Below the pieces are notes generated by a model that saw nothing but the letters and a program-made list of their open reading frames with translations, had not been told where the DNA came from and did not search any database. This document shows, piece after piece, positions 1 to 64,000 of a stretch of 64,000 bases of DNA. Source of the stretch: Escherichia coli (GTDB lineage: Bacteria; Pseudomonadota; Gammaproteobacteria; Enterobacterales; Enterobacteriaceae); NCBI RefSeq assembly GCF_013122565.1, contig NZ_CP053258.1. The stretch is one strand, 5' to 3'. Every line of letters starts with the position of its first letter. Position 1 is the stretch's first letter. Both the position numbers and the translations under genes were made by a program.

Positions 1-1
1 G

Positions 2-907
2 ATTCGTTGCCATCCGTACGTGCTGGAAGAGATGGAAGCGGCGAAGAACAATGACGTCAACGCGTTCGATAAACTGTTGTTCAAACATATCGGTCACGTC
101 GGTAGCAACAAAGTTCGCAGCTTCTGGCTGGGCCTGACGCGCGGTTTAACCAGCAGCACGCCAACCGGCGATGCCACTAAACGCTACTATCAGCACCTGA
201 ACCGCCTGAGCGCCAACCTCGCCCTGCTTTCTGATGTCTCGATGGCAGTGCTGGGCGGCAGCCTGAAACGTCGTGAGCGTATCTCGGCACGTCTGGGTGA
301 TATTTTAAGCCAGCTTTACCTCGCCTCTGCCGTTCTGAAGCGTTATGACGACGAAGGCCGTAATGAAGCCGATCTGCCGCTGGTGCACTGGGGCGTACAG
401 GATGCGCTGTATCAGGCAGAACAGGCGATGGACGATTTACTGCAAAACTTCCCGAACCGCGTGGTTGCCGGGCTGCTGAATGTGGTGATCTTCCCGACCG
501 GACGTCATTATCTGGCACCGTCTGACAAGCTGGATCATAAAGTGGCGAAGATTTTACAAGTGCCGAATGCCACCCGTTCACGTATTGGTCGCGGTCAGTA
601 CCTGACGCCAAGCGAGCATAACCCGGTTGGTTTACTGGAAGAGGCGCTGGTGGATGTAATTGCCGCCGACCCAATTCATCAGCGGATCTGTAAAGAGCTG
701 GGTAAAAACCTGCCGTTTACCCGTCTGGATGAACTGGCGCACAACGCGCTGGCGAAGGGGCTGATTGATAAAGATGAAGCCGCTATTCTGGTGAAAGCTG
801 AAGAAAGCCGTCTGCGCAGTATTAACGTTGATGACTTTGATCCGGAAGAGCTGGCGACGAAGCCGGTAAAGTTGCCGGAGAAAGTGCGGAAAGTTGAAGC
901 CGCGTAA
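2..907 (+). CDS. fadE: acyl-CoA dehydrogenase FadE, C-terminal part (gene starts upstream of window)
   Basis: ORF 20..907 frame is open to the window edge; translation recalled as FadE C-terminus; synteny with ivy and yafV. Confidence 0.85.
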
Positions 908-949
908 TTGAATAACGGAGCCGAAAGGCTCCGTTTCTTTATCGGCTAA

Positions 950-1423
950 TTATTTAAAATTAAAGCCATCCGGATGGTTTTCCAGGCTGCCGGTCAACGC
1001 CGCGAACAGCACCGTTTTACCATCAATCGAAAGCGCATCGTTCACATTCAACCAGGTGAGTTTCTCTTGCGACGTTTTCTCATCAATAGTCGAGAACAGC
1101 CCCGTCATCTGATTAGATTTCTCGGACCACATCACAGCGATACGTTGCGAGCCACAGTCATGCGGTTTGCACGCGCTCATCACCTGATACGTCTCATCTC
1201 CCAACGTTACGGTTTGTGCGGGAGTATAAGTACCGCCTTTCATCACCCAGGCAGGCAGCTTATGCCCTTGCACCATCTGATTAAACGCAGCTTTGGTGGT
1301 TTCGCCCTTTGCAAGGCTGCTAATGGTTAAATCATCCTGCGCCATTGCACTGGTGGCGATGACCAGAGCGGCGACTGTCGTTATTGCCTTAAACATCATT
1401 CCTCCCGGGCTTATCCTGCCCAT
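950..1423 (-). CDS. ivy: inhibitor of vertebrate lysozyme Ivy, periplasmic
   Basis: 157 aa ORF with N-terminal signal peptide; sequence recalled as Ivy; conserved position next to fadE. Confidence 0.9.
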   Translation of the reverse strand: MGRISPGGMMFKAITTVAALVIATSAMAQDDLTISSLAKGETTKAAFNQMVQGHKLPAWVMKGGTYTPAQTVTLGDETYQVMSACKPHDCGSQRIAVMWSEKSNQMTGLFSTIDEKTSQEKLTWLNVNDALSIDGKTVLFAALTGSLENHPDGFNFK

Positions 1424-1567
1424 GTTATTAACCTCCTAAAGCCTGGCGATAACACGATAATTTGCAAATCAGATATTTCCAATATCAGCATTTGTTATCA
1501 ATTTATTCTGCGCTAAGGCAACTGCCTGATAAGGTGTTAAAGTTATAAAACCCTTCGCATAAAGGAG

Positions 1568-2347
1568 TTGTACACCGTGCCTGGTTTGAAGATTACGCTT
1601 TTGCAGCAACCACTGGTGTGGATGGATGGTCCTGCCAACCTGCGCCATTTTGATCGTCAACTGGAAGGTATTACCGGGCGCGATGTGATCGTTCTACCGG
1701 AGATGTTTACCAGCGGCTTTGCCATGGAAGCGGCAGCTTCGTCGCTAGCACAAGATGACGTAGTGAACTGGATGACAGCTAAGGCGCAGCAGTGCAATGC
1801 GCTGATTGCAGGCAGTGTTGCATTACAAACGGAGTCTGGTTCGGTTAACCGCTTTTTGCTGGTTGAGCCGGGCGGCACGGTACATTTTTATGATAAGCGT
1901 CATCTGTTCCGCATGGCAGATGAGCATCTACATTATAAAGCGGGCAATGCGCGAGTGATTGTGGAATGGCGCGGCTGGCGTATTTTGCCGTTGGTGTGCT
2001 ACGACTTACGTTTTCCGGTGTGGTCGCGCAATCTCAACGATTATGACCTCGCCATCTACGTTGCCAACTGGCCTGCTCCGCGCTCTCTGCACTGGCAGGC
2101 CTTGCTGACAGCCCGCGCGATTGAGAATCAGGCGTATGTGGCGGGATGCAATCGCGTCGGCAGCGATGGCAACGGCTGCCATTATCGCGGTGACAGCCGG
2201 GTGATTAACCCGCAGGGCGAGATTATCGCTACTGCCGACGCGCATCAGGCAACACGCATTGATGCGGAGCTGTCGATGGTGGCATTGCGGGAATATAGAG
2301 AAAAGTTTCCGGCATGGCGGGATGCGGATGAGTTTAGGTTGTGGTGA
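1568..2347 (+). CDS. yafV: nitrilase-family omega-amidase YafV (2-oxoglutaramate amidase)
   Basis: 259 aa ORF; true start may be the GTG at 1577 (VPGLKITLLQQ); carbon-nitrogen hydrolase family; K-12 synteny. Confidence 0.85.
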   Translation: MYTVPGLKITLLQQPLVWMDGPANLRHFDRQLEGITGRDVIVLPEMFTSGFAMEAAASSLAQDDVVNWMTAKAQQCNALIAGSVALQTESGSVNRFLLVEPGGTVHFYDKRHLFRMADEHLHYKAGNARVIVEWRGWRILPLVCYDLRFPVWSRNLNDYDLAIYVANWPAPRSLHWQALLTARAIENQAYVAGCNRVGSDGNGCHYRGDSRVINPQGEIIATADAHQATRIDAELSMVALREYREKFPAWRDADEFRLW

Positions 2348-2449
2348 GTGGGTGTTGTGTTTAAGGCCGGGGAAGACTACGAAAGCCCCTAACTTAAACA
2401 CAATATTACGCCAGAAGTCACCATTTCCAAAACACAGCGCCGCTGTACC

Positions 2450-2683
2450 GTGGGTTATCTGCCCAACCGCAGCGACACGCCGGTGATCAAAATCAGCGCC
2501 AAATGGCTGAGAGAAGCGGGATTTGCGATCGGCACGGGCGTTACCGTGAGGATCTCGGAAGGCTGCCTGATCCTGCTTGCGGATAACAACGAAGTACAGG
2601 AACTGCGCAGGGAACTTTATCAGGTTAAACAGTCAGTTAAGGGGATGCGTGACGGGATGTTTAGTGTGCTGAACGAGAGTTAA
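2450..2683 (+). pseudogene. SymE-like (AbrB-fold type I toxin family) gene lacking an ATG start; possible GTG start at 2450
   Basis: Translation ...VIKISAKWLREAGFAIGTGVTVRISEGCLILLAD resembles the SymE C-terminal core; in-frame stop at 2396 and no ATG upstream. Confidence 0.5.
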
Positions 2684-2690
2684 ATAATAA

Positions 2691-2724
2691 AAAGCCGGGA
2701 AGATTTTATTTCCTACCCGGCTTT
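2691..2724. terminator. bidirectional hairpin between convergent SymE-like gene and immunity gene
   Basis: aaagccggg ... cccggcttt inverted repeat flanked by A and T runs. Confidence 0.45.
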
Positions 2725-2729
2725 TAACA

Positions 2730-3179
2730 TTAATGCTTCAAGGGGAATGACTTCATCAGTAATTCTTCTAAAGAAGAATATAAAAATTCCATTTCATAAG
2801 AGTCATGCAGAAAAACAAATATCTTACCATCTGTATTCATAAGAATAGGGTTTCCGCAGCCATCATCTGAAATAGCATAAAATGAATTCAATATATTTTT
2901 ATCAAGATCTTTATATATTTCCCTAAACTTCAGAGTAAGATCAACTACAGAAGCCTTTCCTACTAAGGAACCATTTTTAAAGGCATGTATAGCTATGCCA
3001 CCAAAGGCCCCACCAAATTTCTTAATAAACTCAATATATTGTATATTGAATTTAATATTTAATATTTTTTCAGCCTGAATGATCTCCTCATCAGAAGCTG
3101 GTATACCATATAGGACCATATCTTGGTCAGATGTTATCTCATCTCTGACTCTTGCTAGCAATTCTTCATTCATACGCAA
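2730..3179 (-). CDS. putative immunity protein (SMI1/KNR4, SUKH-like) for orphan rhs module 4
   Basis: 149 aa AT-rich ORF directly downstream of and overlapping the rhs tip; SUKH-like pattern. Confidence 0.55.
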   Translation of the reverse strand: MRMNEELLARVRDEITSDQDMVLYGIPASDEEIIQAEKILNIKFNIQYIEFIKKFGGAFGGIAIHAFKNGSLVGKASVVDLTLKFREIYKDLDKNILNSFYAISDDGCGNPILMNTDGKIFVFLHDSYEMEFLYSSLEELLMKSFPLKH

Positions 3180-4297
3180 CCGCCCCCTCTATTGCTTAAA
3201 ACTTTTTCAGCTTGTGATTTCCAGAATTCTTTTTTCCACAGGTTAAATTCTTGACGATTATTTATACCTGAACCTTTTTTATTTCCATTTGGGTGCTGAC
3301 CAGCGTTATTTGTACTTGAACCATGATGTTTATCTGGCATAGCAGTAATTGGCCCTTGTGATTGCTGCCTGTCATGGTGCAATACTATTACATTCCCTTG
3401 CCTATCGCTCGGAGATAAACCAAATGGATGAGGAGCATCATCACTGTTCATAAAAATAATTCTATTAAGCTCGGAATCACTTAAGTGACTTAAATCCGTG
3501 TAACCTGATACATCTAAAGTTAATCCTCTGCTATCAGTAAAAGTAACAGTTAAACCCAGAGGATCGATCCAACTTATTGGATTAGGCGCATATTGGTATA
3601 AGTTTATCCCACCCGCCAGCCCTATCGGGTCCTGACTGATAAACCTCCCGCACTCCGGCGCATAATACCTGAACAGATTGTAATGCAGTCCCGTCTCTTC
3701 ATCATAATACTGCCCCGGCAGCCGCAGCGGTTGCTCAAAGTACGCCCCGCTGTTGCTGATGTCGCCCCGGTTTTCACCAAATCCCGCCTGATAGCCCGCC
3801 CACACCAGCGTCCCGTCCGCCGCGGTCACCTCCTGTACCGTGCCCGTCAGGTCCGTGTGGTAATACCAGATTTTTTGACTCTCTCCGCGCCCGGTGATGG
3901 CGGCCACCGGCGTGTACGGCTGTTCCGCGTCGTACAGGTATGTCCGCTTTCCCTGCCACGTTGTCTCCTGCAACAGCCGGAACCCTTCCCACACAAACGT
4001 TGTCCGGCTTCGTTCTCCCCGGTCGGTATGGAGATTGCTGGTCGCCTTGCTGATGCGCCTGCCCAGCGCATCATACTGATACCGCGTCTCGCTGTTGCTG
4101 CTGATGACCCGCGTTAACTGACCCTGCGCGTTCCACTCCAGCTGTTGGTCCCTGCGCTCTGTCAGTTCGCCCCATTCGTTATAGCGGTAACGGTCACGCC
4201 CGTAGCCCGGCAGGCGGTTATCCGGCACCGCTCCCTGATGCTCATCCGTCAGCAGGTTGCCCGCTTTGTCGTAATAATAATGGTCATGGTCGTACAT
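3170..4297 (-). CDS. orphan Rhs C-terminal fragment 4: core repeat, DPLGL, His-rich HNH-like tip
   Basis: About 0.75 kb near-identical to the 3' core of the main rhs (homology to ~4335), then a divergent tip with VLHHDRQQSQGP...KHHG; no N-terminus of its own. Confidence 0.7.
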   Translation of the reverse strand: MYDHDHYYYDKAGNLLTDEHQGAVPDNRLPGYGRDRYRYNEWGELTERRDQQLEWNAQGQLTRVISSNSETRYQYDALGRRISKATSNLHTDRGERSRTTFVWEGFRLLQETTWQGKRTYLYDAEQPYTPVAAITGRGESQKIWYYHTDLTGTVQEVTAADGTLVWAGYQAGFGENRGDISNSGAYFEQPLRLPGQYYDEETGLHYNLFRYYAPECGRFISQDPIGLAGGINLYQYAPNPISWIDPLGLTVTFTDSRGLTLDVSGYTDLSHLSDSELNRIIFMNSDDAPHPFGLSPSDRQGNVIVLHHDRQQSQGPITAMPDKHHGSSTNNAGQHPNGNKKGSGINNRQEFNLWKKEFWKSQAEKVLSNRGGGCV

Positions 4298-4376
4298 CTG
4301 CCCCGTGCGACTGGTCAGCCAGCCGCTGCGATCATACGCAAAATGCCCCCATCCGCATGCAAGCAGTATTTATCCT

Positions 4377-4682
4377 TTAGGAAAAGAGATTTATAGCTTT
4401 CTCTTGAAGTTCTATACCTATATCCTCAAGTTTGATCAGCTCGTCCTTACTGTACATTCCCTCCCGAAAAGAAAACATTCCATATACATCCATTAGTGCC
4501 AATCCTAAAACTTTTGGAACCATAATTTCATCAGCATATATTTCCGCCAAAAAATCCAGCGCCTTATATAATTCTTCAATTTCATTATCAAAAAAATCTT
4601 TCTTGAGTCTTAATCTAACAGGTATTGAATCATCTCCTAATAATTTATCGACCACTATTTTCAATGCAATCTCTTTATCCAT
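4377..4682 (-). CDS. putative immunity protein for orphan rhs module 3
   Basis: 101 aa AT-rich ORF immediately downstream of the orphan toxin tip. Confidence 0.45.
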   Translation of the reverse strand: MDKEIALKIVVDKLLGDDSIPVRLRLKKDFFDNEIEELYKALDFLAEIYADEIMVPKVLGLALMDVYGMFSFREGMYSKDELIKLEDIGIELQEKAINLFS

Positions 4683-4698
4683 ATATCATTTCCTGTCT

Positions 4699-6315
4699 TT
4701 AACAAGATCTAATAGCATTTGATGGGACATGGCCTTCCACAAGTACTTCTCCAGAACTAACTGCATAGTTACGGGCTGGTCCTTTTAATCCAGCATCCGT
4801 TGCTTTCTCTACCGTGGATAAGTCAATAATATTCCGATTACCTTTAACATCAGGAATAACATCGTCAGTATCAAATGTAACTGTAGTTTGGCCTGGTTCA
4901 CGGTATCGTACTGCTACATATTCATTTACGGTAGTTGAAATGAATTGTGAGCCTTTAAACGAATCATTACTACCATTTCTAACATGACCAGCAGCGCTCA
5001 TTCCTCGCCCCGGGTTCTTTGCAGATAGCCCCTCACTAATAGATTCATCCGCACGAATATTTCGAAATACCTTGATTAAGCCAAGAGGATCAATCCAGCT
5101 AATCGGATTCGGCGCATACCTGTAAAGATTCAGACCGCCACGGATCGAAATCGGATCCTGACTGATAAACCTCCCGCACTCCGGCGCATAATACCTGAAC
5201 AGATTGTAATGCAGCCCCGTCTCTTCATCATAATACTGCCCCGGCAGCCGCAGTGGTTGCTCAAAGTACGCCCCGCTGTTGCTGATGTCGCCCCGGTTTT
5301 CGCCAAATCCCGCCTGGTAGCCCGCCCACACCAGCGTCCCGTCCGGCGCGGTCACCTCCTGTACCGTGCCCGTCAGGTCCGTGTGGTAATACCAGATTTT
5401 TTGACTCTCTCCGCGCCCCGTGATGGCTGCCACCGGCGTGTACGGCTGTTCCGCGTCGTACAGGTATGTCCGCTTCCCCTGCCACGTTGTCTCCTGTAAC
5501 AGCCGGAACCCTTCCCACACAAACGTCGTCTGCCGCTGTTCCCTCTGGTCCGTATGGCGGCCATATGTCGCCTTGCTGATGCGCCTGCCCAGCGCATCAT
5601 ACTGATACCGCGTCTCGCTGTTGCTGCTGATGACCCGCGTTAACTGGCCCTGCGCGTTCCACTCCAGTTGCTGGTCCCTGCGCTCTGTCAGTTCGCCCCA
5701 TTCGTTATAGCGGTAGCGGTCACGCCCGTAGCCCGGCAGGCGGTTATCCGGCACCGCTCCCTGATGCTCATCCGTCAGCAGATTGCCCGCTTTGTCGTAA
5801 TAATAATGGTCATGGTCGTACATCTGACCCGTGCGACTGGTCAGCCAGCCGCTGCGGTCATAGCTGAACACCAGGCAACCGCGCAGTTTGTCATTGATGC
5901 CGCCGACTTCACCGTCTGCGTTCCAGATATAATCCCGCGCTGTCACGCTGTCTTTCTGCGCCGGGGGGTTACCGGCCTGCTGCGGATTCTGGCTGCCGCC
6001 TGGCAGGCTGCGCTGCCAGCTTAACCGGTTATCGGCGTTGTAGCCGCTGAACGTCGCCAGTTTCCCCTGGGTGCGCATCACCTGACGGTGCAGGCTGTCA
6101 CGCTCATATTCACTGACCGTGATACCGTCCAGTGCCGTCTGGAGCAGATGCCCGCTGCCGTAGTAAAGATGGCTGAGATGCTGCCCGTCCGGCAGGGTAA
6201 TGCCGGTGGGATTGCCCAGCGCGTCACGCTGATATTTTATGCTGCCGTGCACGCTGTGCTCTGCCGTCAGCCAGCCGCTGCGGTCATACGCAAAACGCAC
6301 CGTGTCCGCCTGCAA
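4699..6315 (-). CDS. orphan Rhs C-terminal fragment 3: core repeat, DPLGL, ADP-ribosyltransferase-like tip
   Basis: About 1.4 kb rhs core homology; tip has VFRNIRAD...SQFISTT...GEVLVEG, resembling the pertussis-toxin S1 R / STS / E pattern. Confidence 0.7.
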   Translation of the reverse strand: MQADTVRFAYDRSGWLTAEHSVHGSIKYQRDALGNPTGITLPDGQHLSHLYYGSGHLLQTALDGITVSEYERDSLHRQVMRTQGKLATFSGYNADNRLSWQRSLPGGSQNPQQAGNPPAQKDSVTARDYIWNADGEVGGINDKLRGCLVFSYDRSGWLTSRTGQMYDHDHYYYDKAGNLLTDEHQGAVPDNRLPGYGRDRYRYNEWGELTERRDQQLEWNAQGQLTRVISSNSETRYQYDALGRRISKATYGRHTDQREQRQTTFVWEGFRLLQETTWQGKRTYLYDAEQPYTPVAAITGRGESQKIWYYHTDLTGTVQEVTAPDGTLVWAGYQAGFGENRGDISNSGAYFEQPLRLPGQYYDEETGLHYNLFRYYAPECGRFISQDPISIRGGLNLYRYAPNPISWIDPLGLIKVFRNIRADESISEGLSAKNPGRGMSAAGHVRNGSNDSFKGSQFISTTVNEYVAVRYREPGQTTVTFDTDDVIPDVKGNRNIIDLSTVEKATDAGLKGPARNYAVSSGEVLVEGHVPSNAIRSC

Positions 6316-6488
6316 CTAGCTGTTCAGATGGTGAATTTAACTACACCTTCTGGTTATCACCGTATTCAAGTGCCGCGATGCAACTACTGGGAAACTACAC
6401 TCATTCTCTTATTATTTTTAGAAATTTTCATCTATTAAATAATACACATGACCGATATTATTTAACCCTGCTGGGTATAACTGAAAAA

Positions 6489-7340
6489 TTATTTATTTTT
6501 AATTAAATTCATTAAATCCCAAACATTGCTATCATAATGATTGAAACCTTGAATCACAAGATAAGACAATGCTTTCATATCCAACAAAAATCTGATTTTC
6601 CCGTCTATAATTTTTGTATTTTCCGTTATAAACAATCGTTCCAATTTAACAAGATTACTTATTTTAGCTACGCTTGGAATATCACCCATTTTTGAAAAAG
6701 ATATTTTTTTAATTGAAGGTAATTTACTTACATCTTCAATGATTGACACTGCCATTTTTTTGCATAAAGATAAAGACACTTCTTCTATATTTTTCAAACC
6801 ATCTAAAAAAGTCGTGTCCGAAGCCTTAGATAATCCAGATAACTTGATGCTCCTTAAAGTCTTGATAGATGATAAATTAGGGATTGTTTGAATATTGCTA
6901 TTTTTTATCTCTAATGATTGCAAGAATGATCTCCCCGCAACATGCTCTTTTTTTTCTTTAAAATCTATCAATGTTATTTTTTCCAGAGTTCTGTGATTAA
7001 ACAAATTATCAATTCCATTTCGACCTATTAATACAGCCTCTTTTAAAAATGGGAAATATGATAAATCAAGTCTCATTTTATCATCATTCAAAAGATGGAT
7101 GAGTTGTATTTTTTTCAACGAATACAGTTGTGATATATCCTTTATTTTATTGCCTGTGATATATATTTCATTAATGAAATTAATTTCATCAAGAAATGAT
7201 AAATCAGTTATAAGCGGTGACAAAACCAACCCGTTAACTTTCTTTTCCTTCATCGTGTCAACAATATGACTTGTATCGTCATGCTTTTCATACACAAGGA
7301 CACGACTTCCCCGTACACCATAATTTTCCACTAGTCTCAT
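6489..7340 (-). CDS. putative immunity protein, leucine-rich-repeat-like, for orphan rhs module 2
   Basis: 283 aa AT-rich ORF with repeated L-rich segments, directly downstream of the orphan tip. Confidence 0.45.
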   Translation of the reverse strand: MRLVENYGVRGSRVLVYEKHDDTSHIVDTMKEKKVNGLVLSPLITDLSFLDEINFINEIYITGNKIKDISQLYSLKKIQLIHLLNDDKMRLDLSYFPFLKEAVLIGRNGIDNLFNHRTLEKITLIDFKEKKEHVAGRSFLQSLEIKNSNIQTIPNLSSIKTLRSIKLSGLSKASDTTFLDGLKNIEEVSLSLCKKMAVSIIEDVSKLPSIKKISFSKMGDIPSVAKISNLVKLERLFITENTKIIDGKIRFLLDMKALSYLVIQGFNHYDSNVWDLMNLIKNK

Positions 7341-7359
7341 ATATTTCCCCTTAAATAAA

Positions 7360-8820
7360 TCAACACTCCCCCTTCACTCTAAAATCTTGATCTGAAACAT
7401 TTCCTGTATTTGGTGGTCGTTTTTCATTACTGGTTACTCCTCTTCCTCCATTTTTAGCTATTTTCATTGCCTCTAAATTATTTAGCCATTGTTTACTAAT
7501 TCCAGCATATTTATCAAAATTCAACGAATCCAACATTGCCTGAGTTAACTTTCCACTTCGGGCATGTTGCAACATTCTCTGATATAGATTTTTTGTTTGA
7601 CCTGCATACATTTTACCCGCACCTTCATCAAAAAACTCATAAATTGCTTGCCCTTTATATTTTGCAGTAACATCTCTTATTTGTTCTAAAAAATCACTAG
7701 CGAGTCTTACTAATCCCCAAGGATCAATCCACCTCAGCGGATTCGGCGCATACCTGTAAAGATTCAGCCCACCCCGGATCGAAATCGGGTCCTGGCTTAT
7801 GAACCTTCCGCACTCCGGCGCATAATACCTGAACAGATTGTAATGCAGCCCCGTCTCTTCATCATAATACTGCCCCGGCAGCCGCAGCGGTTGCTCAAAG
7901 TACGCCCCGCTGTTGCTGATGTCGCCCCGATTTTCTCCAAATCCCGCCTGGTAGCCCGCCCACACCAGCCTCCCGTCCGGCGCGGTCACCTCCTGTACCG
8001 TGCCCGTCAGGTCCGTGTGGTAATACCAGATTTTTTGACTCTCTCCGCGCCCGGTGATGGCCGCCACTGGCGTGTACGGCTGTTCCGCGTCGTACAGGTA
8101 TGTCCGCTTTCCCTGCCACGTTGTCTCCTGCAACAGCCGGAACCCTTCCCACACAAACGTCGTCCGCCGCTGTTCCCTCTGGACCGTATGGCGGCCATAT
8201 GTCGCCTTGCTGATGCGCCTGCCCAGCGCATCATACTGATACCGCGTCTCGCTGTTGCTGCTGATGACCCGCGTTAACTGGCCCTGCGCGTTCCACTCCA
8301 GTTGCTGGTCCCTGCGCTCTGTCAGTTCGCCCCATTCGTTATAGCGGTAACGGTCACGCCCGTAGCCCGGCAGGCGGTTATCCATCACCGCGCTCTGATA
8401 CTCGTCCGTCAGCAGATTGCCCGCTTTGTCGTAATAATAATGGTCATGGTCGTACATCTGCCCCGTGCGGCTGGTCAGCCAGCCGCTGCGGTCATACGCA
8501 AAGCGCACCGTGTCCGCCTGCATGTGGTGCAGCCGTTCCCCTTCTTTCGTCGGGGTGAGCGTCACTTCCGTTATCTGGTCAAGACGGTTGTAGCTGAAGG
8601 TCCGTGTACTGTGCTGCGTGTCACTGCGCAACAGGCGGCCCAGCGCATCACGCTCCTGCCGCTCATTACGCCCCCCGCCTTCTGTACCCTGCGTCTGGAT
8701 GATGACCGGATACCCGCCCGCATTCAGCGCCAAATGGCTGAGAGAAGCGGGATTTGAGATCGGCACGGGCGTTACCGTGAAGATCTCGGAGGGATGTCTG
8801 ATCCTGCTTGCGGATAACAA
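7360..8820 (-). CDS. orphan Rhs C-terminal fragment 2: core repeat, DPWGL, GIY-YIG-like tip
   Basis: About 1.1 kb rhs core homology; tip has AIYEFFDEGAGKMYAGQTKNLYQRMLQH; the first ~30 codons are antisense to the SymE-like remnant. Confidence 0.7.
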   Translation of the reverse strand: MLSASRIRHPSEIFTVTPVPISNPASLSHLALNAGGYPVIIQTQGTEGGGRNERQERDALGRLLRSDTQHSTRTFSYNRLDQITEVTLTPTKEGERLHHMQADTVRFAYDRSGWLTSRTGQMYDHDHYYYDKAGNLLTDEYQSAVMDNRLPGYGRDRYRYNEWGELTERRDQQLEWNAQGQLTRVISSNSETRYQYDALGRRISKATYGRHTVQREQRRTTFVWEGFRLLQETTWQGKRTYLYDAEQPYTPVAAITGRGESQKIWYYHTDLTGTVQEVTAPDGRLVWAGYQAGFGENRGDISNSGAYFEQPLRLPGQYYDEETGLHYNLFRYYAPECGRFISQDPISIRGGLNLYRYAPNPLRWIDPWGLVRLASDFLEQIRDVTAKYKGQAIYEFFDEGAGKMYAGQTKNLYQRMLQHARSGKLTQAMLDSLNFDKYAGISKQWLNNLEAMKIAKNGGRGVTSNEKRPPNTGNVSDQDFRVKGEC

Positions 8821-8914
8821 CGAAGTACAGGAACTGCGCAGGGAGCTTTATCAGGTTAAACAGGCAGTTAAGGGGATGCGGGACGGGATGTTTAGTGTGC
8901 TGAACGAAAGTTAA
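8729..8914 (+). pseudogene. SymE-like 3' remnant (last ~62 codons) fused to an rhs-fragment boundary
   Basis: Near-identical to 2497..2683; homology to the first copy starts abruptly at the junction with rhs-core sequence (~8728). Confidence 0.45.
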
Positions 8915-8922
8915 ATAATAAA

Positions 8923-8955
8923 AAAGCCGGGAAGGTAAATAAGCTTCCCGGCTTT
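8923..8955. terminator. bidirectional intrinsic terminator hairpin
   Basis: 12 bp perfect stem aaagccgggaag / cttcccggcttt with 9 nt loop, flanked by A-run and T-run. Confidence 0.6.
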
Positions 8956-8975
8956 CCACAACAATTTTAACTTAA

Positions 8976-9464
8976 TTAATCATAAGCATCGCCGTAATTT
9001 TCATATTTCCAATAAATATATTTACCACCTGAGCTATATAATTTATGCAATAATTCTGTAAAAGTCATTGCAATAATTGGACAACTACCTACAACGCCAT
9101 GTATCTCATAATTGCTATCATAACAGCGTCCATTTCTTTCTGTAGAAAAATCAATGGATAAATAATCATTATTATCGGTCCTGCAAATTAAGTACCATGA
9201 AGATGATATATCATCCTCACATGGCTCACCAACTATAAATTTATTTGCCTGTAATATTTCATTATTTTTCAAAATAGTGAAGGAGATTTCCTGCTCTTCA
9301 GAGCAAAACAATTTTATTCCATTACATATTTTGTAAAAACGAACAACATCATCAGGATATTTTAAATAATCAGATGGTAATAAAGGCAAATTACCATCTG
9401 GTGGAATAACTTCACATCTGTTATCATTTTTTATCAAGTCAAGTAATTCATCAATGCCATTCAT
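8976..9464 (-). CDS. putative immunity protein (SUKH-like) for orphan rhs module 1
   Basis: 162 aa AT-rich ORF downstream of the orphan tip; LLPSDYLKY...FYKICNG pattern. Confidence 0.5.
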   Translation of the reverse strand: MNGIDELLDLIKNDNRCEVIPPDGNLPLLPSDYLKYPDDVVRFYKICNGIKLFCSEEQEISFTILKNNEILQANKFIVGEPCEDDISSSWYLICRTDNNDYLSIDFSTERNGRCYDSNYEIHGVVGSCPIIAMTFTELLHKLYSSGGKYIYWKYENYGDAYD

Positions 9465-9473
9465 ATTACCACC

Positions 9474-11312
9474 TTAAAAAATAACAGTATCAAACTTCCC
9501 AGAGTATATAAACTGGTTCAATGCCCGGTAATATGCTTCCCTACTGGCAACAGGAACATTTGCGGCATCAAACATTCGTTCAGTAAGATCTTTCATTTCT
9601 CTGCTACTTACTGTTGTCCAATCCACTTTCCCACCAACTCTTCTTCCGGTTTTCTGCTCTAACCAATCTCTATATACTTTTTTTGTTGCAGCATGATTAG
9701 CCTCGGATAATGCAATTGTTGGTGACTTTGAAGGATATTTCCCTCCATAAGATGGCACATTCTTAGACATCCAAATATCAAGCACACCATGATGGTTTTC
9801 TAAAGAGGAATTAATTGGTCGATAAGGAACAACATCAAACTCTTTAACTTCACCGCACTTAAGTCCAAGGGGATCTATCCACCCCAGCGGATTCGGCGCA
9901 TAAGCATACTGGTTCAGCCCACCCGCCAGCCCTATCGGGTCCTGGCTTACGAACCGCCCGCACTCCGGCGCATAATACCTGAACAGATTATAGTGCAGCC
10001 CCGTCTCTTCATCATAATACTGCCCCGGCAGCCGCAGCGGCTGTTCAAAGTACGCCCCGCTGTTGCTGATATCGCCCCGGTTTTCGCCAAATCCCGCCTG
10101 GTAGCCCGCCCACACCAGCGTCCCGTCCGCCGCGGTCACCTCCTGTACCGTGCCCGTCAGGTCCGTGTGGTAATACCAGATTTTTTGACTCTCTCCGCGC
10201 CCCGTGATGGCGGCCACCGGCGTGTACGGCTGTTCCGCGTCGTACAGGTATGTCCGCTTTCCCTGCCACGTTGTCTCCTGCAACAGCCGGAACCCTTCCC
10301 ACACAAACGTTGTCCGGCTTCGTTCTCCCCGGTCCGTATGGCGGCCATATGTCGCCTTGCTGATGCGCCTGCCCAGCGCATCATACTGATACCGCGTCTC
10401 GCTGTTGCTGCTGATGACCCGCGTTAACTGGCCCTGCGCGTTCCACTCCAGCTGCTGGTCCCTGCGCTCTGTCAGTTCGCCCCATTCGTTATAGCGGTAG
10501 CGGTCACGCCCGTAGCCCGGCAGGCGGTTATCCATCACCGCTCCCTGATATTCATCCGTCAGCAGGTTGCCCGCTTTATCGTAATAATAATGGTCATGGT
10601 CATACATCTGCCCCGTGCGGCTGGTCAGCCAGCCGCTGCGGTCATAGCTGAACACCAGGCAACCGCGCAGTTTGTCATTGATGCCGCCGACTTCACCGTC
10701 TGCGTTCCAGATATAGTCCCGCGCTGTCACGCTGTCGCTGTGTGACGGGGGTGTGGCTGTCTGCTGTGGGTTCTGGCTGCCGCCTGGCAGGCTGCGCTGC
10801 CAGCTTAACCGGTTGTCGGCGTTGTAGCCGCTGAACGTCGCCAGTTTCCCCTGGGTGCGCATCACCTGACGGTGCAGACTGTCACGCTCATATTCACTGA
10901 CCGTGATACCGTCCAGTGCCGTCTGGAGCAGATGTCCGCTGCCGTAGTAAAGATGGCTGAGGTGCTGCCCGTTCGGTAACGTGATGTCGGTGGGATTGCC
11001 CAGCGCGTCACGCTGATATTTTATGCTGCCGTGCACGCTGTGCTCTGCCGTCAGCCACCCGCTGCGGTCATACGCAAAGCGCACCGTGTCCGCCTGCATG
11101 TGGTGCAGCCGTTCCCCTTCTTTCGTCGGGGTGAGCGTCACTTCCGTTATCTGGTCAAGACGGTTGTAGCTGAAGGTCCGTGTACTGTGCTGCGTGTCAC
11201 TGCGCAACAGGCGGCCCAGCGCATCACGCTCCTGTCGCTCATTACGCACCCCGCCTTCTGTACCCTGCGTCTGGATGATGACCGGATACCCGCCCGCATT
11301 CAGCACAAACAT
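9474..11312 (-). CDS. orphan Rhs C-terminal fragment 1: core repeat, DPLGL, unassigned toxin tip
   Basis: About 1.6 kb homologous to main rhs (to ~11476, where an in-frame stop precedes it); first ATG at 11312; tip ~130 aa with no recognizable motif. Confidence 0.7.
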   Translation of the reverse strand: MFVLNAGGYPVIIQTQGTEGGVRNERQERDALGRLLRSDTQHSTRTFSYNRLDQITEVTLTPTKEGERLHHMQADTVRFAYDRSGWLTAEHSVHGSIKYQRDALGNPTDITLPNGQHLSHLYYGSGHLLQTALDGITVSEYERDSLHRQVMRTQGKLATFSGYNADNRLSWQRSLPGGSQNPQQTATPPSHSDSVTARDYIWNADGEVGGINDKLRGCLVFSYDRSGWLTSRTGQMYDHDHYYYDKAGNLLTDEYQGAVMDNRLPGYGRDRYRYNEWGELTERRDQQLEWNAQGQLTRVISSNSETRYQYDALGRRISKATYGRHTDRGERSRTTFVWEGFRLLQETTWQGKRTYLYDAEQPYTPVAAITGRGESQKIWYYHTDLTGTVQEVTAADGTLVWAGYQAGFGENRGDISNSGAYFEQPLRLPGQYYDEETGLHYNLFRYYAPECGRFVSQDPIGLAGGLNQYAYAPNPLGWIDPLGLKCGEVKEFDVVPYRPINSSLENHHGVLDIWMSKNVPSYGGKYPSKSPTIALSEANHAATKKVYRDWLEQKTGRRVGGKVDWTTVSSREMKDLTERMFDAANVPVASREAYYRALNQFIYSGKFDTVIF

Positions 11313-11517
11313 CCGTATCAGACCGTCCGGGCGCTGTTCTCCCGTCAGCCGTCCGTCCGCATCGTGACTGAACCGGTAAAGCGCTCCGTTGCCGTTGCTC
11401 AGACTGGCAATCCATCCCTCCGCGGTATAATGCCAGCGCGTCTCCCGTTTCTCTTCATCCGTGTGGCACGCCAGTTAACATACGTCTACTGACAAAACCA
11501 TTAGTCCAAACAAAATC

Positions 11518-16474
<4,957 letters not shown>

Positions 16475-16497
16475 AGAAAAATTCCTTTTATATTTTT

Positions 16498-18711
16498 TTA
16501 TTCAGAAACGTCCGGGGTAGGTAACGGGGCAATATCATCCGCAGTCATGGCTGTGCCGCCATCCGGATTCATATCAATGCCACTGCCAATGAGTTGCATA
16601 ACATCGCTGGTGTGCAGTAAAAGTTGTTTTCCGCAAAACTCAATCGAGCCATCCTTGTGTAATACAAGCGCTGCATTGCCGCAACGAAGGGTAAATTGAT
16701 CGCCAACATCCAGACGATATGTCGTTCCGACATTGATGGTTTGAGCCAGTTTGACGGAAAGACCATCATTTTTTGTGATGGTGGCATTACGGTCTTCTCC
16801 CACGCTGATGGTTTCATTTTTGACAATGGTTTTTATGCGATCGACCATGACCGTGTGGGTTTCATTGTTTTTTACCGTGGTATTGAGGTCTTTTTCCGCA
16901 TGGAACTTCACCTCTTCTGCCCCCGTTTTATCGTCAAAGCGCAGCATGTTTCCGTTGGTCGGCCCGCCATACAGCGAGTGGCTGAATATCCCGCTCTGCG
17001 AGGCCATACCCGGCAGTCCCCACGGCGGCATGGTGTCCTGGTTATAGGTGCGCCCTACAATGATCGGTAAATCCGGGTCGCCGTTTTTGAAATCCACCAG
17101 CACTTCCTGACCGATGCGCGGGATCTGGATCATGCCGAATCCTTTCCCTGCCCACGGATAGCTGACGCGGATCCAGCAGGAGCTGTTTTCGTCATTATTA
17201 CCGTAACGATCCCAGCCAAACTGCACCTTCACCCGTCCATATTTGTCCGTCCAGATTTCCTGCCCCGCCGGGCCGGTGACGATGGCGCTCTGCGGGCCTT
17301 TGGTGTGGGGTTTGCTCAGGGTTCGCTGTGGGCGGTAAACTTCGCTGGTTGGGTGCAGTTCAAACGTGGTGACATAGGTAAAATGCTGATCCTGGCCGCT
17401 GTGCTGCGCATTGTCCCGTAAAAACAGCGTGGTCTGTACCAGCAGGTATTCCTGATTAATTTCTGCCGTCGGGTGATTCATCAATGTAAAGGTGTACCCG
17501 GTCATGAGGGTACGGATATGACCGGCCCCATGTGCCCGGCTGCCTGGGCTACGCTGCGCTTCCATACGAATACGCGTCAACATCTCGCCTTCGCCCGTAG
17601 TGAAGTAATCACCAGGCCATTCGTAATGCTCGTATTCAGCATGACCGGTATCACGCGGACTGGCCACGGTACTTTTAAGCAGCGAACGAGGCTTCATAAA
17701 ATCAAAATCGTCCATCACCCACTTTCCAGTACGCAGCCTCTCACTGGCCGTAATGGTGTGAATAAATTCCTTATCCAGTTTCAGCCCTTCCTGGTGCCAC
17801 TCCACCAGTGGCGAGTCAGGGCACGCTTTATGACCATTGATGGCATCCGCCAGCACCAGCGTGTGGCTGTTCTCGCTGTGCTCAAACCACCAGTAAATTC
17901 CCCACTCCTGCATCAGGCGCTGGATGAAATCAAAATCCGTTTCACCGTACTGTACCTGCCAGGCACGAGGTGGATAATTTTCCACCAGCCGTTTTTCCAC
18001 CGGAAAGGAATATTCATCCAGTACTTCATCGAGAATATCCACCACGGTTTTATTCTGGAACGCTTTGTAGTCGCTGGTGTGGGTCAGCAGTTTCAGCCAC
18101 GGTTCAATGCGTAATTCATACGTTACCGAGCGGCCCTCATGGCCCACCACCCGCGCCGCTGTCACCAGCCCGCTGATATGCCGTTTGCCGCCGCCGTCCA
18201 GTTCGATATTGACGCACAGATCTTTGCCCACCATGGGCTGAAGCGGCAGGTTAGCAGCGGGGGAAACGTACCCCAGGTTCAGGGCGTCCGGCGTTTTAAG
18301 CTGTACTGTGTAGGAAAACAGATTCCCAAGCCCTTCCGAACCATTCATGCCTGCAAACAAAAGCATCTGCGGCGGCACCGCACTACCACTTACTGTGACG
18401 TTATGCGCCCCCGGACCACCTGCAGCAAGCGACGCCGCCGCATCCTGAACTGCACCAGCCATATCCGATATCCCTGCTGCGGCGGCTGCGGCTTGCGCAG
18501 CAGCTACTGCGGCTTTAACCAGACCTGACGGTTCCGGCAACGCACCAAACAGGTCCGCCGCTGCCTGTTCTACCATCTGCTCGGCTGCATCAGCTACATC
18601 GGTTGCGGCTGAACCAGGGCTTATACCACCACTTTCGCCAGCTATTGGTGGTGTGGTGATGACGGGTCCACCGTTTCCAACTGGTTTATTACCCGTAGAT
18701 ACAAAACTCAT
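16498..18711 (-). CDS. vgrG: VgrG spike protein (TssI) with ~95 aa Ala/Gly/Pro-rich N-terminal extension
   Basis: gp27/gp5-like motifs ([39 protein letters not shown]); AAGGAG RBS 7 nt before ATG at 18711. Confidence 0.9.
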
Positions 18712-18735
18712 GATATTTGCTCCTTTAATACCGGA

Positions 18736-19122
18736 TTAAAATCTAGCCCCTGGTGGCCAAAAAATATAAGTAATAACTCTCCATTGCCCGTCTTTATAAT
18801 GAAACCAACATGTCAGATTCAAATCCCCCTGCAAATTCCAGAACATTTCCTTAATAGGAACATCTTGAAATTCAGGATCTGTTATGCGATAAGTTTGATT
18901 CAAGCCGATATAATACTCACCAACAAATTTATATCGTGGCCTCACGAACTCATGAGCAGGCGGCCCATATTTTTTCATAAAAAAGATGTCATTACTTCCA
19001 TCATGTATATCATTTTCTTCATAATATTTGGTGGATTGAGCAACTGCAGAAGGCTTGAAAACATTCACTGTAGTTATGTAAGTTATTGAAAGAAAAATCA
19101 CTATAATGCAGAAAAATTTCAT
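18736..19122 (-). CDS. putative secreted immunity protein for HExxH effector 1
   Basis: 128 aa with N-terminal signal peptide; paralog of 20819..21181; overlaps effector stop. Confidence 0.5.
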   Translation of the reverse strand: MKFFCIIVIFLSITYITTVNVFKPSAVAQSTKYYEENDIHDGSNDIFFMKKYGPPAHEFVRPRYKFVGEYYIGLNQTYRITDPEFQDVPIKEMFWNLQGDLNLTCWFHYKDGQWRVITYIFWPPGARF

Positions 19123-19820
19123 TTGGTTACATTCAATAAAGTAAATTTAGTTTCAGGCATTATGACATTCAACGTTATAGTTGCGTTTTTAAGGTATCGT
19201 TCCCGAAGCTCCATTCCCACATTCATCAACCCACTAATATCTCCAACATACGGAGACGAAGAATCATAATCATCATCTAAGTAACCAAGTACATGTCCGG
19301 CTTCATGAGGTATATTTACTTGCAACGTATTGTTACAGTTAATACATTTCGCTACTTTTTCCAGGTCCGCTGAATCAACATGAACCGTACTGTTTTTAAA
19401 ATCAACATATGTTCTTAAATCAGCACCAGGCAAAACCTTTGTTGCAATAACCAACCAGTCTTCATTCTGAGATGCAGAAATTATTCTTACATCAAAAGGC
19501 AAAGCTTTACCCTGAAATTTTTTAGCGAACTCAGATTCACCGGAAACAGAATAAGTTATTTTCCCATTCCATGCCTGCTGAACAGATAAATATATCGCTC
19601 GCATAAAAATAGCTTTTTCCCATATAGTCCAGTCATCTGTAACGGTATTATCCTTATACCACTCATACTTCCATCTTATCACAGCCGTAATCGAACCAGT
19701 ATTTTGATTTAATAAATACGTCCTCCTACCATCCTTATGTATAATGATATCGCCATCAATATTTGTTTTTTCATAGTATTCGGCCAGCAAACTATTCTCA
19801 TCATATTTAAGCTTGGTCAT
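19119..19820 (-). CDS. putative T6SS effector 1, HExxH zinc-metallopeptidase-like
   Basis: 233 aa, no signal peptide; HEAGHVLGYLDDDY motif; paralog of 21178..21984 (shared ALMNVGMELRERYL). Confidence 0.55.
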   Translation of the reverse strand: MTKLKYDENSLLAEYYEKTNIDGDIIIHKDGRRTYLLNQNTGSITAVIRWKYEWYKDNTVTDDWTIWEKAIFMRAIYLSVQQAWNGKITYSVSGESEFAKKFQGKALPFDVRIISASQNEDWLVIATKVLPGADLRTYVDFKNSTVHVDSADLEKVAKCINCNNTLQVNIPHEAGHVLGYLDDDYDSSSPYVGDISGLMNVGMELRERYLKNATITLNVIMPETKFTLLNVTK

Positions 19821-19879
19821 TTTACTCTCATTAAATAATAATTATTTGTATCGAAAATATTATTTTATATATTACGAGT

Positions 19880-19905
19880 ATTGCCCCTTCAGCCGCAGCG
19901 CATCC
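19880..19905. repeat. short remnant of the tagF 3' coding end
   Basis: cagccgcagcgcatccacataccg matches tagF 3' end at ~23275..23300. Confidence 0.5.
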
Positions 19906-20032
19906 ACATACCGTCCTTCACTGCAGGGCAAGATTACGAAAGCCCGCCCCCCGCAAGGACTGACGCGAGGTAGTTTCTGTCCATGGCTGCTTTTCTCATC
20001 TTACGTCTTAACCCTGCCTTGGTTTCGCCGTA

Positions 20033-20794
20033 CTACACCTGCCAGGCGCGGGGGGGATAATTTTCCACCAGCCGTTTTTCCACCGGAAAGGAATATTCAT
20101 CCAGTACTTCATCGAGAATATCCACCACGGTTTTATTCTGGAATGCTTTGTAGTCGCTGGTATGGGTCAGCAGCTTCAGCCATGGCTCAATGCGTAATTC
20201 ATACGTTACCGAACGGCCCTCATGGCCGACCACCCTCGCCGCCGTCACCAGCCCGCTGATATACCGTTTTCCGCCACCGTCCAGTTCAATGTTGACGCAC
20301 AGGTCTTTGCCCACCATGGGCTGAAGCGGCAGGTTAGCAGCGGGGGAAACGTACCCCAGGTTCAGGGCGTCCGGCGTTTTAAGCTGTACTGTGTAGGAAA
20401 ACAGATTCCCAAGCCCTTCCGAACCATTCATGCCTGCAAACAAAAGCAGCTGCGGCGGCACCGCACTACCACTTACTGTGACGTTATGCGCCCCCGGTCC
20501 ACCGGCAGCAATCGACGCCGCCGCATCCTGAACTGCACCAGCCATATCCGATATCCCTGCTGCGGCGGCTGCGGCTTGCGCAGCAGCTACTGCGGCTTTA
20601 ACCAGACCTGACGGTTCCGGCAACGCACCAAACAGGTCCGCCGCTGCCTGTTCTACCATCTGCTCGGCTGCATCAGCGACATCGGTTGCGGCTGAACCAG
20701 GGCTTATACCACCACTTTCGCCAGCTATTGGTGGTGTGGTGATGACGGGTCCACCGTTTCCAACTGGTTTATTACCCGTAGATACAAAACTCAT
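20033..20794 (-). pseudogene. truncated vgrG 5' duplicate (first ~253 codons with identical RBS and start)
   Basis: Near-identical to 17950..18711 including the Ala-rich extension; homology ends ~20025. Confidence 0.7.
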
Positions 20795-20818
20795 GATATT
20801 TGCTCCTTTAATACCGGA

Positions 20819-21181
20819 TTAAAATTTGGATCCTGGCGGCCAATAAACTCGGGATATAACTATCCATTTACCATTTTTATAATGAAGCCAACATGTTAAA
20901 TTTAGATCTTTATTAACATTCCAAAACATCTCCTTAATAGGAACATCTTTAAATTCAGGATTATTTGAAGGGTAAGTCCGTTCTATGCCACCATAATAAA
21001 TACCTACAAAATCATGCCTTGGGTTTATAAAATAATGTTCAGGAGAACCATATTTTCTCACTAGTGAATCTTCATCATCCCCCCACTGAACATCTTTGTT
21101 ATGCATCTCACTGGCAAAAATATCTAGAGTTACAAGCAATATCAATAACGTAAAAAATAGAGCGATTTTCTTCTGGATCAT
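20819..21181 (-). CDS. putative secreted immunity protein for HExxH effector 2
   Basis: 120 aa with signal peptide; C-terminal region paralogous to 18736..19122. Confidence 0.5.
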   Translation of the reverse strand: MIQKKIALFFTLLILLVTLDIFASEMHNKDVQWGDDEDSLVRKYGSPEHYFINPRHDFVGIYYGGIERTYPSNNPEFKDVPIKEMFWNVNKDLNLTCWLHYKNGKWIVISRVYWPPGSKF

Positions 21182-21984
21182 TTTATTACACTCGCAACAG
21201 AAAACGTAGTTAAGGGATATACTAAATTCAAGTCAATACAGACACCTTCCAGGTAGCGTTCCCGAAGTTCCATCCCAACATTCATTAACGCGGCAGTATC
21301 TATTTTATATTTAGACACAGGCTTACCAAACTTATCAAGTTCATATTCATCCTCCAGATAACGAATCATATGTCCAATTTCATGAACTATATTTACCTGA
21401 TAAAAACCACATATTGACTGATTCTCTGGAGCACATTTTTCTGATAACGAAGTATCTTTAAAATAAAAATGAGCAAACCGATTTTTCCAGTTAACATAAG
21501 GCCTGCCATCATCATTACCAGGAACGGTTCTTAATACGTCTACATTCCAGTGTTCTTTTTGATGGACCGGAATCATATTTATGCTGAAAGGCAATCTTTT
21601 ACTCTTGAATTTCTCAGCAAAATCAGAGTCCCCTGAGACAGATAAAAATATCTTATCATTCCATCCATAACAGATTGCAGAAAATGATTCATATATAAAA
21701 CTAACTTCATCCAGGTATGTCCAGTTATCTCCTACATTGTTCTGATTCACCCAGTTAAATTTCCATCTCATTAATAATGCAATGTCGCCTGTATCACTAT
21801 TCAGGATATATTCGCCATGTTCTGTATTCATCCTGAGACACTTCCCATCTTCTACGGTGTCAGGGCAAAACTTATGCATGAGTTTAATAAAGAATTCATG
21901 CGATAGATTTATTTTACTCTCTCCAACAACACCATCTACATGTGTTGTGAGCGAACCAGATTTATTCCCTGAAGAAGAACTCAT
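21178..21984 (-). CDS. putative T6SS effector 2, HExxH zinc-metallopeptidase-like
   Basis: 268 aa; HEIGHMIRYLEDEY motif; paralog of 19119..19820. Confidence 0.55.
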   Translation of the reverse strand: MSSSSGNKSGSLTTHVDGVVGESKINLSHEFFIKLMHKFCPDTVEDGKCLRMNTEHGEYILNSDTGDIALLMRWKFNWVNQNNVGDNWTYLDEVSFIYESFSAICYGWNDKIFLSVSGDSDFAEKFKSKRLPFSINMIPVHQKEHWNVDVLRTVPGNDDGRPYVNWKNRFAHFYFKDTSLSEKCAPENQSICGFYQVNIVHEIGHMIRYLEDEYELDKFGKPVSKYKIDTAALMNVGMELRERYLEGVCIDLNLVYPLTTFSVASVIK

Positions 21985-22180
21985 GCTATTGACTCCTTTA
22001 ATACTGGGGTAGAGATTTAGCCCACGACAGTCGTATTCCTGTTTTTTACATCCAATAAAATAGAATATTAATAAATTAGGATAATATTTTTACTTTACTC
22101 ACTCTACTTTCAATCTGAGTTCTCCGTACAATCGGGTTCTGACATTGAACCTTCCGACTGAAATACACCACTCCCCCCTC

Positions 22181-22294
22181 TATCCAGTCGCAACGCATCC
22201 ACATACCGCCCCCTTGCTGTTCTGCTGCCAGAACCATCCATGCCCCTGCTGCGCCTGCGTTAACATTTTTGCTAGCCAGCACGGTCACGGCAGG
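22181..22294. repeat. ~115 bp duplicate of the tagF 3' coding end
   Basis: Near-identical to 23271..23385; lies between the Tge/Tgi pair and HExxH effector 2. Confidence 0.6.
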
Positions 22295-22311
22295 CAATTC
22301 CATGACATGTA

Positions 22312-22773
22312 CTACTCATCCGTACAACCCAGCCCCCGGCGCTGAACCACTTCACTGGCAAACGTTGCTCCGGTTTTTTTCATTATTCCCTGCTGGATTT
22401 TTTGTAACTCCGGGTATACAACCCGCTCACATTCATTTATTTCCCATATGTCACCCGTCTTAGGACTAACCGAAAACAACCCTAAATAGTCTGTTGCTCC
22501 AGCAGTCGGCGTATCATAGCCAAGACTAAAATCATAATATCCGGGATGAGGCGCATTGCCCTGACCATCCTGTAAATCTCCATCAATAAAAATCCCTTCC
22601 AGCGATAAATTATACTTTTGGTGCCTGAGTACAATAATAAGCAGTTTTTCCGCCTGTGCTTTCGTCATCCCTTCGCGGTTTATATCTGATAAATTAAATT
22701 CAGACGTATTCCCCTGAACGTAGCAAACCGCAGAGGCAAGAAGAAAAAAAACAAATATTATTTTACGGGGCAC
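22312..22773 (-). CDS. putative secreted immunity protein (Tgi-like)
   Basis: 153 aa with signal peptide; immediately downstream of and overlapping the glucosaminidase-like gene. Confidence 0.5.
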   Translation of the reverse strand: MPRKIIFVFFLLASAVCYVQGNTSEFNLSDINREGMTKAQAEKLLIIVLRHQKYNLSLEGIFIDGDLQDGQGNAPHPGYYDFSLGYDTPTAGATDYLGLFSVSPKTGDIWEINECERVVYPELQKIQQGIMKKTGATFASEVVQRRGLGCTDE

Positions 22774-23228
22774 GCCATTCTCCTTCCGACCATAATAATA
22801 ATGTCAGCAGTTTTTTTGGCATAATTATCTGTTCCGCCTGTGCTACTATCTCCAGAATTAAATCCGGCCTTTACCAGAGCATCACAGAAAGCCAAAGCAT
22901 CCTTTATGTCTCTGGCTGCATTACCATATTTTATTGCAAAAGATCGTGCACAGATTGAAAAAGACGGAAAAGTAGCCACCCGGGTTTTCTTGTTACCGTG
23001 CGGACGGATTTCGCCTGACTGAAATGATGCAGGGGCATGCAGGGAGAAATAGTTGTTATATTCCCTGGCAATACGGCCTGTACCATACTGGCTCTCCGCC
23101 GCGGCAAGCCCCAGAATATTTTCCACAGGAACATTAAGTTGTTTAGCGATTAATTCACATTCTTTCAGATGCTGCTGAACAAACCTTACTGCATTAACAT
23201 CATTACAGGCTTTGTCATAAGACCCCAT
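22758..23228 (-). CDS. putative peptidoglycan glycoside-hydrolase effector (FlgJ/GH73 glucosaminidase-like, Tge-like)
   Basis: 156 aa, no signal peptide; ILGLAAAESQYG and NNYFSL resemble the FlgJ glucosaminidase motifs. Confidence 0.55.
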   Translation of the reverse strand: MGSYDKACNDVNAVRFVQQHLKECELIAKQLNVPVENILGLAAAESQYGTGRIAREYNNYFSLHAPASFQSGEIRPHGNKKTRVATFPSFSICARSFAIKYGNAARDIKDALAFCDALVKAGFNSGDSSTGGTDNYAKKTADIIIMVGRRMACPVK

Positions 23229-23255
23229 GATCCACTACTCCTTATCTGATTATTT

Positions 23256-24029
23256 TTAATGCTGCCGGATATCCAGCCGCAACGCATCCACATACCGCCC
23301 CTCGCTGTTCTGCTGCCAGAACCAGCCCTGCCCCTGCTGCGCCTGCGTCAGCATTTTGTCCGGCCAGCCCGGCCACGGCAGGTGGCGCACACCGGGCAGT
23401 TCCACTACCGGCACGTCCGGCAGGCCGGTGAGTTCCCGGCTACGCTGCGGTACACGTCGTAAGCCGCGTAGCCACTGCGCCCAGCGCGGCCCCGGTCGCC
23501 ACATCGCCCAGAGCTGGTCTGTCTGCTCCGCCAGTCGACCGCAGCGTTCTGTCTGTGGTGAGACATGAGCTGCCGTCAACTGCGCCAGCCAGTACAGCCA
23601 GCCCTTTGTGTCATCCAGGCTCTCTTCCAGCCATTCCCGCCCGGCACGCTGGTAAATCACCAGTGGCCACGACCTGCCCGTACTGTCACGTGAGGCGGTC
23701 AGCACCCCGGTCAGCCACTCATCGCGCCCGCCAATGGGGAGAAATCCCGGCGATAATACAAAGCTCCACGGTAGCGGATGGTGTTCCGGCACCTCCGTTT
23801 TCTCGCGCGGTGACAGGTGCATCCAACCGTCATTTACTCCGGTTTTCGCAGCATCCGTTCCTTCCGGCAGAACAATATGCCGCCCCTGTCCCAGCCACGT
23901 CTGCTGGTTCAGCCACGCCTGCCACACCTGCCCATCGTTCGCGCTCACCCGCCAGCGCACGTAGTCCCGCTGATCCGGCAGTCTGCCGAACATCGCCGGA
24001 ACCGATACCACCGCAGCCCGGCGCATCAC
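23256..24029 (-). CDS. tagF: type VI secretion-associated protein TagF (DUF2094)
   Basis: 257 aa; FGRLPDQRDYV N-terminal motif; overlaps tssM stop. Confidence 0.75.
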   Translation of the reverse strand: MMRRAAVVSVPAMFGRLPDQRDYVRWRVSANDGQVWQAWLNQQTWLGQGRHIVLPEGTDAAKTGVNDGWMHLSPREKTEVPEHHPLPWSFVLSPGFLPIGGRDEWLTGVLTASRDSTGRSWPLVIYQRAGREWLEESLDDTKGWLYWLAQLTAAHVSPQTERCGRLAEQTDQLWAMWRPGPRWAQWLRGLRRVPQRSRELTGLPDVPVVELPGVRHLPWPGWPDKMLTQAQQGQGWFWQQNSEGRYVDALRLDIRQH

Positions 24030-27000
24030 AGCGCTCGCTCCGGGCAGGCGAAGCGTTGCAGTAGCCCACGGTTCACCGGGTCAAAATCCCGTCCTGCGGT
24101 GATTTCCAGCACCACCCGCCGCCCGTCAAAGCTATATTCAACCTGCTGTGTTCCCCGTACCGCCGTCTCCTGCGCGTTACCCGCATCCAGCAGGTGAAAC
24201 AGCGCCCACGGTCCGTTAGTCAGCAGCGTCGAGGTGTCCTGGCGGATGCGCGGGCTGGCGGTGATTTCCGCCATTGAGCCGTTGCGCGGCCCCGGCCAGT
24301 TCACTTTCAGCGGTCTGACCGGGCCGTGAGCGTAACGCAGCACCTGACCGTCGATATCAATCACCAGTTCAGTGATTGCAGGGTCCATATCCACGACGCG
24401 GACCTGCATCGCCCAGGAAAACTTTTTCCCGCCTTCACCGTTAAAAAAAACGCTGCGGATCTGTTTCGCCTCCTGAAACGGCGTCAGGTCCGGCCCCTGT
24501 AAGGTCATGTTGCCTTCGGTCGGTTTGTAGCGCCACGGGTTGCTGGCGGTGTCCGCCAGCGGGGCCAGTTGCTTCGTCCAGAACGCATCCAGCACACCGC
24601 CGCTGGCAAAGATATGGTTAAAATCGTCCGCGCTGACCTCCTGCGGGCTGTCGGTAAAGGGGTAGCGCCCGTCAATAGCATCACGGCACTCATCGCCAAT
24701 CACCGCTTCCATCTGCGCGTTCAGCACTTCACCGGTGCCGGCGTTGATTTTGCGCGTTCCCTGCTGCGTGAGATCCAGCAAAATATTTTTCAGCGGTGCG
24801 GGCAGTTTTGCCGCCTCCAGTTGCAGTTTATCCGCCGCCGAAATACGGCCAGGTAATGTGCTCGCTGCCAGCGCGCTGTCGGCGATGGTGAGCTGGGTGT
24901 AATATTCATTGAGCATTGTCAGCAGCGAATTTAACTGCGGCGCGCCACCAGTCTGCCCGCTGTCTGTCCGCCCGGAAACCACTTCCCGCAAGGCGGCGAA
25001 ACGGTCATCCACCAGTGATTTCTCCAGCCGCTCTTCCGGGTGGATGTCCTGTAACAGCTTTGCCGTCTGCCCCGCTTTTCCCACATTGCCGGAGAGCCGG
25101 TCCTGCGCACGCTGGGCCATCTGCTTTTGTCTGGCCTGCGCATCCAGCGGCGGCACCAGCGTGGTCTGCTCCACCACCGCTTTACTCAGGCGCATCAGCG
25201 GGGAATCCGGCGAGGCCAGGGTACGCAGCACCTGAAGGTCATACGCCAGCCCGGGACTGCCGTCTTCCCCGGCACTGTTGATGCTGTGAATACTTGCCAG
25301 AAAATCCTGCCAGCGGCGGGCATATTCAGCCAGGTACAGGCGGCGTACCTCACGGGTAACCGGGAGTTCCTGCCCCGGCAACTGGCTCATCACAATATCC
25401 GTTGTTTTTTTTTGCGCGTTTTCCCGGCCCATCACCCAGGCATCGTCCGCTGATGCGGCTGCGACAAACTCCGACAGCCGTTTGTCGAACAGTTCCCGGT
25501 AGCCTTCGCGAGTGAAGATGCCGGGCACGCCCCTATCCAGCGGCGCGCCATCCGTGCGGACAAAAACCGTTCCCGCATCCGCGCCCACAGCGCGAACCAG
25601 CGAAAACTCCTGCGGTGCTTCGCTCTCCATGGAAGCCAGGGCTCGAGTGTAGATACGCTCGGTGCTGGTATGGCCGTCAAGGAAGGCTCGCGCCTGGCGG
25701 ATCAGCCCCTCATCTTTTTCCCAGGGCGAATGCACCACGCGGCTGCCGTCAAACAGGGCATCGATATGCTCCAGCACGGCGGCGCGACCGCCGAACTCCG
25801 CCACGCTGTCGCGGTTGTCCAGGTCGTTCAGCACCCAGGCGTGGATCTCCGCCGCGTTGTATTTATCCTCGTGGTCCTTATCGAGGTTCAGCAACAGATA
25901 AACATGCAGGGCGTCATAGGCGGCTTTGCTGTCCTGACGCGCAATCGCATCCGAAAGCACGTATTCCATGCGTTTCACCAGCGGTGGCAGCAGTAACTGG
26001 TCCAGCAGGCGGTCATACAGGGATGCGACGCTCTCCATCACCGGCGGAACGCTGTAAAGACCATAACGCCAGGCCAGCGGCGGCGAGTCCGGGTCCAGTC
26101 CCGGCCAGGCAGAGAGCGCCCGTGCCTGGTTCAGCAGGGCCGGAACAGGCTGCATAGCAGGTTTTCCGGTATAGGCTTTGACATCACCATCCAGTTGGGT
26201 CGTCCGGCTGGCGATTTCATTCAGATAACCGCTGTTACCCTGCTGGCTGCCCTGCATTCCCTGCCACAACCAGAAAGCCAGCGCCAGTACCAGCAGATGC
26301 CCGCCAGTGCGCAGCAGGCGGTAACGCCAGGCCCACTGAAGGTTCGGCTCCACCAGGTGCGCTTCGCGGAAGATAAACTGCGTCAGTAGATCGTGCAGGA
26401 AATAGCTGCGGTTGCCGTCCGGCAGGGTATGGGATGGGGAATCAGCCTTCCCTTTGATAGCACGGACAAAACGCTGCCAGATGCCCGTCTTGTCAGCCAC
26501 GGCGTCTGCCTGCGCCTGCGCGGCGCTGGTAAAAAATACGCCGCGCAGGGTGTTGTTAAGCTGGGTGGCGTCAAATTTTGAATCGAGGAAAATCTGCTCA
26601 ATGGCTTCCAGCAGCGGCGCACCCAGCGCGGCAAATTCACGCGGGAAGCGATAGAGCCGCTGGCGGCTTTTAAGGTCGTACTCTTCCTGCAACCGGGTAT
26701 CCAGCCCCTGATCCAGCCGCAGGGTCAGGTTTGCCAGTTCCTGGCTACAGAGCGCATGCAGCGACTGCGGATCGCTGGCGTGACGCCTGCGGCTGTATGG
26801 CAGAGTAAAGCCCCAGACCTGGGCGCGCAGGTGGCTGGTCAGCCCGTGGAAATACTCCGTAAAGCCCGGCAGCAGATCCATCTTGGTGACAACCAGATAG
26901 ACCGGAAAACGAATACCCAGCGTCTCCCGCAGTTCCGCCAGCCGCGCACGCAGGGCCGCACAGGCAGCCAGCCGTTCCGCCGGGGACTGCGCAGTCAGAT

Positions 27001-27892
27001 CCGCCACGTTCAGCGTCAGGATCACGCCGTTGAGCGGTGCGCCGGGGCGGTGTTTACGCAGCAGTCCCAGAAACCCGTGCCACTCCCCGGCGTTGCGCTG
27101 GGTCGCGCTGATTTCGCCACCGTCATCGTGACGGGCATAGCGCCCGGCGGTGTCAATAAGCACTGCTTCGTTGGTAAACCACCAGTCGCAATGCAGCGTT
27201 CCGCCGCCCGGCACGGTGAGGATATGCGCGGTTTGCTCCATCTGCTCCGCCAGCGGAAACTGCAATCCGGTGTTGAGCAGTGCTGTGGTTTTACCGTCGC
27301 CGGGGCTACCGATAACCATGAACCAAGGCAGTTCGTACAGAAAACGTTTTCCTTCCAGTACGTTACGCCAGCCCGGCAGGTCTACGCGCAGCTGTTTCAG
27401 TTGCCGAATAGCGCGAGTGACAATATGGCTGACGGTGCGTAAGTCGGCTTTAATTTCCCCGGCCACCGGTACGTCTTCCCCGCGCGGATGCAGGAAACGG
27501 CGCAGCAGTTGTTCGTCCAGACGCAGCGCCCGCCACAGCCGGTACAGGCCATACAGCGCATAAGACAGAAGGATCAGGCCGATAAGCGTCAGACGCAGCC
27601 ACAGCGGCGCAAATGGATGAACATCACCGAAAGCCAGCAACGGTGAGACAAAGCCGATAACCAGGCACAGAACCGTAACGCCAATGATGCTCATAGACCA
27701 GTTAACCAGCCACAGTGCGAGGAACATCAGTAACAGAACGATGGTGACTAACCGACTTCCCACGGACGCGAGTGGATGCAGGGTGTCAAACGCGACCAGC
27801 GGCCCAATAAACCAGACCAGCAACGCCAGCATTACCAGGCCAACAATGGCCAGCGCGCGGCGGGAAAACAGCATACTGAGAAATTTTTGCAT
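24026..27892 (-). CDS. tssM: T6SS membrane-complex protein TssM (IcmF)
   Basis: 1288 aa; N-terminal transmembrane helices, Walker A GSPGDGKTT, large periplasmic domain. Confidence 0.9.
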   Translation of the reverse strand: MQKFLSMLFSRRALAIVGLVMLALLVWFIGPLVAFDTLHPLASVGSRLVTIVLLLMFLALWLVNWSMSIIGVTVLCLVIGFVSPLLAFGDVHPFAPLWLRLTLIGLILLSYALYGLYRLWRALRLDEQLLRRFLHPRGEDVPVAGEIKADLRTVSHIVTRAIRQLKQLRVDLPGWRNVLEGKRFLYELPWFMVIGSPGDGKTTALLNTGLQFPLAEQMEQTAHILTVPGGGTLHCDWWFTNEAVLIDTAGRYARHDDGGEISATQRNAGEWHGFLGLLRKHRPGAPLNGVILTLNVADLTAQSPAERLAACAALRARLAELRETLGIRFPVYLVVTKMDLLPGFTEYFHGLTSHLRAQVWGFTLPYSRRRHASDPQSLHALCSQELANLTLRLDQGLDTRLQEEYDLKSRQRLYRFPREFAALGAPLLEAIEQIFLDSKFDATQLNNTLRGVFFTSAAQAQADAVADKTGIWQRFVRAIKGKADSPSHTLPDGNRSYFLHDLLTQFIFREAHLVEPNLQWAWRYRLLRTGGHLLVLALAFWLWQGMQGSQQGNSGYLNEIASRTTQLDGDVKAYTGKPAMQPVPALLNQARALSAWPGLDPDSPPLAWRYGLYSVPPVMESVASLYDRLLDQLLLPPLVKRMEYVLSDAIARQDSKAAYDALHVYLLLNLDKDHEDKYNAAEIHAWVLNDLDNRDSVAEFGGRAAVLEHIDALFDGSRVVHSPWEKDEGLIRQARAFLDGHTSTERIYTRALASMESEAPQEFSLVRAVGADAGTVFVRTDGAPLDRGVPGIFTREGYRELFDKRLSEFVAAASADDAWVMGRENAQKKTTDIVMSQLPGQELPVTREVRRLYLAEYARRWQDFLASIHSINSAGEDGSPGLAYDLQVLRTLASPDSPLMRLSKAVVEQTTLVPPLDAQARQKQMAQRAQDRLSGNVGKAGQTAKLLQDIHPEERLEKSLVDDRFAALREVVSGRTDSGQTGGAPQLNSLLTMLNEYYTQLTIADSALAASTLPGRISAADKLQLEAAKLPAPLKNILLDLTQQGTRKINAGTGEVLNAQMEAVIGDECRDAIDGRYPFTDSPQEVSADDFNHIFASGGVLDAFWTKQLAPLADTASNPWRYKPTEGNMTLQGPDLTPFQEAKQIRSVFFNGEGGKKFSWAMQVRVVDMDPAITELVIDIDGQVLRYAHGPVRPLKVNWPGPRNGSMAEITASPRIRQDTSTLLTNGPWALFHLLDAGNAQETAVRGTQQVEYSFDGRRVVLEITAGRDFDPVNRGLLQRFACPERAL

Positions 27893-28179
27893 TATTGTTC
27901 AGAACTCCATGCGATAATCAGTAATAGCAAAATGCCGCAAGCTGAAAAAATCCTTCCAGTACGGGCTACTGAAAGAAAATAAAGAGCAATCTGAACAATT
28001 ATCAAAATAAAATAAATCAACATTTTGATTATTTCTCTGTTCCCATTTCCCTGAGGCAACGTTGTCATTGAAGGATCCATATCCTGCATCCATTGATACT
28101 CATTCCCGGAAAAAAGCATGATGATGATCAGACCCATAATGAATAACAACCATCCTGATATCTGAATTATTCTTCTCAC
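27892..28179 (-). CDS. small polytopic membrane protein, unknown function
   Basis: 95 aa with about three hydrophobic helices; between the SLT-like gene and tssM. Confidence 0.4.
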   Translation of the reverse strand: MRRIIQISGWLLFIMGLIIIMLFSGNEYQWMQDMDPSMTTLPQGNGNREIIKMLIYFILIIVQIALYFLSVARTGRIFSACGILLLLIIAWSSEQ

Positions 28180-28187
28180 GAAGACTC

Positions 28188-28871
28188 CTAATGGGCGATG
28201 AGTAAATTAGAGAAATGCAACCAGTTGTTGACAATAAAATTGCCATAGCTGGTATCTTCCTTTATTTTCTCCAGAGTAAGCGACATACCCCGGTTATAAC
28301 GGGCACCAATAATTCTTATCTGCTCTTTCGTCAGGTGTGGTAAGGAGGACTGAAATTCATCTCTTTCAGCTAATTTATAAATATGTCTGGCCACAAGTTG
28401 AATATTAAAAATATCATGCTGGAGGCAATTTGCCAGTTCACGCAATTGAGAGGTATCCATTTTTGACTCATCAAGCCCAAGCGTTCTGGCTGCGGTTCGC
28501 AATTGCATACTCACTGCACCAAAAGATGTTTTTTCTGGTCTCGAAGTTATTGTGATATGTTCATCAATCCACTCAGGCCCACTCCAGTCAATAGTCCGAG
28601 CATCAAATGCCAGCATATCTACAATACTGGGATCCCCCCCGACTTCTATCCAACACACACCTGCCAGTAAAGGTGCTGGCAAATTATATGTATTGGCAGC
28701 CGACGTTATCAGAAGATGGTTATGTTTTACCCAGCCATCTTTGAAATAACGCCCAAACGGTACACCACCGCCCCATTTTTTTGGCGCTAATTTCCAGAAA
28801 AGAAATTCGGTCACGCCCCATACCGGTGAATGATTCGATGCATTGCAGTCCAGATTATTCATTTTTCTCAC
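28188..28871 (-). CDS. lytic-transglycosylase (SLT)-like protein, T6SS-associated
   Basis: 227 aa, no signal peptide; LAGVCWIEVGGDP and FGAVSMQLRTAARTLGLD resemble the SLT Glu and GLMQ motifs. Confidence 0.45.
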   Translation of the reverse strand: MRKMNNLDCNASNHSPVWGVTEFLFWKLAPKKWGGGVPFGRYFKDGWVKHNHLLITSAANTYNLPAPLLAGVCWIEVGGDPSIVDMLAFDARTIDWSGPEWIDEHITITSRPEKTSFGAVSMQLRTAARTLGLDESKMDTSQLRELANCLQHDIFNIQLVARHIYKLAERDEFQSSLPHLTKEQIRIIGARYNRGMSLTLEKIKEDTSYGNFIVNNWLHFSNLLIAH

Positions 28872-30184
28872 TCCACCACCAGAATTTCCACCCGACGGTT
28901 CTGCGCCCGTCCGGTTTTAGTGCTGTTATCGGCCACCGGTACGGTATCTCCTTTCCCGACGACCCGAATCCGGCTGACCGGAACACCACCGGACGTCAGC
29001 AGTGAAGCCACTTCCGTCGCCCGTTTTTCCGACAACACCTGGTTGGAGGGGAATTCAGCGGAGTGGATCGGCTGACTGTCGGTGTGTCCGGTCACCGTCA
29101 CCGCGCCGCCCACACGCGCAATCTCTCGCGCGGCCTTATCAATCACCGGGCTTAGCGCATCATTCACGGTTTTCTGCCCTGGTATAAACATCGTATCGCC
29201 ACGAAAGATTACACGGCTGTGATGGTCATCTTCCTCCACCGTCAGCAGGCCACGGGCGATTTCGTTCGCCAGCAGGATTTTCAGCCGCAGTTTATGCACT
29301 GGAACGGGTGGCGGCGGTAGATTTTTACCAATGGCGTCGATACGCTGTTGTACGGTTTCGGTAGCGAGGTTCATCCGGTGGCTGTAAAGGCCAAACAGCG
29401 TCAGCATCACCAGCAGAGCGATTCCGGCGCTCAGCCAGACCGGCACCCGGCGCATCCGCCGCATTCGCCCACTGACGGCACCGGCAAAACCCGGCGAGAG
29501 CATCGGCGTGATTGGATCGCGACGCTGGACCAGTTGAGTCAGCAGTTGCTGACGGATATCGTCCAGTTGCTTACGCCCGTCAGGCCGTACACTGTAGCGG
29601 CCTTCAAAACCCAGCCCCAGAATGTGGTAGATGATCTCCAGTACATCGTTGTGCTCCTGGAAGCTTGCGGCCAGACGCCCAATTATCTGAAACAGCTTGA
29701 TGCCGCCTTCACTTTCGCCATGAAAAGTGACCAGCAGGCTTTTTCCAGCCCAGACACCGCGCCGTCCCCAGGTGGTGTTGTTGGCGGCTTCGTCCAGCGA
29801 AGTGCATAGGCAATAACGCACAGCCAGCACATGTTCGCGGCGAAGGTTTGCTTGATCGCATAACGTCTGATATCGACGAACTTCACGCTCCAGTAGGGCG
29901 CGATAATGTTCGACAAAACCAGGGGATAGTTCACGGGGCATTTGCGCCAGCGCGCATAACAGAGGGCTGGCCGCCGCCAGGAGAGGATTCACAGCACCAG
30001 TGATCTCAGCCAAACGGAGCTTCAAATCTGGCCCGTCTTCAACCACCACCTTTATATCTTCCCTGCGAAGGCTGTCCTGGATGAGCGTATCGTAACCTTC
30101 ATTATCAGGCGACCTTGTTCCCTTCATTGAAGTCTGTAATGGCAGAGTATTCACCGCAGGTTGCGTCAGAATATCGTCGGTCAT
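28868..30184 (-). CDS. tssL: TssL (DotU) with C-terminal OmpA-like peptidoglycan-binding extension
   Basis: 438 aa; central transmembrane helix; C-terminus ...NRRVEILVVE typical of OmpA/MotB domains. Confidence 0.85.
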   Translation of the reverse strand: MTDDILTQPAVNTLPLQTSMKGTRSPDNEGYDTLIQDSLRREDIKVVVEDGPDLKLRLAEITGAVNPLLAAASPLLCALAQMPRELSPGFVEHYRALLEREVRRYQTLCDQANLRREHVLAVRYCLCTSLDEAANNTTWGRRGVWAGKSLLVTFHGESEGGIKLFQIIGRLAASFQEHNDVLEIIYHILGLGFEGRYSVRPDGRKQLDDIRQQLLTQLVQRRDPITPMLSPGFAGAVSGRMRRMRRVPVWLSAGIALLVMLTLFGLYSHRMNLATETVQQRIDAIGKNLPPPPVPVHKLRLKILLANEIARGLLTVEEDDHHSRVIFRGDTMFIPGQKTVNDALSPVIDKAAREIARVGGAVTVTGHTDSQPIHSAEFPSNQVLSEKRATEVASLLTSGGVPVSRIRVVGKGDTVPVADNSTKTGRAQNRRVEILVVE

Positions 30185-31524
30185 TTATCGCGAACTCCCC
30201 ACAGCTCCAGCTCCAGGCCTGGAAACTCTCCGGCGGTATGCATTGCCATACCGCCATAGCGGGCGATATGTTCCCACAACACGCCGTCGCGGCGGATGTC
30301 GTAATAGATGTAACCGGACTGAAACGGGATCTGACGCGGTGGCACTGGCAGCACCTGTAGAACAAGACCAGGAAGGTGCGAGCGAATTAGTTCCGGCAGG
30401 CGTTCTGACGGCCCTATTTTGGTCTGAGCCGAAAAATGTTGTAGTAAGGTGTCGGCGGACATCTGTGCCTTCACCGCCAATACTAACGAGCTGAAATCTG
30501 ACAGTTCGGTAGGTTCAACCACCGCATTGAGAATACCGTAAATTCCCTCTTCCAGAGGGATTCGCTGCGCCCCACGTATTAGCACAGCATTCAGCAGATA
30601 CTGAACCTCGTCCACTACCGATTTCAGCCCGGCATAGGGCGTCAAATGCTTATATTCTTTATATTCTTCCGGACGGCGTGTTTGCGGGCGCACGTAGGTA
30701 GAGAGTTCTCCGGCAAGTGCGCAGAGGTTACGATACAGCACCTCAGGCGACAGCGGTGTTTTCGACATATGGATCAGTAAGGGGCCGAAACGATTAAGAA
30801 CTTGCAGAAGCAGGTAATCAGACACTTCCGCCGCTTCATGACCGTGTTTGTCGCTCCCCGTCAATCGTTCCGCCAGTGAATTTGCACGCATTTTTATCAG
30901 ATCGTTAATCCACGATAGCCAGGTACATATCAGCGTACTGGCCTGGTAGTTCGCCACTGGCGGGATCAACTCTTTGTCTATATCGACCCGACCATCGGGA
31001 TGCAGCGCCGTGATGCGTGTCAGCGGCAGGCCGATCCACGCGTCTGTCACCGCCTTTTCCGGTAATAGTCGCAAGCGTAGGTGGCTAAGTTGCAGCAGTT
31101 GCGCGCCGCGCCCTAGCGAATTGGCATCACGGATTTCATTTTCATGCACCGAAAAGCGTGCCAGTGATTCAGGGTTATTGTCGAAGCTTGTTTCTTCACT
31201 GTTCGGCGTACGTATTGGCACAGCCAGATAAATCAACTGGTTAAGATGTTCTGGAAGGATGGTCAGAGGCGGCGGGAGTGGTGTGTGACCCGGCGCATTA
31301 AAAGGAGTACCGTCAGCAAATACTCCGGAAGCCTTTGTAAGTACCAGTTTTCCGATGTTCAGCGCCTCACTACCAATTCCATACTCATTGAACCCCCAGA
31401 AAAAAGGTGAAAGAGGCAAACTGCGATAATGAATGACATGTTCCAGATAGCGTTCCTGCTGCTGAAACATCTGTGGCAGCAAAAATTGTCCTTCACTCCA
31501 GACCACCCGGTTATTCCAACTCAT
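30181..31524 (-). CDS. tssK: T6SS baseplate protein TssK
   Basis: 447 aa; N-terminus MSWNNRVVWSEGQFLLPQMFQQQERYLE typical of TssK. Confidence 0.9.
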   Translation of the reverse strand: MSWNNRVVWSEGQFLLPQMFQQQERYLEHVIHYRSLPLSPFFWGFNEYGIGSEALNIGKLVLTKASGVFADGTPFNAPGHTPLPPPLTILPEHLNQLIYLAVPIRTPNSEETSFDNNPESLARFSVHENEIRDANSLGRGAQLLQLSHLRLRLLPEKAVTDAWIGLPLTRITALHPDGRVDIDKELIPPVANYQASTLICTWLSWINDLIKMRANSLAERLTGSDKHGHEAAEVSDYLLLQVLNRFGPLLIHMSKTPLSPEVLYRNLCALAGELSTYVRPQTRRPEEYKEYKHLTPYAGLKSVVDEVQYLLNAVLIRGAQRIPLEEGIYGILNAVVEPTELSDFSSLVLAVKAQMSADTLLQHFSAQTKIGPSERLPELIRSHLPGLVLQVLPVPPRQIPFQSGYIYYDIRRDGVLWEHIARYGGMAMHTAGEFPGLELELWGVRDK

Positions 31525-31527
31525 AAT

Positions 31528-32061
31528 TTACTCATCCCGTTCTTTAATCACTATGGCGCTTTGCTCTATGCCAGCATCCAGTTCGACTTTTTTCTTCGGC
31601 ATAAAGCGGCTGTACCAACTTTTTTCCGGTGGCTCAGGAATTTTATATGTAGCCCGCCAGACCGATTTTCCCAGATTGCGGTATCCGGCGAGGATCCCCA
31701 GCGTGGTGGTTTCCTTATTGAGGGCGCGGCGCAATTTTTTCTCCTCGCCCGGACGCAGGATAAAGCTGTCGCGGTGGAGTAAATCATCAGCAAGAACAGC
31801 CTTGTCATTGTCCTGAAGGGACCACCAGTCCGCCGCCGTGAAAGCTGCATCATTTTTCAGTTCATAAACGCGTATCTCTATGGGCGCGGCTTTTTTCTGA
31901 TTGTCAGGATTCACCTTATCGGAAGCCTTAATCACCAGATCGAGTCTTTGTGACATCAGGTCCGGCACGTCGTCGCTGTCAATGCTGCACCCGGAAAGCA
32001 GGCAGACAAAAGACAAAGCTACCGCACATAACCACCCACCGGGGTTACGCCATTTATTCAC
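31528..32061 (-). CDS. tssJ: T6SS outer-membrane lipoprotein TssJ (start moved to GTG at 32061)
   Basis: Lipobox LLSGCS after a signal peptide; GTG with AAGGAA RBS 8 nt upstream; the longer ORF would overlap hcp. Confidence 0.75.
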   Translation of the reverse strand: MNKWRNPGGWLCAVALSFVCLLSGCSIDSDDVPDLMSQRLDLVIKASDKVNPDNQKKAAPIEIRVYELKNDAAFTAADWWSLQDNDKAVLADDLLHRDSFILRPGEEKKLRRALNKETTTLGILAGYRNLGKSVWRATYKIPEPPEKSWYSRFMPKKKVELDAGIEQSAIVIKERDE

Positions 32062-32087
32062 TGTAATTTCCTTTAAACTCAAATAAT

Positions 32088-32120
32088 AAAAACCGGCCTG
32101 GCTATTTGCCGGGCCGGAAA
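32088..32120 (-). terminator. hairpin plus U-run downstream of hcp (terminator or attenuator)
   Basis: ccggcc ... ggccgg stem followed by ttttt on the transcribed strand, between hcp stop and tssJ start. Confidence 0.4.
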
Positions 32121-32128
32121 AGTACTGC

Positions 32129-32614
32129 TTAAATTTCTTTATTGGCCTTGAAGTCGTAGCCTGCGGTGATGGTGCCGCCGCTGCCACCTTGCTGGTTCTG
32201 CACCACGTATTCCTGCTTCACGGTGCTGAAAGAGAGTTCGACCATTTCACGGGAGGCAATCTCCCCTTCCTTGCTGCCACTGGGAGATACAACAGCCACA
32301 ATAAGGTCAGTGAAGGTATATTTGAGATATTCCAGCGGATTGCCGCCTGCTTTACGCATGGTCAGCACAGCTTTCGGAATGTGTTTGCCGGAGGCGCAGT
32401 ATTTGAACAGGTTAGGACTGGCACGATCGATATAGTGGTCAAAGTCCAGGTTGGTCACGGAGACTTTACCGGATCCCAGGCCACTGCCCGCGTGCATGGT
32501 GGACTCCTGGTGAATATTCCAGCGCCAGCTCAGCACCTCAATTTCATTTTTATGTTTGTCATCCATTGACTCGCCGTCAATGCCGTCAATTTTCAGAAAA
32601 ATGTCATAAGCCAT
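32129..32614 (-). CDS. hcp: Hcp tube protein (TssD)
   Basis: 161 aa from the second ATG (RBS spacing favors it); MAYDIFLKIDGIDGES, typical Hcp. Confidence 0.9.
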   Translation of the reverse strand: MAYDIFLKIDGIDGESMDDKHKNEIEVLSWRWNIHQESTMHAGSGLGSGKVSVTNLDFDHYIDRASPNLFKYCASGKHIPKAVLTMRKAGGNPLEYLKYTFTDLIVAVVSPSGSKEGEIASREMVELSFSTVKQEYVVQNQQGGSGGTITAGYDFKANKEI

Positions 32615-32831
32615 TTTCATTTCCTTATTAAGAATTACTTAAAATAATCTCTGGTTTATCTTCGCATCTGAATTCAGGTAAACCATAGCCGTACAGAACC
32701 TCCTCTCCTTAATTTAAGAAGAACAGAAGGCTCTATATTTTTCAGAACTTAAGTACCAGACAGAAAATCATTCACGAAATAAATGTTTATCAATTATATA
32801 TAGTTAACTGATAACATATTCTACTGGACTT

Positions 32832-33287
32832 TCATTCACATATTAAAGATACGGGTTTCTCCCTTGGTGGTTCATCGAAATAAAGAGTCTTACAGGAATG
32901 AGTATTTACAGGTACTGGCTGAGATAACCAGACCAGTCCGTAGCTATAAATACAGGAAAACCAGTATCTGTCGCTCTCTTTCGCTGTCGCGCCTTCTGTA
33001 TTCCATATCAACCATGTTTCCTGTTTTATTTTTTTCATCTCTGGCTTCTGATCGCCAAAATTTTCCGGTTTATCCTGTGTGACACTAATATGCGTTAACC
33101 ACTGACGAGGCTCCTGCCGTGGGGAAACTCTCCATTGCGGCTGGACAAATGATTTCAGAACCGCGGTGTAAGGCTCCGTTTCAACAAAAACAGGACAAGT
33201 AACTTCCCATGCCGACACATTTTGTGCATAAAACAAGGCAACACCAGAAAGAAGCAATACAGGAAAGCGCATCATCGTACCTTCCAT
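32832..33287 (-). CDS. putative secreted immunity protein (Tai-like)
   Basis: 151 aa with signal peptide, directly downstream of the amidase-like gene. Confidence 0.5.
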   Translation of the reverse strand: MEGTMMRFPVLLLSGVALFYAQNVSAWEVTCPVFVETEPYTAVLKSFVQPQWRVSPRQEPRQWLTHISVTQDKPENFGDQKPEMKKIKQETWLIWNTEGATAKESDRYWFSCIYSYGLVWLSQPVPVNTHSCKTLYFDEPPREKPVSLICE

Positions 33288-33670
33288 TATTCAATTACAT
33301 AAAATGCTTCAGCATTACTGCTGGCGCTGGGATACGAACCGTCAGAGTTTGCTCCGCCTTTCGGTCTGAGTTGATGTTTTTCGATTCTGATCTGCGTTCT
33401 CCACTGATCCATAACCCAGATCCCTCGTTTATCCTGCCCCAGATAGAATGCAGCATGATTACCTGAACTCCTGCCAGGCCATCGCCCATTAAAAAAAGTG
33501 GCAATAGCGGTACCTTTTGGAATGGTGGTGTCCCCCCACACTTTCTTACCCGCACGCCATGTTGCTGTGGAGCCAAGATGTGCATACCTTTTAACCAGAG
33601 TTACACACTCACCATCCCCCACTAATGGCTGCCCCTGTAATAAATCCACTGATTCATAAACTCGCGACAT
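33287..33670 (-). CDS. putative Cys/His papain-fold peptidoglycan amidase effector (Tae-like)
   Basis: 127 aa; candidate catalytic Cys (GECVTLVKRY) and His (NHAAFY) about 60 residues apart; sits between tssC and hcp where SPI-6-type islands carry tae/tai. Confidence 0.5.
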   Translation of the reverse strand: MSRVYESVDLLQGQPLVGDGECVTLVKRYAHLGSTATWRAGKKVWGDTTIPKGTAIATFFNGRWPGRSSGNHAAFYLGQDKRGIWVMDQWRTQIRIEKHQLRPKGGANSDGSYPSASSNAEAFYVIE

Positions 33671-33709
33671 GTTATTGCCCTCTGATGTTACGCAGAATCC
33701 TTAGATGTA

Positions 33710-35224
33710 TCAGGCATTACCCTGTTTTACCGACGGCAGTTTTGTGACCAGACGCAGTGATCCTGTTAACCCTTCAAGCTGAAAATGCGGGCGCAGGAAG
33801 AATTTGGCATCGTAATAACCCGGATTACCTTCCACCTCTTCCACCACCACTTCGGCTGCTGCTAGTGGGCGACGAGCTTTGGTTTCCTGTGAGGAGTTCA
33901 CCGGATCGGCATCGACGTAGTTCATGATCCACTCATTGAGCCAGCGCTGCATATCTTCACGCTCTTTGAACGAGCCGATCTTGTCGCGCACGATACATTT
34001 GAGGAAGTGCGCAAACCGTGAACAGGCGAAAAGATATGGCAAACGAGCTGAGAGATTAGCGTTGGCCGTAGCGTCCGGATCGTAATATTCCTGCGGTTTT
34101 TGCAGCGACTGTGCGCCAATAAAGGCGGCATAATCGGAGTTTTTGCGGTGGATCAGCGGGATAAAACCGTTTTTGGCCAGTTCAGCTTCACGGCGATCAG
34201 AGATGGCAATTTCCGTCGGGCATTTCATATCCACGCCGCCGTCATCGGTCGGGAAGGTATGACAGGGTAGATTTTCCACCGCGCCACCAGATTCAACACC
34301 ACGGATCAACGTACACCAACCGTAATGTTTGAAAGAACGGTTGATATTTACACCCATTGCATAGGCGGCATTGCTCCAGACATATTTGCTGTGATCTGCG
34401 CCATCCGCATCTTCTTCAAAATCAAACTCATCTACAGGGTTTGTTTTCGCACCATAAGGCAAACGGGAGAGGAAACGTGGCATCGTCAGGCCAATGTAGC
34501 GAGAATCCTCACTTTTCCGCAGCGAGTTCCACGGTGCGTATTCGAGGTTTTGGGTCACAATTTTGGTCAAATCACGCGGGTTAGCCAGTTCCTGCCAGGA
34601 GTCCATCTGCAACACTGACGGAGAGGCCCCGGCAATAAACGGCGCATGGGCTGAGGCTGCTACTTTGGCAATGGAACCGAGCAGATCCACATCCGGTGGC
34701 GTGTGATCAAAATAATAATCCGCAATAATACAACCGTAAGGTTCTCCACCTAACTGTCCATATTCAGCTTCATACAGCTTTTTGAACATGGGGCTTTGAT
34801 CCCAGGCTATCCCTTTGTAACGTTTCATATTTTTCCGCAATTCATCCTTCGAAAGGTTCATAAAGCGGATTTTTAATTTTTCATCGGTTTCAGTGTTGTA
34901 AACCAAATGTTCCATCCCACGCCAGGAGGACTCCAGTTTCTGAAATTCCGGATGACTCAGGATGAGTTTGATCTGCTCGGTTAATTTGAAATCAATCTGC
35001 TCAATAATCGCAGCAATACTTTTATAAGCGTCGTCACTGACGGTGACGGTATTTGTCAGAGCCTGTTGGGCCAGCGTCTGAACTGCTGCCTCAACAGCCT
35101 TTGCTGCCTGAGGTGTCTTGGGACGGAAGGCTTTATCCAGGAGCGAATCAAATTCAGTGTCCTGATAGGCAGTGGTTTGCGCAGCAGAGAGATCGCCAGT
35201 CGCCAGAAGAGTATCGTTTACCAT
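33710..35224 (-). CDS. tssC: T6SS sheath large subunit TssC (VipB)
   Basis: 504 aa; conserved TssC sequence. Confidence 0.92.
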   Translation of the reverse strand: MVNDTLLATGDLSAAQTTAYQDTEFDSLLDKAFRPKTPQAAKAVEAAVQTLAQQALTNTVTVSDDAYKSIAAIIEQIDFKLTEQIKLILSHPEFQKLESSWRGMEHLVYNTETDEKLKIRFMNLSKDELRKNMKRYKGIAWDQSPMFKKLYEAEYGQLGGEPYGCIIADYYFDHTPPDVDLLGSIAKVAASAHAPFIAGASPSVLQMDSWQELANPRDLTKIVTQNLEYAPWNSLRKSEDSRYIGLTMPRFLSRLPYGAKTNPVDEFDFEEDADGADHSKYVWSNAAYAMGVNINRSFKHYGWCTLIRGVESGGAVENLPCHTFPTDDGGVDMKCPTEIAISDRREAELAKNGFIPLIHRKNSDYAAFIGAQSLQKPQEYYDPDATANANLSARLPYLFACSRFAHFLKCIVRDKIGSFKEREDMQRWLNEWIMNYVDADPVNSSQETKARRPLAAAEVVVEEVEGNPGYYDAKFFLRPHFQLEGLTGSLRLVTKLPSVKQGNA

Positions 35225-35248
35225 GAAAGTTCCTTAATAAAATCGCAG

Positions 35249-35794
35249 TTAGTCTGCTGTTCCCGTTTCACCTGATAAGACACTTTCCTGTTGAGCGACA
35301 GGTTTTGGCGCACTGGCCAGAGCTTTCAGTAACGTAGGGTCTTGTAATAGTTTGTTGATAAGATTTTCTGCTCCCGCTTTACCATCCATATACGTTTGTA
35401 GGTTGGCAAGCTGAGTACGCGCTTCCAGCAGCTGGTTCAGGGCATCCACCTTACGGGCAATCTGCGCAGGCGAAAAATCGTCCATATTCTCCAGCGTGAT
35501 ATCGACCATTAACTGCCCTTCGCCCGTCAGCGTATTGGGGACAGCAAACGCCACGCGCGGCGCAATGGCTTTCATCCGCTCGTTGAAGTTATCGATATCA
35601 ATATCAAGGAATTTACGATCGGTGACCGGTGGCAGCTCTTCGCGAGGTTTACCGGCCAGATCGGCCAGCACCGCCATGACAAACGGCAGTTCGATTTTTT
35701 TCTCGGAGCCGTAAATCTCAACGTCATACTCAATCTGCACGCGGGGCGCACGGTTGCGGGCAATAAACTTCTGCGCGCTATTGTTGATAGCCAT
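35249..35794 (-). CDS. tssB: T6SS sheath small subunit TssB (VipA)
   Basis: 181 aa; ...APRVQIEYDVEIYGSEKKIELPFVMAVLADL typical of TssB. Confidence 0.92.
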   Translation of the reverse strand: MAINNSAQKFIARNRAPRVQIEYDVEIYGSEKKIELPFVMAVLADLAGKPREELPPVTDRKFLDIDIDNFNERMKAIAPRVAFAVPNTLTGEGQLMVDITLENMDDFSPAQIARKVDALNQLLEARTQLANLQTYMDGKAGAENLINKLLQDPTLLKALASAPKPVAQQESVLSGETGTAD

Positions 35795-35855
35795 AATCCT
35801 TCATTTCCTTATCAGTCAGCCGACGACCACCTGGGGAGTGGCCCGACGGTACAGT

Positions 35856-36146
35856 TTAAAAATCATACGCAGAGAGTATTTTTATAATCTCTTTGTTTTC
35901 TTTGTACTTTTCCCGCAGCACAGGGAGTGATTTCTTCGCTGGAGGACACCAGGTATCAACCCCCTTTTCGATGTCTCTTTTATCCTTCTCTGGTAAAGAA
36001 CTGTCCCATTCACCAGCAAGATGCTGGCACATTTCCGCATTACTCAGAAAATGCTGCACATCCTGTGGTAAAGACGGTTCCCCCTGAGCACAGAAAGCGA
36101 ACATCATTAACAGGAATGTCCACAACACCGGATAACGAAATGTCAT
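35856..36146 (-). CDS. small secreted protein of unknown function
   Basis: 96 aa with signal peptide; between clpV and tssB. Confidence 0.4.
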   Translation of the reverse strand: MTFRYPVLWTFLLMMFAFCAQGEPSLPQDVQHFLSNAEMCQHLAGEWDSSLPEKDKRDIEKGVDTWCPPAKKSLPVLREKYKENKEIIKILSAYDF

Positions 36147-36364
36147 ACTTAATGTCCATCAATTGACCAGTGCATGAGATATGCTCTAGCGGGAGGGCGA
36201 TATGTTGCAGAGATACTGACCCTTGCACGCGCATTACCAAGCGCGCGCAAAAAATTATCTACCGATACACGAAAAGTCCCCTGCAAATCATTGGTGGAAG
36301 AACTTCCAGGAAAGCGACTGACCCACAGCGCGCCACTTAATTCTTTTTCCATAAGGATGCTCCA

Positions 36365-38998
36365 TTAATCCGTTTCAAAAATAATCTGTTCATCCTCATC
36401 AACACGAATGCGGATTTGCGTGATGGCCGTTTTCTCTGTCATCGCCTGCAACCAGTAACGGGACAGTTGTGGGAGGATATGTTGTTCGATATAGCCGATG
36501 AGCAAACGAGCGCCGGTTTCGTGCATCGGGCAGCGCGACACAATATGCGTAATCAATTCATCGCCATACACCAGTGAAACGCCATGCTGCTCCGCCATCC
36601 GATCCATCAATCTGCCAAGATGCAGGCGGGCAATAACACCACGCGCGGTCTCATCCAGCGGTAAATAAGGAATAACCGTCACACGCCCCAGGAAAGCCGC
36701 CGGGAAGTGTTTACGTAACTCCGGCATTAACGCCTCTTTTAATCCTGCCGAATCAGGCATCAGCGCCGGATCCTCACAGAGCTGGCTGATAAGTTCCGCT
36801 CCCGCGTTAGTAGTCAACAACAGCGTGGTATTTTTGAAATCGATGTGGACACCTTCGCCATCTTCCATCGCCCCCTTATCAAACACCTGGAAGAACAGCT
36901 CGTGGACGTCGTGATGGGCTTTTTCAATTTCATCCAGCAATACCACGCTCCAGGGATGGCGGCGTACCGCTTCTGTCAACACGCCGCCTTCGCCATAACC
37001 CACGTAGCCGGGCGGTGCGCCTTTCAGCGTGGAAACGGTGTGGGACTCCTGAAACTCGCTCATGTTGATGGTGATCAGGTTCTGCTCACCGCCATAGATA
37101 GCCTCTGCCAGCGCCAGAGCGGTCTCAGTCTTGCCAACACCGGACGGCCCGGCCAGCAAAAAGACGCCCACAGGCTTACGCGGGTCACCTAAACCCGCCC
37201 GCGCGGTCTGGATACGCTCGCCAATCTGCGCCAGCGCGTCCCTCTGCCCGGTAACACGCTGCGCCAGACGGGCGGGCAGTTCCAGGATCTGACTGGCCTC
37301 ATCTTTCACCATGCGTCCGGCGGGAATACCGGTCCAGTCGGAGACAATCTCTGCCACCACGGTTGCACTGACTTCCGGGTACACGACGGGGTTTTCACCC
37401 TGCCAACCTCTTAATGCCGTTTCTGCCTGTTGTAGAGTGATTTCGTCGCGCTCGCCGGGCTCTGCGCCGCGTTGCTCGTGTAAACTGCGAACCAACTCCA
37501 GTTCCTGCTGCCACCGCGCTTCGGTGTCAGAAAGATCGGCATTCAGCGATATAATCCGCGCCGCCAGTACATCGCCCCGCTCCGAGCGGATACCCATTTT
37601 TTCCTGCTTTAATAACAACTCCTGCTCCAGTTCGGCAGCGTTGAGCTGCTGGCGCAGATACTGGACTCTCGCAGGCGGGGTATGCAGCGACAGCGCTACA
37701 CGGGCCGCCGCCGTATCCAGCAGGCTGATGGCCTTATCCGGTAGTTGCCGGGACGGAATGTACCGGTGAGAAAGCTGTACCGCGGCGCGCACGGCCTCAT
37801 CAAGGATCAGGACGTCATGGTGTTTTTCAAGCGTGGTGACTAACCCGCGTACCATCTCAACAGCCGCAACCTCTTCTGGCTCAGCAACCTGCAATACCTG
37901 AAAACGCCGGGTCAGCGCCGGATCCTTTTCGATATGGCGTTTGTACTCGCTCCAGGTAGTTGCGCCGATGGTGCGCAGGGTTCCACGCGCCAGCGCCGGT
38001 TTCAGCAGGTTGGCAGCATCCCCCGTACCGGATGTACCACCAGCGCCCACCAGCGTGTGAACTTCATCAACAAAAAGGATCACCGGCTGCGGCGAGCGCG
38101 CGGCCTCTTCCAACAACGCTTTCAGGCGGGATTCAAATTCACCCTTCATGGACGCCCCTGCCAGCAGCGCTCCAACATCCAGTGACAGCAACCGCACGTT
38201 ACGCAGTGAAGGCGGTACTTCCCCCCCGGCAATCGCCAGCGCGAATCCTTCCACCACTGCCGTTTTCCCGACTCCCGCCTCGCCGGTCAGCAGCGGGTTG
38301 TTCTGGCGACGGCGCAGCAGAATATCCGTCATAGTACGGATCTCGTGTTCGCGACCGGTGACCGGATCGATATTGCCTTCACGGGCCAGCGCAGTCATGT
38401 CCTGGCAGTATTTCGCCAGCGCGGATTTGCTTCCGGTTGATTCGCCGGCAAAGACCTGGCTAGCTTCCCCCGGTACTGCAGAATTTAAATCCGAGCCGTC
38501 ATAAGGCATTTCTGTTAATTCAGGAGATGAAGTGATTAAAGACGGAAGAATATCTAATAGTTCATCTACCGGTAGCTCTGCCAATGGCGCACAAATATTT
38601 TTTAACACCCGACACAATTCTGGCGTGGTTAACCAGGCAAGTAATAACCATCCACTACGAATTTTTTGATCGCCAAAGCGGATACTTGCCAACATCCAGG
38701 CTTTTTCAACAGAAAGATCGATATGATGGGAAAAATCGTTAATTACACTCGCTCCGGCAGGCAATATATTCAATTGCTGAATTAACGCCTTCTCAACATC
38801 AGCAGATGTTATTTGATAATGTCGAAGCACATTGTGAATGTCATTCTCTGGTTGTTGTATTAACTGATGCAACCAATGTGTCAGTTCGACATAAGGATTA
38901 GCGCGTAATTTACAGAACGTTGTCGCAGATTCCAAAGATCTAAACAAAGATTTGGTTAGCTTTCCATATAGTGCACTGCGCGAAACAGGAGTGTCCAT
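36365..38998 (-). CDS. clpV: T6SS AAA+ ATPase ClpV (TssH)
   Basis: 877 aa; two Walker A motifs (GEAGVGKTAVVEG, GPSGVGKTETA); Clp N-domain. Confidence 0.92.
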   Translation of the reverse strand: MDTPVSRSALYGKLTKSLFRSLESATTFCKLRANPYVELTHWLHQLIQQPENDIHNVLRHYQITSADVEKALIQQLNILPAGASVINDFSHHIDLSVEKAWMLASIRFGDQKIRSGWLLLAWLTTPELCRVLKNICAPLAELPVDELLDILPSLITSSPELTEMPYDGSDLNSAVPGEASQVFAGESTGSKSALAKYCQDMTALAREGNIDPVTGREHEIRTMTDILLRRRQNNPLLTGEAGVGKTAVVEGFALAIAGGEVPPSLRNVRLLSLDVGALLAGASMKGEFESRLKALLEEAARSPQPVILFVDEVHTLVGAGGTSGTGDAANLLKPALARGTLRTIGATTWSEYKRHIEKDPALTRRFQVLQVAEPEEVAAVEMVRGLVTTLEKHHDVLILDEAVRAAVQLSHRYIPSRQLPDKAISLLDTAAARVALSLHTPPARVQYLRQQLNAAELEQELLLKQEKMGIRSERGDVLAARIISLNADLSDTEARWQQELELVRSLHEQRGAEPGERDEITLQQAETALRGWQGENPVVYPEVSATVVAEIVSDWTGIPAGRMVKDEASQILELPARLAQRVTGQRDALAQIGERIQTARAGLGDPRKPVGVFLLAGPSGVGKTETALALAEAIYGGEQNLITINMSEFQESHTVSTLKGAPPGYVGYGEGGVLTEAVRRHPWSVVLLDEIEKAHHDVHELFFQVFDKGAMEDGEGVHIDFKNTTLLLTTNAGAELISQLCEDPALMPDSAGLKEALMPELRKHFPAAFLGRVTVIPYLPLDETARGVIARLHLGRLMDRMAEQHGVSLVYGDELITHIVSRCPMHETGARLLIGYIEQHILPQLSRYWLQAMTEKTAITQIRIRVDEDEQIIFETD

Positions 38999-39330
38999 CT
39001 GTTACACCTGATGATGTAAGAACATATAAATGATACATAAACATAACTGTACCGATTAAAACTTCTAATTAATAGAATTATCAAAAAGGCAGAATGAAAC
39101 AATGATGCATATCACAGAACCCAATGTAATATAGCAGGTAGTATCGTTTTTATGGTGATATTCAATAGCGTAAGCCAATTTCATACAAGCCATGAATATA
39201 TTAAATTGAAAATCGCCAATATATATTTCTGTAAAAACTTATATTGATAAAGCAAATTGATCAGCATTGCTTATCTAAAAATTTAGAAAACTTATTCTTT
39301 TGAAAGAAACACTCTACACAGTGATACACA
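38999..39330. promoter_or_regulatory. AT-rich divergent intergenic region between the two T6SS operons
   Basis: 332 bp non-coding; contains imperfect palindrome aagcaaattgatcagcattgctt centred on a GATC site. Confidence 0.4.
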
Positions 39331-40245
39331 ATGAAACAAAATATTACGTGGGGACTCCAAAAAAAACAGGCGCACGGGATCGCCGATAACACAATTTACG
39401 CGACTGAAGGAACACAAATTATCTTTACCGTTACCTCTCCCTGGATTCCTGTTTTTGAGGTGAATGATGATGTAAAGATTGCCCTCAGTCTGACCCGCCA
39501 CGAAGAAGCATGGTGGATTATTAATCAGTCTACCGAATATTGCTGTACGGTAAACGACCAGATTGTGGAACCTCATCACCGTATGCGTCTGAATGAAGGC
39601 GATCAGATAGAATGGGGGTTATCTTCATGGTGCCTTGTGCATGGCACCCCATCATCTCCGGACATGAGCGCAGTAAAAACAATATCGCAGACTGCCATCA
39701 CGTCGGAAACAATAACCGAATATCTGGATCTGGATTGGTTCAGGCAGCAGCATCTGACATCACAAAATCCATTCGATATCATTCCTGTTCATGGAGCCTC
39801 CTCCACCGGAGAAGATGCGGAAAAAGAAAATGCCCTGACCCGACTTTATCAGGAATACCGCGAGGCGTTGTTATCTCCCGAAGAAGATCTTCATCGCCAT
39901 GCTGATCCTTTTCCCTTTAACGAAGAGCCCTCCTCGCAGGATCTGGATTCATTGCGTGACCTGGTCACCGAAGCCGATACATTGCAGGATATGGTCACTG
40001 GTGGGTTAAGCATTGACGCTATTCTCAATGTACTGGATGCCACCGGCGAAGATGAAACTATCTGGCCTGTCGAAAAGACTCCCCCTGATATCCTGCATTT
40101 ACTTTCCCCGGAATACGCCCCGGAAACAGCGCATAACACCGTACTGCCAGATCTGACACGCAAAGAGCACCGCATTATCGGCATTGACAGCCATTACCGG
40201 ATAAACCCGGCACAACACGGAGATATCTCTCATGACAAACAATAA
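39331..40245 (+). CDS. FHA-domain T6SS-associated protein (TagH-like)
   Basis: 304 aa; N-terminal FHA-like signature (SLTRHEEAWWIIN, STEYCCTVNDQ, RLNEGDQIEWG); first gene of the + operon. Confidence 0.55.
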   Translation: MKQNITWGLQKKQAHGIADNTIYATEGTQIIFTVTSPWIPVFEVNDDVKIALSLTRHEEAWWIINQSTEYCCTVNDQIVEPHHRMRLNEGDQIEWGLSSWCLVHGTPSSPDMSAVKTISQTAITSETITEYLDLDWFRQQHLTSQNPFDIIPVHGASSTGEDAEKENALTRLYQEYREALLSPEEDLHRHADPFPFNEEPSSQDLDSLRDLVTEADTLQDMVTGGLSIDAILNVLDATGEDETIWPVEKTPPDILHLLSPEYAPETAHNTVLPDLTRKEHRIIGIDSHYRINPAQHGDISHDKQ

Positions 40246-41062
40246 CGTGCTACCGGCTACCCTGTCGGCGCTGCTGCGGGATTATTCCGTGGCGGAGGGC
40301 ATTCAGATGGCAGAGCAGCAGGTCAGGATGCACCCAGCGCAGGCCTCCCGCCGCCACAGCCTGTTTCAGTTACTGTGCGTGGCAGGCGACTGGTCGCGGG
40401 CGCTGCAACAGATCCAGCTGTGCGACCGGATGGACGCAAATTATACCCGCGAAGCGCAGGTATTTGGCGAGCTGATCCGCTGTGAGATATACCGCCACGC
40501 CTGCTTTCAGGGGGAACAGCGGCCCGGTTTTATTCTCCCGCCGCCCGCCTGGATGGAGGATCTACTGGCTGCTCTCGCCTGTAACGCCCGTAGTGAAGCG
40601 CAGGAAGCTGATGTCCACCGCAGCCGCGCGCTTGAGGCCATAACAGACACTTCTGGGCAGTGGAATGGCGGCGCGTTTGACTGGATTAGCGACAGCGACT
40701 CCCGTACCGGTCCGGTACTCGAACTGATCGCAGGCGGGGTGTATATCTGGCTGCCATTCTCACAAATTCGCTCACTGAAATCGCCGCAGCCTGCGCATCT
40801 GACCGATTTGCTCTGGAAACCCGTCAACGTCACCCTGCACAACGGTGACACGCACAGTGCCTGGCTGTTTCCCCGCTACAGCGGCTCTGAAAAGGCCGCC
40901 GACTCCCTGCGTCTGTGCCGGGAAACGGTCTGGCAGGACGGGCCGGGAGAGACGCTGGTACAGGCGCTGGGTCAGAGGGTGTGGCTCACCAGCCAGGGCG
41001 ATATCAGCCTGCTGGATTTGTCCACCTGTACCTTTAATACCTCCGAAGGAAGCGACGCGTGA
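40232..41062 (+). CDS. tagJ: T6SS accessory protein TagJ (ImpE family)
   Basis: 276 aa; position between FHA gene and tssE; ImpE-like. Confidence 0.65.
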   Translation: MTNNNVLPATLSALLRDYSVAEGIQMAEQQVRMHPAQASRRHSLFQLLCVAGDWSRALQQIQLCDRMDANYTREAQVFGELIRCEIYRHACFQGEQRPGFILPPPAWMEDLLAALACNARSEAQEADVHRSRALEAITDTSGQWNGGAFDWISDSDSRTGPVLELIAGGVYIWLPFSQIRSLKSPQPAHLTDLLWKPVNVTLHNGDTHSAWLFPRYSGSEKAADSLRLCRETVWQDGPGETLVQALGQRVWLTSQGDISLLDLSTCTFNTSEGSDA

Positions 41063-41553
41063 GCACCTCCCGCCAGCGTCCGGGCAGCCACCTGCTGCCC
41101 ACACTGTTTGACCGTCTGTGCGATGACGCCCCAGACCAGAAGCGCGACCACGATATCAGCGTCAGCCCGGTTCAGCTTAAGGAGATCATCCGCCGGGACT
41201 TGTCGTTTCTGCTCAACACCGTCAGCCATGAAGATGATATTGATGCCGCACGTTACCCACACGCGGCAGCATCTGTACTGAACTACGGCCTGCCGCCACT
41301 GGCGGGCAGCTTTCTGTATGAACACAAGTGGGACGATATCCGCAGGGCCATTTTGCGTACCATCACCCGGTTTGAACCCCGGCTGAAAGCGTCCACCCTG
41401 CAAATCATCCCACTTCAGGATGAGCGCCGCCAGAGTGGCCATAACACATTACAGTTTGAAATTCGCGGCGAGATCCTCACGCAGCCTTACCCGACGGCAT
41501 TCCGGGTACGCAGCGCGCTGGATATGGAACAAAGCCGCATTACGTTTTTTTAA
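41059..41553 (+). CDS. tssE: T6SS baseplate protein TssE (gp25-like)
   Basis: 164 aa; conserved TssE N-terminal region (LLPTLFDRL, DLSFLLNT). Confidence 0.85.
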   Translation: MSTSRQRPGSHLLPTLFDRLCDDAPDQKRDHDISVSPVQLKEIIRRDLSFLLNTVSHEDDIDAARYPHAAASVLNYGLPPLAGSFLYEHKWDDIRRAILRTITRFEPRLKASTLQIIPLQDERRQSGHNTLQFEIRGEILTQPYPTAFRVRSALDMEQSRITFF

Positions 41554-41568
41554 TTCAGAGAGAAACCG

Positions 41569-43452
41569 ATGGATCCACGGCTACTGGAATACTACAACCG
41601 CGAACTGAGCTATCTGCGGGAAACGGGAGCCGAATTTGCCGCCCGTCATCCCAAAGTCGCCGCCCGGCTGGGCATGCAGGGAACGGATATTGCCGATCCG
41701 TATGTGGAGCGGATGGTCGAAGCCTTCAGCTTCCTGACCGCCCGCACGCAGCTAAAAATTGACGCTGAATTCCCTCGTTTCACCCAGCGCCTGCTGGAAG
41801 TGGTCAGCCCCAATTACGTCACACCCACGCCCTCAATGAGCGTGGCGCAGTTGCATCCCGATACGGAAGAAGGCGATCTGGCAAAAGGATTTACCGTCCC
41901 GCGCGACACGGCCTTTTTCTCCGCCATTCCGGAAGGCGAAAGCACTGCCTGCCAGTTTCGCAGCAGCCAGGATGTAACGCTGTGGCCGCTCGCCATCGAA
42001 GAGGCGCGACTGACCGCCGCGCCGCCGGATATGCCTGCCCTGCACCGCTACCTGCCGGCCAACATTCACGTCGCCGGGGCGCTGCGTATTACCCTGCGCA
42101 CCTTTGGTGAACTAACGTTCAGTCAGCTTGCCGGACTGGACAGGCTGCCGTTTTATCTCTGCGGCGAGGAGCGTACGGCCTCACACCTGTTCGAACTTCT
42201 ACATACCAGCGCCATCGCGACCCTGGCTGGCATTCCGGGACATTTTGACGGCGCGTTGGATGTGAATCTGCAACAGCCCGTTATGTACGAAGGCCTGGAG
42301 CCGGATCAGGGGCTGCTGCCGCTGGCGTGGAACGTGTTTCACGGTCATAACCTGCTGCATGAATATTTTGCCTGTCCGGAACGCTTCTATTTTTTCACCC
42401 CGACAGGCCTGTCTGCCGGATTACAGAAAATTGACGGTGGCGTGGCGGAGATTGTTATCCTGCTGAACCGCCTGCCGCCGGACTGGCTGATCCACCAGAC
42501 AAATACGGCACAGTTCAGCCTGTTCTGTACCCCGGTTATCAACCTGTTTCCCCGCGTCACCGCCCGGATCGATGTCACGCACAGCACGACGGAACAGCAT
42601 CTGGTGGTGGACAGAACCCATCCGCTGGATTATGAGGTGTTCTCGGTCCAGGAAGTGGAAGGGCTGGAAACCGACACCACACGGAAGATGGCCTTTCGCC
42701 CGCTCTACCACACCCGCAATAACGATGAAGGCAATCACGGGCGTTATTTTTCCCTGCGCCGGGAGCCGCGCCGCTTATCAGAAAACGCCCGCCGTTACGG
42801 TACCCGTACTCCCTATACGGGATCAGAAGTGTTCCTGTCGCTGGTTGACCAGTATGAAGCGCCGTACCCGGAAAATCTGCGCCACATCACCATCACGGCC
42901 ATGATCACTAACCGCGATCTGCCCTGTCTTATTGCCCGCAATGGCCGGGACGATCTAACCGTGGATGCGGCCATCCCGGTGGCGGGCGTAGGGCTTATCC
43001 GCCCGCCACGCTCGCCGCAGCCCCCGCTGGCTGAACGTGAGATGGCATGGCGGTTGATCCGCCAGTTATCTTTTAATTATCTGCCGCTGGCCGATCTGGA
43101 TCACCGTACCGGCGGCCAGGCGTTGCGAGATCTGCTGAACCTGTTTATTCCTGCTCATGACAGTCCGCAATCGCGCCAGGTGCGCAGCCTGATTGGTTGT
43201 AAAACGACCCCGGTCACCCGCCGTCTGCCCGGTTCCGGACTACTGGTCTATGGGCGTGGCGTCAGTTGTGAACTGACGGTGGATGAAGAAGGTTTTTCCG
43301 GCATCAGTCCGTATCTGTTCGGCCTGGTGCTGGAACACTATATCGCCCGCCATGTTTCCATTAATACCTTCTCGCAGATGACGCTGCACAGCATGCAGCG
43401 TGGCAAAATTATGACCTGGCCTGTCAGGGCGGGACAGCGGGGAAGCGTATGA
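41569..43452 (+). CDS. tssF: T6SS baseplate protein TssF
   Basis: 627 aa; N-terminus MDPRLLEYYNRELSYLRETGAEFAARHPKVAARLG typical of TssF. Confidence 0.9.
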   Translation: MDPRLLEYYNRELSYLRETGAEFAARHPKVAARLGMQGTDIADPYVERMVEAFSFLTARTQLKIDAEFPRFTQRLLEVVSPNYVTPTPSMSVAQLHPDTEEGDLAKGFTVPRDTAFFSAIPEGESTACQFRSSQDVTLWPLAIEEARLTAAPPDMPALHRYLPANIHVAGALRITLRTFGELTFSQLAGLDRLPFYLCGEERTASHLFELLHTSAIATLAGIPGHFDGALDVNLQQPVMYEGLEPDQGLLPLAWNVFHGHNLLHEYFACPERFYFFTPTGLSAGLQKIDGGVAEIVILLNRLPPDWLIHQTNTAQFSLFCTPVINLFPRVTARIDVTHSTTEQHLVVDRTHPLDYEVFSVQEVEGLETDTTRKMAFRPLYHTRNNDEGNHGRYFSLRREPRRLSENARRYGTRTPYTGSEVFLSLVDQYEAPYPENLRHITITAMITNRDLPCLIARNGRDDLTVDAAIPVAGVGLIRPPRSPQPPLAEREMAWRLIRQLSFNYLPLADLDHRTGGQALRDLLNLFIPAHDSPQSRQVRSLIGCKTTPVTRRLPGSGLLVYGRGVSCELTVDEEGFSGISPYLFGLVLEHYIARHVSINTFSQMTLHSMQRGKIMTWPVRAGQRGSV

Positions 43453-44444
43453 GCAACGATTTCACTCAGGCGCAGGAAACCCCCTGGCGTTACGGTTTTC
43501 TGAACCTGATGCGCCGCGTTGATGTGCAGTTGTGTACCGTTCCGGCGGACAACACCTGGCAACCACGGATGGAAAAATTTCGCCTCGGACAAACGCCCAC
43601 GCTGACCTTTGCGCCACGGGAAATCGCCAGTGTGAGCTGGCAGGAAGGACGCCTGCATATCAGCCTGTACAGTCTCGGGCTGTGGGGGCCGAACGGTCCG
43701 TTGCCGCTGCACTACACCGAACTGGCGCGCAACCGGACCGAAAGCCGACGCGATCCGACGCTGACCCGTTTTTCCGATCTTTTTCATCACCGCTGGCTGA
43801 CGCAGTTTTACCAGGCATGGCGCAGCGCCCAGTCAGCCGGGGGCGGTCTGGATAAACCGCAGCATGACCGCTTTGCCTTTTATATCGCCAGCCTCAGCGG
43901 GCAGGATTTAAGGGAGAGCGCCGACAGCCCGTTGCCGGATCACGTTCGCCTGGCGGCATCGGCGCATCTGGTGCGTGAGTCCCGCAATCCGGACGGTCTG
44001 GCCGCCACGCTGGCGCACTATTTTGGCGTACCTTTCCGGATACAGGAGTATGTCCTGCACTGGATAGCCGTGGCGGAGGATGAGATCACCCGGCTGGGGA
44101 TGCCTGCCCCCTCTTCCGTTATTGGCAATGGTGCACTCATCGGCCAGGCCGTGCCGGACATGCAGTATAAGTTCCGGCTGGTTATCGGCCCGCTGACGCT
44201 GGAGGATTACCGACGTTTTCTGCCTGGCGGCAATAACCTGCCCGTCCTGACAGAACTGGTCCGCGCCTTTAGTGGTTTTGAATACTGCTGGGAAATTGAG
44301 CTACAACTAAAGCCCCACGCCGCCCCTCCGGCTGTTACCGGTGGTCCGTACCAACTGGGTTGGACCGCATGGGCGGGTAAAGCCATGCACGACAACCCGG
44401 TGACGGGCATGATTTTCGAACCAGAACACTACCTGGCGCACTGA
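43449..44444 (+). CDS. tssG: T6SS baseplate protein TssG
   Basis: 331 aa; overlaps tssF stop; typical TssG. Confidence 0.85.
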   Translation: MSNDFTQAQETPWRYGFLNLMRRVDVQLCTVPADNTWQPRMEKFRLGQTPTLTFAPREIASVSWQEGRLHISLYSLGLWGPNGPLPLHYTELARNRTESRRDPTLTRFSDLFHHRWLTQFYQAWRSAQSAGGGLDKPQHDRFAFYIASLSGQDLRESADSPLPDHVRLAASAHLVRESRNPDGLAATLAHYFGVPFRIQEYVLHWIAVAEDEITRLGMPAPSSVIGNGALIGQAVPDMQYKFRLVIGPLTLEDYRRFLPGGNNLPVLTELVRAFSGFEYCWEIELQLKPHAAPPAVTGGPYQLGWTAWAGKAMHDNPVTGMIFEPEHYLAH

Positions 44445-44454
44445 GGATAATTAA

Positions 44455-45501
44455 ATGGAAATATTCCTGTCTGACCCAATTTCGGCGGAATGTCCCTGCG
44501 GCCCGGATCTGGAGTACGATCCGGAATACCTGCTACTGTTCACTCGCGCCGCACCGCGTGAAGAAGCGCAATACGGCGATTTTGTCAGTACGCCGGAAAC
44601 CATTAACTGGGCGGAGCTTGAGCGGGACGCCCATCGTCTGCTGATGCGCAGCAAAGATATCCGCATTCTGGTTGTCCTGCTGCGCTGCCGTATCCAGCAG
44701 GCCGGCGCACAGGGACTGGCAGACGCGCTCGCGTTGCTGGAAACGTTGTGCGCCACGTACCCGGACGCCATCCATCCGCAACTGCTCGCGACTGAAGATA
44801 TCACCGCCGAAGAGGCGGCAGTGGCACGTAGTAACGCGCTGGCGGCGTTGCTGGACCACGAAGGAGTAATGGCGGATATTCGTGGCATTACACTGTCAAA
44901 TAATGTCGCCATGTGCCTTCAGGTTCGCGATGTGGAGCGTTCGCTGTCAGCATCACGCCCGGCGGATGCGCTGGCACCGGAATCAGTACGCCAGCAACTG
45001 GCCGACCTGGAAGCGCGCGGCACATTGCCGCTGGATGCCTTTCGCCAGGCCGCAGAGACCACTGAACGGCTGCAACGCCATGCGCGTGAAACGCTGAATG
45101 ACCAGGCACCGGACTTCTCCCGTCTGACGCAACTGCTGGCCCTGTTACCGGGAGCAGTGCAGAGCACCACGCCGGAGATCCTGCCACAACCACAGGCTGA
45201 ACAGCCGGAGAATGCCACCATCGATAATACTGAAAAGATGCAGGCAGAGCAGATTGCGCTAGCGGTGCATATCGCGGAGGAAATATCACCGATATCCGGC
45301 GCAGAACCTCGGCAGATCCGCGACCGGAACGATGCGCTGGAACGCCTGCGTGTCATCCGTCGCTGGTTTGAGCACAGCGAACCGAGCAGCCCGACCATTC
45401 CTTTGCTGCTCCAGGCAGAACGCCTGGTCGGAAAACGCTTCTCTGAGGTAATAAATGAAATTCCAGTAGAACTGCTGGAGAAATGGGATGCGCTGGAGTA
45501 A
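44455..45501 (+). CDS. tssA: TssA-family protein (ImpA N-terminal domain)
   Basis: 348 aa; N-terminal PISAECPCGPDLEYDPEY motif. Confidence 0.75.
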   Translation: MEIFLSDPISAECPCGPDLEYDPEYLLLFTRAAPREEAQYGDFVSTPETINWAELERDAHRLLMRSKDIRILVVLLRCRIQQAGAQGLADALALLETLCATYPDAIHPQLLATEDITAEEAAVARSNALAALLDHEGVMADIRGITLSNNVAMCLQVRDVERSLSASRPADALAPESVRQQLADLEARGTLPLDAFRQAAETTERLQRHARETLNDQAPDFSRLTQLLALLPGAVQSTTPEILPQPQAEQPENATIDNTEKMQAEQIALAVHIAEEISPISGAEPRQIRDRNDALERLRVIRRWFEHSEPSSPTIPLLLQAERLVGKRFSEVINEIPVELLEKWDALE

Positions 45502-45593
45502 CAGAAGTGGTCAGAATTTATAATGTCTGGCCATTTTTAAATCATATCGTTTTACTTCCGGAGTGAAAAATTCTCACTTCACCAAAACGACGA

Positions 45594-45625
45594 AAGCCCG
45601 AATCATTGCTGATTCGGGCTTTCTG
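45594..45625 (-). terminator. intrinsic terminator downstream of aspV
   Basis: aagcccgaatc ... gattcgggctt hairpin followed by U-run on the tRNA strand. Confidence 0.6.
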
Positions 45626-45630
45626 AATAT

Positions 45631-45707
45631 TGGCGGAACGGACGGGACTCGAACCCGCGACCCCCTGCGTGACAGGCAGGTATTCTAACCGACTGAACTA
45701 CCGCTCC
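45631..45707 (-). tRNA. aspV: tRNA-Asp (GUC)
   Basis: Exact 77 nt match to the E. coli tRNA-Asp sequence including CCA (reverse complement). Confidence 0.97.
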
Positions 45708-45839
45708 GCGTTGTGTTCCGTTGGGAACGAGGCGAATATTACGGATTGCCTCACCCTTCGTCAACGGTTTTTCTCATCCTTTGAATCGTTTGCTGCAAAA
45801 ATCGCCCAAGTCGCTATTTTTAGCGCCTTTTACATGTAT

Positions 45840-46571
45840 TTATGCCCGCCAGAGGCAGCTTCCGCCCTTTTTCTGCACCAGATCGAGACGGGCTTCATGT
45901 GCTGCAAGCTCTTCATCTGTCGCAAAAACAACGCGTAACTTACTTGCCTGACGTACAAGGCGCTGGATTGTTGCTTCACCTTGTTGCTGTTGTGTCTCTC
46001 CTTCCATCGCAAAAGCCATCGACGTTTGACCACCGGTCATCGCCAGATAAACTTCCGCAAGGATCTGGGCATCGAGTAATGCCCCGTGCAGCGTTCGTTT
46101 ACTGTTATCTATTTCGTAGCGAGCACATAACGCATCGAGGCTGTTGCGCTTACCGGGAAACATTTTCCTCGCCACCGCAAGGCTATCGGTGACCTTACAG
46201 AAGGTATTGGTCTTCGGAATATCGCGCTTAAGCAACGAAAACTCGTAGTCCATAAAGCCGATATCGAACGCTGCGTTATGGATCACCAACTCCGCGCCGC
46301 GGATATAGTCCATGAACTCATCGGCTACTTCGGCAAACGTGGGCTTATCGAGCAAAAATTCATCGGCAATACCATGTACGCCAAAGGCTTCAGGATCCAC
46401 CAGCCGATCGGGTTTGAGATAAACATGGAAGTTATTGCCCGTCAGGCGACGGTTCACCACTTCAACGGCACCAATCTCAATGATCTTGTGGCCTTCATAG
46501 TGCGCACCAATCTGGTTCATACCGGTGGTTTCGGTATCGAGAACGATCTGGCGTGTAATTGCAGTGCTCAT
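45840..46571 (-). CDS. dnaQ: DNA polymerase III epsilon subunit (3'-5' proofreading exonuclease)
   Basis: 243 aa from [17 protein letters not shown]; conserved synteny with rnhA. Confidence 0.95.
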
Positions 46572-46635
46572 AGCGGTCATTTATGTCAGACTTGTCGTTT
46601 TACAGTTCGATTCAATTACAGGAAGTCTACCAGAG

Positions 46636-47103
46636 ATGCTTAAACAGGTAGAAATTTTCACCGATGGTTCGTGTCTGGGTAATCCTGGACCTGGGGGTTA
46701 CGGCGCTATTTTACGCTATCGCGGACGCGAGAAAACCTTTAGCGCAGGCTACACCCGCACCACCAACAACCGTATGGAGTTGATGGCCGCTATTGTCGCG
46801 CTGGAGGCGTTAAAAGAACATTGCGAAGTCATTTTGAGTACCGACAGCCAGTATGTACGCCAGGGTATCACCCAGTGGATCCATAACTGGAAAAAACGTG
46901 GCTGGAAAACCGCAGACAAAAAACCAGTAAAAAATGTCGATCTCTGGCAACGTCTTGATGCTGCGCTGGGGCAACATCAAATCAAATGGGAATGGGTTAA
47001 AGGCCATGCCGGACACCCGGAAAACGAACGCTGTGATGAACTGGCTCGTGCTGCGGCGATGAATCCCACACTGGAAGATACGGGCTATCAAGTCGAAGTT
47101 TAA
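46636..47103 (+). CDS. rnhA: ribonuclease HI
   Basis: 155 aa from [23 protein letters not shown]; divergent from dnaQ. Confidence 0.95.
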
Positions 47104-47840
47104 GCCTGTGGTTTACGACATTGCCGGGTGGCTCCAACCGCCTGGCGAATTCGTGGCTTGTTTTTACTCTGTTTCATCTGATTTAGCGTTAAAGGAATAG
47201 TCCGTTTCCGGGCAACAATAAGTTGTAAGCAACCAAGCGCAGGAATATGCGCATTCAATAGTTTTCCTCCGTGTTTGTTCCACGGGAGAACGTGGAAACG
47301 GCTGGCGTGTAGCACTTCAAAATTCAACAAAGAGAGCCAATCCAGTTGCCGCATCAGAGTAAACATCCGGCTATTATAGGGCGAGGTTTTGCGCAATACC
47401 GGTACAAGTTTGCGTAATCCCATTAAACTGATGGGATTGAAGCCACTAATGACCAGCCAGCCATCATCAATCAATACCCGATCGGCCTCACGCAATAAAC
47501 GATGTGGATCGGTGCACCACGGCAATGTATGTGCCAGTAGACAAACATCAACGGATTTATCGGCAAAAGGAAGATGAAGTGGGTCCGCCTGTACCTGGAC
47601 GGGCATTCCTTGCGCAGAAACATTCACTTGATGAGAAACCGCGCACGCTTCGCAATTGATTTCTGCGCTTAAATTGCCAATCTTAAGCAGATGAAAACCA
47701 TACATTTTAGTGAACCACGGGTTGAGCTGGCGCTCCAGCGCCTTGCGATAAAGCTCTCCCCAGGGCAAATCGCCCCAGCAATCAGGAGCCACGACAGTTT
47801 GAGGGACTCTTGCCGGTTTCATCACAACCTTCCGTTTCAC
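47100..47840 (-). CDS. yafS: SAM-dependent methyltransferase YafS
   Basis: 246 aa ORF (true start may be the internal MKPARV at 47822); K-12 synteny. Confidence 0.8.
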
Positions 47841-47852
47841 ACTGAGAGGTAA

Positions 47853-48611
<759 letters not shown>

Positions 48612-48682
48612 TAAAACTTTCTTGTCATCGGCTCCATTCGCCGTTATGATCGGTCGTCTTTTAAGCAACTATTGACACACAC

Positions 48683-50041
48683 ATGAAGGCAAAAGCGATA
48701 TTACTCGCCTCTGTCCTGCTCGTGGGTTGCCAGAGTACCGGCAACGTTCAACAGCACGCACAGAGCCTTTCTGCAGCTGGTCAAGGGGAAGCAGCAAAGT
48801 TTACAAGTCAGGCACGATGGATGGACGATGGGACGTCTATCGCGCCAGATGGTGACTTGTGGGCTTTCATTGGCGACGAGCTAAAGATGGGAATTCCGGA
48901 AAATGACCGGATTCGCGAACAGAAACAGAAATATTTACGCAATAAGAGCTATCTCCACGATGTAACTTTACGGGCAGAGCCGTATATGTACTGGATAGCC
49001 GGGCAAGTTAAAAAACGTAACATGCCTATGGAACTGGTACTACTACCCATAGTGGAGAGCGCTTTTGATCCTCACGCAACGTCTGGCGCCAATGCCGCAG
49101 GCATCTGGCAGATCATTCCGAGCACGGGGCGCAATTATGGTTTGAAACAGACCCGCAATTATGACGCGCGTCGCGATGTTGTTGCTTCCACAACTGCCGC
49201 GCTGAACATGATGCAGCGTCTGAACAAGATGTTTGACGGCGACTGGCTTCTGACCGTAGCGGCTTATAACAGCGGCGAAGGTCGGGTCATGAAGGCAATT
49301 AAAACGAACAAAGCGCGTGGGAAATCCACGGACTTCTGGTCGTTACCGTTGCCGCAGGAAACGAAGCAGTACGTGCCTAAAATGCTGGCATTGAGTGATA
49401 TTCTCAAAAACAGCAAGCGTTATGGCGTACGTCTGCCAACGACCGATGAAAGCCGTGCTCTGGCGCGTGTGCACCTGAGCAGCCCGGTTGAAATGGCGAA
49501 GGTTGCAGATATGGCGGGGATTTCCGTCAGCAAGCTGAAGACATTCAACGCTGGCGTGAAAGGCTCCACGCTGGGCGCAAGTGGTCCGCAGTACGTGATG
49601 GTGCCAAAGAAGCATGCAGATCAACTGCGTGAATCTCTGGCTTCAGGTGAAATTGCTGCTGTACAGTCGACGCTGGTTGCCGACAATACGCCGCTTAACA
49701 GCCGTGTTTACACCGTACGCTCTGGCGACACGCTTTCAAGTATCGCTTCACGTCTCGGCGTAAGCACCAAAGATTTGCAGCAGTGGAACAAACTGCGCGG
49801 ATCTAAGCTGAAGCCAGGCCAAAGTTTGACGGTTGGTGCAGGCAGTAGCGCACAGCGGTTGGCAAACAACAGCGATAGCATTACGTATCGTGTGCGCAAA
49901 GGCGATTCGCTTTCAAGCATTGCTAAACGCCACGGCGTGAACATCAAAGATGTGATGCGCTGGAACAGCGACACTGCGAATCTGCAACCAGGCGATAAGC
50001 TGACGTTGTTTGTGAAAAACAACAACATGCCAGATTCCTGA
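48683..50041 (+). CDS. mltD: membrane-bound lytic murein transglycosylase D
   Basis: 452 aa; lipoprotein signal (LLVGCQS), SLT domain, C-terminal LysM repeats. Confidence 0.93.
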   Translation: MKAKAILLASVLLVGCQSTGNVQQHAQSLSAAGQGEAAKFTSQARWMDDGTSIAPDGDLWAFIGDELKMGIPENDRIREQKQKYLRNKSYLHDVTLRAEPYMYWIAGQVKKRNMPMELVLLPIVESAFDPHATSGANAAGIWQIIPSTGRNYGLKQTRNYDARRDVVASTTAALNMMQRLNKMFDGDWLLTVAAYNSGEGRVMKAIKTNKARGKSTDFWSLPLPQETKQYVPKMLALSDILKNSKRYGVRLPTTDESRALARVHLSSPVEMAKVADMAGISVSKLKTFNAGVKGSTLGASGPQYVMVPKKHADQLRESLASGEIAAVQSTLVADNTPLNSRVYTVRSGDTLSSIASRLGVSTKDLQQWNKLRGSKLKPGQSLTVGAGSSAQRLANNSDSITYRVRKGDSLSSIAKRHGVNIKDVMRWNSDTANLQPGDKLTLFVKNNNMPDS

Positions 50042-50088
50042 CAAACCAGATAATAAAAAGGCACCGATTCCCCCGGTGCCTTTTTTAT

Positions 50089-50859
50089 TTATGCCGCTTT
50101 ATGTGCTTCTACCATGATGATATCACTGGTGAAAGAGCCATCATTCTGCAAGGAAAAATACGTTCTCACCTCTGTCGATGCGCTCTGTTGGTAAATGCGA
50201 ATAGCGTCTACTAACGCTTCTGGCGTACGCATTCTCACGACCCATGAAGAAAATTCCAGCGGTAACTTATCTGTAATTAAATTATCAACTATCAGATTGG
50301 CTTCATTGATTAACGTCAACCACTCACCGCTGGCGTAGTTTCGTACGTGAGAGGTATCGCGTAATGCTTCTACCGTCTGTAACCAGATGTCGCGCACTGG
50401 GTGGCCCGGAGACATTACGTCCATCACAATCAGCCTACCGCCAGGTTTCAATATCCTATTCACTTCACGCAGTGCTGCACCAACATCATGCCAGTGATGG
50501 GCAGAATAACGGCTGATAACAATATCAAATGCGTTATCGGCAAATGGCAGACTTTCGGCATAACCCTGGCGGGTGGTGATATTTTTCAGTTGCCGGGCTT
50601 CGGCAGCTTGTGCCACGACATCCAGCATTTGGGCAGATAAGTCATACGCCACCACCGTGCTCACGTTTTGCGCAGCGACAAAGCTGGCATGCCCTGCTCC
50701 GCAGCCCATATCAAGTACACTTGCATCAGGATAATCAGCCAGACACACCGCCAGGCGCTGTAAATCTCGTCCGGATGCATGTACGGTACTGGTCAGATAT
50801 TCGCTGGCTTGAGAGCTAAACTGCTTTTCTACGTGGTCATGGTGGGATTGTGTTGTCAT
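50089..50859 (-). CDS. yafE: SAM-dependent methyltransferase YafE
   Basis: 256 aa; methyltransferase motif LDMGCGAGH. Confidence 0.85.
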   Translation of the reverse strand: MTTQSHHDHVEKQFSSQASEYLTSTVHASGRDLQRLAVCLADYPDASVLDMGCGAGHASFVAAQNVSTVVAYDLSAQMLDVVAQAAEARQLKNITTRQGYAESLPFADNAFDIVISRYSAHHWHDVGAALREVNRILKPGGRLIVMDVMSPGHPVRDIWLQTVEALRDTSHVRNYASGEWLTLINEANLIVDNLITDKLPLEFSSWVVRMRTPEALVDAIRIYQQSASTEVRTYFSLQNDGSFTSDIIMVEAHKAA

Positions 50860-50936
50860 TGCGCTGTCCTTTTGTTGTTTGAGTATAAAAGGGCAGCGCC
50901 AAACGTTGGTCTGCCCTGTGGCAGACCTGACATACC

Positions 50937-51788
<852 letters not shown>

Positions 51789-51977
51789 CTACTGTTATAG
51801 GGATTTTAGCTCACTCTTTCAACGAGCAATTGTATATTGTTATGTAAGCAAGTGCTTACACCGGTCAGAATTTTGCTCATTATTGAGAACATTAAATCGG
51901 ATGACATATCACGCATCCTGATGGTTTAATGACAAATAAATTCAAAATATCTCTTCTATTTTGCAACAGGAGCAAAA

Positions 51978-52892
51978 ATGAAAGCCACGTCGGAAGAACT
52001 CGCCATTTTTGTTTCGGTCGTCGAAAGCGGCAGCTTTAGCCGGGCAGCGGAACAATTAGGGCAAGCAAACTCAGCGGTAAGCCGGGCGGTGAAAAAGCTG
52101 GAGATGAAACTTGGCGTTAGCCTGCTTAATCGGACCACGCGACAACTTAGCCTGACGGAAGAAGGCGAGCGTTATTTTCGTCGCGTACAGTCAATTTTGC
52201 AGGAGATGGCAGCGGCAGAATCAGAAATTATGGAGACGCGTAATACACCGCGTGGACTGTTACGGATCGATGCCGCAACTCCAGTGGTGCTGCACTTTCT
52301 AATGCCGTTAATTAAGCCTTTCCGTGAACGCTATCCGGAAGTCACTTTATCGCTAGTCTCCTCCGAAACGATTATTAATTTGATCGAAAGAAAAGTGGAT
52401 GTCGCGATACGCGCCGGTACGTTAACGGATTCCAGCTTACGTGCCAGACCGTTATTTAACAGTTATCGAAAAATTATCGCCTCCCCCGATTATATTTCCC
52501 GCTACGGGAAGCCAGAAACGATCGACGATTTAAAGCAACATGTTTGCCTGGGATTCACTGAACCCGCTTCCCTCAATACCTGGCCGATAGCCTGTAGTGA
52601 TGGACAATTACATGAGGTGAAGTACGGTTTGTCATCCAATAGTGGGGAAACACTGAAACAGCTTTGCCTGAGTGGCAACGGGATTGCGTGTTTGTCCGAC
52701 TACATGATCGACAAAGAAATCGCTCGCGGAGAATTGGTGGAGTTAATGGCAGATAAAGTGTTGCCAGTGGAAATGCCATTCAGTGCAGTCTATTACAGCG
52801 ACCGTGCGGTAAGTACGCGCATCCGGGCTTTTATCGATTTCCTTAGCGAGCATGTAAAAACAGCTCCCGGAGGAGCTGTCAGAGAGGCTTAA
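51978..52892 (+). CDS. yafC: LysR-family transcriptional regulator YafC
   Basis: 304 aa; N-terminal helix-turn-helix and LysR substrate-binding domain. Confidence 0.85.
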
Positions 52893-53692
52893 TCCCATTC
52901 AGGAGCCAGACCTTCCGGACTAACCAGGCGGTCGTTGCAATCCAGTGCGGCGATCGCTTTTTTATCTTCGACATCAAGCTGTAAATTTTGTGCCTTAAGA
53001 TTACTCTCCAGGTTTTCACGTTTAGTAGAAGAAGGAATTACTGAGTAACCTTCCCCCATAGCCCACGCCAGAATCACTTGTGCCGGAGTCGCATTGTGTT
53101 TAGCTGCGATACGAGCAATAACCTCATCTTTCAGGGCCTTACCATACGCCAGCGTCATATAGGAAGTAATATGGATGCCGTGCTGTTTAGCCCAGGCAAC
53201 CACTTTACGGTTTTGCAGATAAGGAGAGAGTTCAATCTGGTTAGTAGCGATGTTTTCAGCGCCAACAGCAGCAATCGCTTTTTCCATCAACGGGATCGTG
53301 AAGTTGGAAATACCGATCTCACGCGTCAGCCCTTGTTTTTTGGCTTCCCGCAGCGCCTGCATAAACTCTTCAACAGAGACTTCATCGTTTGGTGACGGCC
53401 AGTGGATTAGCGTCAGATCAACATAATCGGTACGCAATTTTTGCAGGCTCTCTTTTAGACTCGGGATCAATTTGTCTTTGCTGAGATTTTCAATCCAGAT
53501 TTTAGTGGTGATGTAGAGTTCATGACGTGGCACGCCACTTTCTGCAATCGCCTGACCTACTGCGGCTTCGTTATCATAGATTTGTGCGGTATCAATTGCG
53601 CGATAACCAAGTTCAAGCGCCGTTTTCACAGATGAAATAACAACGTCGTCTTTCAGACGGAAAGTACCTAAACCAAATGCAGGGATAGCCAT
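52889..53692 (-). CDS. dkgB: 2,5-diketo-D-gluconate reductase B (aldo-keto reductase)
   Basis: 267 aa; aldo-keto reductase family; position next to aspU. Confidence 0.9.
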
Positions 53693-53854
53693 AATATGCC
53701 TCTTTTAATGCTATTTTCGTTAACTGAGGTGATTATGGGCTTCAGACTGTTGCGGAAAAAGAGCGTAAAACGCAGAGGATTTTTGCGATTCTGGCAATAA
53801 TAGATATCCAGACGAAAAAAAACCTCGAGCATTAACTCGAGGCTTCTTAATAAG

Positions 53855-53931
53855 TGGCGGAACGGACGGGACTCGAACCCGCGACCCCCTGCGTGACAGG
53901 CAGGTATTCTAACCGACTGAACTACCGCTCC
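53855..53931 (-). tRNA. aspU: tRNA-Asp (GUC)
   Basis: Identical 77 nt tRNA-Asp sequence, downstream of 5S rRNA. Confidence 0.97.
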
Positions 53932-54122
53932 ACCGAATTCTTTTACAACCACCGGTTTTATGACCGGCTTACTGCTTAATTTGATGCCTGGCAGTTTATG
54001 AATCACTTCGTGATTCACCCTTCGGGCCGTTGCTTCGCAACGTTCAAAAGCTTTCGCTTTTGTCCTACTCTCTTATCGAGTAGTGAACTGCCTTAAAGGT
54101 CAGTGCCATTCTTCGTAATTTG

Positions 54123-54242
54123 ATGCCTGGCAGTTCCCTACTCTCGCATGGGGAGACCCCACACTACCATCGGCGCTACGGCGTTTCACTTCTGAGTTCG
54201 GCATGGGGTCAGGTGGGACCACCGCGCTAAGGCCGCCAGGCA
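54123..54242 (-). rRNA. rrfH: 5S ribosomal RNA
   Basis: 120 nt match to E. coli 5S rRNA (reverse complement). Confidence 0.95.
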
Positions 54243-54335
54243 AATTCTGTTTCATCAGACCGCTTCTGCGTTCTGATTTAATCTGTATCAGGCTGAAAAT
54301 CTTCTCTCAATCCGCCAAAACATCTTCGGCGTTGT

Positions 54336-57239
<2,904 letters not shown>

Positions 57240-57422
57240 TCACAACCCGAAGATGTTTCTTTCGACTCATCATCGTGTTGCGAAAATTTGAGAGACTCAC
57301 GAACAACTCTCGTTGTTCAGTGTTTCAATTTTCAGCTTGATCCAGATTTTTAAAGAGCAAAACTTCGCAGTGAACCTTTGCAGGTACACTCTGAAGTATT
57401 TTTTATTTAATCACTACAGAGA

Positions 57423-57498
57423 TGGTGGAGCTATGCGGGATCGAACCGCAGACCTCCTGCGTGCAAAGCAGGCGCTCTCCCAGCTGAGCTATAGCCCC
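57423..57498 (-). tRNA. alaV: tRNA-Ala (UGC)
   Basis: 76 nt match to tRNA-Ala in the 16S-23S spacer. Confidence 0.95.
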
Positions 57499-57540
57499 AT
57501 AACATGTAGTTAAAACCTCTTCAAATTTGCGGTGCAAATT

Positions 57541-57617
<77 letters not shown>

Positions 57618-57685
57618 GTAGAGGTTTTACTGCTCATTTTCATCAGACAATCTGTGTGAGCACTACAAAGAACGCTTCTTTAAGG

Positions 57686-59227
<1,542 letters not shown>

Positions 59228-59360
59228 AAAAGTTTGATGCTCAAAGAATTAAACTTCGTAATGAATTACGTGTTCACTCTTGAGACTTGGTATTCATTTT
59301 TCGTCTTGCGACGTTAAGAATCCGTATCTTCGAGTGCCCACACAGATTGTCTGATAAATT

Positions 59361-59380
59361 GTTAAAGAGCAGTTGCGACG
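59361..59380 (-). promoter_or_regulatory. rrn leader boxA antitermination element
   Basis: tgctctttaacaatttatca on the transcribed strand. Confidence 0.7.
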
Positions 59381-59404
59381 CGGCTTTCAGCTCACTGTCG
59401 CGAG

Positions 59405-59440
59405 GTGGCGTATATTACGCTTTCCTCTTTCAGAGTCAAC
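59405..59440 (-). promoter_or_regulatory. rrnH P2 promoter
   Basis: TTGACT - 16 nt - TAATAT on the transcribed strand. Confidence 0.65.
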
Positions 59441-59521
59441 CCTGAATTTCAGGATTTTTTCTCTTCAACCGAACCGGCTGTTTGTGTGAAGTGATTCACA
59501 TCCGCCGTGTCGATGGAGGCG

Positions 59522-59555
59522 CATTATAGGGAGTCGTCTCAGGAAGACAAGCGGA
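59522..59555 (-). promoter_or_regulatory. rrnH P1 promoter
   Basis: TTGTCT - 16 nt - TATAATG on the transcribed strand, AT-rich upstream region. Confidence 0.7.
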
Positions 59556-59593
59556 AAAATGCATTTTTATTTCAACCGCTCATCTTTTAATCA

Positions 59594-60166
59594 TTACGCC
59601 GGTTTTTGCTGCTTTTTTATCGCTTGCGGCAGGTCTGCCAGGCTATTTAACACCCAATCCGCCGCGTTTTCTGCTTCAGGCGTAATAGGTTTACCCGTAC
59701 GCACCAGCACTTTTGTTCCCACGTTCGCCGCAGCCGCTGCCTGCATATCTTCTAATTTATCGCCCACCATATAAGAAGCGGCCATATCAATATGCAAATA
59801 ATCGCGTGCTGACAAAAGCATCCCCGGATGTGGTTTGCGGCAGTCGCAGACCTGGCGAAACTCTTCAACACTACCCTGCGGATGATGCGGGCAATAATAG
59901 ATACCATCCAGATCGACATCGCGGTCCGCCAGCGACCAGTCCATCCACTCGGTCAGCGTTTCAAACTGTGCTTCAGTAAATTTACCGCGAGCAATGCCAG
60001 ACTGGTTGGTTACTACCACCAGCGCAAAGCCCATTTTTTTTAGCTCGCGCATGGCGTCAATAACACCGTCGATAAATTCAAAGTTGTCGATCTCATGGAC
60101 ATAGCCGTGATCGACATTAATGGTGCCATCACGGTCAAGAAAAATTGCGGGTACGCTCTTCGCCAC
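59594..60166 (-). CDS. gmhB: D-glycero-beta-D-manno-heptose-1,7-bisphosphate 7-phosphatase
   Basis: 190 aa; HAD motif FLDRDGTIN; conserved position upstream of rrnH. Confidence 0.92.
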
Positions 60167-60249
60167 CTTTATAGCTCCTTAATAAGGCATGTGACGCTAG
60201 TATCGCATGTTTCGACCTGCAAGAAAGTGCTCTTCGCATAAACCTGATT

Positions 60250-60270
60250 GATTTAGACGTCTGGATGCCT
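60250..60270. promoter_or_regulatory. MetJ operator (met boxes) in the metN promoter region
   Basis: agacgtctggatgcct: perfect met box AGACGTCT followed by a degenerate copy. Confidence 0.6.
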
Positions 60271-60352
60271 TAACATCCATTTCATTGACGGCGTTGCCCG
60301 TTTCAGGCATTCGAAATGCCACGACTAACTTAATGACGATAATAAATAATCA

Positions 60353-61384
60353 ATGATAAAACTTTCGAATATCACCAAAGTGTTCCACCAGGGCACCCGC
60401 ACCATCCAGGCGTTGAACAACGTCAGCCTGCATGTGCCAGCTGGACAAATTTATGGCGTTATCGGTGCCTCAGGCGCGGGTAAGAGTACGCTTATACGTT
60501 GTGTAAACCTGCTGGAGCGCCCAACCGAGGGTAGCGTGCTGGTCGATGGCCAGGAACTGACCACGCTGTCAGAATCCGAGTTGACCAAAGCTCGCCGCCA
60601 GATTGGTATGATTTTCCAGCATTTTAACCTGCTCTCTTCGCGTACTGTTTTTGGCAACGTGGCTCTGCCGCTGGAGCTGGACAATACACCGAAAGACGAG
60701 ATCAAACGTCGCGTGACGGAATTGCTGTCATTGGTTGGTCTTGGCGATAAGCATGATAGCTACCCGTCGAATCTTTCCGGTGGGCAGAAACAACGTGTGG
60801 CGATTGCCCGTGCACTAGCCAGCAATCCCAAAGTATTGCTGTGTGATGAAGCCACCAGCGCGCTGGACCCGGCAACGACACGTTCTATTCTCGAACTGCT
60901 GAAAGACATCAACCGCCGTCTGGGTTTGACGATTCTGTTGATCACTCACGAAATGGACGTTGTGAAGCGCATTTGTGATTGCGTGGCGGTTATCAGTAAT
61001 GGCGAACTGATCGAGCAGGACACGGTAAGTGAAGTGTTCTCGCATCCGAAAACGCCGCTGGCGCAGAAGTTTATTCAGTCGACCCTGCATCTGGATATCC
61101 CGGAAGATTACCAGGAACGTCTGCAAGCGGAGCCATTTACTGACTGCGTGCCGATGCTGCGTCTGGAGTTTACCGGTCAATCGGTCGATGCCCCACTGCT
61201 TTCTGAAACCGCGCGTCGTTTCAACGTCAACAACAACATTATTAGCGCGCAGATGGATTACGCCGGTGGCGTTAAGTTCGGCATCATGCTGACTGAAATG
61301 CACGGCACACAACAAGATACGCAAGCCGCCATTGCCTGGCTGCAGGAACACCATGTAAAAGTAGAGGTACTGGGTTATGTCTGA
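60353..61384 (+). CDS. metN: methionine ABC transporter ATP-binding protein
   Basis: 343 aa; Walker [13 protein letters not shown] signature LSGGQKQR. Confidence 0.95.
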
Positions 61385-62030
61385 GCCGATGATGTGGCTG
61401 CTGGTTCGTGGCGTATGGGAAACGCTGGCAATGACCTTCGTATCCGGTTTTTTTGGCTTTGTGATTGGTCTGCCGGTTGGCGTTCTGCTTTATGTCACGC
61501 GTCCGGGGCAAATTATTGCTAACGCGAAGCTGTATCGTACCGTTTCTGCAATTGTGAACATTTTCCGTTCCATCCCGTTCATTATCTTGCTGGTATGGAT
61601 GATTCCGTTTACCCGAGTTATTGTCGGTACATCGATTGGTTTGCAGGCAGCGATTGTTCCGTTAACCGTTGGCGCAGCGCCGTTTATTGCCCGTATGGTC
61701 GAAAACGCTCTTCTGGAGATCCCAACCGGGTTAATTGAAGCTTCCCGCGCAATGGGTGCCACGCCGATGCAGATCGTCCGTAAGGTGCTGTTACCGGAAG
61801 CGCTGCCGGGTCTGGTGAATGCGGCAACTATCACCCTGATTACCCTGGTCGGTTATTCCGCGATGGGTGGTGCAGTCGGTGCCGGTGGTTTAGGTCAGAT
61901 TGGCTATCAGTATGGCTACATCGGCTACAACGCGACGGTGATGAATACGGTACTGGTATTGCTGGTCATTCTGGTTTATTTAATTCAGTTCGCAGGCGAC
62001 CGCATCGTCCGGGCTGTCACTCGCAAGTAA
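61377..62030 (+). CDS. metI: methionine ABC transporter permease
   Basis: 217 aa polytopic membrane protein overlapping metN stop. Confidence 0.95.
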
Positions 62031-62069
62031 CGTTCAACACAACATAAATAATTGAAGAAGGAATAAGGT

Positions 62070-62885
62070 ATGGCGTTCAAATTCAAAACCTTTGCGGCAG
62101 TGGGAGCCCTGATTGGATCACTGGCACTGGTAGGCTGCGGTCAGGATGAAAAAGATCCAAACCACATTAAAGTCGGCGTGATTGTTGGTGCCGAACAGCA
62201 GGTTGCAGAAGTCGCGCAGAAAGTTGCGAAAGACAAATATGGCCTGGACGTTGAACTGGTAACCTTCAACGACTATGTTCTGCCAAACGAAGCATTGAGC
62301 AAAGGCGATATCGACGCCAACGCCTTCCAGCATAAACCGTACCTTGATCAGCAACTGAAAGATCGTGGCTACAAACTGGTCGCAGTAGGCAACACTTTTG
62401 TTTATCCGATTGCTGGTTACTCCAAGAAAATCAAATCACTGGATGAACTGCAGGATGGTTCGCAGGTTGCCGTGCCAAACGACCCAACTAACCTTGGTCG
62501 TTCACTGCTGCTGCTGCAAAAAGTGGGCTTGATCAAACTGAAAGATGGCGTTGGCCTGCTACCAACCGTTCTGGACGTCACCGAGAACCCGAAAAACCTG
62601 AAAATTGTTGAGCTGGAAGCGCCGCAACTGCCGCGTTCTCTGGACGACGCCCAGATTGCTCTGGCAGTTATCAACACCACCTACGCCAGCCAGATTGGCC
62701 TGACTCCGGCGAAAGACGGTATCTTCGTGGAAGATAAAGACTCCCCGTACGTAAACCTGATCGTAACCCGTGAAGATAACAAAGACGCAGAGAACGTGAA
62801 GAAATTCGTCCAGGCTTATCAATCTGACGAAGTCTATGAAGCAGCAAACAAAGTATTTAACGGTGGCGCAGTTAAAGGCTGGTAA
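62070..62885 (+). CDS. metQ: methionine-binding lipoprotein
   Basis: 271 aa; lipobox LALVGCG; NlpA family. Confidence 0.95.
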   Translation: MAFKFKTFAAVGALIGSLALVGCGQDEKDPNHIKVGVIVGAEQQVAEVAQKVAKDKYGLDVELVTFNDYVLPNEALSKGDIDANAFQHKPYLDQQLKDRGYKLVAVGNTFVYPIAGYSKKIKSLDELQDGSQVAVPNDPTNLGRSLLLLQKVGLIKLKDGVGLLPTVLDVTENPKNLKIVELEAPQLPRSLDDAQIALAVINTTYASQIGLTPAKDGIFVEDKDSPYVNLIVTREDNKDAENVKKFVQAYQSDEVYEAANKVFNGGAVKGW

Positions 62886-63002
62886 TTTTTAGGCTGTTTC
62901 CACAATTTGTAATATCATTCAGGACGGGCGCTTGCCCGTCTTGTCATTTTTACAAGCTCCTGATTCAATATTGACGTTTTGATCATACATTGAGGAAATA
63001 CT

Positions 63003-63407
63003 ATGCGTGCTTTACCGATCTGTTTAGTAGCACTCATGCTAAGCGGCTGTTCCATGTTAAGCAGATCCCCTGTCGAACCCGTTCAAAGCACTGCACCCCA
63101 GCCGAAAGCGGAGCCTGCAAAACCGAAAGCGCCGCGCGCCACGCCGGTCCGAATTTATACCAATGCAGAAGAATTAGTCGGCAAACCGTTCCGCGATCTC
63201 GGTGAAGTCAGTGGCGACTCTTGCCAGGCCTCTAATCAGGACTCTCCGCCGAGCATTCCAACCGCACGTAAGCGGATGCAAATCAACGCCTCTAAAATGA
63301 AAGCCAATGCTGTATTACTGCATAGCTGCGAAGTCACCAGCGGTACGCCAGGCTGCTATCGTCAGGCTGTATGTATCGGTTCTGCGCTTAACATTACGGC
63401 GAAATGA
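63003..63407 (+). CDS. rcsF: Rcs phosphorelay outer-membrane lipoprotein sensor RcsF
   Basis: 134 aa; lipobox MLSGCS, Pro-rich linker, conserved Cys residues. Confidence 0.93.
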   Translation: MRALPICLVALMLSGCSMLSRSPVEPVQSTAPQPKAEPAKPKAPRATPVRIYTNAEELVGKPFRDLGEVSGDSCQASNQDSPPSIPTARKRMQINASKMKANAVLLHSCEVTSGTPGCYRQAVCIGSALNITAK

Positions 63408-64000
63408 GCAGTTTCCAGTTCGAGCAAATAGGCGTTATTCGCTCGCCCTATAAAGAAAAGTTCGCCGTTCCGCGCCAGCCAGGTCTGGTAAAAAGCGCCA
63501 ACGGCGAACTGCATCTCATTGCTCCCTACAACCAGGCCGACGCCGTTCGCGGCCTGGAAGCGTTCAGCCATTTATGGATCCTTTTCGTCTTTCATCAAAC
63601 GATGGAAGGCGGCTGGCGTCCGACTGTGCGTCCACCGCGCCTCGGCGGTAACGCCAGAATGGGGGTTTTCGCAACACGCTCTACTTTCCGCCCTAACCCA
63701 ATTGGCATGTCGCTGGTAGAGCTGAAAGAGGTTGTTTGCCATAAAGACAGCGTGATTCTGAAGCTCGGCAGTCTGGATCTGGTCGATGGTACGCCGGTAG
63801 TGGATATCAAACCGTATCTCCCCTTTGCCGAATCGCTTCCCGATGCCAGTGCCAGCTATGCGCAAAGTGCGCCAGCTGCAGAGATGGCGGTGAGTTTTAC
63901 CGCAGAGGTCGAAAAGCAGCTTTTGACGCTGGAGAAGCGTTATCCGCAGTTAACGCTGTTTATCCGCGAAGTACTGGCGCAGGACCCGCGCCCGGCCTAT
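63404..64000 (+). CDS. tsaA: tRNA (adenine37-N6)-methyltransferase TsaA (YaeB), 5' part (continues past window end)
   Basis: ATG overlaps rcsF stop; MSSFQFEQIGVIRSPYKEKFAVPRQPG typical of YaeB. Confidence 0.85.
   Translation, partial: MSSFQFEQIGVIRSPYKEKFAVPRQPGLVKSANGELHLIAPYNQADAVRGLEAFSHLWILFVFHQTMEGGWRPTVRPPRLGGNARMGVFATRSTFRPNPIGMSLVELKEVVCHKDSVILKLGSLDLVDGTPVVDIKPYLPFAESLPDASASYAQSAPAAEMAVSFTAEVEKQLLTLEKRYPQLTLFIREVLAQDPRPAY

What the first reader, a model, noticed from the sequence alone, without database searches (positions are those of the whole stretch)
32088..32120. Hairpin plus U-run immediately after hcp
A GC stem followed by five U residues sits between hcp and tssJ on the transcribed strand. 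A partial terminator here would allow excess Hcp transcript relative to downstream genes.
Basis: seen in the sequence. Interest (0 to 1): 0.3.

Follow-up and report, generated by a model that had tools for sequence, protein, structure and literature searches.

The report
Terminator-type hairpin ending the hcp message
A conserved RNA hairpin followed by a run of U sits right after the tube-protein gene (hcp) of an E. coli type VI secretion operon and most likely keeps hcp message more abundant than the genes downstream; this kind of element has already been shown experimentally in two other type VI systems, so it is real but ordinary.

Summary
On the minus strand a 25-nt GC-rich stem-loop (32117-32093, about -18 kcal/mol, one C.A mismatch) lies 11 nt after the hcp stop codon. 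It is followed by UUUUU (32092-32088) and AUUAUUU, and the tssJ GTG start is 26 nt past the U-run. It is the second-best terminator-like site in the 64 kb window; none of 20 shuffled windows produced an equal. It occurs once per genome in the 114 of 5,426 complete E. coli genomes that carry this cluster, so it is not a dispersed repeat. Sixteen distinct enterobacterial variants keep the helix (94% paired, two compensatory pairs, G.U wobbles valid only on the hcp sense strand). In 66 Hcp-homologue loci, unrelated hairpins occupy the same position. Only about a third carry a U-run.

Best reading: a Rho-independent terminator-type element inside the operon. It ends part of the transcripts after hcp and protects the hcp 3' end, while read-through feeds tssJKL.

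Two published cases fix the kind. EHEC hcp3-vgrG3 "h3R" both terminates and stabilises. Yersinia hcp4 stabilises but showed no termination. Termination and pure 3' protection cannot be separated without transcript data. This is a new member of a known kind, of low to moderate interest.

The parts
32129..32614 (-). hcp (T6SS tube protein, 161 aa; the ORF is open to 32620)
   Evidence: Pfam T6SS_HCP 8.7e-40; RefSeq annotation of the 99.8% identical strain LHM10-1
32118..32128 (-). 11-nt spacer between the hcp stop codon and the hairpin, ending in UUUU
   Evidence: Sequence. Spacing is 10-11 nt in all 16 enterobacterial variants.
32093..32117 (-). GC-rich stem-loop: 5' arm 32117-32108, loop 32107-32103, 3' arm 32102-32093, with a C.A mismatch at 32111/32099
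   Evidence: Fold -18.4 kcal/mol, z -4.05. 94.4% of cells paired across 16 variants, with compensatory changes at two pairs.
32081..32092 (-). U-tract: UUUUU (32092-32088) then AUUAUUU
   Evidence: Sequence. T5-6 is kept in 13 of 16 variants. It contributes to d = 37.1.
32062..32080 (-). tssJ translation initiation region (AAGGAA Shine-Dalgarno at about 32073-32068); there is no room for a separate promoter
   Evidence: Sequence. No promoter-like site on this strand between 32062 and 32620.
31528..32061 (-). tssJ (outer-membrane lipoprotein, GTG start), first of the downstream tssJ-tssK-tssL genes with 3-nt gaps or overlaps
   Evidence: Pfam T6SS-SciN 3.7e-37; RefSeq annotation; ORF list

Best explanation
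The element is an RNA structure on the hcp sense strand: a Rho-independent terminator-type hairpin plus U-tract placed inside the T6SS operon at the hcp-tssJ junction. As RNA polymerase passes it, a fraction of transcripts end at the U-run (32092-32088). Those transcripts carry the hairpin at their 3' end, which shields hcp mRNA from 3'-to-5' exonucleases. The remaining polymerases read through and produce tssJ, tssK, tssL and the genes behind them. The net effect is more hcp message than membrane-complex and baseplate message. This fits the need for hundreds of Hcp copies per tube, which are lost at each firing. Shown here: the structure exists, it is far beyond chance, it is conserved with compensatory changes on this strand, and equivalent hairpins occupy the same position in distant relatives. 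Inferred: that it terminates, that termination is partial, and that it stabilises hcp mRNA.
For: (1) The site is a canonical terminator. The stem is about -18 kcal/mol, the closing pairs next to the tail are GGCCGG, a U5 run follows directly, and it lies 11 nt past the stop codon. It scores d = 37.1, second best in the window, and 0 of 20 shuffled windows reach that score.
(2) Sixteen distinct variants from E. coli, Escherichia sp., Citrobacter, Enterobacter and gut metagenomes keep the helix. 94.4% of cells are paired, against 9-53% when the partner columns are slid. There are A-U to C-G and G-C to A-U double changes, and G.U pairs at three positions that would be A.C mismatches on the opposite strand.
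(3) The 67-nt spacer occurs exactly once in each of 114 E. coli genomes and nowhere else, so it is not a REP-type repeat.
(4) In 66 Hcp-homologue loci the 100 nt after the hcp stop fold far better than shuffles: mean z -2.59, with 65% below -2. Controls give 0.08 inside hcp, -0.50 upstream and -0.43 inside downstream genes (Wilcoxon p about 1e-9). 21 of 66 loci have a terminator-like site (d > 0) within 120 nt, against a background of 0.0056 per 120 nt on the same strand of the same loci. In the loci checked before the run timed out, the next gene was usually TssJ-like.
(5) Only 26 nt, filled by the tssJ ribosome-binding region, separate the U-run from the tssJ GTG, and no promoter-like site was found. 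Downstream core genes therefore need read-through.
(6) Experimental precedent comes from EHEC hcp3. Its hairpin starts 8 nt after the stop codon, has a 14-bp stem and is followed by UUUUUGUAUUA. Deleting it halves upstream-gene expression and doubles the downstream reporter, and hcp3 and vgrG3 are not co-transcribed (PMC13141884).
Against: There are no transcript data for this locus. In Yersinia pseudotuberculosis T6SS4, chromosomal mutation of the GC-rich stem after hcp4 did not change downstream transcript levels (PMC12503267). A hairpin after hcp therefore need not terminate. Among non-enteric relatives (the Burkholderia cepacia-complex group and Snodgrassella) the hairpin is not followed by a U-run, so the feature conserved across the clade is the stem. 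The window's own copy carries a C.A mismatch and is weaker than the perfect stems of sister variants (-17.7 against -20.5 kcal/mol). Conservation of the U/A-rich tail could instead reflect the tssJ translation initiation region. The covariation rests on few, closely related sequences. The d-score formula was taken from memory, although the shuffle control does not depend on its provenance.
Confidence: 0.6

Rival explanations
1. The hairpin is a 3' protective stem-loop only (an 'mRNA decay terminator'). Polymerase reads through essentially always. The polycistronic RNA is cut by an endonuclease in the AU-rich single-stranded stretch after the hairpin. The hairpin then blocks PNPase and RNase II, so the hcp segment outlives the downstream segment.
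For: This is the direct experimental result for the stem-loop after hcp4 in Yersinia pseudotuberculosis: the stem mutant lowered hcp4 mRNA and left downstream genes unchanged (PMC12503267). Many distant relatives have the hairpin without a U-run. An AU-rich unpaired stretch, UUUUUAUUAUUUGAGUUUAAA, follows the stem. Conserved hairpins also lie in the hcp leader, matching the Yersinia model of 5' and 3' loops flanking hcp.
Against: All five enterobacterial genomic loci carry a strong U-tract directly on the stem, with d = 36-49, and 13 of 16 variants keep T5-6. Such a combination normally terminates E. coli RNA polymerase. The anatomically equivalent EHEC element reduced downstream expression.
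Confidence: 0.27
2. The hairpin is a full terminator that makes hcp the end of one operon, and tssJKL is driven by its own promoter, as proposed for hcp3 and vgrG3 in EHEC.
For: In EHEC, hcp3 and vgrG3 were not co-transcribed and a promoter was predicted in the spacer. A -10-like hexamer, TATTAT or TATTGT, lies within the U/A tail.
Against: There are only 26 nt between the U-run and the tssJ GTG, against 209 nt in EHEC. The best -35 candidates match 2-3 of 6 positions by my reading of the sequence. The promoter scan found nothing on this strand between 32062 and 32620. Any promoter upstream of the hairpin would itself be terminated by it.
Confidence: 0.08
3. The palindrome has no RNA function. 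It is either a chance feature or acts at the DNA level, as a protein-binding site or a recombination scar at the edge of the swappable effector-immunity-hcp cassette.
For: Effector/immunity genes upstream of hcp differ between strains. One metagenomic contig has a duplicated hcp-hairpin-tssJ' junction.
Against: 0 of 20 shuffled windows reach its score. G.U pairs and compensatory changes point to RNA pairing on the sense strand. Sequence-unrelated hairpins occupy the same position in three bacterial families. Homology between cassette variants breaks upstream of hcp, not at the hairpin.
Confidence: 0.04

Closest known systems
EHEC O157:H7 EDL933 hcp3-vgrG3 regulatory region 'h3R', region I (PMC13141884, 2026)
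   Same: Both are in E. coli T6SS loci. Both have a GC-rich hairpin a few nt after the hcp stop (+8 in EHEC, +12 here), directly followed by U5 and an AU-rich tail. In EHEC the element was shown to raise expression of the upstream gene and lower the downstream one.
   Different: The sequence is unrelated and the EHEC stem is a 14-bp perfect helix. It belongs to a different T6SS cluster. The downstream gene is vgrG3, after a 209-nt spacer with a predicted promoter (two operons). Here tssJ starts 26 nt after the U-run, so read-through is required.
Yersinia pseudotuberculosis T6SS4 stem-loop between hcp4 and tssE4 (PMC12503267, 2025)
   Same: [quoted passage not shown] A second stem-loop lies upstream of hcp; conserved leader hairpins exist here too.
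   Different: The experiment pointed to 3' protection after endonucleolytic cleavage, not termination. The downstream gene is tssE. I could not read its sequence, so whether it has a U-run is unknown.
Classical intra-operon attenuators and intercistronic stabilisers (rplL-rpoB attenuator; malE-malF REP; Rhodobacter puf stem-loop; pap operon papA) - from general knowledge and the citations in PMC12503267
   Same: A hairpin placed after the cistron needed in highest amount sets unequal mRNA levels within one operon.
   Different: These are unrelated genes and sequences. The malE-malF element is a dispersed REP repeat, whereas this one is single-copy.

Membership tests
Intrinsic (Rho-independent) terminator | GC-rich stem-loop with a short loop, stable relative to shuffled sequence | tested here: met
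   9 pairs plus 1 mismatch, 5-nt loop, -18.4 kcal/mol, z -4.05
Intrinsic (Rho-independent) terminator | U-tract immediately 3' of the stem on the transcribed strand | tested here: met
   UUUUUAUUAUUU starts at the base after the stem. The combined score d = 37.1 is exceeded by 0 of 20 shuffled windows.
Intrinsic (Rho-independent) terminator | Transcript 3' ends or RNA release at the U-tract | not testable with these tools
   Needs Term-seq, 3'-RACE or in vitro transcription
Intra-operon attenuator (partial terminator) | Downstream co-directional genes depend on read-through (no promoter of their own) | tested here: inconclusive
   26 nt between the U-run and the tssJ GTG, and no promoter-like site; a weak -10-like TATTAT in the tail cannot be excluded
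Intra-operon attenuator (partial terminator) | Measured termination efficiency well below 100% | not testable with these tools
   No transcript data for this locus
3' protective stem-loop (mRNA decay terminator), as after Yersinia hcp4 | Stable stem-loop at the 3' end of the upstream cistron, conserved as a structure | tested here: met
   Covariation in 16 variants; hairpins at the same position in 66 loci, mean z -2.59 against about 0 in controls
3' protective stem-loop (mRNA decay terminator), as after Yersinia hcp4 | Loss of the stem lowers upstream mRNA without changing downstream transcription | not testable with these tools
   Requires stem mutants with qRT-PCR or half-life measurement
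REP/BIME dispersed palindromic repeats | Many copies dispersed in intergenic regions of the genome | tested here: not met
   Exactly one place per genome in 114 genomes and none in the other 5,312
Any curated Rfam RNA family | Match reaching the family's gathering score | tested here: not met
   The best overlapping hits are OxyS at 16.1 bits (gathering 75) and isrO at 13.3 bits (gathering 42), both chance-level

The most novel reading that the evidence does not exclude
A stem-loop at the hcp-tssJ junction may be an ancient, position-conserved but sequence-free feature of this whole T6SS lineage (Enterobacteriaceae, Snodgrassella, Burkholderia, Paraburkholderia, Cupriavidus). It would be maintained because it sets tube-to-machine stoichiometry. 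Lineages would have switched between a U-tract form (terminator) and a U-less form (pure 3' protection). Read-through may even be regulated, for example by Hfq or CsrA binding at the U-rich flanks and the AAGGA motifs.
Probability: 0.3. Interest if true: 0.45.

Novelty: new member of a known kind. Interest (0 to 1): 0.25.

Why it matters
Hcp is consumed at every firing and is needed in far greater numbers than the membrane-complex and baseplate proteins encoded behind it. A hairpin at the hcp 3' end is a simple way to uncouple their mRNA levels within one operon. For people trying to switch on silent enterobacterial T6SS clusters by promoter swapping, such an element matters in practice, because it can limit expression of everything downstream of hcp, as was found in EHEC. 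The cross-family survey here suggests the arrangement is general for this T6SS lineage and not a peculiarity of the two published cases. It adds no new mechanism.

Tried and rejected
- The consensus terminator scan did not list the site. The internal mismatch explains this, so I wrote a mismatch-tolerant scan.
- An Rfam search at permissive E-values found nothing meaningful.
- The REP/dispersed-repeat idea is rejected: the spacer is single-copy.
- I looked for a tssJ promoter in or after the hairpin. No sigma-70-like site was found by the scan. By eye, TATTAT in the tail has only 2-3 of 6 matches at -35, and no sigma-54 GG-N10-GC motif is present. I treat an own promoter as unlikely, not excluded.
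- Two long Python runs timed out. Their printed partial output was used only qualitatively, and the statistics were recomputed. One search crashed on an index error and was rerun.
- Literature: the Salmonella SPI-6 promoter paper of Brunet et al. 2015 (PMC4468533) is not held. Searches for STM0279/STM0280 and for a monocistronic hcp Northern blot gave nothing useful. The Citrobacter tssM paper and the T6SS regulation review contain nothing on this junction. The Neisseria paper discusses DUS inverted repeats, not hcp.
- I could not obtain the Yersinia hcp4 spacer sequence to check it for a U-run.

Full report
**Context**

The window carries a type VI secretion (T6SS) cluster on the minus strand. 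The ORF list, Pfam and the RefSeq annotation of a 99.8% identical E. coli chromosome, strain LHM10-1, agree on the gene order:
- tssB, 35249-35794
- tssC, 33710-35224
- a 127-aa BPSL0067-family gene, 33287-33670
- a 151-aa STY0301-family gene, 32832-33287
- hcp, 32129-32614
- tssJ, 31528-32061, with a GTG start
- tssK, 30181-31524
- tssL, 28868-30184

The hcp-tssJ spacer is 67 nt (32062-32128). The cluster is present in 114 of 5,426 complete E. coli genomes.

**The observation**

On the minus strand the spacer reads TAA-GCAGUACUUUU-CCGGCCCGGC-AAAUA-GCCAGGCCGG-UUUUU-AUUAUUUGAGUUUAAAGGAAAUUACA-GUG.
- The stem-loop occupies 32117-32093. It has six G-C/C-G pairs, one C.A mismatch, three more pairs and a 5-nt loop.
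- The five U residues are 32092-32088.
- The 41-nt core folds at -18.4 kcal/mol, with 97% of the ensemble in this hairpin and z = -4.05. The whole spacer gives z = -2.65.
- The consensus scan missed it because of the mismatch.
- A mismatch-tolerant scan of my own combines hairpin energy per length with a decaying U-tract score. It uses the d'Aubenton-Carafa form, whose coefficients I recalled from memory. The site scores d = 37.1, second of 431 candidates on both strands of the window.
- In 20 dinucleotide shuffles of the 64 kb, no site reached 37 and the best was 24.0.

The observation and its coordinates are confirmed and are well beyond chance.

**Is it a repeat or a known RNA family?**

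The 67-nt spacer matches exactly one place in each of the 114 genomes that have the cluster and nothing elsewhere. RefSeq annotates nothing under it. Rfam gives only chance-level hits. It is therefore neither a REP/BIME element nor a curated RNA family.

**Conservation among close relatives**

I collected spacers from three sources:
- five E. coli genomes
- four species representatives: Escherichia sp., Citrobacter amalonaticus, Enterobacter sp. and E. coli E69
- 19 metagenome contigs, retrieved with a pattern taken only from the Hcp C-terminus, so the search was not biased toward the hairpin

These give 16 distinct sequences (alignment A1). For the 10-pair helix, the results are as follows:
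- 94.4% of cells form standard pairs, against 9-53% when the 3' partners are slid by 1-3 columns.
- Pair 21/33 is A-U in 9 sequences, C-G in 2, G.U in 1, and unpaired in 4. The window's C.A is one of the unpaired cases.
- Pair 23/31 switches from G-C to A-U in 3 sequences.
- G.U wobbles occur at 17/37, 18/36 and 24/30. They would be A.C mismatches on the other strand, which places the selected structure on the hcp sense RNA.
- The U-run is T5-6 in 13 of 16 variants. It is degraded in three: UUCUUUAU in two, and AUUUAUUG in one copy on contig L090.

The sample is small and closely related, so this is supportive evidence, not proof.

**Conservation of position in distant relatives**

The Hcp protein retrieved 67 loci from species-representative genomes. 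Four are enterics. The rest are mostly Snodgrassella, Burkholderia, Paraburkholderia, Caballeronia, Cupriavidus and Ralstonia, at 59-73% Hcp identity.
- In the loci checked before the run timed out, the next gene was usually TssJ-like, and a strong hairpin of unrelated sequence followed the hcp stop.
- Over the 66 usable loci (65 retrieved loci plus the window), the first 100 nt after the stop have a mean folding z of -2.59, with 65% below -2. Controls give 0.08 inside hcp, -0.50 for the 100 nt upstream and -0.43 inside downstream genes (Wilcoxon p about 1e-9 to 1e-10). The loci are phylogenetically related, so these p-values overstate independence. However, the hairpins belong to many different sequence groups.
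- A terminator-like site (hairpin plus at least 3 of 4 T, d > 0) lies within 120 nt of the stop in 21 of 66 loci. The background is 19 such sites in 406,832 nt of the same strand of the same loci, or 0.0056 per 120 nt.
- All five enteric loci score 36-49. The Burkholderia cepacia-complex group and Snodgrassella have long stems but no U-run.

What the whole lineage shares is therefore a stable hairpin after hcp. The U-tract is lineage-specific.

**What is already known**

Two recent papers describe the same kind of element.
- **Yersinia pseudotuberculosis T6SS4.** hcp4 mRNA is much more abundant than the downstream genes, and a GC-rich stem-loop lies directly after hcp4. Mutating the stem on the chromosome lowered hcp4 mRNA but did not change downstream transcripts. 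The authors propose a 3' protective loop after endonucleolytic cleavage, paired with a 5' loop upstream of hcp4 (PMC12503267).
- **EHEC EDL933.** The hcp3-vgrG3 spacer 'h3R' contains a hairpin at +8 after the hcp3 stop. hcp3 and vgrG3 are not co-transcribed. In a gfp-h3R-mCherry reporter, deleting the hairpin region halves the upstream signal and doubles the downstream one (PMC13141884). I fetched that spacer. It has a 14-bp perfect stem with a 4-nt loop, then UUUUUGUAUUA, and the 81-nt stretch analysed folds at -28.2 kcal/mol with z = -4.22. The architecture is the same as in the window and the sequence is unrelated.

**Mechanism**

My leading explanation (confidence about 0.6) is that the element acts as a terminator-type hairpin inside the operon. 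Part of the transcripts end at the U-run and keep the hairpin as a protective 3' end, and the rest read through.

The argument for partial termination is an inference. The U-run is 26 nt from the tssJ GTG, and that stretch is the tssJ ribosome-binding region. No promoter-like site is found on this strand between 32062 and 32620. tssJ-K-L and the genes behind them are core components.

The main rival (about 0.27) is pure 3' protection without termination, as measured in Yersinia. The U-less hairpins of distant relatives favour it. The strong, conserved U-tract of all enteric copies and the EHEC reporter data argue against it.

A full terminator with an own tssJ promoter (about 0.08) is unlikely for lack of space. 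A chance or DNA-level palindrome (about 0.04) is contradicted by the shuffles, by the wobble and compensatory pattern, and by the positional conservation.

**Verdict**

The element is a new member of a known kind. The only modestly new point is that a hairpin at the hcp 3' end appears general across this T6SS lineage. Interest is low to moderate (0.25).

Noticed in passing
window 8926-8952 (-) and 2694-2721 (-): Two near-identical strong terminator hairpins (GCCGGGAAG...CUUCCCGGC followed by UUUUUUAUUAUUUAA; d = 31.6 and 15.9). Each lies just after a SUKH/SMI1-KNR4 immunity gene (8976-9464 and 2730-3179) that follows an Rhs C-terminal nuclease toxin (Tox-SHH in 9474-11312; LHH in 3170-4297). 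Both are followed by the same sequence, UUCGUUCAGCACACUAAACAUCCCGUC. They look like repeated boundaries of stacked Rhs toxin/immunity cassettes.
   Followed up: partly
window 32640-32740 (-), the hcp leader: The 211-nt spacer upstream of hcp folds with z = -2.77. It contains a 13+5-bp hairpin at about 32692-32737 (pyrimidine arm CCUUCUGUUCUUCU against AGGAGAGGAGG) and a second hairpin, GGUUUACCUG...GAUAAACC, nearer the start codon. Both recur with base changes that keep pairing in Escherichia, Citrobacter and Enterobacter copies; the second also occurs in the Tae4/Tai4-type E. coli variants. This recalls the 5' loop proposed upstream of Yersinia hcp4. AAGGA motifs sit at the ribosome-binding sites of both hcp and tssJ.
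   Followed up: partly
window 32832-33670 (-): Between tssC and hcp lie a 127-aa protein (RefSeq: BPSL0067 family, with a GECVTLVKRY cysteine motif) and a 151-aa protein that looks like it has an N-terminal signal peptide (RefSeq: STY0301 family). Neither has a Pfam hit. In other E. coli strains the same slot holds Tae4/Tai4. This is probably a swappable effector-immunity pair, with homology between variants resuming just upstream of hcp.
   Followed up: partly
L090 (metagenome contig VOFL01000128.1), 158-2418: Two hcp genes lie 1.8 kb apart. Each is followed by its own version of the hairpin and by the first bases of tssJ. The first tssJ start is only a remnant and is followed by 161-aa and 127-aa ORFs (Tae4/Tai4-sized) and then the second hcp. 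This suggests cassette insertion by recombination at the hcp-hairpin-tssJ junction. One of the two hairpin copies has a degraded U-run (AUUUAUUG).
   Followed up: partly
window 53823-53842 (-), 50060-50080 (both strands), 52928-52957 (+), 52861-52878 (-), 916-933 (both strands): These are other high-scoring terminator-like hairpins in the window (d = 21-40.5), including two that are bidirectional. I did not examine them further.
   Followed up: no
L001 (E. coli LHM10-1) against window 28868-30184: In the 99.8% identical RefSeq genome, tssL and tagJ are annotated as pseudogenes with internal stops. The window's tssL ORF is intact (438 aa). Several other E. coli copies carry internal stops in tssK or hcp, so the cluster seems to be decaying in part of the population.
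   Followed up: no

Follow-up and report, generated by a model that had tools for sequence, protein, structure and literature searches.

A candidate orphan immunity gene and the remnant of its LAS/M15-type effector between clpV and tssB of an Escherichia coli T6SS cluster

We analyzed a 64,000-nt stretch of the Escherichia coli contig NZ_CP053258.1 (the window), in which a small gene on the minus strand (positions 35856-36146) separates two structural genes of a T6SS cluster. Most likely, the product of this gene is the periplasmic immunity protein cognate to a T6SS effector of the LAS/M15 type, and the gene was orphaned by a deletion inside the effector gene, a reading to which we assign a probability of roughly 0.8. 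In intact loci, the T6SS would fire a leaderless 187-aa enzyme into the periplasm of a neighboring cell, where it would cut the stem peptides of peptidoglycan. The small protein would be exported via Sec, fold as a helical hairpin stapled by a disulfide between Cys-40 and Cys-67, and bind and block enzyme molecules arriving from sister cells. In the window, the effector gene has lost 120 codons, including its catalytic core, through an in-frame deletion between 9-bp repeats, which leaves the immunity gene as a presumed orphan that is still embedded in the clpV-tssB operon. The orphan presumably continues to confer protection against E. coli or Salmonella strains in which the enzyme is active. 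The first-pass annotation of the DNA had suggested an immunity protein retained after loss of its effector. This suggestion is supported by the deletion and by parallel cases in Salmonella, but the effector is not absent: a 67-aa remnant of it is found directly upstream.

The small gene and its protein family

The gene is an ATG-initiated ORF of the minus strand (35856-36146, with the stop codon at 35856-35858 counted in), and its translation is MTFRYPVLWTFLLMMFAFCAQGEPSLPQDVQHFLSNAEMCQHLAGEWDSSLPEKDKRDIEKGVDTWCPPAKKSLPVLREKYKENKEIIKILSAYDF, a 96-aa precursor of a small periplasmic protein with a predicted immunity function. Upstream, and in the same direction, lies tssH/clpV (36365-38998, minus strand), an 877-aa ORF named after the RefSeq annotation of ~99%-identical relatives. 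Immediately downstream lies tssB (VipA; 35249-35794, minus strand; Pfam T6SS_VipA, E = 6e-58). RefSeq labels the two flanking genes likewise in E. coli genomes with 98-99% identity in this region. A promoter and terminator scan of positions 35200-39400 returned counts at shuffle expectation, with no excess of sites between clpV and tssB; the 96-aa ORF thus appears to belong to the clpV-tssBC transcription unit.

We assessed signal peptides with sequence rules and a hydrophobicity script. Codons 1-22 of the small gene (36081-36146, minus strand) specify MTFRYPVLWTFLLMMFAFCAQG, followed by Glu-Pro. This N terminus reads as a Sec signal peptide, with one basic residue (Arg), a hydrophobic core of 12 residues, and A-Q-G at positions -3 to -1, after which cleavage is predicted. 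A genuine 96-aa ORF with a Sec-type leader is thus located between clpV and tssB, as the first-pass annotation had stated. The several cysteines that it had mentioned amount to three, one of which, Cys-19, is confined to the signal peptide and replaced by Ser in relatives. The other two, Cys-40 (codon 36027-36029, minus strand) and Cys-67 (codon 35946-35948, minus strand), are invariant in an alignment of 112 family members. An AF2 model of the mature 74 residues, calculated with 112 homologues, has a pLDDT of 95.8 and contains helices at residues 6-24, 31-58, and 63-69. Cys-40 is located on helix 1 and Cys-67 on helix 2 of this model, and they are the predicted partners of a disulfide bond. 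The family fold is accordingly modeled as a disulfide-stapled helical hairpin.

Homologues of the small protein are widespread. A word-indexed protein search found 47 clusters at 90% identity, only from Escherichia, Salmonella, and Citrobacter; a Salmonella protein (P0015) is 80% identical to the window protein, and those of two Salmonella loci discussed below (L009 and L012) are 80-95% identical. With a family profile built from seven sequences and run against 1.84 billion representative proteins, we obtained 560 clusters at E <= 1e-3 and 103 clusters at E <= 1e-10. Nearly all of these proteins are ~95-110 aa long, and the match begins after ~20-30 residues. A hydrophobic N-terminal leader is present in at least 86 of 112 family members, and a lipobox-like motif in 16 of 112. 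Conservation in related islands, on which the first-pass annotation had made its proposal depend, is therefore borne out by the 47 clusters, by the 560 found with the profile, and by dN/dS ratios of 0.1-0.2. Between pairs of divergent lineages, dN/dS of the 96-aa gene ranges from 0.10 to 0.24, values expected of a real coding gene and indicative of purifying selection. All of the locus-bearing complete E. coli genomes that we examined have it annotated as an intact CDS. Some relatives carry frameshifted copies (P0028, P0041, and P0043), and the gene is thus dispensable in some lineages.

We found no family assignment for the 96-aa protein in Pfam, NCBIfam, PADLOC, or PHROGs, and a Pfam scan of the 112 family members returned no match. 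A fold search with the small protein gave no specific match. Comparison with the known Tai and Tsi families, which the first-pass annotation had proposed as a check, was thus negative, and we saw no likeness in sequence or specific fold to the Tai1-4, Rap1a/2a, Tsi1/3, Tgi, or Tldi immunity families. The protein contains the motif WCPPAKK, which resembles the active site WCPPCKK of StoA/ResA, and it could on this basis be a thioredoxin-like periplasmic redox protein. The NCBIfam model StoA_CxxC indeed matches with E = 1.2e-6, as does StoA itself (PDB 3erw, E = 0.003, residues 42-84), and thioredoxin-2 was matched as well. The StoA_CxxC score of 28.5 bits, however, compares with a curated cut-off of 210, the motif is CPPA, with Ala in place of the second cysteine of CxxC, and homologues have YCGTA, VCPTA, LCEAA, or VCMKA at this position. 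The 74-residue mature protein is moreover modeled as all-helical, not alpha/beta, and no thioredoxin is among its fold matches. We consider a redox function extremely improbable.

The effector remnant and its full-length counterpart

The first-pass annotation had described the small gene as lacking an adjacent effector. This has to be revised, as the stop codon of a 67-aa ORF (36149-36352, minus strand) lies 2 nt before the ATG of the 96-aa gene, and this ORF is the remnant of a 187-aa effector-like gene. We compared the window with E. coli ETEC1738 and E. coli 2012C-4221 in a three-way alignment. The window is short of exactly 360 bp, or 120 codons, in frame (alignment columns 249-608). In the full-length gene, two copies of the 9-bp direct repeat CACTGGTCA are located 360 bp apart, and the deletion spans the interval between them; the one surviving copy marks the deletion junction (36164-36172, minus strand). 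Both the start and the stop codon of the gene survive in the remnant, as does the 2-nt spacing from the small gene, but residues ~62-181 are lost, including S118-x-H120-x-x-G-x-A-x-D127 and D178. Because every catalytic motif is gone, the 67-aa product cannot be an enzyme, and by alignment the ORF is a pseudogene-like remnant.

Full-length versions of the gene are common. Of 5,426 complete E. coli genomes searched by megablast with positions 35700-36500, 117 contain the locus, and in most of these the match is split by the extra 360 bp; the deleted segment, and with it the full-length effector gene, is present in 108 of the 117. The exact junction of the window recurs in at least six complete E. 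coli genomes and also in the Salmonella locus L012. The mature small protein is 100% identical between the window and strains with the full-length effector, which suggests that the deletion in the window is recent. In relatives, the 187-aa product is annotated as 'hypothetical' or as 'peptidoglycan-binding domain-containing protein'.

By sequence rules, the 187-aa protein has no signal peptide or membrane anchor, and its N terminus, MAKELSGALWVSRFPGSSS, is not hydrophobic. It contains the motifs S118-N-H-T-R-G-T-A-I-D127 and D178-I-P-H181, corresponding to SxHxxGxAxD and (D/E)xxH, which we take to be the zinc-site motifs of MEROPS M15/LAS enzymes such as VanX, VanY, and Ply500. Among 118 effector homologues, Arg-52, His-120, Asp-178, and His-181 are invariant, and Asp-127 is conserved in at least 90%. 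An AF2 model calculated from the alignment of the 118 homologues has a mean pLDDT of 96.6. In a Foldseek search of the PDB with this model, the best 19 matches are all LAS/M15 peptidoglycan peptidases, headed by the L-Ala-D-Glu endopeptidase Ply500 (2vo9, E = 8e-5, probability 1.0) and including LysB4, VanY, VanX, LdcB, LysECD7, and Serratia ChiX. The TM-scores of these matches are modest (0.3-0.5), with identities of 9-14%. Curated M15 models were not reached at threshold (Peptidase_M15_4, 14.7 bits versus a cut-off of 25). Peptidase_M15_4 and VanY are the commonest sub-threshold Pfam matches in the effector family, with VanY matched in 8 of 118 members at a best E-value of 0.002. The sequence profile of the effector family found no match among PDB sequences, so that only the fold search was informative. 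The full-length effector is thus modeled with the fold and motifs of a LAS/M15 zinc peptidase, and the fold match, together with the sub-threshold Pfam scores and the empty PDB sequence search, places it in a distant, unannotated branch of the LAS/M15 superfamily.

We next turn to the association of the two genes. Scanning the effector alignment against one genome per species (GTDB) yielded 73 effector loci. In 42 of these, the next ORF downstream on the same strand matches the HMM of the small-protein family, and the HMM detected no other copy of this family within the 6-kb flanks of the 73 loci. The remaining 31 loci, mostly from Paenibacillus, alphaproteobacterial, Chloroflexi, and Planctomycetes genomes, have a different downstream gene or none. 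The homologues in Gram-positive Paenibacillus (L053:5851-6576; also L056-L058, L060, L061, L064, L067, and L069), at 44-47% identity, come with a Sec signal peptide of their own, and no immunity-family gene is located near them. The enzyme family is thus not T6SS-specific, and a leader without a partner gene is what would be expected where a T6SS is lacking and a lytic enzyme is secreted freely. In 18 of 73 loci, the effector gene is directly preceded by a gene for a PAAR protein (~200 aa) or for VgrG. In Pectobacterium (L004), Herbaspirillum (L007), and Intestinirhabdus (L008), a leader-bearing protein of ~100 aa is encoded directly after the enzyme gene, and these proteins have the core F-x-x-N-A-E-x-C-x-H-x-x-G-E ... 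C ... Y-x-F in common. As read from sequence, the gene pairing, the distribution of leaders, and the PAAR/VgrG context are the standard signature of a T6SS cargo effector that would act in the periplasm, accompanied by its immunity protein. The ~200-aa PAAR proteins (L006:4457-5053 and L007:4415-5008) also share a region with the VgrG proteins found at the same position in Pseudomonas (L030:2459-4765 and L080:3606-5993; phmmer E ~1e-11), which may represent a common adaptor domain for effector loading.

Gene context also bears on the other role that the first-pass annotation had considered, that of a periplasmic accessory factor. The LAS peptidase could be a cell wall remodeler needed for assembly of the machine, with the small protein as its regulator. 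Peptidoglycan hydrolases, M15-type ones among them, have been described with a proposed role in T6SS biogenesis, namely TagX of Acinetobacter and the proposed TagY of Sinorhizobium (PMC11872809), and the pair in the window is indeed placed inside the structural operon, between clpV and tssB. However, the 187-aa enzyme has no leader or anchor and is in this respect unlike a self-acting periplasmic remodeler. In other genomes, the pair is found far from T6SS structural genes, outside any T6SS cluster in Pectobacterium (L004) and Intestinirhabdus (L008), or directly after PAAR/VgrG genes, a typical arrangement for cargo effectors. The enzyme is also deleted or mutated in most E. coli and in many Salmonella, whereas the other T6SS genes of the window are full-length ORFs. 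As the small gene travels with the effector outside T6SS clusters and is the next gene in 42 of 73 loci, we judge a TagX/TagY-type biogenesis role, and with it the accessory function, highly unlikely.

Other parts of the cluster contain further candidate pairs. Directly after tssC on the minus strand (32832-33670), a second effector/immunity-like pair is formed by a 127-aa BPSL0067-family protein (33287-33670; NCBIfam E = 7e-48) and a 151-aa leader-bearing STY0301-family protein (32832-33287; NCBIfam E = 4e-14). At 18736-21984 (minus strand), between vgrG and the gene for a glucosaminidase-domain protein, we found two consecutive overlapping gene pairs, of 128 + 233 aa and of 120 + 268 aa, plus a 253-aa ORF. 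The corresponding region of E. coli LHM10-1, the closest complete genome (99.3% identical), has a single pair of 120 + 268 aa, and the segment may be a duplicated or swapped cassette. At 22312-23228 (minus strand), in the region after tssM/tagF, a 156-aa ORF corresponding to a glucosaminidase-domain protein of a 99%-identical relative and the 153-aa ORF downstream of it overlap; the two are probably a Tge2/Tgi2-type pair. LHM10-1 has internal stops in tssL and tagJ, which are annotated there as pseudogenes (L087:13169-14485 and 24532-25362); their counterparts in the window are full length (28868-30184, 438 aa, and 40232-41062, 276 aa). At ~45500-59600, the island adjoins a tRNA-Asp gene and dnaQ-rnhA-yafS-gloB-mltD, followed by a second tRNA-Asp gene and an rRNA operon, a boundary judged from an annotated relative and from an ORF-poor stretch at 54018-57786.

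Repeated loss of the effector and persistence of the small gene

Effector deletions have also occurred in Salmonella. Locus L009 (3916-4000) carries a separate, larger in-frame deletion that leaves a 32-aa remnant, MPKELSGAQWVYGVTKFVGGNTDKPHWSIDGH. This peptide can be aligned with the two termini of the 187-aa E. coli protein, and the C-terminal His is the only catalytic residue that it retains. In L012 (3782-4000), the junction of the window is found together with a 1-nt insertion that causes a frameshift. A third in-frame deletion, in cluster P0079, removes residues ~30-91 and leaves 126 aa. The gene order in L009 and L012 is clpV, (remnant), 96-aa gene, tssB. In S. salamae (L010:3870-5400), clpV, tssC, and nearly all of tssB are absent and the degraded island adjoins a DDE transposase gene; the small gene and the next immunity-like genes of variable region 1 (VR1) have been kept.

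Full-length alleles may be disabled as well. Using codon-127 probes, we found Asn in place of the predicted zinc ligand Asp-127 in 90 of 108 full-length E. coli effector alleles (for example, WP_001040751) and Asp in 18 of 108, with E. coli 2012C-4221 (WP_106906295) and ETEC1738 as examples of the Asp form (example locus in complete E. coli genomes, effector gene L086:841-1404), so that only 18 of 117 locus-bearing complete E. coli genomes encode the canonical full-length Asp-127 enzyme; genome sampling is clonal, and these counts do not represent independent events. The D127N exchange would be expected to inactivate the enzyme. The D127N lineage has accumulated 5-6 nonsynonymous and 2-3 synonymous substitutions, too few to show relaxed selection.

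It is conceivable that the 96-aa gene is a decaying passenger, a former immunity gene that has been functionless since the effector was lost and that persists only because the loss is recent and the surrounding T6SS operon essential. The identity of the mature protein with that of full-length-effector strains leaves little time since the deletion, and keeping the small gene in the window could therefore be neutral. Frameshifted copies in some relatives point in the same direction, as does the D127N exchange, since most E. coli effector alleles may be inactive and the threat thereby removed; with the exchange in 90 of 108 alleles, the enzyme may be active in only a few E. coli attackers, and immunity would then be under weaker selection. 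Several observations nevertheless argue for retention of a functional gene. The small gene has stayed intact across independent effector deletions in Salmonella, where the type with the 32-aa remnant has been reported from 18 of 60 curated genomes and from numerous serotypes (PMC10469887, PMC11669294), it has been kept in S. salamae despite the loss of structural genes, and its long-term dN/dS is 0.1-0.2. In addition, after each of the three independent deletions the reading frame still leads into the stop codon next to the start of the immunity gene. We thus regard a functionless passenger as unlikely and favor an orphaned immunity gene that has presumably kept its protective value.

Were the frame of no consequence, the chance that all three deletions would preserve it into this stop codon would be ~1 in 27. 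This hints at translational coupling, or at avoided polarity on tssBC, with the proviso that three events are few and that L012 is frameshifted. Given at least three independent in-frame deletions and the D127N exchange (90 of 117 genomes) in the effector, next to an immunity gene that stays intact, the locus could record selection, in both E. coli and Salmonella, for giving up the weapon and keeping the shield, a tentative idea that we think is rather less probable than its opposite. If it were true, the in-frame deletions would reflect selection for translational coupling or against polarity on tssBC. The canonical Asp-127 enzyme in 18 of 117 genomes, next to intact immunity genes, in any case provides a clean natural data set for asking why weapons are dropped and shields are kept.

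Relation to known systems

A module at this genomic position has been proposed before. In the in-silico work of Blondel et al. (2023; PMC10469887), variable region 1 of Salmonella SPI-6 was predicted to contain a candidate 'L-Ala-D-Glu endopeptidase' effector with its immunity protein, namely an unannotated 32-aa ORF with an endopeptidase domain in the tssH-tssB interval, followed by a signal-peptide protein proposed as immunity protein. The module was reported in 18 of 60 curated genomes, and the 32-aa ORF was later listed for many serotypes (PMC11669294). It shares with the window the tssH-tssB position, the small signal-peptide family, and the enzyme family. The published work takes the 32-aa ORF as the effector, whereas our alignment indicates that it is a deletion remnant, devoid of all catalytic residues but the C-terminal His, rather than a functional effector. 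The window differs from the SPI-6 module in carrying a different, independent deletion that leaves 67 aa, and the 187-aa form occurs at full length in E. coli and Escherichia sp. Counts of effector repertoires are consequently inflated wherever the 32-aa SPI-6 ORF has been included. For the window, the annotation can be settled: the 96-aa ORF is real and conserved and has a specific predicted role, and the 67-aa ORF is a remnant.

The architecture of the intact pair resembles Tae4/Tai4, Ssp1/Rap1a, and Ssp2/Rap2a of Salmonella, Enterobacter, and Serratia, in which a T6SS peptidoglycan amidase is combined with a small periplasmic immunity protein. The predicted pair follows the logic of these systems, with a leaderless wall hydrolase followed by a small, Sec-exported, Cys-containing, and mainly helical immunity protein, in or near a T6SS cluster. 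Unlike them, the partner in the window is a predicted zinc peptidase of the LAS/M15 type and not a papain-like amidase, and we found no relationship in sequence or specific fold. The predicted fold and zinc-site motifs of the full-length effector instead match Ply500 (2vo9), Serratia ChiX (5opz), VanY/VanX, and LdcB, with identities of 9-14% and Pfam M15 scores below threshold. None of them is known as a T6SS substrate that is paired with an immunity protein of its own. We also considered Re78/Re79 of Rhizobium etli as a characterized relative, but its immunity protein is ~32 kDa and its effector has no known domains, and the two systems are thus unrelated. Together, the effector and its putative ~75-residue helical inhibitor would define a large unannotated effector-immunity family, with 560 immunity clusters and more than 350 effector clusters, no Pfam model, and members in Enterobacterales, Burkholderiales, Pseudomonas, and Acetobacter. 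The family is an easy target for structural and biochemical work.

Arrays of orphan immunity genes occur in Bacteroides and Vibrio. Orphan T6SS immunity genes have also been described as an islet in S. Typhi (PMC7400221). Like such islets, the window gene is an example of immunity maintained in the absence of a functional cognate effector, presumably to shield the cell from other strains. It is unlike them in that the candidate orphan was created in situ, when the effector gene suffered an internal deletion that has left a visible remnant, and was not acquired as a stand-alone gene. In kind, then, the locus is familiar: peptidoglycan-hydrolase effectors with small periplasmic immunity proteins and orphan immunity genes are both known, and a module at this position had already been proposed in silico. 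We add to this the effector in its full-length form, together with an assignment based on its structural model, and we recognize the published 32-aa 'effector' and the 67-aa ORF of the window as what two independent deletions have left. We also document how large and how widely distributed the two unannotated families are, and how prevalent apparently disabled alleles are in E. coli.

What the first reader, a model, noticed from the sequence alone, without database searches (positions are those of the whole stretch)
38999..39330. Divergent T6SS control region with a GATC-centred palindrome
The 332 bp AT-rich spacer between clpV and the FHA gene should hold promoters for both operons. It contains an imperfect inverted repeat aagcaaattgatcagcattgctt centred on a Dam GATC site, a layout that could link methylation to repressor binding, as described for other enterobacterial T6SS promoters.
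Basis: inference. Interest (0 to 1): 0.4.

Follow-up and report, generated by a model that had tools for sequence, protein, structure and literature searches.

The report
T6SS divergent promoter spacer, chance palindrome
The AT-rich gap between two back-to-back type VI secretion operons is a real control region, matching one in Salmonella that H-NS and Fur are reported to bind, but the small GATC palindrome flagged in it looks like chance, and the only conserved piece lies 150 bases away.

Summary
The 332-bp spacer (38999-39330, 28% GC against 51% for the window) does lie between divergent tssH/clpV and a 304-aa gene. That gene is TagK (NCBIfam equivalog), not a canonical FHA gene.

The quoted 23-mer is at 39250-39272, but it is weak:
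- Only the outer 6-bp arms pair (12 of 23 positions).
- The GATC (39259-39262) sits in the 11-nt loop, half a base off the arms' axis.
- 6-bp inverted repeats are expected about 2.6 times in shuffles of this spacer. One GATC is also the expected number.

Across 17 orthologous spacers the palindrome has median conservation (rank 152 of 310). It is unrecognisable outside Escherichia. Its GATC is lost in 2 of 5 Escherichia lineages, and every sampled E. coli has a mismatched arm.

The only strongly conserved element is at 39095-39117, a fixed ~102-106 nt from the clpV ATG. Outside Escherichia it reads as a clpV promoter, TTGnnA-16-TATCAT, with a GATC just upstream of the -10. The window has CATCAT and TATC instead.

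The locus is the Escherichia orthologue of the Salmonella SPI-6 tssH / tagKJ-tssEFGA control region, where H-NS and Fur binding have been reported. A silenced divergent promoter region is supported. A Dam-linked palindromic operator is not. The finding is ordinary.

The parts
36365..38998 (-). tssH/clpV, first gene of the leftward unit
   Evidence: 877-aa ORF. TIGR03345 VI_ClpV1 1221 bits. RefSeq tssH in 97%-identical E. coli loci.
38999..39330 (.). 332-bp AT-rich divergent intergenic control region
   Evidence: GC 28% against 51% for the window, and the GC trough of the profile. No annotated feature in 119 E. coli genomes. Orthologous to the Salmonella SPI-6 tssH/tagK spacer, which H-NS binds.
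39095..39117 (-). Only strongly conserved block of the spacer (plus strand TGAAACAATGATGCATATCACAG). It is the counterpart of the clpV core promoter of the orthologues, possibly with an overlapping TGAT-N4-ATCA operator.
   Evidence: The best 15-nt conservation window of the whole spacer is 39100-39114, at 1.81 bits per column. It lies 102-106 nt from the clpV ATG in 13 of the 14 spacers matched, while its distance to tagK varies from 228 to 317 nt. TTGnnA-16-TATCAT falls at this aligned position in 11 of 12 non-Escherichia orthologues.
39102..39107 (-). -10-equivalent hexamer, CATCAT here and TATCAT in other genera. The -35-like ATTACA lies at 39125-39130.
   Evidence: Own sigma-70 matrix scores 1.9 in the window against 7.7-8.8 in several Salmonella, Citrobacter and Enterobacter orthologues. 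Function is inferred, not shown.
39110..39113 (.). TATC where all 12 non-Escherichia orthologues have GATC, immediately upstream of the -10
   Evidence: Alignment: GATC in 12 of 12 non-Escherichia sequences and TATC in 5 of 5 Escherichia lineages.
39250..39272 (.). The reported imperfect inverted repeat: 6-bp arms and an 11-nt centre holding TGATCA. Judged a chance feature.
   Evidence: It is within chance expectation, has median conservation, and is unique in the window.
39259..39262 (.). Only GATC (Dam site) of the spacer
   Evidence: 0.8 expected. It is lost in the E69-type and E1V33-type Escherichia lineages.
39246..39275 (+). Extended gapped hairpin GATAA-A-GCAA..TG / CA..TTGC-TTATC around the palindrome
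   Evidence: DNA fold -4.3 kcal/mol, z = -1.1. One C-G, U.G, U-A series at 39253/39269, no better than shuffles at 279 of 500. The tagK leader RNA folds at z = -0.23.
39064..39082 (-). Best Fur-consensus match (13 of 19), Escherichia-specific, inside the predicted clpV leader
   Evidence: A best match of 13 of 19 or more occurs in 28% of shuffles, so it is a candidate only.
39331..40245 (+). tagK, first gene of the rightward tagK-tagJ-tssE-tssF-tssG-tssA unit
   Evidence: NF033418 T6SS_TagK 549.6 bits. Pfam hits for the downstream genes are ImpE, GPW_gp25, TssF and TssG. RefSeq annotation.

Best explanation
The spacer is the bidirectional control region of an SPI-6-type T6SS inserted at tRNA-Asp next to dnaQ in an Escherichia coli-like genome. 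It most likely works as its Salmonella orthologue is described. The very AT-rich DNA is coated by H-NS, which silences both the leftward tssH (clpV) unit and the rightward tagKJ-tssEFGA unit. Other regulators, Fur in Salmonella, act near the clpV start.

The functional core on the clpV side is the conserved block at 39095-39117, about 100 nt upstream of the clpV ATG. In other genera this block carries a good sigma-70 promoter, TTGnnA-16-TATCAT, with a flanking conserved TGAT-N4-ATCA dyad and a GATC. In this Escherichia lineage two substitutions give CATCAT and TATC. The promoter is therefore weak, and no Dam site remains at the conserved position.

The palindrome at 39250-39272 and its GATC are fortuitous sequence in the poorly conserved tagK-proximal half, not a dedicated methylation-sensitive operator.

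Shown here: coordinates, composition, synteny, conservation pattern and chance statistics. Inferred: H-NS or Fur binding in this organism, the position of the clpV promoter, and that the block has promoter or operator function.
For: Identity and setting:
- Flanking genes identified and synteny with SPI-6.
- Housekeeping flank 95-99% identical to E. coli.
- GC trough of 27-30% exactly over the spacer.

Orthologous region in Salmonella:
- H-NS occupies it in vivo, with differential binding inside macrophages (PMC11770342).
- H-NS binds the clpV promoter in EMSA and ChIP-qPCR, and expression rises in an hns mutant (PMC10657408).
- Reviews cite direct Fur binding to the clpV promoter.
- sciF and sciG are silent at TPM 1-3.5 (PMC4643027 supplement).

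Conserved block:
- Phylogenetic footprint over 17 spacers puts the block on top at 1.81 bits and the palindrome at the median.
- The block is at a fixed distance from the clpV ATG but not from tagK.
- A positionally conserved -35/-10 pair is present in 11 of 12 non-Escherichia orthologues.

Palindrome:
- Its statistics are within chance.
- It varies within Escherichia.
- It is unique in the window.
- No Rfam family matches.
Against: - No experimental data exist for this Escherichia locus.
- No transcription start site was found even for Salmonella in the papers I could read. The two primary papers (Wang 2019 and Brunet 2015, Infect Immun) are not held.
- The window's version of the block promoter scores only 1.9 on my matrix.
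- The spacer as a whole lacks any good sigma-70 match: best score 5.6, and only 0.4% of shuffles score as low. The real clpV and tagK promoters here are therefore unlocated and may depend on an activator.
- Absolute promoter-matrix scores of 7.7-8.8 are common in shuffled AT-rich DNA (64% of shuffles). The argument rests on positional conservation, not on the score.
- Fur-consensus matches are not above chance and are not positionally conserved.
- The GATC and arms are retained in the window, MOD1 and all 6 sampled E. coli. A lineage-specific role cannot be excluded.
Confidence: 0.72

Rival explanations
1. The palindrome is a genuine operator. A dimeric repressor such as Fur binds AAGCAA-N11-TTGCTT or the wider GATAA...TTATC repeat. 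Dam methylation of the central TGATCA modulates that binding, giving a sci1-like epigenetic switch on the tagK-side promoter.
For: - The GATC lies in a TGATCA (BclI) context, like GATC-I of EAEC sci1.
- An 11/19 Fur-consensus match covers it at 39253-39271. That equals the sci1 fur2 box.
- The outer GATAA/TTATC arms are symmetric about the GATC axis and invariant in all 10 Escherichia sequences.
- The site lies 59-81 nt upstream of the tagK ATG, where a promoter could sit.
- A repeat spanning a GATC occurs in only 3.5% of shuffles.
Against: - There is a single GATC, and 0.8 are expected.
- About 6 matches of 11/19 or better are expected per shuffled spacer.
- The GATC is lost in 2 of 5 Escherichia lineages, and the inner arm is mismatched in all 6 sampled E. 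coli.
- There is no counterpart in Salmonella, Citrobacter or Enterobacter.
- Conservation rank is median.
- No credible -10/-35 pair overlaps it in the window. TAAAGC lacks the -7 T.
- The motif is not repeated at other T6SS promoters in the window.
- The 3.5% figure is post hoc.
Confidence: 0.07
2. The inverted repeat acts as an RNA hairpin in the tagK 5' leader (39246-39275) and affects mRNA stability or translation.
For: - An 11-pair gapped stem is predicted.
- 96% of cells are paired across 7 distinct Escherichia sequences.
- Pair 39253/39269 shows C-G, U.G and U-A, a wobble-mediated compensatory series.
Against: - Covariation is no better than shuffles: 279 of 500 reach it.
- Fold energies are unremarkable, z = -1.1 for the hairpin and -0.23 for the leader.
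- Two lineages break loop-proximal pairs.
- There is no Rfam hit.
- It is not known whether transcription starts upstream of it.
- The element is absent outside Escherichia.
Confidence: 0.06
3. The conserved block (39095-39117) is mainly an operator for a CRP/FNR-family or other dimeric regulator that recognises TGAT-N4-ATCA or TGTGA-N6-TCATT. It is not simply a core promoter, and it is the true specific control point of the locus.
For: - The dyad half-sites are the invariant positions while the 4-nt centre varies between clades.
- There is an 8/10 match to the FNR core in 16 of 17 spacers and a 14-15/22 match to the CRP consensus in 10 of 12 non-Escherichia spacers, at the same aligned position only.
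- Conservation extends across the spacer upstream of the -10 and is stronger than at the -35.
Against: - The consensus matches are modest.
- Salmonella has CCTGA instead of TGTGA.
- The window scores below 14/22 for CRP.
- Overlap with a conserved -10 could explain much of the conservation.
- No experimental link to CRP or FNR was found in the papers read.
- The block is not repeated elsewhere in the window.
Confidence: 0.15

Closest known systems
Salmonella enterica SPI-6 T6SS sciF(tagK)-sciG(clpV/tssH) intergenic promoter region
   Same: - Same gene order on both sides and the same tRNA-Asp insertion context.
- Similar spacer length (332 against 367-368 bp) and AT richness (26-28% GC).
- Shared conserved block about 102-106 nt from the clpV ATG.
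- The Salmonella region is a documented H-NS target and, per reviews, a Fur target.
   Different: - TagK is only 55% identical.
- The spacers align only over the clpV-proximal ~150 nt.
- Salmonella has TTGCTA-16-TATCAT with a GATC next to the -10. The window has ATTACA-17-CATCAT and TATC.
- The window's palindrome has no Salmonella counterpart.
EAEC sci1 T6SS promoter Fur-Dam epigenetic switch (Brunet et al. 2011, PMC3145626)
   Same: An enterobacterial T6SS promoter region. The GATC is embedded in a TGATCA hexamer. AT-rich Fur-like sequence lies nearby.
   Different: - sci1 belongs to a different T6SS cluster and its promoter lies upstream of tssB.
- It has three GATCs within 53 nt.
- Its 13/19 Fur box overlaps the -10 and contains GATC-I, with demonstrated reciprocal exclusion of Fur and Dam.
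- Here there is one GATC, no -10 overlap, an 11/19 match at chance level, and no conservation.
EHEC tssB-hcp3 bidirectional T6SS promoter (PMC13141884)
   Same: A silent, H-NS-repressed bidirectional spacer between two divergent T6SS operons at the aspV locus of E. coli.
   Different: A different T6SS cluster and different flanking genes (tssB and hcp3). There is no DNA similarity: the window spacer matches only 119 of 5426 E. coli genomes.

Membership tests
SPI-6-type tssH / tagKJ-tssEFGA divergent control region | Spacer flanked by divergent tssH (clpV) and tagK-tagJ-tssE-tssF-tssG-tssA | tested here: met
   The same layout is found in Salmonella, Citrobacter and Enterobacter loci.
SPI-6-type tssH / tagKJ-tssEFGA divergent control region | Strongly AT-rich relative to its flanks (H-NS substrate) | tested here: met
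   28% GC against 51%. Orthologues are 23-30% GC.
SPI-6-type tssH / tagKJ-tssEFGA divergent control region | Shared conserved block about 100 nt upstream of the clpV ATG | tested here: met
   AAACAATGAT..ATCAC is invariant or nearly so in 16 of 17 spacers. The window carries the Escherichia variant (CATCAT, TATC).
SPI-6-type tssH / tagKJ-tssEFGA divergent control region | H-NS occupancy and silencing; Fur binding at the clpV promoter | not testable with these tools
   Known only for Salmonella. Matches to the H-NS motif (TCGATAAATT, from memory) and to the Fur consensus are at chance level in the window.
Fur-Dam epigenetic switch (EAEC sci1 type) | Fur box overlapping the -10 element | tested here: not met
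   No -10/-35 pair overlaps the palindrome. The best Fur match over it is 11/19, at chance level.
Fur-Dam epigenetic switch (EAEC sci1 type) | GATC inside the Fur box, with a cluster of GATC sites in the promoter | tested here: not met
   A single GATC in 332 bp with 0.8 expected. sci1 has 3 in 53 nt.
Fur-Dam epigenetic switch (EAEC sci1 type) | Regulator protects the GATC from Dam, and methylation lowers regulator affinity | not testable with these tools
   Needs methylation-sensitive digestion or SMRT sequencing, and EMSA.
Fur-Dam epigenetic switch (EAEC sci1 type) | Conservation of the GATC/operator among orthologous promoters | tested here: not met
   The GATC is lost in E69-type and E1V33-type Escherichia. 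The motif is absent in other genera.
Dam-dependent phase-variable promoters (pap, agn43, opvAB type) | Two or more GATC sites within regulator (Lrp/OxyR) binding sites (established knowledge) | tested here: not met
   One GATC only.
   Pfam FHA 20.3 bits against a cut-off of 20.7, with no stretch passing on its own. The protein is a TagK equivalog.

The most novel reading that the evidence does not exclude
The conserved 22-nt block, not the palindrome, is a composite -10/operator. Its invariant GATC in Salmonella, Citrobacter and Enterobacter (12 of 12) couples Dam methylation to repressor binding at the clpV promoter, as a sci1-like switch. The Escherichia lineage in this window has lost both the GATC and the strong -10 through two point changes (39107 and 39110). 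That would rewire or cripple control of its SPI-6-type T6SS.
Probability: 0.12. Interest if true: 0.5.

Novelty: new member of a known kind. Interest (0 to 1): 0.15.

Why it matters
It matters little. The analysis places this Escherichia spacer as an orthologue of an already studied Salmonella T6SS control region, and it removes a tempting but unsupported Dam/palindrome story. The useful by-product is a precise target for anyone studying SPI-6-type T6SS regulation: a 22-nt block about 100 nt upstream of clpV. That block is the only part of the spacer kept across four genera. It carries a GATC everywhere except in Escherichia.

Tried and rejected
- **Sigma-70 consensus scan.** No site inside the spacer. 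My own matrix gives a best score of 5.6, below 99.6% of shuffles. No confident promoter could therefore be assigned to either gene in the window.
- **Sigma-54 -24/-12 scan.** No match with up to 3 mismatches inside 38999-39330.
- **Fur-box consensus scan.** Best matches are 13/19 at 39064 and 39151 and 11/19 over the GATC. All are within shuffle expectation and not positionally conserved across orthologues.
- **H-NS motif TCGATAAATT (recalled from memory).** Two 8/10 matches against 1.1 expected, which is not significant.
- **Rfam at E up to 10.** Only a 17.7-bit TD-2 hit against a gathering score of 48.7, which is noise.
- **RNA or DNA hairpin at the palindrome.** Energies and covariation are not above controls.
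- **Same inverted repeat or conserved block at other places in the 64-kb window.** None found.
- **Experimental transcription start sites for Salmonella sciF/sciG.** Not found. One supplement lists the genes only as silent and another has no entry.
- **Primary papers.** Wang 2019 and Brunet 2015 are not held, so the exact Fur and H-NS footprints could not be mapped onto the alignment.
- **Salmonella undermethylated-GATC study (PMC7708049).** It does not list this locus.
- **Genome-contig scan with TagK.** It returned only 6 loci. The rest came from exact-protein look-ups.

Full report
**1. What is in the sequence**

The window has an 877-aa minus-strand ORF at 36365-38998 and a 304-aa plus-strand ORF at 39331-40245. 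They are separated by exactly 332 bp, 38999-39330.
- The left ORF is TssH/ClpV (TIGR03345, 1221 bits; Pfam AAA_2 and ClpB_D2-small).
- The right ORF is TagK (NF033418 equivalog, 549.6 bits against a cut-off of 200). RefSeq names it tagK in 97%-identical E. coli loci.
- The Pfam FHA hit on TagK is marginally sub-threshold (20.3 against 20.7 bits). 'FHA gene' is therefore an imprecise label.
- Downstream lie tagJ (ImpE), tssE, tssF, tssG and a tssA-like gene, then tRNA-Asp and dnaQ/rnhA. Upstream of clpV lie tssB, tssC, tae4/tai4, hcp, tssJ, tssK, tssL and tssM.
- The housekeeping flank is 95-99% identical to every E. coli genome.
- The T6SS spacer occurs in only 119 of 5426 complete E. coli genomes, at 93.7-95.5% identity.

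This is an SPI-6-type T6SS in an E. coli-like genome.

The spacer has 28% GC against 51% for the window and is the bottom of the local GC profile.

**2. The palindrome**

The quoted 23-mer is at 39250-39272 and contains the only GATC of the spacer, at 39259-39262.
- Only the outer 6-bp arms (AAGCAA/TTGCTT) are complementary. That is 12 of 23 positions, and the 11-nt centre is unpaired.
- The arms' axis is base 39261. The axis of GATC/TGATCA is 39260.5.
- Dinucleotide-preserving shuffles of the spacer give 2.6 inverted repeats of this kind (3 observed) and 0.8 GATC (1 observed).
- A repeat spanning a GATC appears in 3.5% of shuffles, but that test was defined after seeing the feature.
- Allowing a bulge, a longer hairpin (39246-39275, 11 pairs) can be drawn. 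Its DNA folding energy is -4.3 kcal/mol, z = -1.1, and 30 of 200 shuffles do as well.
- The tagK leader as RNA folds at z = -0.23.
- The motif occurs nowhere else in the 64 kb.
- Rfam finds nothing.

**3. Conservation**

I collected 17 orthologous clpV-tagK spacers.
- Five are Escherichia lineages: the window, E. coli, Escherichia sp. MOD1, the E69 type and the E1V33 type.
- Twelve come from Enterobacter, Citrobacter, Salmonella and metagenomes.

In a per-column information profile the palindrome window ranks 152 of 310, which is median. Outside Escherichia nothing alignable to it exists.

Within Escherichia:
- 8 of its 23 columns vary, against 97 of 332 for the whole spacer.
- All six sampled E. 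coli have AAGTAA in the left arm, a mismatch against TTGCTT.
- The E69 type has GTTC and the E1V33 type has AATC in place of GATC.
- One stem pair shows a C-G, U.G, U-A series, but this covariation is no better than shuffled controls at 279 of 500.

**4. What is conserved instead**

The best-conserved 15-mer of the whole spacer is 39100-39114, at 1.81 bits per column. It lies within a block at about 39095-39117, TGAAACAATGATGCATATCACAG.
- The block sits 102-106 nt from the clpV ATG in 13 of the 14 spacers matched. The exception is C. koseri at 135 nt, which has an insertion.
- Its distance to the tagK ATG ranges from 228 to 317 nt, so it belongs to the clpV side.
- Read in the clpV sense, 11 of 12 non-Escherichia orthologues have TTGnnA-16-TATCAT at exactly this aligned place. 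It is often the top minus-strand hit of my sigma-70 matrix.
- All 12 have a GATC immediately 5' of that -10.
- The five Escherichia lineages have CATCAT and TATC instead, through plus-strand changes at 39107 and 39110. The window's score drops to 1.9.
- The block also forms a TGAT-N4-ATCA dyad. It matches the FNR core at 8 of 10 and, outside Escherichia, the CRP consensus at 14-15 of 22, at this position only.
- Conservation extends into the promoter spacer more than into the -35. A repressor site overlapping the -10 is therefore plausible but unproven.

Two caveats apply.
- Matrix scores of 7.7 or more occur in 64% of shuffled AT-rich spacers. The evidence is positional conservation, not score.
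- The window's spacer is unusually poor in sigma-70-like pairs: best score 5.6, and only 0.4% of shuffles score as low. The tool scan finds none inside the spacer. There is also no sigma-54 match.

**5. Link to known biology**

In Salmonella Typhimurium the orthologous spacer (sciF/STM0271 to sciG/STM0272, 367 bp by the coordinates) has been studied.
[quoted passage not shown] H-NS ChIP signal there decreases inside macrophages (PMC11770342).
- H-NS binds the clpV promoter in EMSA and ChIP-qPCR, and clpV is derepressed in an hns mutant (PMC10657408).
- Reviews state that Fur represses the system by direct binding to the clpV promoter (PMC10482370 and PMC12288458; PMC13014557).
- sciF and sciG are essentially silent in standard and intramacrophage RNA-seq.
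- I could not read the two primary footprinting papers.
- From memory only, the Wang 2019 abstract says Fur protects several sites spanning the transcription start.

In the window, Fur-consensus matches are no more frequent than in shuffles and are not positionally conserved. They are 13/19 at 39064 and 39151 and 11/19 over the GATC.

**6.

The EAEC sci1 switch has these features (PMC3145626):
- a 13/19 Fur box on the -10;
- a GATC inside that box;
- three GATCs within 53 nt;
- demonstrated reciprocal exclusion of Fur and Dam.

The window shares only the TGATCA context of its single GATC. The defining layout features that can be tested in silico are not met (see the membership table). If any GATC in this family of spacers is a candidate for such coupling, it is the one next to the conserved -10 in Salmonella, Citrobacter and Enterobacter. 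That site is absent from this window. A Salmonella survey of undermethylated GATC loci does not list it.

**7. Verdict**

The sequence is there, but it is a weak, chance-level repeat, and the neighbouring gene is TagK.

- Supported: a divergent, probably H-NS-silenced T6SS control region.
- Not supported: a GATC-centred methylation-sensitive operator.

The locus is a new (Escherichia) member of an already characterised kind of control region. Interest is low.

Noticed in passing
window 39095-39117; L005-L016, L025, L027, L028 at the aligned position: The only strongly conserved block of the clpV-tagK spacer across Escherichia, Salmonella, Citrobacter and Enterobacter. Outside Escherichia it contains TATCAT with an adjacent invariant GATC (12 of 12). 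All Escherichia lineages have CATCAT and TATC.
   Followed up: yes
window 38999-39330: The spacer is depleted of sigma-70-like -35/-10 pairs relative to its own composition: best matrix score 5.6 against 8.4 +/- 1.4 in shuffles, with 0.4% of shuffles as low. The tool scan finds none. This is unusual for AT-rich, H-NS-type DNA.
   Followed up: partly
window 39246-39254 compared with L001 15547-15555 (E. coli MEI003 and 5 other E. coli): In E. coli the C-to-T change at the position of 39253 turns the left palindrome arm into TGATAAAGT. That is an extended -10-like element in the tagK sense (score 6.5 with TTTCCG 16 nt upstream). The window has TAAAGC and lacks the -7 T.
   Followed up: partly
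L016-L018 (metagenome and assembly contigs), 1-1162: In these contigs the gene called upstream of the spacer, in the clpV position, is an Rhs/YD-repeat protein, yet the clpV-proximal conserved block is still present 104 nt from its start. This may be a rearrangement or a chimeric assembly.
   Followed up: no
window 38868-38883 (minus strand, inside clpV codons ~39-44): TGACACATTGGTTGCA matches the sigma-54 -24/-12 consensus with one mismatch, but the mismatch is in the essential GG. It is probably fortuitous.
   Followed up: no
window 43235-43328 (+): ARAGORN calls a 94-nt 'tRNA-His' inside the tssF coding region (41569-43452). It is almost certainly a false positive.
   Followed up: no
window 3720-13186: Several near-identical repeated segments, for example AGCCGCAG.GGTTGCT / ACGCCCCGCTGTTGCT / TGCCACGTTGTCTCCT recurring at about 3.7, 5.2, 7.9, 10.0 and 12.4 kb. 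This is consistent with a tandem array of Rhs/VgrG-type effector genes upstream of the T6SS core.
   Followed up: no
window 39331 (tagK start): No recognisable Shine-Dalgarno sequence precedes the conserved tagK ATG in Escherichia (ACAGTGATACACAATG). Salmonella has AAGGGACATAATG.
   Followed up: no

What the first reader, a model, noticed from the sequence alone, without database searches (positions are those of the whole stretch)
53975..54005. Short 5S-like fragment downstream of rrfH
The sequence tgatgcctggcagtt, matching the start of the 5S gene in reverse complement, recurs about 125 bp downstream of the intact 5S gene, possibly a remnant of a second 5S copy or a terminator region.
Basis: seen in the sequence. 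Interest (0 to 1): 0.15.

Follow-up and report, generated by a model that had tools for sequence, protein, structure and literature searches.

The report
tRNA-linked repeat downstream of 5S gene
The short 5S-like fragment is the usual end-piece of a known small repeat element (a "tRNA-linked repeat" of the RtT/RrB family) that sits between the 5S rRNA gene and tRNA-Asp in about a tenth of E. coli strains; it is real but ordinary, and it is neither a decayed second 5S gene nor a terminator.

Summary
An exact 20-nt direct repeat lies at 53977-53996 and 54116-54135, 139 nt apart, with none expected by chance. On the transcribed (minus) strand it is the last 13 nt of 5S rRNA (the 3' end, not the start) plus 7 nt of trailer.

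The two copies bound a 139-bp segment that is missing from K-12, where the rrfH-aspU spacer is 52 nt rather than 191 nt. The segment is present in 563 of 5426 complete E. coli genomes, including 55989, O104:H4 and O121:H19, and is unannotated there.

The segment belongs to the tRNA-linked repeat (TLR) family, which includes Rfam RtT and the rrnA/B/D sRNAs RrA/RrB/RrF. The published hallmark of that family is a 3' end identical to the 3' end of the upstream tRNA or rRNA gene. I confirmed that hallmark in 118 of 127 testable elements from many Gammaproteobacteria.

This copy is a terminator-less subtype with one GGA motif, against five in RrB.

Most likely mechanism (inferred): the duplicated 5S end and RNase E site let a roughly 139-nt structured RNA be cut out of the rrnH precursor, leaving the tRNA-Asp leader unchanged.

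Verdict: a new member of a known kind, of low interest.

The parts
54123..54242 (-). rrfH, the intact 5S rRNA gene (120 nt); its last 13 nt are the source of the repeat
   Evidence: Rfam 5S_rRNA hit of 93.2 bits at 54125-54240. The 120-nt sequence TGCCTGGCGG...CCAGGCAT was extracted.
54116..54135 (-). Repeat copy 1: AACTGCCAGGCAT (5S 3' end) plus CAAATTA (trailer, containing the position of the known RNase E cut 3 nt after 5S)
   Evidence: The RNase E site 3 nt after 5S is described in PMC8144298.
53981..54119 (-). Predicted TLR RNA, 139 nt if cut at the equivalent CAA|AUUA site in both repeat copies (about 144 nt if the 3' end lies as mapped for RrB). It corresponds to the 139-bp segment absent from K-12.
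   Evidence: Three-way alignment with K-12 and FORC_069 shows a clean 139-bp indel. Rfam RtT hit of 29.8 bits at 53979-54108. MFE -51.1 kcal/mol, z = -7.2.
54078..54092 (-). 5' arm GGCAGTTCACTACTC. It is the inverted complement (14 of 15) of the 5S 3' region at 54129-54143, and of the two 5S-derived pieces inside the element. It forms the closing helix (GGCAG/CUGCC) and hairpin 1.
   Evidence: the repeat finder pair I1. The cmscan alignment places it in the outer RtT helix. MFE structure.
54064..54072 (-). 5S-like island GAGAGTAGG (identical to 5S 54137-54145); 3' strand of hairpin 1 (54065-54083)
   Evidence: The 9-mer has only two occurrences in the window against 0.15 expected. Coordinates.
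53997..54063 (-). Core cassette: hairpin 2 (54045-54062), hairpin 3 CGTTGCGAAGCAACG (54028-54042), hairpin 3b GCCCGAAGGGT (54017-54027) and hairpin 4 (53999-54017)
   Evidence: Coordinates. The core pattern is shared with 163 elements in 120 loci. A flanking hairpin is present in 149 (5' side) and 164 (3' side) of 168 elements, with 89 and 90 distinct sequences. Compensatory changes in hairpin 4.
53977..53996 (-). Repeat copy 2 (the finding): AACTGCCAGGCAT plus CAAATTA, the hallmark 3' end of the TLR. It is the 3' strand of the closing helix and carries a duplicated RNase E-site context.
   Evidence: The hallmark is described in PMC8144298 and was found in 118 of 127 elements.
53932..53980 (-). 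tRNA-Asp 5' leader, identical to the K-12 leader
   Evidence: alignment; K-12 spacer is 52 nt.
53855..53931 (-). aspU, tRNA-Asp(GUC), the distal gene of rrnH
   Evidence: ARAGORN; Rfam tRNA hit of 67.7 bits.
53817..53848 (-). Hairpin plus T-run after aspU: the only terminator-like site in the region, and so the likely end of the operon
   Evidence: Inverted repeat I2; terminator scan.

Best explanation
The fragment is the 3'-terminal hallmark repeat of a tRNA-linked repeat (TLR; the RtT/RrB family). This 139-bp element sits between rrfH and aspU in a minority of E. coli strains.

Shown:
- The element carries the family's conserved core (hairpins around CGTTGC..GCAACGGCCCGNAGGG).
- It ends with a 20-nt copy of the 5S 3' end plus trailer.
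- It contains no terminator.
- It is a precise presence/absence polymorphism relative to K-12.

Inferred:
- The element is co-transcribed with rrnH at the full operon rate, because aspU lies downstream of it.
- It folds into a multi-hairpin structure whose closing helix uses the duplicated CUGCC.
- The duplicated 5S end and trailer re-create the RNase E context found just after 5S. Cleavage after both copies would release 5S, a structured RNA of about 139 nt, and a tRNA-Asp precursor with exactly the leader seen in strains lacking the element.
- The 20-bp direct repeats also make the element easy to lose by slippage or by gene conversion from rrnC, and possible to gain by recombination. This would explain the polymorphism.

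Whether the released RNA has any function beyond being a processed spacer is unknown. It lacks most of the GGA motifs implicated in CsrA binding by RrB.
For: - Exact 20-nt repeat with none expected by chance.
- The operon is on the minus strand, in the order 5S, element, tRNA-Asp.
- Rfam RtT hit over the full model at 29.8 bits, E = 7e-4, with GGCAG/CUGCC in the outer helix.
- Homology to the rrnD and rrnB T1-T2 regions and to the RtT element after proK.
- The published family hallmark is 18-19 bp identical to the 3' end of the upstream tRNA/rRNA gene. The RrB 5' end maps 3 nt after 5S at the RNase E site, its 3' end maps just after the repeat, and the authors propose that RNase E recognises the repeat (PMC8144298).
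- My own survey found that 118 of 127 elements with an upstream tRNA or 5S gene repeat that gene's 3' end, mostly 18-19 nt.
- Full-length homologue in Superficieibacter between 5S and tRNA-Thr, 93% identical over 146 nt.
- Strong predicted fold, z = -7.2, and flanking hairpins conserved in position with about 90 different sequences.
- Clean 139-bp indel against K-12 with identical flanks.
- Present in 563 of 5426 genomes.
- No terminator between 5S and aspU.
Against: - The score is below Rfam's RtT gathering threshold (29.8 against 45). However, the accepted TLR RrB gives no RtT hit at all at E<=1, so the threshold is not informative for 5S-linked members.
- No expression or cleavage data exist for this copy.
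- The mapped RrB 3' end lies about 8 nt after GGCAU rather than 3 nt, so the two cleavage positions may not be strictly equivalent.
- My test for host-specific complementarity of the closing helix gave only a small excess over other-host controls (7.63 against 6.88 of 9).
Confidence: 0.8

Rival explanations
1. Decayed remnant of a second 5S rRNA gene, as in rrnD, which carries rrfD-thrV-rrfF. On this reading only the last roughly 20 nt are still recognisable.
For: The fragment is identical to the 5S 3' end. A second 9-nt 5S-identical island (GAGAGTAGG) lies upstream of it. Tandem 5S genes do occur in rrnD.
Against: The 5S covariance model finds nothing in the spacer, even at E<=10. The sequence between the two 5S-like pieces is the TLR core, which is shared with elements downstream of tRNA genes. 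The 7-nt trailer after 5S is duplicated as well, which a decaying internal gene copy would not explain. The same architecture recurs at tRNA genes, using their own 3' ends.
Confidence: 0.04
2. Target-site duplication or att-site scar. On this reading a small mobile or integrative element inserted at the 5S 3' end, duplicating 20 bp, and the repeat has no RNA-level role.
For: It is a precise 139-bp presence/absence polymorphism bounded by 20-bp direct repeats. The same core is found next to many different host genes, always with that host's own 3' end, which implies the core has moved between hosts. A recombinant allele exists in strain AR_0019.
Against: The element has no coding capacity: the ORFs are spurious overlaps with RNA genes. 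20 bp is long for a transposon target duplication. The carrier alleles differ from the window by up to about 1.6% (98.4-99.5% identity), so this is not a very recent event. The repeat falls where the RrB ends were mapped and is used in the predicted closing helix. This reading is compatible with the best explanation as an account of origin rather than of function.
Confidence: 0.12
3. Part of the rrnH transcription terminator region, as with T1-T2 of rrnB.
For: Homologous elements in rrnA/B/D lie between the T1 and T2 terminators.
Against: There is no terminator-like hairpin with a T-run between 5S and aspU. The T1 hairpin is replaced by unrelated sequence. aspU lies downstream and has no promoter-like site of its own in the scan, so transcription must pass through the element.
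Confidence: 0.03
4. Chance repeat or assembly artefact.
For: None.
Against: 0 of 100 shuffles gave any match. The same allele is present in 563 independent complete genomes.
Confidence: 0.01

Closest known systems
RrA / RrB / RrF: TLRs between T1 and T2 of E. coli rrnA, rrnB and rrnD (Stenum et al. 2021, PMC8144298)
   Same: They lie directly downstream of a 5S gene. They share the core (GAACGTTGCGAAGCAACGGCCCG.AGGGTG) and the GAGTAGGAC motif. They end with AACTGCCAGGCATCAAAT(TA), a copy of the 5S 3' end plus trailer. Hairpins 2 and 4 are in the same positions, with compensatory sequence differences.
   Different: This copy has no T1 hairpin in front and no T2 behind. It sits inside the operon, ahead of tRNA-Asp, so it should be transcribed at the full operon rate rather than by T1 read-through. 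Its loops are GAAA, GAA and CGAAG rather than GGA-containing, giving 1 GGA against 5. It is 139 nt rather than 173 nt. It is polymorphic within the species and absent from K-12.
RtT RNA / tyrT 178-bp repeats and other tRNA-linked TLRs (Rfam RF00391; Egan and Landy 1978, Rudd 1999, both as cited in PMC8144298)
   Same: Same overall plan: a 5' arm, hairpins, the core, then the last 18-20 nt of the upstream stable-RNA gene. The hairpin loop sequences are closer to this group than RrB's are. The full-length alignment to the RtT model scores 29.8 bits, whereas RrB gives no hit.
   Different: The host gene is 5S rather than a tRNA, so the terminal repeat and the complementary 5' arm are 5S-derived. 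The score is below the Rfam gathering threshold, whereas tyrT and proK copies score 101-138 bits.
Superficieibacter electus 5S-TLR-tRNA-Thr spacer (L029), the Phytobacter massiliensis rrn-end TLR (L082) and the contig-end TLR of a GenBank record titled E. coli SCPM-O-B-8794 (L112)
   Same: These are the same terminator-less subtype over the full length: 93-97% identical, including the 5' arm and the GAGAGTAGG island.
   Different: The element is followed by tRNA-Thr in L029 and by a T2-like terminator in L082 and L112, rather than by the tRNA-Asp leader.
3'ETS-leuZ and other sRNAs cut from stable-RNA precursors by RNase E
   Same: A spacer-derived RNA released by processing of a tRNA/rRNA transcript (background given in PMC8144298).
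   Different: No sequence relationship, and no base-pairing target is known or predicted here.

Membership tests
tRNA-linked repeat (TLR) / RtT family | Lies immediately downstream of, and in the same orientation as, a tRNA or rRNA gene within its operon | tested here: met
   The element at 53977-54122 lies directly after rrfH and before aspU, all on the minus strand.
tRNA-linked repeat (TLR) / RtT family | The 3' end carries about 18-19 bp identical to the 3' end of the upstream tRNA/rRNA gene (hallmark stated in PMC8144298) | tested here: met
   20-nt exact repeat made of 13 nt of 5S 3' end plus a 7-nt trailer. The same feature occurs in 118 of 127 surveyed elements.
tRNA-linked repeat (TLR) / RtT family | Conserved core sequence with flanking hairpins | tested here: met
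   The core CGTTGCGAAGCAACGGCCCGAAGGG lies at 54018-54042 and is shared with 163 elements. Hairpins 2 and 4 are present. Alignment.
tRNA-linked repeat (TLR) / RtT family | Reaches the Rfam RF00391 gathering score (45 bits) | tested here: not met
   29.8 bits, E = 7e-4 over the full model. The accepted 5S-linked TLR RrB gives no hit at E<=1, while tyrT and proK copies score 101-138 bits. The model is therefore tuned to tRNA-linked members, and this failure does not exclude membership.
tRNA-linked repeat (TLR) / RtT family | Transcribed with the operon and processed to a discrete RNA | not testable with these tools
   This needs a Northern blot, RACE or RNA-seq in a carrier strain.
RrA/RrB/RrF sRNAs (rrn dual-terminator TLRs) | [quoted passage not shown] | tested here: not met
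   No terminator-like site lies between 5S and aspU. The T1 hairpin sequence is absent.
RrA/RrB/RrF sRNAs (rrn dual-terminator TLRs) | Several GGA motifs in loops (proposed CsrA binding sites) | tested here: not met
   1 GGA in the 139-nt element against 5 in the 173-nt RrB.
RrA/RrB/RrF sRNAs (rrn dual-terminator TLRs) | More than 98% identity among members | tested here: not met
   Only a 33-nt stretch matches rrnD at 97%. The left half and both hairpin stems differ.
5S rRNA gene or pseudogene | Similarity to the 5S sequence and structure model beyond a short terminal stretch | tested here: not met
   Only the intact gene is found by RF00001 at E<=10. The 5S-identical pieces are 13 nt and 9 nt.

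The most novel reading that the evidence does not exclude
TLRs are, or were, mobile cassettes that copy themselves to the 3' ends of stable-RNA genes, each time interrupting a partial copy of the host's last 23-28 nt. For 5S the interrupted copy is GAGAGUAGG|core|AACUGCCAGGCAU. For tRNAs it is the T-arm 5' half, then the core, then the T-arm 3' half through to CCA.

On this reading the rrnH presence/absence polymorphism, bounded by 20-bp repeats, is a natural footprint of such gain and loss. Because this copy has no T1 terminator in front of it, carrier lineages such as 55989, O104:H4, O121:H19 and O111:H8 would make a distinct, very abundant sRNA tied to the growth rate, which K-12 lacks.
Probability: 0.12. 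Interest if true: 0.5.

Novelty: new member of a known kind. Interest (0 to 1): 0.18.

Why it matters
It matters only a little. The finding adds an unannotated, strain-variable member to a family that has been known since 1978 and whose function is still unclear.

Three practical points follow:
- RefSeq annotation misses 5S-linked TLRs, because the Rfam RtT model is tuned to the tRNA-linked ones.
- Carrier strains, among them well-known pathogens, should transcribe a TLR at the full rRNA-operon rate. That makes them a convenient natural test of whether TLR RNAs do anything.
- The precise 139-bp indel with 20-bp repeats is a clean natural allele pair for asking what the duplicated 3' end is for: an RNase E processing signal or a recombination scar.

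Tried and rejected
- **Old primary papers.** Bosl and Kersten 1991 and Sekiya 1980 are not held by DOI. The family description therefore rests on Stenum et al. 2021 and on my own survey. The first literature search, on RtT/tyrT, gave nothing useful.
- **Partial gene copy test.** I tested whether the 12 nt of the host gene just 5' of the repeat recur in the element. The result was not discriminating, because GGTTCGA is universal in tRNAs (own host 7.97 against other hosts 7.73 of 12). I replaced it with a T-stem-specific table.
- **Closing-helix test.** The test for host-specific complementarity of the closing helix showed only a weak excess, so I do not rely on it.
- **Family-wide alignment.** MAFFT put hairpin 2 out of register between subtypes, with 29% of cells paired. 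I used per-element hairpin detection instead.
- **L112 arrangement.** I searched for the arrangement seen in L112 (this subtype followed by a T2-like terminator) among complete E. coli genomes. No genome matched at 80% coverage or more.
- **Coding potential.** The ORFs across the spacer all overlap RNA genes and are spurious.

Full report
**Context.** The finding lies at the distal end of an E. coli rrnH operon read on the minus strand.
- 23S rRNA ends at 54336.
- 5S rRNA (rrfH) occupies 54123-54242.
- tRNA-Asp (aspU) occupies 53855-53931.
- dkgB starts at about 53693 (read directly from the sequence).

The same gene order is annotated in E. coli FORC_069 and in K-12.

**Checking the observation.** The string is real and is not a chance match.
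- TAATTTGATGCCTGGCAGTT occurs exactly twice in the 64-kb window, at 53977-53996 and 54116-54135, 139 nt apart.
- No match appeared in 100 shuffles, even with three mismatches allowed.
- On the RNA strand the sequence is AACUGCCAGGCAU followed by CAAAUUA. These are the last 13 nt of 5S and the first 7 nt of its 3' trailer.
- Beyond this the 5S model finds nothing in the spacer.
- There is, however, a second 5S-identical 9-mer, GAGAGTAGG, at 54064-54072. It occurs only there and in the 5S gene across the whole window.

**What the surrounding sequence is.** The two repeat copies bound a 139-bp segment that is absent from K-12 MG1655.
- The rrfH-aspU spacer is 52 nt in K-12 and 191 nt here.
- The flanks are otherwise identical, including the whole tRNA-Asp leader.
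- The long allele is present in 563 of 5426 complete E. coli genomes, always at rrnH. Carriers include 55989, the O104:H4 outbreak strains, O121:H19 and O111:H8.
- No feature is annotated over it in those records.
- Carrier alleles are 98.4-99.5% identical to the window, so the allele is not brand new.
- To my knowledge the named carriers are phylogroup B1. I did not test this.

**Identity of the segment.** Distant BLAST of its unique 119 nt hit three things:
- the 'RtT sRNA' annotated after proK;
- the region after the second 5S gene of rrnD;
- a variant rrnH spacer in strain AR_0019.

Rfam's RtT model (RF00391) aligns over its full length to 53979-54108 at 29.8 bits, E = 7e-4. The rrnD and rrnB regions are the well-known T1-T2 inter-terminator sequences. 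Like the window element, they end with AACTGCCAG(G/A)CATCAAAT. The proK element ends with a copy of the tRNA-Pro 3' end and its trailer.

**The family has a name.** These are tRNA-linked repeats (TLRs). Stenum et al. 2021 (PMC8144298) summarise the following:
- There are 22 TLRs at ten K-12 loci, citing Egan and Landy 1978 and Rudd 1999.
- The rrnA/B/D copies are sRNAs named RrA, RrB and RrF.
- The RrB 5' end lies 3 nt after 5S, at the RNase E site, and its 3' end lies just after the repeat.
- These sRNAs bind Hfq and CsrA in vitro.
- The authors suggest the repeat is an RNase E recognition element.

**My own survey.** I scanned one genome per species for the core pattern CGTTGCN{2,5}GCAACGNCCCGNAGGG.
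They came from Enterobacterales, Orbales and other Gammaproteobacteria.
- 127 cores had a same-strand tRNA or 5S gene within 1.5 kb upstream. Of these, 118 repeat at least 10 nt of that gene's 3' end just after the core, and mostly 18-19 nt.
- The host genes were tRNA-Pro, -Lys, -Arg and -Tyr, and 5S.

The window element therefore meets the family's defining features. It misses the Rfam gathering score. But RrB, an accepted member, gives no RtT hit at all, while tyrT and proK copies score 101-138 bits. That threshold is therefore uninformative for 5S-linked members.

**Subtype.** The window element differs from RrA/B/F in four ways:
- It has no T1 hairpin in front of it and no T2 terminator after it.
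- The only terminator-like site in the region follows aspU.
- Its hairpin loops are GAAA, GAA and CGAAG rather than GGA-containing, giving one GGA against five in RrB.
- Its left part is different.

Full-length homologues of this terminator-less subtype exist elsewhere:
- between 5S and tRNA-Thr in Superficieibacter electus (93% identity over 146 nt);
- followed by a T2-like terminator at contig ends in Phytobacter massiliensis and in a GenBank record titled E. coli SCPM-O-B-8794.

Rahnella has an intermediate form that includes a T1 hairpin. Strain AR_0019 carries a unique chimera at rrnH, made of a T1 hairpin and the right half of this element. That shows recombination between TLR types.

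**Structure.**
- The 140-nt RNA folds to -51.1 kcal/mol, with z = -7.2 against shuffles. It forms five hairpins closed by a helix that uses the duplicated CUGCC. The RtT model alignment places GGCAG/CUGCC in its outer helix.
- Across 168 core-bearing elements, 164 have a hairpin just 3' of the core (90 distinct sequences) and 149 have one just 5' of it (89 distinct sequences).
- On a 47-sequence alignment, hairpin 4 shows many two-sided changes. For example, one pair appears as GC 14, CG 12 and UA 10.
- Hairpins 3 and 3b were fixed by the search pattern and say nothing either way. Hairpin 2 was misaligned between subtypes in that alignment.

**Anatomy of the 5S-derived parts.**
- In 5S, GAGAGUAGG and AACUGCCAGGCAU are 1 nt apart.
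- In the element they are separated by the 67-nt hairpin cassette.
- The 5' arm GGCAGUUCACUACUC is the inverted complement of both pieces, and hence 14 of 15 complementary to the 5S 3' region itself.
- Long tRNA-linked TLRs are analogous. They carry a T-arm 5' half before the core whose discriminating base tracks the host: Pro GAGG 30 of 31, Tyr AAGG 21 of 24, Lys CAGG 8 of 14. Short Arg and Lys subtypes lack this piece.

This suggests that TLRs are partial copies of the host gene's 3' end interrupted by a shared cassette. That is an inference about origin, not a demonstrated mechanism.

**Mechanism (inferred).**
- aspU lies downstream and has no promoter-like site of its own in the scan. The element must therefore be transcribed with rrnH, without the roughly 87% T1 block reported for rrnB.
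- The duplicated 5S end and trailer re-create the sequence context of the RNase E cut 3 nt after 5S.
- Cutting at both copies would yield pre-5S, an RNA of about 139 nt (about 144 nt if the 3' end lies as mapped for RrB), and a tRNA-Asp precursor identical to the one in strains lacking the element.
- The 20-bp repeats also provide a route to precise loss, by slippage or by gene conversion from rrnC, and to gain by recombination.
- I could not determine the polarity of the polymorphism.

**Verdict.** But the fragment is neither a 5S pseudogene nor a terminator. It is the hallmark end of a known repeat family, here in a terminator-less, strain-variable and unannotated copy. It is a new member of a known kind, of low interest.

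Noticed in passing
L003:1421-1635 (E. coli AR_0019, rrnH): This is a chimeric rrfH-aspU spacer. An rrnD-type T1 terminator hairpin and left half are joined to the right half of the window-type TLR, upstream of tRNA-Asp. Among 5426 genomes it is the only one that matches at full length. It implies recombination between TLR subtypes, and it places a strong terminator ahead of aspU.
   Followed up: partly
L008, L052, L063, L069, L072-L074, L094, L113, L117 (Stenotrophomonas, Pseudomonas, Brenneria, Alloalcanivorax/Alcanivorax, Marinobacter): An RrB-like module (A-rich hairpin with a CGGGAG loop, then AACGTTGC..GCAACGGCCCG.AGGG, then a GC-rich hairpin, then ATAAAA) occurs with no tRNA or 5S gene detected upstream. 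In L113 it is in tandem. It may be a free-standing intergenic repeat related to the TLR core.
   Followed up: no
tRNA-linked TLRs in L010-L126; window 54064-54072: Long TLRs carry, before the core, a copy of the host's T-stem 5' strand plus TTCGA, and this is host-specific. The element therefore looks like the host's 3' part split in the T-loop by the core. The 5S-linked copy has the analogous GAGAGTAGG island. Short Arg and Lys subtypes lack this piece.
   Followed up: partly
window 53984-54070 (-): There is a weak match (24.6 bits against a gathering score of 39.8) to Rfam RF02902, Aggregatibacter sRNA 22. It covers the core hairpins. That Pasteurellaceae sRNA family may be a TLR relative (also seen in L003).
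   Followed up: no
window 54211 (5S position 32 from the 3' end of the + strand read; 'CCTTAGCG'): rrfH here and in FORC_069 reads GGCGGCCTTAGCG where K-12 rrfH reads GGCGGCCGTAGCG. The T variant is also seen in the first 5S gene of O157 rrnD. This is ordinary rrn microheterogeneity.
   Followed up: no
window 54054 region (CCTTTAAGGCAG): The window differs from every full-length E. coli match (best identity 99.5%) by at least one base. Against FORC_069, the one full-length match I aligned base by base, the single difference is an A in the window where FORC_069 has G (CCTTTGAGGCAG). Superficieibacter L029 and L112 also have G there. The base lies in a predicted hairpin loop.
   Followed up: partly
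window 43235-43328 (+): ARAGORN calls a 94-nt 'tRNA-His' here. The Rfam tRNA model does not report it at the gathering threshold. It is probably a false positive or a tRNA-like fragment.
   Followed up: no
window 57247-57355 (-): Rfam StyR-44 hit (121.9 bits) in the leader just upstream of 23S rRNA, a usual feature of enterobacterial rrn operons.
   Followed up: no
L002:1569-1660 (E. coli, downstream of proK): After the annotated RtT sRNA, the tRNA-Pro 3' end, its terminator and the first roughly 60 nt of the TLR are repeated again as a partial second unit. A REP/naRNA4 element follows.
   Followed up: no
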